From positions 30,001 through 62,000 of the forward strand of contig NZ_CP064926.1 of the NCBI RefSeq assembly GCF_018336915.1: a DNA stretch of 32,000 nt, read 5' to 3'. The position numbers were made by a program, and so were the translations under genes. The notes beneath the pieces are model-generated. The model searched no databases and was not told the DNA's origin. It saw nothing but the letters and a program-made list of their open reading frames with translations. The first letter of the stretch is position 1, and each line of letters begins with the position of its first letter. Source of the stretch: Acaryochloris marina S15 (lineage in GTDB: Bacteria > Cyanobacteriota > Cyanobacteriia > Thermosynechococcales > Thermosynechococcaceae). Shown here piece by piece: positions 1 through 32,000 of this stretch.

Positions 1-213
1 ATCTTGCGGGGCCGCCCTCCCTTTCGGCCTCTTGCCCGTGCTGCTTGTAAGCCAGCTCGTGTTCGTTCACCAATCAGTTCTCGCTCATATTCTGCCAGGG
101 CTGCAAAAACCGCGAAAAACAAGCGACCATTGGCAGTCGTCCACCTGTAAATTATTCCGGGTTAAGTTGCCCAGTCTGAGTTTTGGAGGTTTTACAATAG
201 TCTCATTCCGCTG
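1..213 (-). pseudogene. Serine recombinase (resolvase/invertase) gene remnant; 3' part runs off the left window edge
   Basis: Minus-strand translation of 3-146 reads RWTTANGRLFFAVFAALAEYERELIGERTRAGLQAARARGRKGGRPRK, the conserved C-terminal part of the resolvase catalytic domain. That frame closes at TAA (162-164). Weaker similarity (..LGNLTRNNLQVDD) continues in another frame up to about 213. No N-terminal catalytic-Ser region is present, so the gene looks frameshifted and 5'-truncated. Confidence 0.55.
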
Positions 214-294
214 AGATCAAAATGTACCTCCTTGTAATGAAGTTCAGTTGGCAATGCTATCTGTTGAACCGTATCAAATCTCCAAAAGTTACTC

Positions 295-1140
295 TTAAAC
301 TGGAATAGGAAGTTGGGCCGGGAGTAGAGAGAGGGCTACAATCGCTAGGAATCCAAGTGCTGATAATGTTTCTAGAGCTGCCACATTTTGAATCCGAGTG
401 TTTCGGTACCATTTTTGCCCGAGTAAGATCAAGCCAAATTTGAACAGAGCCACACCAAAGGCCAACGCCGTGATGGTTTCCAACCCACCAGCGTACCAAA
501 GGACCCAAACAATGAAGGTGGCGATCGCATGATAAACCAGTCCTGGGACCCATGATTCTGTTTTAGGCTTGCGCAGCTTGACGGTGAAAATGGCACTGCT
601 GAAAAATAGAGTATTCAAAATCCACAGTCCTAAAACCGAGGCTGTCAGAGTCCCTAAGGTCGCAGTATAAGCTAGGGGGGCTGCTAAGCAGACAGCCGCA
701 AAGGTCAGCAGCTCATTGGCAATCGCTCTCTGCTTGCGGTAGAACACTGCAATAGTATCGACTAACAAAGTTGAGATCGCACTCAGATACAGCCACAGCA
801 GAACAGGGACCTGTATCGCCAGAATGCCACCCAGCCCCATGGCAATAGCCGTATAAATTCCACCCCATATCAGGAACCGAGGTTTCCAACTGCGCCGCTG
901 TTTAATCTGCAACACCAGAGGGTGCTCAGCCTGAAAGCCAGTAAAAGCACAAACTAGGGCAAGGGTTGTCGCTAAGGTCCACTGCTGGGCAGCAGCAGCA
1001 CCTGTCAGGAAAGAGACAATCAACACGACATAAACGCCATGCTCCGATGAGAAAGTGGGGTGATACCAAGCTGAGAGATGGGACGTCGATTTGGGATCTA
1101 GCTGCACAGTCTTAGATTGATGAGAATCAGAGACTGTCAT
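295..1140 (-). CDS. Polytopic membrane protein, YwiC-like (tentative family)
   Basis: 281-aa ORF that is almost entirely hydrophobic helices. Its ATG overlaps the stop of the upstream ORF (ATGA at 1137-1140), indicating translational coupling. The N-terminal ..EHGVYVVLIVSFLTGAA.. recalls YwiC-like proteins; this assignment is from memory only. Confidence 0.6.
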   Translation of the reverse strand: MTVSDSHQSKTVQLDPKSTSHLSAWYHPTFSSEHGVYVVLIVSFLTGAAAAQQWTLATTLALVCAFTGFQAEHPLVLQIKQRRSWKPRFLIWGGIYTAIAMGLGGILAIQVPVLLWLYLSAISTLLVDTIAVFYRKQRAIANELLTFAAVCLAAPLAYTATLGTLTASVLGLWILNTLFFSSAIFTVKLRKPKTESWVPGLVYHAIATFIVWVLWYAGGLETITALAFGVALFKFGLILLGQKWYRNTRIQNVAALETLSALGFLAIVALSLLPAQLPIPV

Positions 1141-1583
1141 ATTAGTCCTCCTAGGCGAATTCCGCTCCCCAGAATCACGAACAAAACGGCCAAGGTGGTT
1201 ACACCCACAATGTGATACGCCAAGGAATTCATTGTTTCTTTAGTGAGCTTCGGAATGATGAAAAAGCGGGCATGAATGGCTAGCGCCAGCGTGCTTACGA
1301 GCAGGCCCAGCTTAATTGCAATATATCTAGAAAGATAGGAGTCAAAAGCTAAAAAAGTCTGGAAGCCAGGGAAATAAATCCAGGTCAGCCATAGCCCTGT
1401 AGTTACTTGAAGCAGCAATGCCAACAGGCCAAAGTTCTCAAAGTGTTCTTCAAAAGCATGAATACGATCTGGATCCCGGTTTTTCAACGCTTGAGGTAGA
1501 ACCGTAATGGCAAGTACCAGATGGCCTCCTGACCATACTGTTGCACCTAGAGTGTGCAGAATAACCAGGATTTTGAACAGCAT
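1137..1583 (-). CDS. Small four-helix membrane protein (CopD-like/DUF-type, tentative)
   Basis: 148-aa ORF with four hydrophobic segments and a His-containing first helix (HTLGATVWSGGH). It is same-strand and tightly packed between the PTOX gene and the YwiC-like gene. Confidence 0.55.
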   Translation of the reverse strand: MLFKILVILHTLGATVWSGGHLVLAITVLPQALKNRDPDRIHAFEEHFENFGLLALLLQVTTGLWLTWIYFPGFQTFLAFDSYLSRYIAIKLGLLVSTLALAIHARFFIIPKLTKETMNSLAYHIVGVTTLAVLFVILGSGIRLGGLI

Positions 1584-1609
1584 AAGAGATGTTTGATCCG
1601 CGATAACAG

Positions 1610-2290
1610 TTAAGGAAGTACTGGGGTATCCTCTACACTCAAGACTGGGGAAGCATGAGGGCTGAGAAGGTCCTGAAGCGCACCAGGTTTTTGGCAGGCT
1701 GCCATGGTTTTGACATGTTCCATTTCATCATCGCGAATGGCCACAAATACGTCGTAGAGCGAATCGATCTGAGGACGGCGTTCTTCGTCTCTGCGTGCCG
1801 TCTGGAACTCATCAAACATATATAAATCGCCATCACGGTAGTACTGCACAGCAATTTCAGGGGCAGATTGAGTCTTAAGCGTATCGGCTTCTAGCTTGAG
1901 AAACTTGTCATAGGAGGCATAGGCATGTTCTTCTACAAGTTCCATAAAACGATAGGCTGAGCGAGGTGAGACGAGGTACAGCCCTGCAATCACCCAGTAA
2001 TAAATCATGGCCGTAGTTTTTGCCAATAGGCGATCACCCCAAAAGTTTGCACCCCCTAGAGATTCCATAATCAACAGGTGGTGAAGTTCATTCCAAGATT
2101 CTGAAAAATGAATCTTTAGCCAGTCTGCCTTACGCCACAAGCCCAAGGTTTCATAGAAGTGCAACACTGACAGATAGGAAAAGTAGGGAACACGAGCTAC
2201 AGTCTCAAGCACGTAAAACCGTGGATAGGGTCGATTGGCGTAGACCTTATTAATCACGAGCACCAAAATACCAACTAAAAGACGAATCAT
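1610..2290 (-). CDS. ptox: Alternative oxidase / plastoquinol terminal oxidase (di-iron carboxylate quinol oxidase)
   Basis: Four iron-binding motifs occur in canonical order: LETVARVP, NELHHL, EEHAYASY, DDEMEH. The 226-aa size is typical of cyanobacterial PTOX. Confidence 0.85.
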   Translation of the reverse strand: MIRLLVGILVLVINKVYANRPYPRFYVLETVARVPYFSYLSVLHFYETLGLWRKADWLKIHFSESWNELHHLLIMESLGGANFWGDRLLAKTTAMIYYWVIAGLYLVSPRSAYRFMELVEEHAYASYDKFLKLEADTLKTQSAPEIAVQYYRDGDLYMFDEFQTARRDEERRPQIDSLYDVFVAIRDDEMEHVKTMAACQKPGALQDLLSPHASPVLSVEDTPVLP

Positions 2291-2367
2291 TGCAATAAAC
2301 CTCTAAGCAGCAAATAAATTAAAATCCCAGAACTCATACGTCATCCTGAGACTTGAAATCGAAATAG

Positions 2368-4668
2368 TCAACGAACCTCTGTGGCTAAGTCCGTTGGCTG
2401 TGATTGAGTGGGTTGCCTGAATATAGCAACAATCGCCCGTCCTACACTAAACACCAGCACTAGAGCACCGACAGAAAAGATAATGTCGCCTGGAATCCGC
2501 AACCAGACCGTCCATCGCATCCAGGGAGAACTAATGACCTCGGCACTGCGAGCATACCAAGTGCCATGATTCACGGACTGCACCAATTGATAAAAGCCGT
2601 TGGGAATCAAGCCACAGACCATCATGATCCCCAAGCCGCCATTAATCCACCAGAACGAAAAGTTAAAATTCTGCTCATCCCAAGCGGAGTCGGGGGTGAT
2701 TTCTCGCAGCGCAAATAGCATGAGTGCAATCGCCAATGAGCCATACACACCGTACAGTGCTGAGTGCGCATGAATCGGAGTAGTGTTCAATCCCTGAGAG
2801 TAATAGAGCACGATGGGCGGGTTGATTAAAAAGCCAAATACACCTGCACCAACAAGATTCCAGAAACAAGTGGCTAAAAAGAATTTGAGCGGTAGTCGGT
2901 AAAACCCTTGAGCTTCCTGGGATAGCTTCAATGATTTCACGACTTCAAACCCAATCAAGGTGAGAGGCACGACTTCTAATGCGGAAGCAACCGAACCCAT
3001 TGCTGCAATAAAGACGGGCGTTCCCGAAAAGTAAAGATGATGGAGAGTGCCAATCACACCACTACCAAGATAGAGAATCGTGGTTAGATAGGTGGCCCGT
3101 AAGGCTGTAGACCGCTTTAAAAAGCCTAGCTCACTACATAGGTAGGCGATTGCCACAGTCGCAAATACTTCAAAAAAACCTTCTACCCATAAATGCACAA
3201 CCCACCAGCGCCAATACTCAGCAATACTGAGGGGGGTATGGTTGGTATACATCAAGCCTGCAGAGTAAAAAAGCGGAATAGTAATCGCACTGTAGAGAAA
3301 GAAATGATTTAGCCCCGTCTTGCTACCCTCAGCCTGTAAGGCGGGTTTGAGCGCCCGAAACATCAGCCATAGCCAAAAAACCATGCCACCAATCAGCAAT
3401 AACTGCCAAAGCCGACCTAGTTCCACATATTCATAGCCCTGATGTCCGAACCAAAAGCTTTTATCCCCTAGCAAACCTTGAACACCAGCCCAGGAACCAA
3501 TCAGCGAACCCACTACTACGATCGTTAGGGCTACCAGTAACCCACCATTACCCCAAGCTTGGAACTTGGGTTCATGCTTACCAAAGCGTGGTCCAAAGTA
3601 TAGCCCCGCTGCTAGCCAGCAGGTCGCGATCCAAAATACCGCGAGCTGCAAATGCCAGGTGCGCGACGCAGCATAGGGTAAATACTGCTGAATCGGTACC
3701 CCGTAAAAACCATCCCCTTCTACCGCATAATGTGCCGTCACCATTCCCATCAGAATCTGAACTAAAAAGAGCGTCATTGCCACTCCAAAAAAGAGAGTAG
3801 TAACTTTCTGGCTAGGAGTAGCGATCCGAATGGCAGGCCGGGTAGTTACGGGTTGCACGTCTTCGGCATCTTCTTGGGTGATGTAGATAAAAAGGAAAAA
3901 GGCGATCGCTGCAATTAACACAATCACCGAGACAATCGACCAGATCAGGAACTGAGCGGGGGCTTGGTTACTAATGAGATCGTCATGGGGAAAGTTGGCC
4001 GTATAGGAAAAGGGAGCGTTGGGGCGATTGGCCGAGGCAGCCCAGGCCGTCCAAGTGAAGAAAGAAGTCACATCCCGAATTTGGCCACCATCCGTAAACC
4101 AACCCCTGGGAATTGAATGCACTGCTGAGCCTTGGGATAGTAGAGTTTGATAGTCAGCAAAAACTGTCTGGAGTCCCTGGGTCTGTGCGGCTGTTAGAGT
4201 CAATGCCTGTGTCTCTGGCCCATAGCGGTTGGCTTTAAAGTCCTGCTGTACCTGAGTTTGCAGAATCGCTCGTTCTACGGCAGGCAGTGCCTCTAAATCC
4301 GTCTGTGAAAAGTTTGGATTGTTGTTGTAGATTACGCCTGCTGTCGCTAACCCCCAACGATGGAGGACATCTGCTGTCCAGTCTGGTGCGAGGTAACTAC
4401 CATGTCCCCAGATGCTGCCAATATGTTGTCCACCTCTTGCCAGATAGGCTTCTTGACCTGCTTGAATATTAGCCTGAGTCAGAATGACTTCTTGCTGAGG
4501 TGAAACGATAGTCATGGGGATGGGAGGCGCATTTTTATAAATAGCAGCCCCGGCAGAGAGCAAAACCGTAAAGGTGACAATACAGATCAACGCTAGCCAT
4601 GCCGGTAATCCAACTCGTTGAGGATGCTTTCCGGTCGCAACTGTACTCTCGAAAGTGGGATTAGCCAT
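2368..4668 (-). CDS. norB: Quinol-dependent nitric oxide reductase, single-subunit qNOR (NorB/NorZ type)
   Basis: The longest ORF is 2368-4713 with a TTG start. The likely ATG is at 4668 (MANPTFES..). The architecture is an N-terminal TM helix, a soluble extension of about 200 aa, then a multi-helix heme-copper-oxidase-like core. The core carries His clusters (..HLWVEGFFEVF.., ..TLHHLYFSG.., ..PIHAHSALYG..). Size and architecture fit qNOR rather than the roughly 450-aa cNOR NorB. Confidence 0.85.
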   Translation of the reverse strand: MANPTFESTVATGKHPQRVGLPAWLALICIVTFTVLLSAGAAIYKNAPPIPMTIVSPQQEVILTQANIQAGQEAYLARGGQHIGSIWGHGSYLAPDWTADVLHRWGLATAGVIYNNNPNFSQTDLEALPAVERAILQTQVQQDFKANRYGPETQALTLTAAQTQGLQTVFADYQTLLSQGSAVHSIPRGWFTDGGQIRDVTSFFTWTAWAASANRPNAPFSYTANFPHDDLISNQAPAQFLIWSIVSVIVLIAAIAFFLFIYITQEDAEDVQPVTTRPAIRIATPSQKVTTLFFGVAMTLFLVQILMGMVTAHYAVEGDGFYGVPIQQYLPYAASRTWHLQLAVFWIATCWLAAGLYFGPRFGKHEPKFQAWGNGGLLVALTIVVVGSLIGSWAGVQGLLGDKSFWFGHQGYEYVELGRLWQLLLIGGMVFWLWLMFRALKPALQAEGSKTGLNHFFLYSAITIPLFYSAGLMYTNHTPLSIAEYWRWWVVHLWVEGFFEVFATVAIAYLCSELGFLKRSTALRATYLTTILYLGSGVIGTLHHLYFSGTPVFIAAMGSVASALEVVPLTLIGFEVVKSLKLSQEAQGFYRLPLKFFLATCFWNLVGAGVFGFLINPPIVLYYSQGLNTTPIHAHSALYGVYGSLAIALMLFALREITPDSAWDEQNFNFSFWWINGGLGIMMVCGLIPNGFYQLVQSVNHGTWYARSAEVISSPWMRWTVWLRIPGDIIFSVGALVLVFSVGRAIVAIFRQPTQSQPTDLATEVR

Positions 4669-4795
4669 TCTTGCAAAATAGATAAGTTCAAACTGATATC
4701 TGGAGGTAAGCAAACAGTGCCACAGAGACGATCACTAATCGCGATAACACTTGCATCAGCCCTCCTTAGCCTAGGAGAGGCTACAGTAAAAATGC

Positions 4796-4811
4796 TTTGA
4801 CTTATGTCAAA
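4796..4811. promoter_or_regulatory. Perfect FNR/CRP-family-type palindrome TTTGAC-TTAT-GTCAAA in the norB/crp divergent intergenic region
   Basis: The 16-bp perfect inverted repeat was read directly. It is centred about 135 bp from the norB ATG (4668) and about 130 bp from the regulator start (4934). Half-site spacing matches the TTGAT-N4-ATCAA class. Confidence 0.5.
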
Positions 4812-4933
4812 AAATATCTTGAAAGATTCTTAATTTTGCGAACCCGATGAAGTACAGCCTGTTCGAAATAACCCAATGAAATCCTTAAGATAAGGAGAGG
4901 CCAAGCTGGATAAAAAATACTCTGGGGTAATGA

Positions 4934-5665
4934 ATGGACGAATCGCAACTCAGTCGGTGGTTATCATCGACCCTTATTTTCCAAGAACTCTCTTGCTCAC
5001 AGCTCCTGGCTTTAACCCAAATCGCTCAATTTCAAGTCTTCAAAAAAGGTGAACTCATTTTTAAGCAAGGACGACCGGCTACTAGGTTCTTTGTGATTAA
5101 AACAGGAAGAGTCAAAGTCTTTAAAATTTCTGTGAATGGTAGAGAGCAAATTCTGAATATCTTTGATGAGGGGGAAAATTTTGCTGAAGTGGCAGCGATA
5201 GATGGACTAGAGTTTCCTGCATCTGCAACCGCATTAGATCCGACAACAGTTGTCTTTTTCACTCGGACAGAATTTTTGGCATTGCTGCATCAATATCCCG
5301 ACATCGCCATCCATATCCTCAGTAGTTTGGCGAGACATACACGACATTTAGTTCAGGTCATCGAAGACCTCTCCTTTAAAGATGTGCCGCAGCGCCTGGC
5401 ATCTCACTTACTGAATTTGAGCAGCTATCAGACGGTCACTCCGTTGACTCAACAAGCAAATGTAGTCATGCTAAATTTAAGCAAACATCAGCTAGCAGCG
5501 GCTTTAGGTACGATACCGGCTACCCTCTCGCGGGCATTCTATCGCCTCAGCACTGACGACATCATTGCAGTCAAAGGAATGCAAATTGAGATCTTGGATC
5601 ACGACCGCCTCCTAGCGTTAAGTCAACTATCGAAATCTCAACCATCTCTAGACCAATGTCACTGA
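4934..5665 (+). CDS. Crp/Fnr-family transcriptional regulator (cNMP-binding-like domain + HTH); last 3 codons and stop supplied by the IS end
   Basis: It has an N-terminal beta-barrel effector domain (..RFFVIKTGRVKVFKISVNGREQIL..) and a C-terminal HTH (..LSKHQLAAALGTIPATLSRAFYRL..). It is divergent from norB. Confidence 0.8.
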   Translation: MDESQLSRWLSSTLIFQELSCSQLLALTQIAQFQVFKKGELIFKQGRPATRFFVIKTGRVKVFKISVNGREQILNIFDEGENFAEVAAIDGLEFPASATALDPTTVVFFTRTEFLALLHQYPDIAIHILSSLARHTRHLVQVIEDLSFKDVPQRLASHLLNLSSYQTVTPLTQQANVVMLNLSKHQLAAALGTIPATLSRAFYRLSTDDIIAVKGMQIEILDHDRLLALSQLSKSQPSLDQCH

Positions 5666-5687
5666 CTTAAGAAAGTAGAAAAGGGCT

Positions 5688-5720
5688 GCAAGTCTTGATA
5701 GATATAGAATCAAGACTTGC
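5688..5720 (+). promoter_or_regulatory. 12-bp perfect stem-loop inside the IS4-like element, between the left IR and the transposase ATG
   Basis: GCAAGTCTTGAT (5688-5699), a 9-nt loop, then ATCAAGACTTGC (5709-5720). It lies 27 nt upstream of the ATG at 5747. Confidence 0.4.
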
Positions 5721-5746
5721 AATCCATCAATAATCTGCCTTCTACT

Positions 5747-7114
5747 ATGTCTCAGTCAGCCGAAATTCTCAAGCATCAGTTTTCCCAAAGCCTGGGATTG
5801 CCCTGGACGGATATTCTTCCCGCTTCAAGGCTGACCGACATCCTAGCAGAAGAATCAATCTCCTATCGTAACCGTGTGTATACGCCCATCGTTACGTTGT
5901 GGGCCATGCTCTACCAAGCATTATCTGCAGACAAAAGCTTGCGTAACACAGTCAAATGCATCACCATCTGGCTCACTGCCGCAGGAATCCAACCCCCATC
6001 ATCAGATACAGGAGCCTACAGTAAAGCCCGAGGAAGATTACCTGAGTCCCTGCTGCAACGGTTAATTCCCGAAACTGCTAATCACATAGAGCAAAGCATT
6101 CCCCAAGAACACCACTGGTGTAATCGAACAGTGAAAGTCTATGACGGCACGACAGTGCTGATGGCTGATAGTGCGGCGAACCAAGGGGAGTATCCTCAAC
6201 ATGGCAATCAGGCTCCTGGCTGTGGATTCCCCATTGCCCGTTTAGTGGTGTTTTTTTGCTTAATCACAGGGGCAGTGGTCTCAGCCTGCATTGCCCCCTG
6301 GAGCATGAGTGAAATCGTCATCAGTCGGCTGCTTTATGAGGATCTGGAGGTTGATGATGTGGCCATAGCAGATCAAGCCTATGGCAGCTATGTTGATCTA
6401 GCCCTGATTCAACAACAAGGAGCCGATGGGGTTTTACGTAAACATCATGCCCGTCATACAGACTTCCGTAAAGGCCGTAAGAACGGGATAGGAGACCACC
6501 AAGTTCAATGGCAAAAGCCCACACGGTGTCCCGCCCACATGAGTGCAACGGAGTTTGCAGAGATTCCCAAAACGTTGACAGTCAGGGAGGTATCGCTACG
6601 TCTATCGCGTCGAGGCTTTCGAGACCAGTTCATTATCGTCGTCACGACCTTACTGGATGCTCAGCGCTATAGTGCTAAACAATTGACTCGCTTGTACGGA
6701 TGGCGATGGCAGGCGGCTGAAGTCAATTTGAGACACCTCAAAACCACCTTAAAGATGGAAATGCTCACGGCAAAGACACCTGAAATGGTGCGCAAGGATA
6801 TTTGGTCTCATTTGCTAGGCTACAACTTATTGAGAAGTCTCATGGAACAGGCTGCCCCATGGGCAGAATATGACCGCTCTCGACTCTCTTTACAAGGGGC
6901 TCGACAACACTTTAATCAGATGCTGGTTTTGTTAGCAACGGCGACACAAGCTATACGTCAACGGTTGTATGCTCATCTGCTTGAAAATATTGCTACTGAC
7001 CTTCTGCCTGTTCGACCCCATCGACTCGAACCCAGGGTCGTTAAACGAAGACCTAAGCCCTTCCCCAGAATGCGACAACCGCGCTCTGTCCTCAAAGCCA
7101 ATCTGGCTGCTTGA
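5747..7114 (+). CDS. IS4-family DDE transposase
   Basis: The ORF is 465 aa from TTG 5717 and 455 aa from ATG 5747 (MSQSAEILKH..). It carries a C-terminal YREK-like signature, LYGWRWQAAEVNLRHLK. It is bounded by the IRs described above. Confidence 0.85.
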   Translation: MSQSAEILKHQFSQSLGLPWTDILPASRLTDILAEESISYRNRVYTPIVTLWAMLYQALSADKSLRNTVKCITIWLTAAGIQPPSSDTGAYSKARGRLPESLLQRLIPETANHIEQSIPQEHHWCNRTVKVYDGTTVLMADSAANQGEYPQHGNQAPGCGFPIARLVVFFCLITGAVVSACIAPWSMSEIVISRLLYEDLEVDDVAIADQAYGSYVDLALIQQQGADGVLRKHHARHTDFRKGRKNGIGDHQVQWQKPTRCPAHMSATEFAEIPKTLTVREVSLRLSRRGFRDQFIIVVTTLLDAQRYSAKQLTRLYGWRWQAAEVNLRHLKTTLKMEMLTAKTPEMVRKDIWSHLLGYNLLRSLMEQAAPWAEYDRSRLSLQGARQHFNQMLVLLATATQAIRQRLYAHLLENIATDLLPVRPHRLEPRVVKRRPKPFPRMRQPRSVLKANLAA

Positions 7115-7283
7115 TTAAGCTTATCTCAGTGCCATTGATCTCTAGACTGAATGTAACGCCTAGATTCAAATCCTTTTCTCAAAAACCAAGATGACAGCAG
7201 ATGTTTGGCTACTACGGTCTATTATTTGGCAAAATTTTGACCATTGCCTATGGCATTCTTAACTCGGTAATATACGCTTGAAT

Positions 7284-7667
7284 ATGGAAGCTCCACTCAC
7301 AAAGCAATCAATGGAACCGACCCAAAATCCGAAAGTTGATAAACTCCTCAAAAAATATGCCGCTGGGGAACGCAACTTTAGAGAAATAGATTTAAGTCAG
7401 TCTGACCTCAGTGGAATTAACTTAAAGGGAGCAGATCTTAGTTATGCTGATCTCCGTGAGACAAATTTAAACAATGCCAATTTGAGGGGAACGGATCTTA
7501 GTTATGCCAGTTTGAGTGAAGCAGATTTGACACAAGCAGATCTACGCGGATCCAGCCTTTTTGGTGTCGACTTGAGAAGCACGACCTTAACAGATATTAG
7601 CCTCACTGAGGCTGATTATGATAAGACCACTCACTTCCCAGCTGGCTTTGACCCTAATGCGTCTTGA
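7284..7667 (+). CDS. Pentapeptide-repeat protein
   Basis: Tandem A(D/N)LxX repeats: ..SDLSGINLKGADLSYADLRETNLNNANLRGTDLSYASLSEADLTQADLRGSSLFGVDLRSTTL.. Confidence 0.8.
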   Translation: MEAPLTKQSMEPTQNPKVDKLLKKYAAGERNFREIDLSQSDLSGINLKGADLSYADLRETNLNNANLRGTDLSYASLSEADLTQADLRGSSLFGVDLRSTTLTDISLTEADYDKTTHFPAGFDPNAS

Positions 7668-7838
7668 ACCAAACAGGGCTAGCCCCTTGTCTTTGAGTCA
7701 ATAGGTTAGTAAGATTCTGCCAATCTTCTTGTTCAGTGTCACCTTATGAAGCTTTTTTGTGTAGCGTTGAATCGCATCTCTGCTGTGCGATTGCCTCGCA
7801 TTCCCCAGATCTTTGCTACCGTTGATGGCCAACATTCT

Positions 7839-8113
7839 ATGGTACGTGCATCACTCACCGTCATGGCAACAGCATTGCTCAGTTGTGTAATCACCCCTCA
7901 ATGGGTCTCAGCTGAAACCGTTCTTGAAAAGGTTGATCGTACAGGTACATTAACTGCGGGCACCAATCAAGCAGCTTTCCCCTTTGCCTTTACCAACGAG
8001 CAGGGACAACTGCAAGGGTATTCGGTAGACATGCTAAAGCTCATTCAAACACAGCTTTCAGAAGAATTGGGGAAGCCGATTGAGCTGAAGCTCTTGGCCC
8101 TAACCCCCGAAGC
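7839..8113 (+). pseudogene. 5' remnant of a family-3 (amino-acid type) ABC substrate-binding protein, cut off by the ISAs1-like element
   Basis: A signal peptide (MVRASLTVMATALLSCVITPQWVSA) is followed by ..TGTLTAGTNQAAFPFAFTNEQGQLQGYSVDMLKLI.., typical of the N-lobe. The frame runs directly into the IS end at 8114. The tail RVSARKSSL is IS-encoded and is also seen at 16913. No remaining two-thirds of the gene exists downstream of the IS. Confidence 0.7.
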
Positions 8114-9443
8114 CAGGGTAAGCGCAAGAAAATCAAGCCTCTGAAAGGCTAGACTGTAAAGGAATAGAAGCGCCTAGAACCTTGAGCATATACGCTTCAT
8201 CCATGCTCGCCCGTTTTAGTTTTTGACGGGTACTTTTCTTAAAGGACGTTTCTTGATTGAGAAGGTTGATGCTCCAGCGTCTCAGGATGGCCATGTTTTC
8301 CGGCGCATGTCCTGTGCGAATGCGGCTAGCATCTTCGCTAAAGGTCACGTCTAAGACCCAGTGGAGTTGGTTCTCAATCGACCAATGCTGGCGGATGGCT
8401 TTGCCCAACTGCTGAGCATTTGGCGGTAGAGAACTGATATAAAACATCACCTCATAGGTGGTTTTGTTCCACAGATGTCGGGTCCGAGCGACCTTGACGA
8501 TGGTTTGCAAGCCCTTCCACTGCGCCTGCTTGTACAGAGGACCCATCTGTTGAAGGGACACGGCCCAAACTTGTCGTTTCTCGCGACGATGGTGCCCTGC
8601 TTCCACCCGCGCATCATAGCTGTGCTCAATGCACTTAAACTCATTCGCCTCAGCCGTTTCAAACCATTGCTCAACCTGCTCAAACAGCGTGGGATGATTC
8701 TCCTTGAGGGCCAGCACATAGTCAGCCTCTTTAGCTTGAATGTGGCGGGCAATCTCGTGCTGAGTTCCCATTGCATCAATGGTAATAATGCACCCGGCAA
8801 TGTCTAATAGCTCTAGCAGTGCTGGAATAGCGGTAATTTCGTTACTCTTGTCTGCAACTTTGACCTGTCCTAGAAATAACCGATACTCACTGGCCCAAGC
8901 ACTGACCAGATGCAATGCGGATTGGTCTTGATTGCGATCATAGGAACCTCTGAGTTGTTTGCCGTCAATCGGTATCACTTGAGCGCCGAGGGTTGTCACT
9001 ACCTGATCCAACCAGTGATTGAAACTCCGCTCAAAAGCGGAGGGGCAAATACGCTCAAACACTCGTCGATAGGTTTCTGCTGTCGGTATCCCGGACGGTA
9101 AGCTCAGAAAACTCGACAACCAATCCTGATGGCTCAGACCATAGGTTTCAATGTCTTCCCACCCTTGTGCTCCACCTAAACTTGCCAATAGTCCAATCAC
9201 GACGATGCTGACAAACGGATGCTGGACACCTTGGCCTCCACGTGGATCAGGCAAATCTTCAAAACACTCGGACAATTGTTGATAAGCCTGATCGCAATCA
9301 CTGGCAGGCAGGAGTGACGAGGATGAGTCAGTGGAAGCTGGTGAGGAAGGAGGCTTGCTGAATCCTGTAGCCATGGGGAAACCCTTTTAACAGAATGGAG
9401 TTCCATAGCATATTACAGCTTCATTTTTCTTGCGCTGCCCCTG
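8114..9443 (-). mobile_element. ISAs1-family insertion sequence, copy 1 (1330 bp), no target duplication
   Basis: The ends are CAGGGTAAGCGCAAGAAAA (8114-) and the reverse complement CAGGGGCAGCGCAAGAAAA (-9443), matching at 17/19. The flanks CCCCCGAAGC and GCGAATGGTG do not match each other. Confidence 0.85.
8133..9374 (-). CDS. ISAs1-family transposase (H-repeat-associated type)
   Basis: 413-aa ORF. The N-terminal ..CFEDLPDPRGGQGVQHPFVSIVVIGLLA.. is typical of the ISAs1 DDE_Tnp_1-associated domain. A second copy at 16932-18173 differs by 3 residues. Confidence 0.85.
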   Translation of the reverse strand: MATGFSKPPSSPASTDSSSSLLPASDCDQAYQQLSECFEDLPDPRGGQGVQHPFVSIVVIGLLASLGGAQGWEDIETYGLSHQDWLSSFLSLPSGIPTAETYRRVFERICPSAFERSFNHWLDQVVTTLGAQVIPIDGKQLRGSYDRNQDQSALHLVSAWASEYRLFLGQVKVADKSNEITAIPALLELLDIAGCIITIDAMGTQHEIARHIQAKEADYVLALKENHPTLFEQVEQWFETAEANEFKCIEHSYDARVEAGHHRREKRQVWAVSLQQMGPLYKQAQWKGLQTIVKVARTRHLWNKTTYEVMFYISSLPPNAQQLGKAIRQHWSIENQLHWVLDVTFSEDASRIRTGHAPENMAILRRWSINLLNQETSFKKSTRQKLKRASMDEAYMLKVLGASIPLQSSLSEA

Positions 9444-9631
9444 GCGAATGGTGATGAGTTTATTATCTGACATGCTTGAAAATATAATGAGTGTTTTTGG
9501 TAAGAACCGCGAAAGGCTAATCAGCGGTTTGGAATACTTCAATTTTCACTAGACTCACTGTACAGATTATTGAAAGCACATTAAGACGATAATTGATTCT
9601 TTCGAAATAATTCGCCAATAGTGTCTCCCCT

Positions 9632-9808
9632 TCAATGACCCCAAACCAGCATCACTCTCTCCCGCTCCAACCACCCCCCGATCATCTCTTCAATCCGCTC
9701 CATCGTCTCGCCAGGACGCAGCTCAATCACTTGCCAAATATCGAACGTGTCCTCAATCTCAACGGCGCACTCCCAGCAAAATTCAGGAGTAGAAAAAACA
9801 TCCCTCAC
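9632..9808 (-). other. Small ORF or 3' gene remnant ending ..ERIEEMIGGWLERERVMLVWGH*
   Basis: The minus-strand frame is open from the response-regulator stop (9880) down to 9632 but has no ATG. The first plausible start is GTG at 9808 (58 aa). Its C-terminal peptide recurs in degenerate form at 11587-11651. Confidence 0.3.
9638..9702. repeat. 65-bp segment paralogous to 11587-11651
   Basis: Shared blocks are ACCCCAAAC .. CTCTCCCGCTCCAACC .. ATCTC(T/C)TCAATCCGCTCCA. On the minus strand both encode ERIEEM..LERERV..VWG followed by a stop. Confidence 0.6.
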
Positions 9809-9879
9809 AAAAGGCTTCCCTGTTCCCGCTACCGTAATCCAGTCTTGCCTAGAGATGTTTTCAGAAACAACCAGGTGTT

Positions 9880-10632
9880 CTAGCTGACCTGCTGATCAGC
9901 CAAAATTTGTGATTGATCATATTTCAGTGCATAACCTACACCACGAATCGTATGAATCATCACTGATTCTCCTAGATTCTCTTTGAGTTTATGACGCAAA
10001 CGTGACATGTGAACCTCGACTGTTCGCGTATCAACTATGGACTCTTCACCATATCCCCATACTTTCTGTAAAAGCTCCTGACGAGAAACAGCTTCTCCAA
10101 GTCGGCTAGCCAATAGTTCCAATAAACTAAATTCCATCTGGGTGAAGAAGAGACGTGCTCGGTCGTGGTAAATCTGCCGTTTATTTCTATCAATGTAGAG
10201 TGAGCCAATCTCAATCACACCAGGGATTTGATACTTCGATATTTTTACAGCATCCAGTCTGCGGAGAATAACCCGAACACGAGATTCTAGTTCTTTAGGT
10301 GAAAAGGGCTTGACCATATAATCATCAGCACCCATTTCTAAGCCAGTAATACGATCTGCTGTCCCTGACAGAGCGGTCAGCATAATAATCGGAATTCTCG
10401 ATATTTTGCGGACGGCTTGACAAACACCATAACCATCCAGTTTCGGCATCATCACATCTAGTACAATCAAGTCGGGATCTTGATGCTCAAAAACTTCTAG
10501 TGCTTCTATGCCATCAGCAGCAGTGAAGACCTTATAGCCCACCATAGTTAGCCGGGTTGATAATATTCGTCGAACCGAAGTTTCATCATCAACGACTAAA
10601 ATTGAATGCTGTTGGTGACTAGGATTATTCAT
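9880..10632 (-). CDS. OmpR-family response regulator, RpaB/Ycf27-like
   Basis: It has a REC domain (..ILVVDDE..DLIVLDVMMPKLDGYGVC..IIMLTALS..DYMVKPFSPKELE..) and a winged-helix output domain (..VEVHMSRLRHKL..IHTIRGVGY). No cognate histidine kinase lies nearby. Confidence 0.85.
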   Translation of the reverse strand: MNNPSHQQHSILVVDDETSVRRILSTRLTMVGYKVFTAADGIEALEVFEHQDPDLIVLDVMMPKLDGYGVCQAVRKISRIPIIMLTALSGTADRITGLEMGADDYMVKPFSPKELESRVRVILRRLDAVKISKYQIPGVIEIGSLYIDRNKRQIYHDRARLFFTQMEFSLLELLASRLGEAVSRQELLQKVWGYGEESIVDTRTVEVHMSRLRHKLKENLGESVMIHTIRGVGYALKYDQSQILADQQVS

Positions 10633-11084
10633 GGATTCAAACTTTGCCGTATGAAAACCTTAAGAAAGAATTCAATATACTGATCAGAATTAACTTTCTA
10701 AATCTATAAAAATGAGAGCATTTTGTATATTCTTAATATCTTGAAGGAGTGCCAATAATAACTAGTTTGAAAGCATCTACTTAGAACTTATTTCTTAGAT
10801 GCTTACCTCCCCTAAAAGCAAGTAGTTCTTGAAGCTATAGCAGGCAAAATGTACCTGCTTAGAATTCATAATTGCATCCGTACAGTTGATAGAATTCCTT
10901 TTAGTATAGATAGAACTATGTAAACAATCAAATCATTTGTGATTTATTTCTATCTATATATCAACTAGGCTCTTAGGCTTCTCAGACATGATTGAAGCAT
11001 ACCCAGTGACCTCATAACCGATTTATGATCCCTATCTACTGTAGTTTTCCATCGAACTCAATGATTACTGGATCGACACTTTAC

Positions 11085-11495
11085 CTAACTATCGATCATG
11101 AGTTTTAAGCCATGGACTGGGCAGACAGGAATTTCGTCTTCTCGATTCTTGCGATACCAATCTTGATGGCATTTTTCGACGGGACAGACATACCGGGGAC
11201 TTTCAACAGAATTTTTGATCCCTGGAAGAGGATAATAAATTCTGAGGGCTTTAAGAATATCCTCAGCAGGATATTGTTCTTCTAGATATAATCTGATCCA
11301 ATCACGGGTGGGTTCATTCTCAGCTAAAAGGCTGGAGAGCTGTGTATGGCTCCCTTGTTGGAGTGAAGACTCAGATAGTAGTCCCTCTAACTGTCTTTCT
11401 ATTCGTTGTGCAGCCGGAGCATCAAGGAGTTCTGCAATATAGGGTTGGATTGCCTTAGCTGCTGTACAGATGTCATCGGGTGAATATTTCATCAT
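11085..11495 (-). CDS. Hypothetical protein with a C-terminal Cys/His zinc-ribbon-like motif
   Basis: 136-aa ORF. The C-terminus reads ..YVCPVEKCHQDWYRKNREDEIPVCPVHGLKL (CPx3C..CPxH). No recognisable family. Confidence 0.45.
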   Translation of the reverse strand: MMKYSPDDICTAAKAIQPYIAELLDAPAAQRIERQLEGLLSESSLQQGSHTQLSSLLAENEPTRDWIRLYLEEQYPAEDILKALRIYYPLPGIKNSVESPRYVCPVEKCHQDWYRKNREDEIPVCPVHGLKLMIDS

Positions 11496-11586
11496 TCGCT
11501 ATGCTCGACTATTAGTTGAATCTTTTAGATAGCCCCAAATCTTACAATAGCTTCTTATTCGGTAATCTATTACTTGGTAACCCTCA

Positions 11587-11651
11587 ACCCCAAACACTCG
11601 CCACCCTCTCCCGCTCCAACCCCAGCCGCACCATCTCCTCAATCCGCTCCA
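11587..11651. repeat. 65-bp segment paralogous to 9638-9702 (degenerate gene 3' end)
   Basis: The minus strand reads LLERIEEMVRLGLERERVASVWG*. It is preceded by a short out-of-frame MRGIEETLDVFTGL*, so only a fragment remains. Confidence 0.55.
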
Positions 11652-11700
11652 ACAATTACAGACCAGTAAACACATCTAGAGTTTCTTCGATTCCCCGCAT

Positions 11701-12210
11701 ATGGCTCGAAACATTGAAATCAAGGCCCGCATCCACAACATTGAAACCATCACCAAACTGGTAGCTCAATTTGCCGATCAAGGACCCATCGAGATTGTGC
11801 AAGACGATACCTTTTTCCAGTGTGAGAATGGCAGGCTAAAGCTTCGATCACTATCCAAAACTGAAGGAAAGCTGATCTTCTACCGTCGCCAAGATCAACC
11901 CGGTCCAAAAGAATCCTTTTACCTGATCTCACCCACTTCATCGCCAGACAGCTTACGTGAAGCGCTGACGTTGGCCTATGGTCAAGCTGGTCGTGTCCGC
12001 AAGGTGCGAACCTTATTTCTCGTTGGTAGAACCCGCGTTCATCTGGATAAGGTTGAAGGGTTAGGTCATTTTCTTGAACTGGAAGTGATACTTGCAGAAG
12101 GTGAGTTACCAGAGACGGGGATTGAAGAAGCTCACCTGCTCATGGATAAGCTTGGGATCGAACAGTCTCAACTTATAGATAGAGCCTATGTCGATCTACT
12201 GATCGTTTAA
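11701..12210 (+). CDS. CYTH-domain protein (class IV adenylate cyclase / triphosphate tunnel metalloenzyme type)
   Basis: The N-terminal NIEIKAR is the ExExK CYTH signature. The ORF is 169 aa and carries ..GRTRVHLDKVEGLGHFLELEV.. as in CyaB-like proteins. Confidence 0.75.
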   Translation: MARNIEIKARIHNIETITKLVAQFADQGPIEIVQDDTFFQCENGRLKLRSLSKTEGKLIFYRRQDQPGPKESFYLISPTSSPDSLREALTLAYGQAGRVRKVRTLFLVGRTRVHLDKVEGLGHFLELEVILAEGELPETGIEEAHLLMDKLGIEQSQLIDRAYVDLLIV

Positions 12211-12434
12211 GTTGTCTACCCTCGGCTTTCTCCTGACCTGGGTACAAGACCCTCACTTGCTGTTCAGCTCTGTGGATAGCTCGGCTCCTGGCGCTATCTA
12301 GGAGGTCGATCAGAGCGTCTTCGGGGTCTTCGTTGGAATAAAGGTAGGCGAGGAATCCAAGGTTCAGGAGTGAGGTGGATGGTCAGGCTGGAGGTTGGCT
12401 GAGGAGTGGGCATAGATAGAAATTGAAGAATAAC

Positions 12435-12737
12435 CTAATCAAATAATCCATCTACTTTTTGTCGAAAAGCAATCAGAGCATGAGAGCCACGGTACTGCTT
12501 CAGCTCTTCGAGTAATTGATCTGATACCTCTGAAGATACAATCGTTTTCACTTGAATATTGGTATTAAATCCTGCAATATCCCCCATCCGCTGACCATGA
12601 CTCCCTGCTCCCTGGGCTGGAATGATGGTGTACCCAGAGGCATCTAATGTATTGAGTAAATGGATCAGACGATGCTGTAATACCGCTTCACAAATAACGG
12701 TGACCAAAATACCTTGGTTTATTGAAGAAGAAGACAT
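12435..12737 (-). CDS. P-II-like small signal-transduction protein (divergent P-II family)
   Basis: ..ILVTVICEAVLQHRLIHLLNTLDASGYTIIPAQGAGSHGQRMGD..NIQVKTIVSSEVSDQLLEEL.. follows the beta-alpha-beta pattern and Gly-rich T-loop-like segment of P-II-like proteins. The probable start is ATG 12737 (MSSSSINQG..); the longest ORF extends to 12836. Confidence 0.5.
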   Translation of the reverse strand: MSSSSINQGILVTVICEAVLQHRLIHLLNTLDASGYTIIPAQGAGSHGQRMGDIAGFNTNIQVKTIVSSEVSDQLLEELKQYRGSHALIAFRQKVDGLFD

Positions 12738-12951
12738 GGGAACTCCAAATGAGTTGTGTTCAGCTAAAATCTCTGATACAGCACTTTCACCACAAATATT
12801 TACGTCATGACTATCTGGCTGGAGACCCTTGATCATGGCATCTTCAAATCCTACCCTCCAATTCTGAGATCTCTATGAAGATTGCTTTTACTCTCAAAAG
12901 AAGAAATAGGGATCGGGTAGCATAATCATGACTAATCTTGGATATCACCTC

Positions 12952-13227
12952 ATGTCGATTTACGTTGGTAACCTCTCTTATGACGTTACAGAGCAAGACC
13001 TAAATACCGCTTTTGCCGAATATGGAACCGTAAAAAGTGCCAAGCTTCCCACTGACCGAGAAACAGGACGCAAACGTGGATTTGCCTTTGTCGAAATGGG
13101 TGATGATGCTGAGGAAGCCAAAGCTATTGAAGAACTTGACGGTGCTGAATGGATGGGACGTACCCTGAAAGTGAATAAAGCAAAGCCCCGTGAGAATAGA
13201 GGTGGTGGTGGTGGTAACCGCTGGTAG
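12952..13227 (+). CDS. RRM-type RNA-binding protein with glycine-rich tail (cyanobacterial Rbp class)
   Basis: It has RNP2 (IYVGNL), RNP1 (RGFAFVEM) and a C-terminal RGGGGGNRW. The start is taken at MSIYVGNL. Confidence 0.85.
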   Translation: MSIYVGNLSYDVTEQDLNTAFAEYGTVKSAKLPTDRETGRKRGFAFVEMGDDAEEAKAIEELDGAEWMGRTLKVNKAKPRENRGGGGGNRW

Positions 13228-13277
13228 AGCTAATTTGAAGTAAGGGGATTAGCGCTCATAGCTCAATCGTTTTAGGG

Positions 13278-13454
13278 CTATGAGATTACCTGATCAGATT
13301 TCTCTGCTTCACTCATAACAGCTTCCACACCCACCACCGTGACCATGACTCCTTTTCGCTGACACTCAAAACGATAGAGTTTTCTATCCTCCAACTTCTC
13401 CAAGCACTCCTTACTAATCGGCCATAAACAAACTAAGCTGCGATTTCCCGCCAT
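13278..13454 (-). CDS. Possible small protein (58 aa), below the ORF-track threshold
   Basis: Manual minus-strand translation: MAGNRSLVCLWPISKECLEKLEDRKLYRFECQRKGVMVTVVGVEAVMSEAEKSDQVIS*. The composition looks non-random but no family is recognised. Confidence 0.3.
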   Translation of the reverse strand: MAGNRSLVCLWPISKECLEKLEDRKLYRFECQRKGVMVTVVGVEAVMSEAEKSDQVIS

Positions 13455-13657
13455 TTAGTATAAGTGTACTTATTATATCTACCAATTTTGGTCATCACAG
13501 CGATCAGATGTTGGATCTATTTTTAGTAGAGTCAGATTATTGAAAATTTCTGAAAAGCTATCTATGTATAAGTTATGAGTGTAGTTGGCGTCTTATCACA
13601 GCCTTGATCGTTTACGGCCAATCTGAGCGAATAGATAGATCAGGTAGATGGGCTTGA

Positions 13658-14656
13658 TCATTTGCCGACTCCTCCATGCCCTAGGAGATTGTCAAAGGTT
13701 TCAGGGGGTAGACGCGATTCCTTCAACGCATTCTCAACAAATTCCTGAACCGTTTGATCCTTTCCACGACGCCCTCGTAACAGTTTTGCCAATGAGTGAG
13801 TTTGTCCAAATTGAGGTTTGCTGGAGTTAATTTGCTTCAGTCTCTCTGCCTGGTATAAGCCTTGAAGGAGATAGTTAGCGATCCCATAGTTATCGAGGCT
13901 AGATCGCTCGATCAGTTGCTTCTCTGTCGGCGTCTCAATCGTTGCCTTAGCCTGGGGGGTCTTCGGTGCGCGGATCAGGGGCAATGGCTCAGACGGAGGT
14001 TCTTCAGCCTTGTCTTCAGACGTTGGCTCAACTGGATCGGGACCGTCAGAGTCTTCTGTCTCTTCAGGTGCAGGCTTAGACTCTTTAACTGGCTTGGATT
14101 CTTCGACTGGTTTGGATGCAACACCTCCCGATGAAAAAGCGTTGCTAAACTCACTAGAAACCTTTAATTTCTTAGGTTTCTTGCCTTTCTTCTCTTTTTT
14201 GATCTGCTTGTCGAGCCTAGTTGGAGGAGAAAAGACGTTTGTGGCCATGACGGGCTGAACGGGCTGAGGTTGGGCAGCTTTAATGGAGGGTGACCCATCA
14301 ATAGCAGTACTAAAACGACTCGGAATACCTTTGGTCTTCTTTAGGAGGAATGTTTTGGTTTTCTCCTTACCGCCAACCCGGTAGATCACTGTTAACGTGG
14401 TGCTATTATCGATATCGCCTTTAGGCTTTAAATTGACAAAAATAAACTTCGCGCTAGGGATTTTAGGGCGTTCTCCAAAATCAAACGCATCGAAGGCTCC
14501 AGGCCAAGCTTCTACAACGACAGCATCTTCATTATTGAAGTAAAAAGTGTGCCCATGCTTTGGAGCAACTTCAATAGTCGGAAAATCTTGGGATTGGGCT
14601 TGGACTATCCCAGGAACTGTAGCTATCAGTAATGCGAGAGGGATGGCTTTGTACAT
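13658..14656 (-). CDS. Secreted protein: signal peptide, beta-rich N-domain, K/P/E-rich disordered linker, conserved helical C-domain
   Basis: The signal peptide is MYKAIPLALLIATVPGIVQAQ. A low-complexity linker follows (..KKEKKGKKPKKLK..KPVEESKPVKESKPAPEETED..). It lies downstream and on the same strand as the sigma factor gene. Confidence 0.6.
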   Translation of the reverse strand: MYKAIPLALLIATVPGIVQAQSQDFPTIEVAPKHGHTFYFNNEDAVVVEAWPGAFDAFDFGERPKIPSAKFIFVNLKPKGDIDNSTTLTVIYRVGGKEKTKTFLLKKTKGIPSRFSTAIDGSPSIKAAQPQPVQPVMATNVFSPPTRLDKQIKKEKKGKKPKKLKVSSEFSNAFSSGGVASKPVEESKPVKESKPAPEETEDSDGPDPVEPTSEDKAEEPPSEPLPLIRAPKTPQAKATIETPTEKQLIERSSLDNYGIANYLLQGLYQAERLKQINSSKPQFGQTHSLAKLLRGRRGKDQTVQEFVENALKESRLPPETFDNLLGHGGVGK

Positions 14657-14914
14657 GTCAATAACTCGAAATAAACGACGAGAAATAATTAGTCAACAAA
14701 TGAGATGACAAAGACAAAAGAACTAGAAAAAAATACTAGTTTCTCAGCCTATGCAATCATTTCAAATATCTAAACTCCTTGCAAAAAGCTACTTAAACAA
14801 GAAAAACTTAATTTCTTGAAAATGGTCTAATTGAATTTCGATATTCAATTTTTAGCTTGAATTTATTAGCCAAAATCAGATCAAATCTCCCTACAGAAAG
14901 CGTAGGAAAAACCT

Positions 14915-15130
14915 TCAGTCTGACTTTCTTCTTTCGGGAATGAACTCTGGTTTCTCCCCGACATCGATGCTGCTCACGTCCACGAGTCGATCTAGGCCAA
15001 TTCTCCATGCGTTGAGCCCTACCTTTCGGCCCATCCCTTAACCCTCCTGAGTCAATGTGATGGTGAAGGATTTCAGCATGGACTTGTTCGGGGATTGCTG
15101 ACTGAGATGCTGACTTTGAGAATGAGTCAT
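14915..15130 (-). pseudogene. Small ORF with in-frame TAA (possible broken ribbon-helix-helix-like gene)
   Basis: Manual translation: MTHSQSQHLSQQSPNKSMLKSFTITLTQEG*GMGRKVGLNAWRIGLDRLVDVSSIDVGEKPEFIPERRKSD*. The internal TAA is at 15038-15040, in the same frame. The family guess is weak. Confidence 0.25.
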
Positions 15131-15205
15131 ACCAATCAGCACCTAAGAGTGTAATTTTGATTATTTGCTAAGCCAATTCAGTATTGGGTTGCACGAATTT
15201 GAGAG

Positions 15206-16192
15206 TTACACTTTCAGGTACAACTTGGTATCAGTATTTTTTTTAAGGGGATGAAAGGGAAGATGTAAGGGAATTAGAAAACGATTGAAACACTTCTGAA
15301 ATTGGCGCTTCAGGCTTTTACAGCAGAACTCAGTCGCAAGCAAAACTTTGGCAAACACATAATGCTGCCATCGTTGAGGTACTGGGGCCGACTCTACTAC
15401 TGGCTCATCAATTCCACCGACGAGCCACCCTTTAAGCTTCTCCAATGCTGCTTTGCAGATTTGCTGGATTCTTTGGCTAGTTAAACTGAAAAACCCACCA
15501 ATATCCTTAAAGGTCCATCCTTCCAAAAATCGAAGACGAATCACTTCTTGTTGCCGTGGATTCAGACGCTGGACCAAGTTCTTTAGTTCGGGAGATAAAG
15601 GTAGATCGCTACCCTCACAAGACTCATCGGCCTGTAGGTCCAGTAACTCTGTATGCCCCTCTGCTCCAATACCTACGTTTAAGGAGGTGGGTTGCGAAAT
15701 TGACTGGAGTTCAAGAATGCGTTTTTCACGAAGTTGAGTATATTCCGCTATTTCAGAAACAGTCGCCTCTTGGCCTAACACTCTTTGGGCTTTTCTGAGT
15801 TTCGCCAGCTGCTCATGGGCTGACTTAGGGATGCGGATAGTATCGGTCTGAAATAGTGATTCACTCTGAAATTTGCGAATCCAAAATTGTCCGTAGGTGC
15901 GTATGTTCGATTGCTGCTCAGGATCCCAACGATCTATCGCCTCGTTCAGACCGATGACGCCTGCTGACAACAGCTCATCATCTTCCAAACCTCTGCCAGA
16001 AGAACGACCTCCCACGGCGCTGATCCAAGCAAGGTTAGCAGAGATAATCTGTTGACGTGCCTCGTGGTCACCCTGCTTGGCCCTCAGTATCAAAGCTGAT
16101 TCTAATTCAGGGGATAGTCTAGAAGTGCGTTCAATAGCTGCACTCACGGAAGCATCAAAGCAAAGTCCTTGATGTAATTGATTTGAATACAT
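15206..16192 (-). CDS. Sigma-70 family RNA polymerase sigma factor with a C-terminal extension of about 70 aa
   Basis: Region 2 (..AIDRWDPEQQSNIRTYGQFWIRK..) and the region 4 HTH (..LNPRQQEVIRLRFLEGWTFKDIGGFFSLTSQRIQQICKAALEKLK..) are both present. The likely ATG is at 16192, preceded by AGGAAAGGG. The longest ORF starts at TTG 16276. Confidence 0.8.
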   Translation of the reverse strand: MYSNQLHQGLCFDASVSAAIERTSRLSPELESALILRAKQGDHEARQQIISANLAWISAVGGRSSGRGLEDDELLSAGVIGLNEAIDRWDPEQQSNIRTYGQFWIRKFQSESLFQTDTIRIPKSAHEQLAKLRKAQRVLGQEATVSEIAEYTQLREKRILELQSISQPTSLNVGIGAEGHTELLDLQADESCEGSDLPLSPELKNLVQRLNPRQQEVIRLRFLEGWTFKDIGGFFSLTSQRIQQICKAALEKLKGWLVGGIDEPVVESAPVPQRWQHYVFAKVLLATEFCCKSLKRQFQKCFNRFLIPLHLPFHPLKKNTDTKLYLKV

Positions 16193-16912
16193 GTCGCTCA
16201 CCCTTTCCTGTCGTCGGAGAAGTGGCAGCGGTTCAACGGTGTTGTTGCAATAGAAATAGTGATCATCGTTTTCCAAACCCCTAATGAAGGTGCGGGAGTA
16301 TGTAAGAAATCGGTATTTAATCGATCAGGTTTGAACAGCTTTCGCTGAACCATCCTCAAATTGGAATAGAGCTAGCTCTGTACTGAATATTCTTGGCAAC
16401 TTAAAAGCCCTGTCTAATCGCAATCTAGCGATTCAGGAATTCATAGATGAAATGGGGGCAGAGGTAGAAATTACGGAAATCAGAGCCCCATCATTGCCAA
16501 GAGAAACTATGCAGCAGTATCAAATACTTCAGCTTGTGTTAGCCCCAAAGACCGTGGAGCTAATGGAGCAATCTCCAATCGCTGGTTAATAAACTGTCTT
16601 GCACCACTTTCCGCAAGATGGTGGTGCAACATCTGGGATTGGACGTAAGGCCCATAGAGAAGAATATTCACCTGATCTCTTATGGCATAACCATGCAATC
16701 GCAGTTCATAACTCACAAAAACATCAATACGATTGCTCAACGGTGGATGATCACAACCCAGCCTATACAGAGCTTCATAGGTATAAGTCAGTGCCATTGA
16801 TAATAAACTTTGAACCTTACAAGCAGCTTGAAGGTATATATCTCGGTATTCCTGAACTACCGATGGATCTAGCTGAGCAGCACTTTGGGGGTCACTATCA
16901 TCGCCAGGGGGG

Positions 16913-18242
16913 CAGGGTAAGCGCAAGAAAATCAAGCCTCTGAAAGGCTAGACTGTAAAGGAATAGAAGCGCCTAGAACTTTGAGCATATACGCTTCATC
17001 CATGCTCGCCCGTTTTAGTTTTTGACGGGTACTTTTCTTAAAGGACGTTTCTTGATTGAGAAGGTTGATGCTCCAGCGCCTCAGGATGGCCATGTTTTCC
17101 GGTGCATGTCCTGTGCGAATGCGGCTAGCATCTTCGCCAAAGGTCACATCTAAGACCCAGTGGAGTTGGTTCTCAATCGACCAATGCTGGCGGATGGCTT
17201 TGCCCAACTGCTGAGCATTTGGCGGTAGAGAGCTGATATAAAACATCACCTCATAGGTGGTTTTGTTCCACAAGTGGCGGGTCCGAGCGACCTTGACGAT
17301 GGTTTGCAAGCCCTTCCACTGCGCCTGCTTGTAGAGAGGACCCATCTGTTGAAGGGACACGGCCCAAACTTGTCGTTTCTCGCGACGATGGTGCCCTGCT
17401 TCCACCCGGGCATCATAGCTGTGCTCAATGCACTTAAACTCATTCGCTTCAGCCGTTTCAAACCATTGCTCAACCTGCTCAAACAGCGTGGGATGATTCT
17501 CCTTGAGGGCCAGCACATAGTCAGCCTCTTTAGCTTGAATGTGGCGGGCAATCTCGTGCTGAGTTCCCATTGCATCAATGGTAATAATGCACCCGGCAAT
17601 GTCTAATAGCTCTAGCAGTGCTGGAATAGCGGTAATTTCGTTACTCTTGTCTGCAACTTTGACCTGTCCTAGAAATAACCGATACTCACTGGCCCAAGCA
17701 CTGACCAGATGCAATGCGGATTGGTCTTGATTGCGATCATAGGAACCTCTGAGTTGTTTGCCGTCAATCGGTATCACTTGAGCGCCGAGGGTTGTCACTA
17801 CCTGATCCAACCAGTGATTGAAACTCCGCTCAAAAGCGGAGGGGCAAATACGCTCAAACACTCGTCGATAGGTGTCTGCTGTCGGTATCCCGGACGGTAG
17901 CCTCAGAAAACTCGACAACCAATCTTGATGGCTTAGACCATAGGTTTCAATGTCTTCCCACCCTTGTGCGCCACCTAAACTTGCCAATAGTCCAATCACG
18001 ACGATGCTGACAAACGGATGCTGGACACCTTGGCCTCCACGTGGATCAGGCAAATCTTCAAAACACTCGGACAATTGTTGATAAGCCTGATCGCAATCAC
18101 TGGCAGGCAGGAGTGACGAGGATGAGTCAGTGGAAGCTGGTGAGGAAGGAGGCTTGCTGAATCCTGTAGCCATGGGGAAACCCTTTTAACAGAATGGAGT
18201 TCCAAAGCATATTACAGCTTCATTTTTCTTGCGCTGCCCCTG
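16913..18242 (-). mobile_element. ISAs1-family insertion sequence, copy 2 (1330 bp) with 10-bp target duplication
   Basis: It has the same ends as copy 1. It is flanked by GCCAGGGGGG at 16903-16912 and 18243-18252. Confidence 0.9.
16932..18173 (-). CDS. ISAs1-family transposase, copy 2
   Basis: 413 aa. It differs from copy 1 at three residues: FLSLP/FLRLP, TAETY/TADTY, TFSED/TFGED. Confidence 0.85.
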   Translation of the reverse strand: MATGFSKPPSSPASTDSSSSLLPASDCDQAYQQLSECFEDLPDPRGGQGVQHPFVSIVVIGLLASLGGAQGWEDIETYGLSHQDWLSSFLRLPSGIPTADTYRRVFERICPSAFERSFNHWLDQVVTTLGAQVIPIDGKQLRGSYDRNQDQSALHLVSAWASEYRLFLGQVKVADKSNEITAIPALLELLDIAGCIITIDAMGTQHEIARHIQAKEADYVLALKENHPTLFEQVEQWFETAEANEFKCIEHSYDARVEAGHHRREKRQVWAVSLQQMGPLYKQAQWKGLQTIVKVARTRHLWNKTTYEVMFYISSLPPNAQQLGKAIRQHWSIENQLHWVLDVTFGEDASRIRTGHAPENMAILRRWSINLLNQETSFKKSTRQKLKRASMDEAYMLKVLGASIPLQSSLSEA

Positions 18243-18710
18243 GCCAGGGGGGTTACCCGGAACAATATTTGTAGATACCATAGTAAGTACTCCTGTCAGG
18301 GAGTCAAGAATCACGGCTTGAACGTTTGCAAGATGGGCAGGCCGTGGTTTGCAATTTTAACTAGAAAATATTTCTGTAAAAAACAGAAATGAGCAGGACT
18401 CCTGTCAGGGAACCCTGTTAAGAATCAACTGTTTAAAAGACGATTCAGCAAAGGATTGCCCTTGCCTTTTTCTTTTAAAAATAGTAGAAGAACAGAACTT
18501 AAAAACTTTGGCCTTGAAACCTTAATTTAATTCACTTGCAAGTACTCTAACTCTATCCAGCGAAATACGTCAAAGCTAGCTGTTACAGTCGTTTACAATG
18601 AACAACACTATTCATGCTAGCCAGAACGACCCATTCCTTAAACAGCCTCCACGCTATGCTTTCCAGGATTAGGCAGCTTAGCGAATACAACAGTTCCAGC
18701 ACCTTCCCAA

Positions 18711-18746
18711 GGCTATAGAGTCAATCACCTTACTGACTCTATAGCC
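18711..18746. terminator. 13-bp perfect hairpin followed by a T-rich tract (plus-strand sense), 74 bp beyond the 3' end of the 690-aa gene
   Basis: GGCTATAGAGTCA (18711-18723), a 10-nt loop, TGACTCTATAGCC (18734-18746), then TTTAATAATTT. Confidence 0.4.
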
Positions 18747-18819
18747 TTTAATAATTTCTATAGAAGGTCAATGAAATGCTTATTCTCTAAAATATTGATT
18801 TTAAAGAATAAAAATCTAT

Positions 18820-20892
18820 TCATTTGCCATCACTATCCCTTTCAATATCCATCGAGATTCCAAACAATCTATTCATCGATTTCAAGGTGAACACAGCAGC
18901 TATTTCTGCATAGGGTTGCCATTGTTCTTCTGTCAGTACCCAGTACTCTCCTTCTCTCCAGGAGTAGTCAGTGACTAGCCTGCATCGTTGAGCTGCTCGA
19001 TACCAAGTATCAAATTCTTGTTGTTCACTTTGACGTACAATCCTTTCCTGTGTGGGTTCCTGAGTCTCAAGCAGTTTCAAGGGAAGCTGTTCTAAGTTCA
19101 GGTTTTGTGGGGATGGTTCTGGGACCAAACTCACAGGTTCAACTGGGGATTGCCTTCTTTGTTTCTTCCTCTGCTGGCGCAGCTGTACCACTTCCTGTTG
19201 TCGTCGCTGTTGCTGCTTGGCTTTACCAATTTTGTTCTGTAATCCCGGTGGTAAAGAGAGTTTCAACTGATCCCAATTTTGAATGGGAACGACCTTAGAA
19301 TTTCCCCCCAAACCCCCCTGATCTGGGACTTCGGAATCTGTAAGCGCCACTTTCGCCACCCTTTGGCCTTTGAGGGCCAGGGTGACGGTGGCTTGGATCT
19401 TCATCGTTGTTATTACAAACCCTACATTTATATAGAGTTGTAAAAGATCCTTTAATATCAGTAGTTCCAGCTTTCGCTGGTTTACAAGGTAATGATTGTT
19501 TGACCCTTGTTGTGTAATTTCCCCTTCCTGTATGGGTTCTGGGGGTTTCTGAGGAGTTTCTTCAACTAAATGATGTGGATGCCATAATTCCTTGTTTGAC
19601 CGTCTGTATAAGGTTTTCTGGCTACAGTGGGCTAGCTTTGAGATGGCTTGGGCACGAGCGGTAATTCCAGGGGGAAATTTATCGACTCGCTTCAGTTCTA
19701 AGACTGCTTTTTTGATCCGAGTTTGGGCGGCTTCTCGCTTGCTTTGGTGGTATCCGAAGTCTGCGGGAGCAATTTGTTTGTCGTGGTACTTGGCTTCTCT
19801 GGTGGGAGCTGTGCCGGTGGGCCAGTAATACCGCATGGCCCAGATTGCGACTTCATGACTACGACGCTCTATCTCATGCTGGTGGCGGCAATGCTCATAG
19901 AAGCCGGGGGTGTTCTGGGCAGTTTGGCATACGTATTCTGCTATCTGGTCTTCGGAGTCCATGCCCATAAATACACGGGCTTCGCAGGCGAGGATCTTTA
20001 GTTTCTCGTTGGTTTGGCCTGGGCCTGTCCAGCCTTGGGTTTTCTCTTCATGGATCCGCTCTTGCCAGGTGGCGAGGGAGCTGGCATGGCCTGATTTACG
20101 GACTTTGAAGTTCTGTTGTGCATCTGAGATCGCATGATGGAGACGCCCCATGTCCTGGCCATCGGCGCATAGCTCGAAGGCGTCAAGCCAATGTTCCAGG
20201 GACCAGGGTAGAGGAGTTAGATCGGCGTCGAGGGGATGGAAGCCGCTTCCAGGCTGCATGGGGAGTCGGAAGGCGGCAAAGAGACTAAAGCCTTTGCCTT
20301 TGGGTACATACCGTTTGGGGTTGGGGTAGAGTTCGCACTGCCCTCCATAGAACTTGATGCCGATGGCTTCTAGGTTGAGCTTGATGCAGTTGCTCAGCCA
20401 AAAGCTGCTGACGGTTTCAGGGAGGGGGAGGTATAGATGGAGTCCACTACTGTGGCTACTTTGGCAAAGGAGTGAGCGGCAAATACCAATGTCTTCTAGG
20501 GCATGGCGTATCTGAGGTAGCCATTGAGGATCGCTGGCTGGGTGATAGCGACTGTCTTTGTCGATGTCGAGGACGAGCCAACGGGTTTGGGCACTGGGCC
20601 TAACTCCGATCAGGCACTCAGGGTCTTGGTGATGACTCCACATCTCCACGGGGGAGAGGGGGAATTTCTTGATAGTTGCCCAATCTACTGGATCTCCTGG
20701 CTCTGGGGCAGAGGCAAAGATCCAGTCCCAACCGTTGGGGAATAAGGTAGCCAAATGCTTACCCACTGGATCAGCGGGTAAAGGGTCTTGTGGGCGTCGA
20801 TGAGGTACACGAGATCTATCCTCGTGCCCCATATATGCGGGTTCCGCGTTCACGGCAACCTCCCTATAGGTGTGCGGCGATAGGGAAGCCAC
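18820..20892 (-). CDS. Putative plasmid replication protein with primase-polymerase (AEP)-like N-terminal motifs
   Basis: 690-aa ORF. ..RWLVLDIDKD.. is a DxD-type motif I and ..SSGLHLYLPL.. is an sxH-type motif II, as in prim-pol domains. A Q/R/K-rich linker (..KAKQQQRRQQEVVQLRQQRKKQRRQ..) and a conserved-looking C-terminus follow. There is no Walker A motif. The start is uncertain: GTG 20892, GTG after AGGGAGG, or ATG 20832. Confidence 0.45.
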   Translation of the reverse strand: MASLSPHTYREVAVNAEPAYMGHEDRSRVPHRRPQDPLPADPVGKHLATLFPNGWDWIFASAPEPGDPVDWATIKKFPLSPVEMWSHHQDPECLIGVRPSAQTRWLVLDIDKDSRYHPASDPQWLPQIRHALEDIGICRSLLCQSSHSSGLHLYLPLPETVSSFWLSNCIKLNLEAIGIKFYGGQCELYPNPKRYVPKGKGFSLFAAFRLPMQPGSGFHPLDADLTPLPWSLEHWLDAFELCADGQDMGRLHHAISDAQQNFKVRKSGHASSLATWQERIHEEKTQGWTGPGQTNEKLKILACEARVFMGMDSEDQIAEYVCQTAQNTPGFYEHCRHQHEIERRSHEVAIWAMRYYWPTGTAPTREAKYHDKQIAPADFGYHQSKREAAQTRIKKAVLELKRVDKFPPGITARAQAISKLAHCSQKTLYRRSNKELWHPHHLVEETPQKPPEPIQEGEITQQGSNNHYLVNQRKLELLILKDLLQLYINVGFVITTMKIQATVTLALKGQRVAKVALTDSEVPDQGGLGGNSKVVPIQNWDQLKLSLPPGLQNKIGKAKQQQRRQQEVVQLRQQRKKQRRQSPVEPVSLVPEPSPQNLNLEQLPLKLLETQEPTQERIVRQSEQQEFDTWYRAAQRCRLVTDYSWREGEYWVLTEEQWQPYAEIAAVFTLKSMNRLFGISMDIERDSDGK

Positions 20893-21136
20893 GCATAGAT
20901 TTAAGACACGGTTGCCATTTAAGACAACTTAGGTTTAAAATCAAGGCACAACAAAGCCCAGGAAACCAAAACGCCAGTCGCCAAACAAGCTATAGGTTCC
21001 TGCCCTACCGAAAATGAAATAGGTACGACTTCCTCCCCTTCTGTTCTCAGTTGGGGTTTGGTCGTTTAAAGGGTTAGTTATCTCATATGTCACCTCCTCA
21101 ATCTTTTTTAGTATTAGACTTTAAATACACTGAAAC

Positions 21137-21152
21137 GCTTGATCGATCAAGC
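21137..21152. promoter_or_regulatory. 16-bp perfect palindrome GCTTGATCGATCAAGC upstream of the replication-like gene
   Basis: Read directly. It contains tandem GATC sites and lies about 250 bp upstream of the 690-aa ORF. Confidence 0.3.
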
Positions 21153-21475
21153 ATTCAGGCAATTTAGTTGGGGAGACACACAGCCCAAAACGAGTGGGGA
21201 AGTGTCAAGAATTGTCTCTTAAGTTGGCACTTAAGCAAGATCTAGGACCGCGATAGCTGTTGCTACTGCTGATCACAGGGAAAACTAAGCGAAACTCAAA
21301 TGGGGTTTGATAGCACAGGTCTCGTGGCTAGGAGCCAGGAATCAGGGACTGACTAAAAAAGATACCCTGGAATTAGAAAGTGCTTATCGTGATCCTACAA
21401 CAAAATCTGAATGCCAGAAAGTCAAAACATAAAATTCGCAGTACCTGCTGAGTCAGGTAGAAATTGATAGCGACT

Positions 21476-22961
21476 GGGCGTATTTAGCGGATCGGGGATG
21501 CCTTAGTTTTCGGAATGGTCACCTCTGGGAATAAGGAGTCAAACCGTTCATTGACCCAGGCAATTCTCAAGATCAGTAAATGGTTGAAACCATCCTCACT
21601 CCAGCGCATGCCAACTCCCTTAAAGCGCTGCTGAATCAACCACTTGCATGCACTTTCAACCATTCCTGACCCGAGAGGAATCTGTTGCTGTTCAAAGTGC
21701 CGATAACGGATGTGGTTATGATGGCGTTGGAAATAAGCCTGCACCTGGAGCAACGTTGAAAAAGACTTTCCCGTTAACAGTTGTGAGTGAATCAATATCG
21801 TCAAGGACCGTAATACAAGTAGGTGTTGCCCGTGTCGCAATTGGTGTCGCCAGTGCCGGAACCAGGCTTGGGCTTGAGCAGAGCGGGCATCTCCAAACAT
21901 CGCTTTAGTTGCTCGTGCCAGATGGCCTGCTGAATGAAAAAAGTCGAGGACTGCCACAGCACAATGAGAGAACAAGGTGCGATAGACTCGCCAGAAGCCT
22001 CGTCCCCCATCACTGAGCCAGATGACTTTTGGAGCAGATTCAAAGTCTTGTTTGTGAGCTTCGAGTTGAAGTAAAGGGATGAACTGGTCGATATCGCCCA
22101 ATACTGCCACCAGTCTTCGACGCAGTAATTGGGGGACCTCCTTTTTAGCTCGGGTAACCCGTGTTCCCAGGCGAGCTAAGATGGCGACTTTGACTTCTCG
22201 CCACTGGATTTTTCCCTTGGGTGAGTTCGGGGTGGGGCGAAAGGGGACCATCACACCATCGGCGGCAATGGCCAAAGGTAGAGCAGATAACATCTCTGAA
22301 ATCGCTTCACAAGGGGCCTGAGTCCCTGATGATTGAGCGTTGAGTTGAGCTTCTAATTCCTGCTGAGCTTTGTTACCCACGGATTGCACCCAGTTCCACA
22401 AACTGGATGGACTCACGGATAGACCACTCCACTGACCCAGCATCCAACTGGCCAGTTCATAGGGCATGAACAGACTCAACAAGCAGCCCAGACGCACCAG
22501 TTCTTCGCTGCTGTGCTGATAGGGGGCAATCCCAATGGCTTGATCCAGGGGAGTCAACAGACTGCCTGGACATCCTTTGGGACAACGGCCCACCCGTCGC
22601 TTTCAAGAGATAGTGCCTACCAGTGTCTGCATCTGACGAGATTCCCATCCCTTCGAATGTAAGCGGGTTCCGCAGGTAGTACATACAGGCCATACAAATA
22701 CTGCTTTCGCGCGCCTTGAGAGTTCATCCTCCAGAAGACAGCGAGCTAGAAACAAGCCCATTTGCAGAACGATATAAACCATCTGACTCAGGCTGGTTGA
22801 TACTTTGAGTGCTTCAGTTTGTTCTAGAAATTCGTCATGGGCTAGCACGGTTAGCAATTGCGATGGTAGGGTCATGATAGTTTTTTGGTTCGGGTACAGG
22901 ATCTATTGTCCTTGACCCGTTTTTCTTTGAGCCATGCATCCCCGATCCTTTGCTTACGCCC
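21476..22961 (-). mobile_element. ISKra4-like insertion sequence, copy A (1486 bp) with 9-bp target duplication
   Basis: The terminal IRs are GGGCGTA..GGATCGGGGATGC. It is flanked by ATAGCGACT at 21467-21475 and 22962-22970. The family name is assigned from memory of transposase features and is tentative. Confidence 0.8.
21484..22875 (-). CDS. Transposase (ISKra4-like) as two same-frame ORFs separated by one TGA
   Basis: ORFs 22875-22603 (90 aa) and 22593-21484 (369 aa) are in the same frame. The TGA (22605-22603 on the minus strand) lies inside a Cys-rich segment: ..CTTCGTRLHSKG..GTIS*KRRVGRCPKGC.. Confidence 0.75.
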
Positions 22962-22975
22962 ATAGCGACTTTTTG

Positions 22976-23227
22976 ATGCTATGTCACGTCTATATCGGTT
23001 TTTTTCAAAGGGTTTATAGTCGTAAATCTTTAGAAATATTCTGTATCCCTTTCGGTTCTAAGACCTAAGTTTTTTATCTGGTTAATATAAATATCCTAAA
23101 TGCTAGGTCAAAAGCTAGGTCTGACTCTGGAATCTTAAAAATACTGAAGATTGTAGAAAAATAAAAAGCTATGTCAATGCTATGTCATGAGGATTTATTT
23201 TGAAATGCTAGGTCAAAAGCTAGGTCT
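22976..23227 (+). repeat. Array of ATGCTAGGT / AGCTAGGTC / (A/T)GCTATGTCA motifs 3' of the ParB-like gene pair
   Basis: The 25-bp unit AAATGCTAGGTCAAAAGCTAGGTCT occurs identically at 23098-23122 and 23203-23227. ATGCTATGTCA is at 22976-22986 and 23177-23187, and AGCTATGTCA is at 23167-23176. All are on the same strand. Confidence 0.8.
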
Positions 23228-23242
23228 TGGTCCAACAAAAAC

Positions 23243-24337
23243 CTATAACTTCTTAAACGGCTGATTGGTAACAGACCATGCAATGAGGGCATCCGAGCAA
23301 CGCAAGGGATCAGGTTCAGCACAGTAACAGGGGCATTCCAGTTCATCTATCAAGATAAAAAGAGATGGATCGATCAGGTTAATCATAACTACAGGATCGT
23401 TTGCATCTGTTGTCCCAGACAAGCAGTTTTCTGTAATCGCTCTTAATGTCTCTAAGTGAAAGTCCTCTCCATGCGATGTATAAAAAGACAAGGCATTCAT
23501 AGCATTTTCAGGAATTGCAGGAGGCCATTGATCTCGTGATTCTAAAAAGACTAAAAACACTCCAATCTCAGGAGGCAAGAGTTTTTGAAATTTCATAGAA
23601 GGAGGATCGCCACAAAATAAATAATGTGACTTGCCAAGCTTCCAGACATCACCTTTGTTAACTTTCCCAGGTTGAGTTTCAGCGATTTTTGGAGTAGCTG
23701 TTTTCTTCTTTGTGCGTTTTCGTTTAGGTATTTTTCCCTCTTCCGACTGTGGTCTGTTTCGGATATTTGTTGTGTCCATCTCAAAAGTAGTGCCGCCTCT
23801 AATAGCCATTCGGGTATTAGGATCTATCTCATCTAGTCCATCACTATCTATCTGAGAATAGGTAGCAGACAACTCGCGTCTTACCGTTCCAACAAATTTA
23901 CCGCTTACTCCGCAACGTCTTCCAATCTCTCGGTCACTCCACTTTTTCCATTCACGGTCGCGCACCAGTCTATTAACAGCACGTCTTTTATCTGCGTTCG
24001 TTCTTCTTAGGCCATGTGCTGCATTGGCCCCTACTGAGTGCAGAACGGCATCTCGCAGTTCTCCGGGAAAGACTTCCGCAGAAATTTCCTTCTCGTCAAT
24101 GGCTTCTTTAGCCCGGACCCTATGAAATCCATCAGCTAACCAATAGTCCTTACCGTCATAGTAAATTACGACTGGGGGAAAAGTAGCTCCTTGCTTCATG
24201 TCCTCGGCATAGTCTGCTACCACCTCTTCGTAAAGCTTTGAGCGAGGCTGAGTTCCGCCATCCATGCGAATTTTAGCTATCTCAATTGATTCGATAGAAG
24301 ATTCTGAGGATTCGCTCAGCGGCTTTGGAGAAGGCAT
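23243..24337 (-). CDS. ParB/Srx-fold N-terminal domain protein with HTH-like middle, K-rich linker and degenerate methyltransferase-like C-terminus
   Basis: ..IEIAKIRMDGGTQPR..FPPVVIYYDGKDYWLADGFHRVRA.. is the DGxHR ParB-like nuclease-domain motif. It is followed by ..ANAAHGLRRTNADKRRAV..WSDREIGRRCGVS.., then ..KRKRTKKKT.., then ..GDVWKLGKSHYLFCGD.. Confidence 0.75.
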   Translation of the reverse strand: MPSPKPLSESSESSIESIEIAKIRMDGGTQPRSKLYEEVVADYAEDMKQGATFPPVVIYYDGKDYWLADGFHRVRAKEAIDEKEISAEVFPGELRDAVLHSVGANAAHGLRRTNADKRRAVNRLVRDREWKKWSDREIGRRCGVSGKFVGTVRRELSATYSQIDSDGLDEIDPNTRMAIRGGTTFEMDTTNIRNRPQSEEGKIPKRKRTKKKTATPKIAETQPGKVNKGDVWKLGKSHYLFCGDPPSMKFQKLLPPEIGVFLVFLESRDQWPPAIPENAMNALSFYTSHGEDFHLETLRAITENCLSGTTDANDPVVMINLIDPSLFILIDELECPCYCAEPDPLRCSDALIAWSVTNQPFKKL

Positions 24338-24446
24338 TCAAGTCCTAGCGGTAGATGACAACATACCGTCATAAAAGCATCAAAGCCCATTAGCAACAAG
24401 CAATCCAGAAAATTACAATTATTGTATGAAGTTGCGTAAAGCACTA

Positions 24447-25121
24447 TCAATTCACAGATGATTGTTGATTGATACGGTTATCAATCAACATATCAACCCA
24501 TATTCTCAAAAAATAATCTGAGATTAACGGCCCAAAGGTGGTTGAGTCCATGTTGAGGGCAGAAACTAAGTCAAAATTCTTGGCTACCAATGGTTTTACA
24601 TTGCTTTGTGGTTTCCCAATCTTATTCATCGCAACCACCATATTGTAGAGATCGGTCACTCTCTGCTCTCTTGACATATGCACATGGTTTGCATGGGTTC
24701 CACAATGAATAGCGATTTCTTCATCACTCCATTTTTGCCAGACTGGATGACCAATGAGTTTAAAGACATTCCTATCTAAATCAGCCTGTGTGAGCTTCAA
24801 CTCACTTTCTGTACTGGCTTCCATAGCGTATAACACTGCATCTTGCTGATTCCCTTGCCAGACATCAGCTAAAATTTCTAATTCACCTATGGCTTTCTTG
24901 GCATGAAATCGATGAAAACCATCTACCAGCCAGCGTTTTGACCCATTGTAGAAAACGATTACAGGTGGAAATTTATCTCCTTGGCACATGGCTTCTGCAT
25001 ATTCTTCAACCACATGACTATGCACCTGGCAGCGTGGTTGGACCTCTTCATCAAGCGTGATCAAAGACAGTCTAATTATTTCCAAGTCCTGAAAACCATT
25101 GCTTGATAAGTCTCTCTTCAT
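24447..25121 (-). CDS. Second, more divergent ParB/Srx-fold domain protein (paralogue of 23243-24337)
   Basis: ..LSLITLDEEVQPR..FPPVIVFYNGSKRWLVDGFHRFHA..WQKWSDEEIAIHCGT.. runs parallel to the neighbouring protein. The likely ATG is at 25121 (MKRDLSS); the longest ORF starts at TTG 25139. Confidence 0.7.
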   Translation of the reverse strand: MKRDLSSNGFQDLEIIRLSLITLDEEVQPRCQVHSHVVEEYAEAMCQGDKFPPVIVFYNGSKRWLVDGFHRFHAKKAIGELEILADVWQGNQQDAVLYAMEASTESELKLTQADLDRNVFKLIGHPVWQKWSDEEIAIHCGTHANHVHMSREQRVTDLYNMVVAMNKIGKPQSNVKPLVAKNFDLVSALNMDSTTFGPLISDYFLRIWVDMLIDNRINQQSSVN

Positions 25122-25268
25122 CCACAACTCCAAGGGCAAGGGAAAATCTGGGAGAATTCACAAAATACTCCGTTTTTCTATCAAAGCACAGCAGTTGAAA
25201 GTTCCATATACCCACATAGGATTTATTTACAGTTAAGGAATATTTGACTATGCGGTGGCCTAAAGAAC

Positions 25269-25332
25269 GCTATGTGGATGCTAGGTAGATGCTAGGTTTA
25301 CTCCCCCAACAAATGCTAGGTTAATGCTAGGT
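25269..25332 (+). repeat. Four copies of ATGCTAGGT in 55 bp in the divergent promoter region between the ParB-like gene and the STAND gene
   Basis: ATGCTAGGT occurs at 25278-25286, 25289-25297, 25313-25321 and 25324-25332. A GCTATGTG lies at 25269-25276. All are on the plus strand. Confidence 0.85.
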
Positions 25333-25989
25333 GCAAGTAAAGAATTCAATGAATTTTACTCAAGCGGCAAAGATCGTCAATAGCATCTCTATGCAAGAAA
25401 AAGGACGGAAGCAAACTGAAGCTGAAATCATTGCGCTGAAAGCAGCCTGGGACAAAATTGATTACGCATTAGCGATTAAAAATTCTAAAGCTAACTACAG
25501 CGAGAATTATATACGCAGTGATGCTGGTCGAAAGCTTTGGCTCATGCTGTCTGGGCATTTTGGTGAGAAGATTACCAAAATGTCTCTCAGAAGATACTTT
25601 GAGAGACATCCTGAACTCTTAGATCCTGACAAAAGGAATCGAAAAATCTTAGGAGGGTATCCTCCTGATATTGAAAATTTCTTAGGTCGTCAGAGTGAAG
25701 CAGAAGAACTCAAACAATGGTCGAAGACGATTCAATGTGTATGTATTGATGGGATTGCTGGGATTGGTAAGACCTGTTTAGCAGCAAAAGCGATAAACGC
25801 AATATTCCACCAGCCTTCCCAATTCGAACACTATATTTGGCTACCTGTCCATTACAAACCTAGCCTCAATGAATTACTGGACTCCCTAATAGAGCATTTG
25901 GGGGCTACAAAGGGAGAAGAAACTCAACTAAACCGTAGTTCTATACTCATCCAATATTTACAACGGCACAGATGCCTAATTGTATTGGA

Positions 25990-27475
25990 GGGCGTAAGCA
26001 AAGGATCGGGGATGCATGGCTCAAAGAAAAACGGGTCAAGGACAATAGATCCTGTACCCGAACCAAAAAACTATCATGACCCTACCATCGCAATTGCTAA
26101 CCGTGCTAGCCCATGACGAATTTCTAGAACAAACTGAAGCACTCAAAGTATCAACCAGCCTGAGTCAGATGGTTTATATCGTTCTGCAAATGGGCTTGTT
26201 TCTAGCTCGCTGTCTTCTGGAGGATGAACTCTCAAGGCGCGCGAAAGCAGTATTTGTATGGCCTGTATGTACTACCTGCGGAACCCGCTTACATTCGAAG
26301 GGATGGGAATCTCGTCAGATGCAGACACTGGTAGGCACTATCTCTTGAAAGCGACGGGTGGGCCGTTGTCCCAAAGGATGTCCAGGCAGTCTGTTGACTC
26401 CCCTGGATCAAGCCATTGGGATTGCCCCCTATCAGCACAGCAGCGAAGAACTGGTGCGTCTGGGCTGCTTGTTGAGTCTGTTCATGCCCTATGAACTGGC
26501 CAGTTGGATGCTGGGTCAGTGGAGTGGTCTATCCGTGAGTCCATCCAGTTTGTGGAACTGGGTGCAATCCGTGGGTAACAAAGCTCAGCAGGAATTAGAA
26601 GCTCAACTCAACGCTCAATCATCAGGGACTCAGGCCCCTTGTGAAGCGATTTCAGAGATGTTATCTGCTCTACCTTTGGCCATTGCCGCCGATGGTGTGA
26701 TGGTCCCCTTTCGCCCCACCCCGAACTCACCCAAGGGAAAAATCCAGTGGCGAGAAGTCAAAGTCGCCATCTTAGCTCGCCTGGGAACACGGGTTACCCG
26801 AGCTAAAAAGGAGGTCCCCCAATTACTGCGTCGAAGACTGGTGGCAGTATTGGGCGATATCGACCAGTTCATCCCTTTACTTCAACTCGAAGCTCACAAA
26901 CAAGACTTTGAATCTGCTCCAAAAGTCATCTGGCTCAGTGATGGGGGACGAGGCTTCTGGCGAGTCTATCGCACCTTGTTCTCTCATTGTGCTGTGGCAG
27001 TCCTCGACTTTTTTCATTCAGCAGGCCATCTGGCACGAGCAACTAAAGCGATGTTTGGAGATGCCCGCTCTGCTCAAGCCCAAGCCTGGTTCCGGCACTG
27101 GCGACACCAATTGCGACACGGGCAACACCTACTTGTATTACGGTCCTTGACGATATTGATTCACTCACAACTGTTAACGGGAAAGTCTTTTTCAACGTTG
27201 CTCCAGGTGCAGGCTTATTTCCAACGCCATCATAACCACATCCGTTATCGGCACTTTGAACAGCAACAGATTCCTCTCGGGTCAGGAATGGTTGAAAGTG
27301 CATGCAAGTGGTTGATTCAGCAGCGCTTTAAGGGAGTTGGCATGCGCTGGAGTGAGGATGGTTTCAACCATTTACTGATCTTGAGAATTGCCTGGGTCAA
27401 TGAACGGTTTGACTCCTTATTCCCAGAGGTGACCATTCCGAAAACTAAGGCATCCCCGATCCGCTAAATACGCCC
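25990..27475 (+). mobile_element. ISKra4-like insertion sequence, copy B (1486 bp), inverted relative to copy A, with its own 9-bp target duplication
   Basis: It is flanked by TGTATTGGA at 25981-25989 and 27476-27484. The encoded ORFs are identical in amino-acid sequence to copy A. Confidence 0.9.
26076..27467 (+). CDS. Transposase (ISKra4-like), two same-frame ORFs separated by TGA at 26346-26348
   Basis: 26076 and 26358 are in the same frame (the difference, 282, is divisible by 3). The sequence reads ATC TCT TGA AAG CGA CGG GTG GGC CGT TGT. Confidence 0.8.
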
Positions 27476-28179
27476 TGTATTGGATGAAGTTGATTTAATG
27501 CTGCAGACGAATCAAGAGACCAGTGAATATGAGGTTTTCTTCAGGCGAATAATTGAGGAAAAACATCAAAGTTGCGTTTGGCTGACTGCTAATTGTTTTC
27601 CTGAAGGCTTATCCAACTACAAAAACATGGGTTTCCCGTTTGAAAGCTTGCACTTAGGCCCACTCCAAGCTAACGAAGTACAGAAGCTCGTTGAGTCACA
27701 TGGAATTACATTTGATGCCGACTGGGAAAAGATGGTCCACACTTGTATGGGCAATCCACTTCTCCTGCATTCTGTTCTTAGAAAGGTCTCAAAGGTACTT
27801 GGAGGGCAGGCTGACTTAGTTAACCAAAAAACAAGTCTGGCACTAAACGAATTTGAGTACCTACTTAATAAACTATTTACCAATACCAATGATATTAAAG
27901 AATTAGAGATCATCGTACTTTGCACAATTGCATCTATTGATCGAACTCAAAGCGGTATATCGTTATTAGCATTAACTCAAAACATCCTAGAAAATCATCC
28001 AGATATATCTGAGCTGGATATATTCAATAGCCTTGAACGCCTTCAAAACCATAATTTACTGAGTCTTGTAACAGATACAGGATCAATAGAGATTGTGATG
28101 GTAGACATAATTAAGAAGTATATTTTACGGAATTATATAAATAATGACCAAAATACCTCATCTATCTTGACCTAGATCA

Positions 28180-29913
28180 GTGTCTTACTGTATTAATCCA
28201 AATTGCACTCAACGAGAGAATCCACCTGGCATTGATTTATGCCAAGGGTGTGGCACCTCTTTGCTGATCAAAGATAAGTACAGGCTCTTGTGCCCCATAC
28301 GCTCTTTGGATACGAGCAAACAGCTTTACCCCTCTGAGACTGAAATTTTTGAGTGCGTTGATACTACTGGAAACCCTAAAGATCCCCCAAACACTCCAAA
28401 AATTTTCAAAATCCTCAATACAGAAGACCCTAAGCTTAAGCAACTTGCGAAGAGGGAAGCCTATGCTCTGATGGGATTATATGAATACCCTAATACGCCT
28501 AAAGTTCACATCCATGACTATTTCGAGTATCAGGATGAGCATTTCTCAGACACGCTGATCTGCACTGCCATTGAGAAAATTGAAGGGGTAGATCTAAAAG
28601 TATGGCTTGCTGAGCATGGCCAGGCTAACTCTACACAGCTCAAGGATTGGTTAGGGCAACTATGTGAAATTCTGGCAGTTGTTCATGAGAAAAATCTATT
28701 CCATCGAGATATCAAGCCTTCCAATATCATGATCCGACCGGATGGCAGGTTAGTATTGATTGATTTTGGGACTGTTCGGAAAATTACCAATACCTATATC
28801 GCCAAATTGAGCGGCCCAGACAACAAATCACCGATACAAGGGGCTACAGATGTGACGATGGTACGCACATTTGGTTATTCTCCCCCGGAACAGCTCTATG
28901 GCAAAGCTATGCCGCAATCCGACTTCTATGCCTTGGGGCGAACGATGATTCACTTAGCCACGGGAGTCCACCCCAATAATTTACCGGATGACGATGATCG
29001 ATTGTCATGGCGAGATCAGGCTGAGAGTATCGATCTAGACCTTGCTGACTTGATTGATCGCCTTTGTGATCCTATTCCCACTGAACGCCCCAAGAATACC
29101 GCTGAAATCCTGGCGGATCTCGCCCATCCTCCTCGAACAACCGCTGTCTCTATACGACCAAACTTCCTTCAGTCAAAATGGATTTATGTAGCTATAGGTA
29201 TGGGTATTGCAGTAGCCATTAACTGGGGCGTGATCCACTATCTCCAACCCGGTGAGATGTTGTCTGCTCGACAACATCTCACTCAAGGTTTGTCTGAGCT
29301 TAGGGTTCATAATTTAGCTGCAGCTCAAGCTTCTCTCTCTGAATCCATTCGGCTTAATCCGAAGAACGAAGAAGCCCATTACTATTTAGCGTTTACTTGT
29401 GCTGAAGTTCGTAATCATGATTGCGCCCTAAATCATTACAAAAAGGCCATTGACCTCAATCCCAATGACTGGGAAAGCCAATTTGCCTTGGCGAGTCTCT
29501 ATGAAAAACTAGAAAAGGAAGACCAGGCTAAACCCCTACTGGAGTCTGCCCATAAGATTGATCCCAAAGCACCTGAACCGCTCAATAACCTAGCTCGTTT
29601 GGCACTTTTAGAAGGTAATGCAAGCGAAGGTCAACAACTGGCCCAAAAAGCGCTCAAGCTAACAAAAAGGCCCATTATGAAGTCCATCATATACAAGAAC
29701 TTAGGCTGGGCTGCTCTCCTCCAAAAGGATCAGAAACTGGCCTATCAGTATCTGAATAAATCGATTGAGTTCAACCCTGAACTCCCTGATCCCCATTGTC
29801 TCCTCAATCAGATAGAGCCTAGTCTTGAGTATCGAGAAGCCTGCATTAGACTAATTTCAGAGCGATCAGAGGGCCGTCAATGGCGCAAGGTATTATTGGA
29901 GAAAGAAAACTAA
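28180..29913 (+). CDS. Hanks-type Ser/Thr protein kinase with N-terminal 4-Cys zinc ribbon, one TM helix and C-terminal TPR repeats
   Basis: The zinc ribbon is CINPNCTQRENPPGIDLCQGCG. The catalytic loop HRDIKPSN is at about 28702-28725, with DFG at 28762-28770 and SPPEQ following. The TM helix is WIYVAIGMGIAVAINWGVIHYL. TPR-like repeats follow (..AHYYLAFTCAEVRNHDCALNHYKKAIDLNPND..). The GTG start lies 4 nt after the STAND stop. Confidence 0.85.
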   Translation: MSYCINPNCTQRENPPGIDLCQGCGTSLLIKDKYRLLCPIRSLDTSKQLYPSETEIFECVDTTGNPKDPPNTPKIFKILNTEDPKLKQLAKREAYALMGLYEYPNTPKVHIHDYFEYQDEHFSDTLICTAIEKIEGVDLKVWLAEHGQANSTQLKDWLGQLCEILAVVHEKNLFHRDIKPSNIMIRPDGRLVLIDFGTVRKITNTYIAKLSGPDNKSPIQGATDVTMVRTFGYSPPEQLYGKAMPQSDFYALGRTMIHLATGVHPNNLPDDDDRLSWRDQAESIDLDLADLIDRLCDPIPTERPKNTAEILADLAHPPRTTAVSIRPNFLQSKWIYVAIGMGIAVAINWGVIHYLQPGEMLSARQHLTQGLSELRVHNLAAAQASLSESIRLNPKNEEAHYYLAFTCAEVRNHDCALNHYKKAIDLNPNDWESQFALASLYEKLEKEDQAKPLLESAHKIDPKAPEPLNNLARLALLEGNASEGQQLAQKALKLTKRPIMKSIIYKNLGWAALLQKDQKLAYQYLNKSIEFNPELPDPHCLLNQIEPSLEYREACIRLISERSEGRQWRKVLLEKEN

Positions 29914-29965
29914 AGCTTAAGGAATATTTTCTGCTAATCTATTCCTTAATTAAAGAATAATTTGT

Positions 29966-30856
29966 ATGGATAAATTTTTTTCTAGGAATTATTTAGGGTT
30001 AGTAACTTTGGGGGGAGTTGCAATTCAAACCCTGGTTCCTACTATTCCTGTTATTGCTGAACCGATAAAAAAATGTCCACCCGTTATCCGTTCACTGAAG
30101 ACGAATCGGCTTTACTGTGCTCATGAGTTAAAGGTGCTTCAACGGAAGAGAATGGCGGAAAAAGATGCAGGTTTTCTCTGTCTCCTAGTCCGAGCGCTTA
30201 TTCCCGCAAATGACTGGATTAAAACGAATCAATGCTTCCCAAAAACCAATTTTTCCAGTGAAACGGGGAAAAAGATTATTCCCAGGCCCAAGGGATCGAG
30301 AACGGCATTCAAACTGTTGAAGCCATTGGGAAACATACAACTCACACCTCAACCGATCATCGCTTGGCAACCCGTTCCCCAGGCCCGATATCGCATCACG
30401 GTCGAACATGGGGGTCGATGGCTATGGTCTCATACAACCAAAACCACAGAAATCCCCCTCCCTGCTTCTAAGCCGTTAAAGGAGGGTAACACCTATAAAA
30501 TCAGTGTCGTTGCCTTCAGGGATAACCAACCGATTGCGGAGGATATCACCACGATTCGGTTAGTCAAATCTCAACAGATCCAAGGCATTGACAATCTGAT
30601 TCAGCAAGCCCGCAACCTTGCTCCAGATCCTCTTAGTCGAGGATTAGACAAGGCGATGATGCTATACCATTTGGGGCTATTAGATGCTGCTGTTAAGGAG
30701 TTACGCGCCCTCACCCAATATCAAGAGCCAGAGGTGTACTCCCAATTGGGCTTAATTCACCAGGAAGCGGGACATCAGGACATGGCTCAAGACTATTTTG
30801 ACAAAGCCTCAGAACTCGCTAAGCGTCCATCTAAGCCCATCTCACAGTTGAACTAG
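29966..30856 (+). CDS. Secreted/periplasmic protein with beta-rich middle and C-terminal TPR-like helices
   Basis: An N-terminal hydrophobic signal (..YLGLVTLGGVAIQTLVPTIPVIAEP) is followed by ..PIIAWQPVPQARYRITVEHGGRWLWSHTT..GNTYKISVVAF.. The C-terminus reads ..AMMLYHLGLLDAAVKELRAL..YSQLGLIHQEAGHQDMAQDYFDKA.. It overlaps the CHAT gene end by 15 bp in convergent orientation. Confidence 0.6.
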   Translation: MDKFFSRNYLGLVTLGGVAIQTLVPTIPVIAEPIKKCPPVIRSLKTNRLYCAHELKVLQRKRMAEKDAGFLCLLVRALIPANDWIKTNQCFPKTNFSSETGKKIIPRPKGSRTAFKLLKPLGNIQLTPQPIIAWQPVPQARYRITVEHGGRWLWSHTTKTTEIPLPASKPLKEGNTYKISVVAFRDNQPIAEDITTIRLVKSQQIQGIDNLIQQARNLAPDPLSRGLDKAMMLYHLGLLDAAVKELRALTQYQEPEVYSQLGLIHQEAGHQDMAQDYFDKASELAKRPSKPISQLN

Positions 30857-32000
30857 GACGTAATTAGCCCAATAGTAGGGATGGCCATAGTCTGATCTTA
30901 AAAGCTTCAATTGAGCCTGTCTCAACCGTTCATGCATCGACCGGGTTTTGTTGATATCGGCGTAAAACGCTCGGGACAACAGTACAGACGCAGCAGCATC
31001 CGCTGACCACAGGGAGGCGACCGTATTTCTCGCCCCCGATTGAGCGGATAGACCCGCTAATCCCAACAATGATCTCGGATCCCCTGCGGCACTGTGGCAG
31101 GCGCTTAAAAACAGCAGATCCAGTCCTTCGCCATCCGCTTCTAGAACTCCACTAATCTCTTGGACAGTCAAGGGCCGGTCCCACGCTAACAGAAAGGTCT
31201 GAGTTGGATCTGAGCTAAATTGCCCGTGGGTACTTAAGTGAAGGATCTTGGCGGTGGGCCGTGCCACATTATCCAATAAGTTATCGTGGGTAAAATCTTG
31301 ATTGAGTAAAAGCTTCGCATCCGGGTATTGAGTCTGAATCGCATCGACTTCTTGGGCGACTTCTGGCAAGGGTTCCAATAAGGTTTCTTCTAAGCTGGGG
31401 CTTTGGGTAGAGACTCCCCCGATAACGACGCCAGGCTGATTGGATGAGTTGTAGGAGGTTTTCACATAACCATTCGACAGGGCGATGGGGTTGCGTTCAA
31501 TCAGATACCGTTCACCATCATGGAGAAACCCCATTGGAATATTTTGGAGCGGCCCATTCAGGTGAAATTTGATGGGGACATTTTCTGGTATCAGTTTTTG
31601 GGATAGGGCTGGGGCCAGAATAAGCTGGTGCAACGATTGGGCGAGGGGCAGGTATTGCTCTGGGGTGGTGTCAAAGAACCGTTTATCCTGAATCATCGTC
31701 GTTATTTCAGCGGTGATGCGCTGGAGCTGCTCGGGGTCCACGGAATAGTGACGATCTCCCACGATCACCGTCGTTTGGTCAGCTAGATCCAGGATTTGCA
31801 CGACCACTTCACCAATGGGGTTTTGGTCGGCTAGAGGAGCTAGATTGGTCTCCCCACATCGAAGGTAGTTTTGTAATTCAGCGAGTCTCAAGCGTTGATT
31901 GGTTTGAGCTACGAGCTTTAAATTGGGGTTTTCTGATTTGAGCAGTAGGCCCATATACTGTTGGTATACGGGTTCCACTTCGGCTTTAAAGGAGAACTGC
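30842..32000 (-). CDS. CHAT-domain (caspase-like) protease, C-terminal part; N-terminus lies beyond the right window edge
   Basis: The caspase-type dyad is present in context: ..ILHLSTHGQF.. (His codon about 31226-31228) and ..LLFLSACHSAAGD.. (Cys codon about 31097-31099). The C-terminus ..YGHPYYWANYVLV.. is typical of CHAT. The frame stays open from 31978 to position 32000 (..QFSFKAEVEPVYQQ..). Confidence 0.8.
   Translation of the reverse strand, partial: QFSFKAEVEPVYQQYMGLLLKSENPNLKLVAQTNQRLRLAELQNYLRCGETNLAPLADQNPIGEVVVQILDLADQTTVIVGDRHYSVDPEQLQRITAEITTMIQDKRFFDTTPEQYLPLAQSLHQLILAPALSQKLIPENVPIKFHLNGPLQNIPMGFLHDGERYLIERNPIALSNGYVKTSYNSSNQPGVVIGGVSTQSPSLEETLLEPLPEVAQEVDAIQTQYPDAKLLLNQDFTHDNLLDNVARPTAKILHLSTHGQFSSDPTQTFLLAWDRPLTVQEISGVLEADGEGLDLLFLSACHSAAGDPRSLLGLAGLSAQSGARNTVASLWSADAAASVLLSRAFYADINKTRSMHERLRQAQLKLLRSDYGHPYYWANYVLVQL

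Follow-up and report, generated by a model that had tools for sequence, protein, structure and literature searches.

Two genes for ParB-like proteins lie side by side in the DNA analysed here, a stretch of 32,000 nucleotides from Acaryochloris marina S15 (the window), and they are bracketed by two clusters of a short direct repeat. Which protein reads these repeats, and to what end, is the question that the locus raises. The 9-mer ATGCTAGGT occurs six times in the window (starts 23100, 23205, 25278, 25289, 25313 and 25324), always on the + strand, and the original prediction that so many copies would not arise by chance was borne out, since shuffled sequences held 0.20 +/- 0.47 copies and 0 of 100 shuffles reached six. 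Nor is the motif common on the related plasmid pMB05, which has eight copies in its whole 148.8 kb, six of them in these same arrays. The 7-mer core GCTAKGT was found 15 times where 6.1 were expected, and 12 of the 15 fall into the two clusters flanking the ParB-like pair, all on the + strand, as had been described. These sites are same-strand direct repeats, paired 11-12 bp apart and non-palindromic, with the internal CTAG as their only self-complementary part. A scan of the window against Rfam gave no matches.

The left array (22976..23227, + strand) contains seven core sites, at 22978, 23102, 23114, 23168, 23179, 23207 and 23219, six of which form three head-to-tail pairs at 11-12 bp, the remaining one being distal. 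The 25-bp unit AAATGCTAGGTCAAAAGCTAGGTCT reported earlier is present in exact copies, 105 bp apart, at 23098 and 23203. About 16 bp lie between the end of the array and the stop codon of the first ParB-like gene (ParB1). Read on the - strand, its sites have the sequence TTGAC(A/C)TAGC, which is -35-like, and a promoter-like TTGACA-16-TACAAT lies at 23177..23150 (- strand) within the middle pair. This element is a match to consensus, as are the other promoters predicted in the region, whose number equals the shuffle expectation; by our reading of the left-array alignment, TTGAC[AC]-16/17-T[AG]CAA[TC] is retained in five lineages. The right array (25269..25332, + strand) has sites at 25269, 25280, 25291, 25315 and 25326, spaced 11, 11, 24 and 11 bp. 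Four copies within 55 bp had been noted correctly, and the site at 25269 is a further, degenerate fifth. This array starts about 150 bp upstream of the start of the second ParB-like gene (ParB2), and in every lineage 16 bp separate its other end from the conserved ATG/GTG-AATTT start of the NB-ARC gene.

Comparison with other Acaryochloris plasmids showed that the arrays are conserved in place. The 3-kb core of the locus (22962-25989) is 99.3% identical to pMB05 of Acaryochloris sp. 'Moss Beach', and seven further lineages of plasmid (pMB05, pMB02, L092-L095 and, in part, L012) have both arrays in the corresponding two places. The right array is kept in pMB05, pMB02 and L092-L095, and the three-pair layout of the left array in pMB05, pMB02, L092, L093 and L094. 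Site number differs between lineages; motif, phase and strand are constant. In lineage L096, whose ParB1 is 67% identical, the one-base variant TGATAGGT stands at both array positions, and in pREB6 a TGATARGT pair follows the ParB1 stop. Lineages with full arrays have ParB1 proteins that are at least 72% identical, and this fairly close kinship would suit a reading in which the repeats have no dedicated binder and are a local duplication, or look-alike promoter elements, persisting through plasmid relatedness. Invariant columns made up 83% of the left sites and 50% of their flanks, and 77% of the right sites and 32% of theirs (Fisher p = 7e-5 and 4e-6 for the two arrays), a difference that is inflated by the repeats, which anchor the alignment. 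Nevertheless, the sites show purifying conservation beside flanks that have drifted this far, most of their changes falling at the single degenerate K position. Taken with the persistence of motif, phase and strand through shifts in site number, and with the coherent variant at both L096 arrays, this argues for a binder, and we consider its absence very improbable.

ParB pairs on pREB1, pREB3, pREB4, pMB01, pMB03 and L098 had no comparable arrays, and a search for arrays of another motif beside these pairs and that of L016 yielded isolated weak pairs only. The arrays are therefore special to the clade that has the nSTAND cluster and a long ParB2. A ParB1-family profile search of genome contigs was dominated by N-terminal matches to ParB-methyltransferase-type proteins; most of the query was covered at six loci, five of them near full length (L012-L016) and one in two segments (L017), and L012 emerged from this search as an additional array-bearing lineage. 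Whether arrays occur without the genes was answered within Acaryochloris loci only. Metagenome contigs scanned for TGCTAKGT-N3/4-TGCTAKGT gave at least 120 stretches, and the 80 that were fetched contained no relatives of ParB1, ParB2, nSTAND or Rep by tblastn; these pairs are chance or unrelated repeats. In the ten Acaryochloris plasmid records whose ParB1 match is full-length, the locus is a conserved backbone and always lies upstream of a primase-polymerase-like gene. A self-contained module of proteins and sites, as originally envisaged, thus stands as far as the conserved module goes, and falls as an isolated locus. We found no description of the module in the Acaryochloris literature.

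The primase-polymerase-like, or Rep-like, gene (18820..20892, - strand) encodes 690 aa. Some sources name its relatives 'bifunctional DNA primase/polymerase' or 'Primase C-terminal 1 domain-containing'; the protein itself had no hit in Pfam, NCBIfam or PDB sequence searches, and the CyRepA replicons of other cyanobacteria use a different Rep family. The conserved non-coding region upstream of the gene (20893..21466, - strand) aligns across five plasmid clades, is GATC-rich, contains the palindrome GCTTGATCGATCAAGC and gave no Rfam match; it is a candidate origin or structured leader. An iteron-type module had been among the original suggestions, with the repeats serving this Rep as iterons or copy-control sites, at an origin or in handcuffing, like P1 incC/incA. 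The helical spacing of the direct repeats would fit, as would the commonest arrangement, in which the left array borders the rep-upstream region, and in the P1 (incC/incA) and F (incB/incC) replicons two direct-repeat arrays likewise bracket a gene in the plasmid replication region. There, however, the bracketed gene is that of the initiator, which binds the arrays; here it is the ParB-like pair that stands between them, and the arrays show no co-variation with Rep: plasmids whose Rep is 94% (pMB01) and 76% (pREB1) identical to that of the window have no arrays, and pMB02, at 89%, has them. Rep also has separate repeats beside it, namely a distinct 25-bp iteron family, TATACGCCGGAGTTGCAGGT, in pMB05 (10 copies) and L096, and 78-bp repeats in pREB1-type plasmids, and the right array lies more than 4 kb away within the promoter of another gene. 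Since the arrays travel with the ParB2-ParB1-NB-ARC block and not with the primase-polymerase-like gene, they do not appear to be its iterons, a role that we regard as extremely improbable.

ParB1 (23243..24337, - strand; 364 aa) begins with a ParB N-terminal domain of the NTP-binding fold, followed by an HTH and a linker rich in K and R; its C-terminal alpha/beta domain is conserved and contains a Cys cluster, ECPCYCAE...RC. The Pfam ParB_N match (PF02195) is weak (E = 0.0018) and falls short of the curated cut-off. Foldseek searches with the ParB1 model retrieved ParB, Noc and KorB (145-168 columns, E ~3e-8), and the matches to ParB, Noc, KorB, PadC and Srx ranged from E = 3e-8 to 1e-4. By its predicted structure, the N-terminal domain has the ParB/Srx superfamily fold and the protein a ParB fold joined to an HTH. 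ParB2 (24447..25121, - strand) has 224 aa when read from the ATG at 25121, the form on record (P0121), in an ORF that is open to 25139. With 42% identity to ParB1 over 151 aa, it agrees with the proposal of two ParB/Srx-fold paralogues; it retains DGFHR, while its HGLRR..DKR block is degenerate and its C-terminal tail (FDLxSALNMDSTTFGPLISDYFL..WVDM) is distinct. The prediction that both proteins carry DGxHR was right (DGFHR in each), but GERRxRA is still there in a modified form (E->F, R->H). DGFHRVRA of ParB1 aligns column for column with GERRWRA of M. xanthus ParB; the box II equivalents, GFHRVRA in ParB1 and GFHRFHA in ParB2, keep the second Arg and replace the Glu and the first Arg, and RA is kept in ParB1 only. 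Sequence does not predict nucleotide binding by ParB-fold proteins (PMC12704722).

The C-terminal domain of ParB1 (~140 aa) had no match in Pfam, NCBIfam or PDB sequence searches. Its model (pLDDT 93) has an alpha/beta fold for which a fold search found no significant PDB match, the weak hits including beta-class DNA methyltransferases (E 0.03-0.4) such as M.MboIIA and M1.HpyAVI. We rejected the C-terminal dimerisation domain of partition ParB (type Ia), given the absence of a Pfam hit and of a significant fold match. In ParB-DNA methyltransferase fusions of phages and plasmids, the N-terminal halves are 45-57% identical to ParB1 residues ~15-195, and in our reading GDVWKLGKSHYLFCGD is similar to the junction before their methyltransferase catalytic domain. 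ParB1 is nevertheless not such a fusion: it lacks a DPPY motif (in our reading FLVFLESRD stands where the fusions have DPPY-type motifs) and a Pfam N6_N4_Mtase (PF01555) match, and its C-terminal domain is only ~140 aa. At most, the sequence would allow a methyltransferase remnant.

Several of these features would suit centromere-like loading sites, analogous to parS, on which the ParB-like proteins load as nucleotide-gated clamps and then spread or bridge. ParB1 joins a ParB fold to an HTH and retains box II arginines, two same-sense arrays bracket the operon, and the module lies in a conserved low-copy megaplasmid backbone (copy number about 1 per chromosome; PMC11086944). The pair would then form a second segregation, pairing or silencing system, independent of ParA or served by a ParA in trans, with sites placed as parC1/parC2 are in pB171. 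No ParA-like ORF was detected among the window ORFs scanned against Pfam, which were all but several small ones; this is in accord with the earlier statement that no ParA is adjacent. In parC1/parC2 of pB171 par2 and parC of R1 (type Ib/II), short direct-repeat arrays at about one helical turn act as both operator and centromere. Those arrays also flank the operon or its promoter, but are bound by small proteins of the ribbon-helix-helix type, partnered with a ParA or ParM NTPase encoded next to them, neither of which is found here. A self-contained centromere without ParA is weakened further by pMB05, the closest complete replicon, which has an ordinary ParA-ParB operon ~20 kb away; its only ParA adjoins that different, canonical ParB. 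The sites themselves are non-palindromic, helically phased and overlap promoter-like elements, and ParB1 has Phe in place of the catalytic Glu of GERR and a C-terminal domain other than the ParB dimerisation domain. In addition, ParB2 is frameshifted in pMB02, and IS elements interrupt the module in both pMB05 and the window without loss of the plasmids. A single strain contains both pMB02 and pMB05, which share the motif, something that a centromere or incompatibility determinant should not tolerate; nor does the K position confer plasmid specificity, being freely variable inside each of the two. On these counts we judge a centromere distinctly unlikely. The ParB-like pair and its arrays are most likely a plasmid-backbone regulator with putative binding sites.

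We tentatively favour, at somewhat less than an even chance, a scheme in which the repeats serve the ParB-like HTH proteins as operators for the divergent ParB and STAND-kinase-CHAT promoters and for a promoter directed toward the replication region. The arrays would be operator-type sites for a sequence-specific protein encoded between them, the likeliest being ParB1 with its ParB N-domain and HTH, possibly together with its degenerate paralogue ParB2. Since the repeats are of 7-9 bp and lie 11-12 bp apart, the binder molecules may be arranged head-to-tail on one face of the helix. At the right array, the bound protein would lie over the probable core promoter of the nSTAND-kinase-TPR operon and over its 5' end, in a position upstream of the divergent ParB2-ParB1 promoter; at the left array, it would cover the conserved -35/-10 pair, which points away from the ParB operon, to the rep-upstream region and the primase-polymerase-like gene. 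In pMB05, L095 and L096, where a convergent gene lies beyond the left array, a promoter there would not feed rep directly. In favour of operators, the arrays are distributed by ParB clade, not by Rep clade, and two elements of GERRxRA, the second Arg and the RA, persist in GFHRVRA of ParB1. Non-segregation roles of orphan ParB-fold proteins on mobile elements are also documented (PMC12704722). Who binds, whether binding represses and whether a nucleotide switch plays any role we infer from these patterns.

Such a regulator would be akin to KorB, VirB or StrR. Like ParB1, KorB of RK2 (IncP) has a ParB-family N-domain and an HTH (8qa8 and 8qa9 were among the Foldseek hits) and is a product of the plasmid backbone; its multiple specific sites lie at or near promoters, where it represses backbone genes, much as ParB1 might. 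The position of the right array 16 bp before the nSTAND ATG and the -35-like hexamer in the left sites recall KorB-type operators, a likeness of position only. Unlike the phased direct repeats in two local arrays here, KorB sites are palindromes around the whole plasmid; KorB has a GERR-type CTP pocket, in contrast to GFHRVRA and another C-terminal domain in ParB1, and its neighbours are IncC (a ParA homologue) and KorA, not an nSTAND gene and a Rep-like gene. VirB/virS, Noc/NBS, StrR and DndB are further ParB-fold proteins that have moved from segregation to transcription control or DNA organisation, and several database sources name ParB1 homologues 'streptomycin biosynthesis regulator'. However, those proteins act singly and recognise inverted repeats, and ParB1 is only ~30% identical to its Streptomyces relatives over ~110-145 aa. 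We know of no tandem paralogue pair or bracketing arrays described for any of them.

Some findings count against ParB1 as the binder. Direct repeats would be an unusual target, the known HTH dimers of the ParB family being mostly binders of palindromes. Lineages that share one motif differ in the recognition-helix region of ParB1, and L094 (GCTAKGT) and L096 (TGATAGGT) have almost the same one, so that there is no clean protein-site covariation; the HTH regions of ParB1, ParB2 and nSTAND likewise gave no clean separation by motif type. The repeats could instead be bound by the N-terminal HTH of the adjacent nSTAND protein, acting as a signal-activated transcription factor of the AfsR/SARP or MalT type, whose oligomers on the phased repeats would regulate its own conflict operon as well as ParB and rep, the ParB-like genes being targets. 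The nSTAND (NB-ARC) gene lies in two parts, a 5' part (25349..25989, + strand) encoding the N-terminal domain (~105 aa) and the start of the NTPase, and a 3' part (27485..28175, + strand). It is followed by its syntenic partners, the genes for a Ser/Thr kinase-TPR protein (28180-29913, + strand; PADLOC PD-T4-6 match, 1.5e-85), a TPR protein (29966-30856, + strand) and a CHAT protease-like protein (30842-31978, - strand, extending past the listed ORF start). Precomputed Pfam annotation places HTH_VMAP-M9 (PF26355) at the N terminus of NB-ARC orthologues, full arrays occur only in the clade with the nSTAND-kinase-TPR-CHAT cluster, and the right array abuts the nSTAND start codon in all lineages, which makes the suggested link of the arrays to the STAND gene reasonable. 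The targets of SARP/AfsR regulators are directly repeated heptamers that have a period of 11 bp and overlap promoters, a geometry matched here. These regulators too are NB-ARC STAND proteins with an N-terminal domain, DNA-binding in their case and a predicted HTH in ours; theirs, though, is an OmpR-type plus BTAD domain and not HTH_VMAP-M9. Against an nSTAND binder, the HTH went undetected when we scanned the window and pMB05 proteins against Pfam, the left array lies beside the ParB1 stop, over 2 kb from the nSTAND gene, pREB6 retains its TGATARGT pair after ParB1 with an nSTAND N-terminus only 29% identical, and pMB03 has NB-ARC fragments without arrays. On balance we think such a binder unlikely, though it is the chief rival to the ParB-like pair.

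Binding by the ParB-like pair could also have a wider purpose. The two ParB-derived proteins, on phased direct repeats and without ParA, might couple the megaplasmid replication module to the STAND-kinase-CHAT conflict system, an idea that we hold to be a long shot. One member would carry a relic methyltransferase-like domain and the other would be degenerate; the repeats would be loading or operator sites, and the ParB-like switch would set the timing of expression of a potentially suicidal defence operon and of the rep leader.

Acaryochloris cells hold up to ten low-copy megaplasmids, of which this locus is a common backbone, and to our knowledge their replication, coexistence and cargo regulation are essentially unstudied. 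The arrays supply a well-defined cis-element on which an orphan ParB-fold protein can be tested; such proteins are widespread on mobile elements, and few have assigned functions (PMC12704722). Binding of phased direct repeats by ParB1 or ParB2, if confirmed, would add to the DNA recognition modes known for the ParB family, and if the module controls the STAND-kinase-CHAT operon, it would exemplify a plasmid maintenance region regulating a defence island. Even an ordinary local repressor with its operators would be a useful annotation for the design of cyanobacterial vectors.

Two ISKra4-family insertions had been overlooked in the first reading of the window. They are identical, mutually inverted copies of 1486 bp, at 21476..22961 (- strand; 9-bp target duplication ATAGCGACT, 21467-21475 / 22962-22970) and 25990..27475 (+ strand; TGTATTGGA, 25981-25989 / 27476-27484). 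A composite transposon, or an inversion by the two copies, was rejected, given the separate 9-bp target duplication of each; relatives, moreover, carry the same segment without the IS copies. The second copy splits the nSTAND gene, which is intact in pMB05, and its target-site duplication immediately precedes the 3' part. The first lies 16 bp to the left of the left array, which it parts from the rep-upstream region.

The original prediction placed six copies of the 9-mer ATGCTAGGT on one strand around two ParB-like genes, and all six were found to be exact and on the + strand, against 0.2 copies in dinucleotide-preserving shuffles of the window. The core common to the sites is GCTAKGT, and 12 of its 15 occurrences in the window, all 12 on the + strand, fall in two clusters. 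The left cluster (22978, 23102, 23114, 23168, 23179, 23207 and 23219) forms an array beside the stop codon of the larger gene, ParB1, and the right cluster (25269, 25280, 25291, 25315 and 25326) lies before the start of the nSTAND (NB-ARC) gene at 25349. Sites within the arrays are paired head-to-tail at a spacing of 11-12 bp, and the predicted 25-bp unit is indeed repeated exactly at a distance of 105 bp. The genes between the arrays encode proteins of 364 aa (ParB1) and 224-230 aa (ParB2), both on the - strand; they are paralogues as proposed, with 42% identity over the first 150 residues and DGFHR in both. Read on the - strand, left-array sites are TTGAC(A/C)TAGC and the middle pair gives TTGACA-16-TACAAT (a consensus match only), an arrangement that five lineages keep in our own reading of an alignment of this region.

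Over the 3-kb core, the window shares 99.3% identity with plasmid pMB05 from Acaryochloris sp. 'Moss Beach', and six of the eight copies of the 9-mer in the whole of pMB05 lie in the two arrays. pMB05 has both arrays at the two positions seen in the window, and so do pMB02, a paralogous plasmid resident in the same strain (ParB1 76% identical), and four contigs of metagenomic or SRA origin whose ParB1 is 72-86% identical to that of the window; one partial MAG contig also has array sites. The left three-pair layout is kept in array-bearing lineages despite divergence of the surrounding DNA, as is the right terminal pair, which stops 16 bp short of the NB-ARC start codon. Invariant columns make up 83% of the left sites compared to 50% of their flanks, and 77% of the right sites compared to 32%, with changes among lineages mostly at a single G/T position. 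In the more distant lineage L096 (ParB1 67% identical), pairs of the C-to-A variant TGATAGGT replace the motif at both array positions, and pREB6 has a TGATARGT pair after the ParB1 stop codon. Comparable arrays were not found at the ParB pairs of other Acaryochloris plasmids. The ParB2 gene of pMB02 (L003 7230-7890) is frameshifted, being annotated at 156 aa with the remainder readable in another frame, and the arrays are still kept.

An iteron-type function had been suggested, but the window and pMB01 have Rep-like proteins with 94% identity and pMB01 lacks the arrays, and separate iterons lie beside rep in relatives; the arrays are thus not iterons of the initiator. A 25-bp iteron family lies upstream of the Rep-like gene in pMB05 (L002 6281-6600, ten units of TATACGCCGGAGTTGCAGGT) and in L096 (8274-8340), and 78-bp tandem repeats of five to six units are present in pREB1, pMB01 and pREC2 (in L007 9424-9830, L006 9688-9950 and L008 10057-10430). 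Neither 25-bp nor 78-bp iteron-like repeats were seen upstream of the Rep-like gene in the window. The proposed centromere-like role was weakened in turn, since a canonical operon of ParA (250 aa) and ParB (312 aa) lies on pMB05 at a distance of about 20 kb from its ParB-like genes (record 112924-114614; L101 12924-14614), the motif is common to the co-resident pMB02 and pMB05, and the sites are non-palindromic. The ParA of this operon shares 56-64% identity with its counterparts on many cyanobacterial plasmids. It is therefore unlikely that the arrays are the plasmid's centromere, and a clamp or centromere-like reading is possible at a lower probability.

The structural model of ParB1 (23243..24337) matched ParB, Noc and KorB over the N-domain and helix-turn-helix (HTH) (Foldseek, E about 3e-8). 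Its box II reads GFHRVRA where aligned to GERRWRA, so nucleotide binding is possible, but the Glu is replaced. The C-terminal 140 residues (residues 223-364; 23246-23671, - strand) form a confidently predicted alpha/beta domain (pLDDT 93) with a conserved Cys cluster (invariant C242, C335, C339 and C347). This domain had no significant match in PDB or Pfam, and beta-class DNA methyltransferases were among its weak structural neighbours. By our own reading, the segment GDVWKLGKSHYLFCGD resembles the junction of ParB-methyltransferase fusions, and no methyltransferase catalytic motif is left in ParB1. Since the N-terminal half of ParB1 shares 45-57% identity with the N-termini of many proteins of the ParB-methyltransferase type, ParB1 may have descended from such a fusion. 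ParB2 (24447..25121, ORF open to 25139) retains DGFHR, has lost the family-conserved HGLRR..DKR block and has a C-terminal tail of its own.

We favour a model in which the phased repeats are operators bound by a protein encoded in the block. ParB1 would be the likeliest binder, since its conservation is the highest, its HTH is clear, and the left pair stays linked to its stop codon even in pREB6. The chief alternative has the repeats bound by the N-terminal HTH of the NB-ARC protein itself; this HTH is Pfam PF26355 in NB-ARC orthologues, but was not recovered in our own Pfam scan. Comparisons of recognition helices (ParB1/ParB2 and nSTAND HTH regions) favour neither binder, and repeats without a dedicated binder are possible, with lower probability. 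Under the operator model, the right array (25269..25332) would overlap the nSTAND-kinase-TPR operon at its core promoter and 5' end and be upstream of the promoter that drives the ParB genes divergently, and binding at the left array (22976..23227) could gate transcription toward the region upstream of the Rep-like gene; the promoters assigned at the arrays are consensus matches only.

The small ParB-like gene precedes the large one in 10 of 10 records of Acaryochloris plasmids that match ParB1 over its full length. In all six records with a comparable downstream gene, the pair is followed by a primase-polymerase-like gene, either immediately or with one gene in between; its counterpart in the window is the Rep-like ORF (18820-20892, - strand, 690 aa), relatives of which are named 'bifunctional DNA primase/polymerase' by some sources. 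Upstream of it, a GATC-rich non-coding region of about 600 bp is kept across plasmid clades (window 20893-21466, - strand; L003 2150-2935; L010 7900-8420; L011 7100-7640; L098 5219-5908). Two blocks, TTTGTTGTAGGATC and GATCAGCAGTAGCAACAGCTAT, lie within it, together with the palindrome GCTTGATCGATCAAGC and, after it, TTTCAGTGTATTTAAA; at the start codon there is a hairpin, GGCTCCCT...TAGGGAG. The region had no Rfam match and is a candidate for an origin or a structured leader. This makes the locus plasmid backbone and probably the replication region.

Two identical ISKra4-family copies of 1486 bp lie in inverted orientation in the window. The left copy (21476-22961, target duplication ATAGCGACT) ends 16 bp from the left array and parts it from the rep-upstream region, and the right copy (25990-27475, target duplication TGTATTGGA) splits the NB-ARC gene. 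Each has its own 9-bp duplication and both are absent from pMB05, which rules out a transposon carrying the module and indicates two simple insertions. pMB05 carries an IS630 between its two ParB-like genes, and in pMB02 ParB1 is separated from the left array by an ISKra4-like element (DUF6431 gene).

The orphan ParB-fold proteins of mobile elements form a recognised, mostly uncharacterised class (PMC12704722), and KorB, VirB, Noc, StrR and DndB are examples able to act as regulators. No account of the ParB-pair/array module was found in the literature searched. Unusual here are the tandem paralogues, the phased direct-repeat arrays on either side of the operon, the putative relic C-terminal domain, and the location, with a plasmid replication gene on one side and a STAND-kinase-CHAT cluster on the other. 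The syntenic partners of the NB-ARC gene encode a Ser/Thr kinase-TPR, a TPR protein and a CHAT-domain protein (window 28180-31978; L002 12869-17915), with the kinase matching PD-T4-6, a defence kinase family in PADLOC, at E = 1.5e-85. Wherever an array-bearing lineage is long enough to show it, this kinase-TPR-CHAT cluster is found with the ParB pair.

Elsewhere in the window, two direct IS copies (8112-9445 and 16913-18255), 98% identical over the compared part, encode a 413-aa DDE transposase (DDE_Tnp_1_assoc and DDE_Tnp_1) and have terminal inverted repeats about 73-84% complementary. A 65-nt C-rich repeat (9638-9702 and 11587-11651, 80% identical) sits inside two 82-aa ORFs (9635-9883 and 11516-11764) adjoining a response regulator, possibly paralogous small genes. 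Among the cargo genes at 1610-7114 are those for an alternative oxidase, a NorB-like haem-copper oxidase of 781 aa, a further DDE transposase and a Crp-family regulator, and pentapeptide-type repeats occur at 7374-7528.

What the first reader, a model, noticed from the sequence alone, without database searches (positions are those of the whole stretch)
25331..32000. Candidate conflict/cell-death module: STAND NTPase + zinc-ribbon Ser/Thr kinase-TM-TPR + secreted TPR protein + CHAT caspase-like protease
Four adjacent genes combine parts that, in characterised systems, act as a switch, a sensor and an executioner. The first is a P-loop STAND NTPase core with no C-terminal repeat sensor. Four nucleotides after its stop comes a kinase that carries the missing TPR array behind a TM helix. 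The third is a signal-peptide protein with a TPR-like tail. The fourth is a convergent CHAT protease with an intact His/Cys dyad, overlapping the third gene by 15 bp. STAND NTPases (NACHT/NB-ARC/Avs type) and CHAT proteases are both established components of prokaryotic immune and programmed-death systems. I do not recognise this split arrangement, with the sensor repeats on a membrane kinase rather than on the NTPase, as a named system. It sits in an IS-rich accessory region next to plasmid-type genes, which is typical of defence islands. The NTPase is currently inactivated by an IS, as sometimes happens to costly or toxic systems.
Basis: partly seen in the sequence, partly recalled or inferred. 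Interest (0 to 1): 0.78.

Follow-up and report, generated by a model that had tools for sequence, protein, structure and literature searches.

The report
Secretion-linked kinase, STAND and CHAT module
The four genes are real and stay neighbours across distant cyanobacteria, but the caspase-like CHAT protease carries an export signal and belongs to a two-partner-secretion operon, so this looks like an undescribed cell-envelope secretion-and-signalling module (broken here by an insertion sequence), not a cytoplasmic suicide switch.

Summary
Window 25331-32000 encodes four genes:
- an NB-ARC/NACHT STAND NTPase with no sensor repeats, split in its Walker B motif by a 1486-bp ISKra4-family IS with a 9-bp target duplication;
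- 4 nt downstream, a 4-Cys/Hanks kinase-TM-TPR protein;
- a signal-peptide FN3-like/TPR protein ("prot3");
- the 3' 385 codons of a convergent CHAT gene.

Gene neighbourhood conservation is strong. In 17 Nostocales loci (NTPase about 30% identical) the kinase is always adjacent. The third protein and CHAT follow wherever the contig reaches (13/13). Four Acaryochloris paralogous loci agree.

The cell-death reading is not supported. Full-length CHAT orthologues begin with a Sec-type signal peptide. They are the last gene of a TpsA-(ShlB/FhaC)-CHAT operon that runs rightward out of the window. More distant TPR-CHAT loci keep the same layout with DUF928 and CHASE2 receptors (histidine kinase, cyclase) in place of the third protein and the kinase. 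A Pleurocapsa NTPase pairs with a kinase-CHASE2 protein and no CHAT.

Best reading: an envelope secretion/protease arm coupled to a receptor-kinase plus HTH-STAND signalling arm. The mechanism is inferred. I found no paper describing this module. Novelty: new variant of a known kind. Interest 0.55.

The parts
25349..25989 (+). 5' part of the HTH_VMAP-M9/NB-ARC STAND NTPase gene, up to the middle of Walker B. The longest ORF starts at GTG 25331.
   Evidence: ORF list. Reconstruction. Pfam NB-ARC and NACHT. PF26355 HTH_VMAP-M9 on the 99%-identical intact allele P0001.
25990..27475 (+). ISKra4-family insertion sequence that interrupts the NTPase. The 9-bp target duplication TGTATTGGA lies at 25981-25989 and 27476-27484. 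The transposase frame 26076..27467 carries an in-frame TGA at 26346-26348.
   Evidence: Repeats and junction reads. NCBIfam transpos_ISKra4, 222.9 bits. Empty site in L001. In-frame stop.
27485..28175 (+). 3' part of the STAND NTPase gene: the rest of the NB-ARC domain, a helical domain and a winged-helix domain. No sensor repeats.
   Evidence: In-frame reconstruction of 1350 nt. AlphaFold2 model with pLDDT 79.7; the top Foldseek hits are plant NLR resistosomes, Apaf-1 and CED-4.
28180..29913 (+). Membrane Hanks-type Ser/Thr kinase: 4-Cys zinc-ribbon prefix, kinase domain (HRD at 175, DFG at 195), one TM segment at about residues 333-354, and an extracytoplasmic TPR array.
   Evidence: Pfam Pkinase 80 bits plus TPR families. 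NF045510 4-Cys prefix. Motifs and TM flanks. Every full-length Nostocales homologue scanned (11 loci) has a single hydrophobic segment at the equivalent position.
29966..30856 (+). Exported accessory protein ('prot3'): signal peptide, Cys-containing N-terminal region, FN3-like beta-sandwich and a short TPR module. It occupies the position that DUF928 holds in related loci.
   Evidence: Alignment with invariant Cys, Trp and Pro columns. Weak fn3 hit in 9 of 21 members, plus TPR hits. AF2 and Foldseek show FN3 plus TPR. The family has 108 cluster representatives at E<=1e-10.
30842..32000 (-). 3' 385 codons of a signal-peptide-TPR-CHAT protease gene, about 795 aa when complete. The frame is open to the window end. 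Orthologous loci show it as the last gene of a TpsA-ShlB/FhaC-CHAT operon lying to the right of the window.
   Evidence: Frame open to base 32000. Pfam CHAT 166 bits. His and Cys motifs. The 92%-identical locus L021 and the paralogues L022 and L028 show the full operon.
25278..25332 (.). Four exact copies of ATGCTAGGT directly upstream of the NTPase ATG. A second cluster lies at 23100-23225, so the two clusters flank the ParB-like gene pair.
   Evidence: Pattern search: 16 matches against 6.3 expected, and the exact copies are clustered. The same positions carry a variant repeat, AAGCTATGT, in paralogue L022. Absent from Nostocales intergenic regions.
23243..25139 (-). Two divergently transcribed ParB_N-like genes (23243..24337 and 24447..25139). 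They accompany the module in every Acaryochloris copy but not in Nostocales.
   Evidence: Weak Pfam ParB_N hit. Present in L001, L002, L021, L022 and L028. Their identity co-varies with that of the NTPase.

Best explanation
The four genes are one end of a conserved cyanobacterial module of about seven genes with two arms.

Export arm (mostly outside the window):
- a TpsA-like exoprotein of about 850 aa with a TPS secretion domain;
- usually a ShlB/FhaC-type TpsB outer-membrane transporter;
- a TPR-CHAT cysteine protease made with a Sec signal peptide, so it acts in the periplasm or at the cell surface.

Signalling arm:
- a small exported FN3-like/TPR protein;
- an inner-membrane Hanks kinase whose TPR array faces the periplasm and whose kinase domain faces the cytoplasm;
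- a cytoplasmic STAND NTPase (N-terminal HTH_VMAP-M9 helical domain, NB-ARC, winged helix) with no sensor repeats of its own.

Proposed mechanism (inferred):
- The periplasmic TPR of the kinase, together with the accessory protein, monitors or restrains the exported CHAT protease and/or the TpsA cargo.
- The kinase relays that state across the membrane.
- The STAND NTPase is the kinase's cytoplasmic output device, in the way AfsR is for AfsK. It probably switches transcription through its HTH domain.
- CHAT most likely processes or releases the TpsA exoprotein, as LapG does for CdrA or SphB1 for FHA.

Shown: the domains, the predicted topology signals and the conserved gene order.
Inferred: who binds or phosphorylates whom, and the biological role (adhesion, competition or envelope surveillance).

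In this window the NTPase is knocked out by an IS inserted in Walker B.
For: Domains.

Synteny with the NTPase as anchor:
- All 17 Nostocales loci have the kinase next to the NTPase.
- 15 of them show prot3. In 2 more the contig ends in or just after the kinase.
- 13 of 13 whose contig reaches far enough show TPR-CHAT convergent on prot3, as in the window.
- TpsA lies upstream of CHAT in 10, and ShlB lies between them in 3.
- These loci are themselves diverged: median identity is 60% for the NTPase, 40% for prot3 and 51% for CHAT. They are only 20-39% identical to Acaryochloris, where the flanking genes and the NTPase orientation differ.

Acaryochloris loci:
- L021, L022 and L028 show ParB-like x2 | NTPase-kinase-prot3 -> <- CHAT-ShlB-TpsA.

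Export signals:
- CHAT begins M-KHLSKILLLSLLVIPSVRA|AD in Acaryochloris, with equivalent segments in Nostocales.
- prot3, TpsA and ShlB also carry them.
- The NTPase does not.

Kinase orientation:
- R/K residues precede the TM segment.

Modularity:
- In Pleurocapsa, an HTH-NB-ARC NTPase overlaps by 4 nt a Pkinase-CHASE2 gene, with no CHAT nearby.
- Distant TPR-CHAT loci carry TPS/ShlB-CHAT-DUF928 followed by CHASE2-histidine kinase, CHASE2-cyclase or CHAT-CHASE2. One of them (L029) has the same convergent layout as the window.

Fold:
- The NTPase model matches NLR, Apaf-1 and CED-4 structures.

Precedents for proteases that act on TpsA proteins: PMC5422565.
Against: - No experiment bears on any step.
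- Signal peptides and the TM segment were judged from sequence and hydropathy. No dedicated predictor was run.
- DNA binding by the N-terminal domain is unproven. A profile search of PDB sequences found nothing significant.
- Several Nostocales loci lack a ShlB gene within 10 kb.
- Among Acaryochloris paralogues the NTPase co-varies with the ParB-like genes rather than with the kinase. The mosaic pattern therefore gives no sign of NTPase-kinase co-evolution.
- Two Acaryochloris loci (L001, L002) have a NACHT-pentapeptide gene between prot3 and CHAT, or in place of CHAT.
- The rightward operon is inferred for this genome from a 92%-identical locus. It was not seen in the window itself.
Confidence: 0.6

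Rival explanations
1. One reading: an intracellular abortive-infection or cell-death system. The STAND NTPase is the switch, the kinase TPR array is the sensor, and CHAT is a cytoplasmic caspase-like executioner.
For: STAND NTPases and CHAT proteases both occur in prokaryotic immune systems (PMC7159879, PMC8195603). The four genes are syntenic. The locus is plasmid-borne, IS-rich and inactivated here. PADLOC gives a PD-T4-6 hit for the kinase and a weak PDC-S27 hit for the NTPase.
Against: - CHAT orthologues have signal peptides and sit in a TPS operon.
- The kinase TPR array lies beyond a TM helix, so it cannot sense cytoplasmic phage proteins.
- The NTPase and CHAT share no adaptor domain.
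- There is no Avs-type architecture or Avs hit.
- PADLOC's PD-T4-6 models also call housekeeping PASTA kinases (PMC11514479).
- Related TPR-CHAT loci replace the kinase and STAND protein with CHASE2-histidine kinase or CHASE2-cyclase receptors.
Confidence: 0.1
2. An extracellular conflict or adhesion weapon. The TpsA protein is a contact-dependent toxin or adhesin, CHAT matures or activates it outside the cell, and the kinase-STAND pair only regulates its expression in response to neighbours or grazers.
For: The TPS domain and ShlB/FhaC transporter are conserved with CHAT. TPS systems are used for adhesion and contact-dependent inhibition (PMC5422565). Acaryochloris carries multiple diverged paralogous copies with mosaic recombination. 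A ParDE pair lies inside one related locus.
Against: No toxin or immunity domain was recognised in the TpsA protein of about 850 aa or next to it. TpsA is far shorter than CdiA or FhaB. This rival shares its anatomy with the best explanation and differs only in biological role.
Confidence: 0.2
3. The NTPase belongs functionally with the ParB-like genes and their flanking repeats, as a plasmid maintenance or regulation unit. On this view its adjacency to the kinase-CHAT cluster is only plasmid-backbone synteny.
For: In Acaryochloris the identities of the ParB-like pair and the NTPase co-vary, while the kinase does not follow them. The ATGCTAGGT repeats flank the ParB pair and abut the NTPase start. 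Nostocales loci have CyRepA-like and recombinase genes beside the NTPase. The model also resembles ORC/Cdc6.
Against: The NTPase-kinase adjacency persists without ParB-like genes in Nostocales. It also persists on a Pleurocapsa chromosome, where the two genes overlap by 4 nt. NB-ARC/NLR structures outrank ORC in the fold search. The gap between the two genes in the window is 4 nt.
Confidence: 0.07

Closest known systems
Two-partner (type Vb) secretion systems with a dedicated processing protease, such as CdrA/CdrB with LapG-LapD in Pseudomonas and FhaB/FhaC with SphB1 in Bordetella
   Same: Orthologous loci have a TpsA with a TPS domain and a ShlB/FhaC POTRA-barrel transporter. An exported cysteine protease is present. 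An inner-membrane protein links the periplasm to cytoplasmic signalling.
   Different: The protease is a caspase-fold CHAT with TPRs, not a LapG-type or subtilisin protease, and it is encoded inside the TPS operon. The membrane partner is a Hanks kinase with periplasmic TPRs, not a c-di-GMP receptor. TpsA is short, about 850 aa. No cleavage has been shown.
Cyanobacterial TPS / TPR-CHAT / DUF928 / CHASE2-receptor gene clusters.
   Same: Same TPR-CHAT family (27-33% identity). Same TPS and ShlB neighbours. Same position for a small exported protein followed by a membrane receptor, including the convergent layout in L029.
   Different: DUF928 is replaced by an FN3-like/TPR protein. The CHASE2 sensor is replaced by a TPR array. 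The output is a Ser/Thr kinase plus a separate STAND NTPase, instead of a histidine kinase, a cyclase or a CHAT domain.
AfsK-AfsR of Streptomyces: a Ser/Thr kinase acting on a STAND-type transcription regulator (from general knowledge, not tested here)
   Same: A Hanks kinase is genetically paired with a protein that has an N-terminal helical (HTH-type) domain followed by an NB-ARC NTPase.
   Different: AfsR has a SARP DNA-binding domain and C-terminal TPRs, and AfsK is not a TPR receptor. Phosphorylation and DNA binding are untested here.
Antiviral STAND (Avs) and NLR-like defence proteins, and the CED-4/Apaf-1 apoptosome
   Same: An NB-ARC fold with Walker A and B motifs, a helical domain and a winged helix. 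Like CED-4, it lacks a repeat sensor.
   Different: There is no fused effector and no C-terminal sensor. The neighbouring caspase-like protease is exported and shares no adaptor domain. No PADLOC Avs model matched.
PD-T4-6, a single-gene Ser/Thr kinase anti-phage system
   Same: The PADLOC PD-T4-6 model PDLC04044 matches residues 1-322 of the kinase at E = 1.5e-85.
   Different: The kinase here is a TM-TPR receptor in a conserved multigene module. The PADLOC PD-T4-6 models also call housekeeping kinases, so the match shows kinase homology only.

Membership tests
STAND NTPase, NB-ARC/AP-ATPase type | P-loop NTPase with Walker A (GxxxxGK[ST]) and Walker B (hhhhD[DE]) | tested here: met
   GIAGIGKT is present, and CLIVLDEVD is restored once the IS is removed. 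NB-ARC scores 53.8 bits against a cutoff of 23.5, and NACHT 41.6 against 26.7.
STAND NTPase, NB-ARC/AP-ATPase type | Nucleotide-binding domain followed by a helical domain and a winged-helix domain | tested here: met
   AF2 model with pLDDT 79.7. The best Foldseek matches are plant NLR resistosomes, Apaf-1 and CED-4 (E about 1e-11 to 1e-9), followed by ORC/Cdc6.
Avs / antiviral STAND defence proteins | Fused N-terminal effector and C-terminal repeat sensor on the same polypeptide, recognised by defence-system models | tested here: not met
   The 449-aa protein ends after the winged helix. Its N-terminus is an HTH_VMAP-M9 helical domain. PADLOC gives only a weak PDC-S27 hit.
Effector-associated-domain (EAD) coupled STAND-caspase systems (Kaur et al. 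2020/2021) | The same adaptor domain on the NTPase and on the separately encoded effector | tested here: not met
   phmmer --max with NTPase residues 1-110 against the kinase, prot3, CHAT, ShlB, TpsA and the ParB-like proteins found nothing better than E = 0.38. CHAT starts with a signal peptide and TPRs.
Hanks-type Ser/Thr protein kinase | Pkinase domain with HRD catalytic loop and DFG motif | tested here: met
   Pkinase scores 80.2 bits against a cutoff of 31.7. HRD at 175, DFG at 195 and SPPE at 235.
4-Cys prefix kinases (NF045510) | N-terminal 4-Cys zinc-ribbon-like prefix | tested here: met
   NF045510 scores 30.1 bits against a cutoff of 24, over residues 3-28.
CHAT (caspase-fold) peptidase | CHAT domain with the His/Cys catalytic dyad | tested here: met
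   PF12770 scores 166 bits. HLSTHG and LSACHS are present in the window fragment. Catalysis was not tested.
Type III-E CRISPR TPR-CHAT (Csx29/Craspase) or SAVED-CHAT effectors | Cytoplasmic CHAT associated with Cas7-11 or with a SAVED sensor | tested here: not met
   The only hit is SAVED_CHAT at E = 0.0063, over the CHAT core. Orthologues carry signal peptides and have TPS neighbours. No cas genes occur in any of the loci examined.
Two-partner secretion (type Vb) | TpsA with an N-terminal TPS domain, plus a TpsB with POTRA domains and an Omp85/ShlB barrel | tested here: met
   Met in the orthologous loci L021, L022 and L028: TPS 153.6 bits, ShlB 90.4 bits plus POTRA_2. It cannot be tested in the window itself, which ends inside CHAT. 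Secretion was not tested.
PD-T4-6 anti-phage kinase | Match to the system's model, together with demonstrated or contextual defence function | tested here: inconclusive
   PDLC04044 matches at E = 1.5e-85. The PADLOC PD-T4-6 calls also include the kinase found in all S. thermophilus genomes, which gives only a minimal phenotype (PMC11514479).
DUF928 (PF06051) | Match of prot3 to the DUF928 model | tested here: not met
   None of the 21 prot3 family members hit DUF928 even at E <= 1. The hits were weak fn3 and TPR.

The most novel reading that the evidence does not exclude
A bacterial 'receptor kinase to NLR' pathway. A cell-surface or periplasmic event is read by the TPR ectodomain of a Hanks receptor kinase together with an FN3/TPR co-receptor. 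That event could be the activity of an exported caspase-like CHAT protease on a TPS exoprotein or on a foreign target. The kinase then gates oligomerisation of a sensor-less NB-ARC STAND protein in the cytoplasm by phosphorylation. This would be a prokaryotic counterpart of plant surface-receptor-kinase plus NLR signalling, and the first kinase-gated bacterial STAND switch.
Probability: 0.15. Interest if true: 0.8.

Novelty: new variant of a known kind. Interest (0 to 1): 0.55.

Why it matters
- It corrects a tempting misreading. Finding a caspase-like CHAT gene next to a STAND NTPase does not by itself indicate a suicide module. Here the protease is exported and belongs to a secretion operon.
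- It defines a conserved, apparently undescribed cyanobacterial module. That module couples two-partner secretion and a periplasmic caspase-fold protease to a receptor Ser/Thr kinase and an NLR-like NTPase.
- It shows that this module is one variant of a broader theme: TPS-CHAT plus a small exported protein plus a membrane receptor with interchangeable outputs.
- It gives a concrete handle on two open questions: what secreted CHAT proteases do in cyanobacteria, and how a STAND protein with no sensor of its own is controlled.

Tried and rejected
- The search for related loci with the diverse NTPase alignment (A1) and with the prot3 alignment (A3) failed for lack of a conserved stretch. I therefore obtained no prot3-anchored, independent census. 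The metagenome scan was not used.
- Looking up the window's own truncated NTPase fragment (P0013) found no contig. The genome's own right flank was therefore not seen, and the 92%-identical plasmid pMB05 locus was used instead.
- I tested whether prot3 is a divergent DUF928. It is not.
- I tested for a shared adaptor (EAD-type) domain between the NTPase N-terminus and the other module proteins. None was found.
- A profile search of PDB sequences with the N-terminal HTH_VMAP-M9 region gave no significant match. DNA binding remains an inference from the Pfam name and the LuxR/sigma-r4-like sequence pattern.
- I looked for ATGCTAGGT-like multi-copy repeats in the Nostocales kinase|NTPase intergenic regions, to test whether they are operators for the NTPase. 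There are none, so the repeats go with the ParB-like genes.
- The prot3 structure model is poor for residues 1-128 (pLDDT below 50), so nothing is claimed for that region.
- Literature searches for CHAT with TPS, ShlB, DUF928 or CHASE2 found no description of the module. The library lacks most subscription papers, so this absence is not proof.

Full report
**1. Observation**

- **IS element.** A 1486-bp element lies at 25990-27475. It has 27-nt imperfect terminal inverted repeats and a 9-bp target duplication, TGTATTGGA (25981-25989 and 27476-27484). An essentially identical inverted copy sits at 21476-22961 with its own duplication, ATAGCGACT. Its transposase is ISKra4 family (222.9 bits).
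- **NTPase.** Removing the element and one duplication copy joins 25331-25989 to 27485-28175. The result is a 449-codon frame in which the Walker B motif CLIVLDEVD is restored. The IS therefore sits inside Walker B.
  - Pfam gives NB-ARC 53.8 bits and NACHT 41.6 bits.
  - An intact 443-aa allele, 99% identical, exists (P0001). It argues for ATG 25349 as the true start.
- **Kinase (28180-29913).** It begins 4 nt after the NTPase stop. It has a 4-Cys prefix (NF045510), Pkinase at 80 bits with HRD and DFG motifs, one hydrophobic segment at about residues 333-354 preceded by R/K residues, and a TPR array.
- **Gene 3 (29966-30856).** It has a signal-peptide-like N-terminus.
- **CHAT.** It is on the minus strand and ends at 30842, overlapping gene 3 by 15 bp. 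It scores 166 bits and keeps the His and Cys motifs. Its frame is open to base 32000, so only the C-terminal 385 residues are in the window.

**2. Where it comes from**

- The closest sequences are from Acaryochloris.
- Plasmid pMB05 of Acaryochloris sp. 'Moss Beach' carries a 92%-identical copy of window 27485-32000.
- The rest of the window holds at least three further transposase genes, a NorB-like oxidase, an alternative oxidase, and Crp, response-regulator and sigma-factor genes. This fits an IS-rich accessory replicon.

**3. Is the gene neighbourhood conserved?**

Yes.

- A scan of one genome per species with an alignment of Acaryochloris NTPases returned 18 loci. Seventeen are Nostocales, with the NTPase about 30% identical.
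- Searching their six-frame ORFs with the window proteins gave these counts:
  - the kinase lies next to the NTPase in 17 of 17;
  - prot3 lies next to the kinase in 15, and in the other two the contig ends in or just after the kinase;
  - a TPR-CHAT gene is convergent on prot3 in all 13 loci whose contig reaches that far.
- The kinase -> prot3 -> <- CHAT layout matches the window. In most Nostocales loci the NTPase is divergent from the kinase. In L009 it is co-directional, as in Acaryochloris.
- These loci are not near-copies of one another. Median pairwise identity is 60% for the NTPase, 40% for prot3 and 51% for CHAT. Their outer flanks (CyRepA-like gene, tyrosine recombinase) differ from the Acaryochloris flanks (two ParB_N-like genes).
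- The Acaryochloris loci L021, L022 (NTPase 50% identical) and L028 (48%) repeat the full arrangement.

**4. What lies to the right**

- In L021, L022 and L028 the CHAT gene (795-797 aa: signal peptide, about 500 aa of TPR-rich sequence, CHAT domain) is the last gene of a minus-strand operon.
- That operon also encodes a TPS-domain protein of about 830-850 aa and a ShlB/FhaC transporter (POTRA_2 plus ShlB/Omp85 barrel). An FAD oxidoreductase or P450 gene lies upstream.
- In L021 the TpsA gene is broken into two pieces.
- Nostocales loci have the TpsA gene directly upstream of CHAT in 10 cases, with ShlB between them in 3.
But that operon travels with the STAND/kinase pair and is not unrelated to it.

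**5. Topology**

- CHAT orthologues start with typical Sec signal peptides. In Acaryochloris this is M-KHLSKILLLSLLVIPSVRA|AD, and Nostocales sequences have equivalents.
- prot3, TpsA and ShlB also have N-terminal hydrophobic leaders.
- All full-length kinase homologues scanned have one hydrophobic segment between the kinase domain and the TPRs.
- The NTPases have none; the only segments over the threshold are the P-loop strand.
- These are sequence-based judgements. No dedicated predictor was available.
- If they are right, the protease, prot3 and the kinase TPR array are extracytoplasmic, and only the kinase domain and the NTPase are cytoplasmic.

**6. The individual parts**

- **NTPase.** The model (pLDDT 79.7) matches plant NLR resistosomes, Apaf-1 and CED-4 best, then ORC/Cdc6. 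Like CED-4, it has no repeat sensor.
- **NTPase N-terminus.** The first 100 residues or so are the Pfam family HTH_VMAP-M9. This is a confident four-to-five-helix domain with a conserved pattern. No solved relative was found by sequence. It has no counterpart in the other module proteins, so the 'effector-associated domain' logic of the Kaur et al. conflict systems does not apply.
- **prot3.** It has invariant Cys residues in its N-terminal region, an FN3-like sandwich and a short TPR module. It is not DUF928. It belongs to an unnamed family with 108 cluster representatives at E <= 1e-10, most of them 280-390 aa.

**7. The wider theme**

- More distant TPR-CHAT relatives (27-33% identity) sit in these arrangements:
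  - TPS/TPS-CHAT-DUF928 followed by a CHASE2-histidine kinase (L026);
  - ShlB-CHAT-DUF928 followed by a CHASE2-cyclase (L027);
  - TPS-CHAT -> <- DUF928 <- CHAT-CHASE2 (L029);
  - ShlB/TPS/TPS next to CHAT (L025, L030).
- Conversely, a Pleurocapsa chromosome has an HTH_VMAP-M9/NB-ARC NTPase overlapping a Pkinase-CHASE2 gene, with no CHAT nearby.
- The window's cluster is therefore one variant of a general design: an export arm, a small exported protein, and a membrane receptor with an extracytoplasmic sensor and interchangeable cytoplasmic output. In this variant the STAND NTPase is the partner of the kinase output.

**8. Mechanism**

- I propose, as inference, that the kinase ectodomain and prot3 read or restrain the exported CHAT protease and/or the TpsA cargo.
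- I propose that the kinase controls the HTH-STAND protein as its cytoplasmic output. This is AfsK/AfsR-like, from general knowledge.
- CHAT most plausibly processes TpsA. The precedents are LapG acting on CdrA and SphB1 acting on FHA (PMC5422565). That review notes that such proteases are usually not encoded in the TPS operon, which makes this operon unusual.
- The biological role is open. It could be adhesion, competition or envelope surveillance.
- A direct STAND-to-CHAT death switch is disfavoured by the topology.
- PADLOC's strong PD-T4-6 hit is not specific evidence of defence. Those models also call the kinase present in all S. thermophilus genomes.

**9. Caveats**

- Among Acaryochloris paralogues the identities are mosaic:
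  - the ParB-like genes and the NTPase co-vary;
  - prot3 and CHAT co-vary;
  - the kinase catalytic half is 80-99% identical throughout.
- This mosaic shows recombination between copies. It gives no co-evolution signal for the NTPase-kinase pair.
- L001 and L002 have an NNH3-NACHT-pentapeptide gene after prot3.
- No paper describing the module was found. The searchable library is incomplete.

**10. Verdict**

- Observation: confirmed.
- Interpretation: partly supported. The module is real and conserved, but it is not a cytoplasmic executioner system.
- Novelty: new variant of a known kind.
- Interest: 0.55.

Noticed in passing
window 23100-23225 and 25278-25332; L022 392-457 and 2548-2627: Clusters of the 9-mer ATGCTAGGT flank the ParB_N-like gene pair. 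One cluster has 4 exact copies just upstream of the NTPase ATG. The other has 2 exact copies plus variants just 3' of the second ParB-like gene. In a 50%-identical paralogous locus the same two positions carry a different repeat, AAGCTATGT. Nostocales loci, which lack ParB-like genes, have none. These are candidate parS-like or operator sites that co-evolve with the locus.
   Followed up: partly
window 26076-27467 and 21484-22875: Both copies of the ISKra4-family element carry the same in-frame TGA (26346-26348 in the right copy). It splits the transposase into 90-aa and 369-aa ORFs. Yet both copies have intact target duplications and are essentially identical. This could be recent transposition from a functional master copy, stop-codon readthrough, or supply of transposase in trans.
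   Followed up: no
window 23243-32000 compared with L001, L002, L021, L022, L028: Identity among the Acaryochloris paralogous modules is mosaic. In L001 the ParB-like genes, the NTPase and the kinase catalytic half are 98-100% identical, but the kinase TPR is 64% and prot3 59%. In L028 the NTPase is only 47-50% identical, but prot3 is 82% and CHAT 96%. This implies recombination between copies, with a breakpoint near the kinase TM segment.
   Followed up: partly
L001 6667-9237; L002 15584-19731: In two Acaryochloris loci an NNH3-NACHT-pentapeptide-repeat STAND gene follows prot3. In L001 no CHAT is seen before the contig ends. In L002 only a 225-aa CHAT fragment remains beyond it. This is a second, unrelated STAND protein inserted into the module.
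   Followed up: partly
L021 19020-20489; L028 14127-14792; L014 1-1524; L022 13378-14001; L026 1594-6672: A redox enzyme gene sits immediately upstream of TpsA in both Acaryochloris and Nostocales loci. It is either an FAD-dependent oxidoreductase or a cytochrome P450. This could be a further conserved member of the module.
   Followed up: no
L004 12266-15796 and equivalents in 15 Nostocales loci: In Nostocales loci the NTPase is followed by a gene of about 1200 aa that looks CyRepA-like by eye (Toprim/primase-like N-terminus plus a P-loop helicase-like region). A coiled-coil gene of about 470 aa and a tyrosine recombinase also follow. L010 is a Cylindrospermum plasmid. The module is therefore plasmid-borne in both lineages.
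   Followed up: no
window 8133-9374 and 16932-18173: Two copies of another IS transposase gene (413 aa; DDE_Tnp_1 with DDE_Tnp_1_assoc) lie on the same strand about 8.8 kb apart. They bracket response-regulator and sigma-factor genes, which may make this a composite-transposon-like arrangement.
   Followed up: no
window 295-5665: A cluster of four genes: a YwiC-like protein, an alternative oxidase (AOX), a NorB-like quinol-type oxidase with a cytochrome c-like N-domain, and a divergent Crp-family regulator. This is an unusual respiratory or NO-handling set for a plasmid-type region.
   Followed up: no
L025 9329-9909: A ParD/ParE toxin-antitoxin pair is inserted between the TPS genes and the TPR-CHAT gene in Aphanothece hegewaldii.
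   Followed up: no
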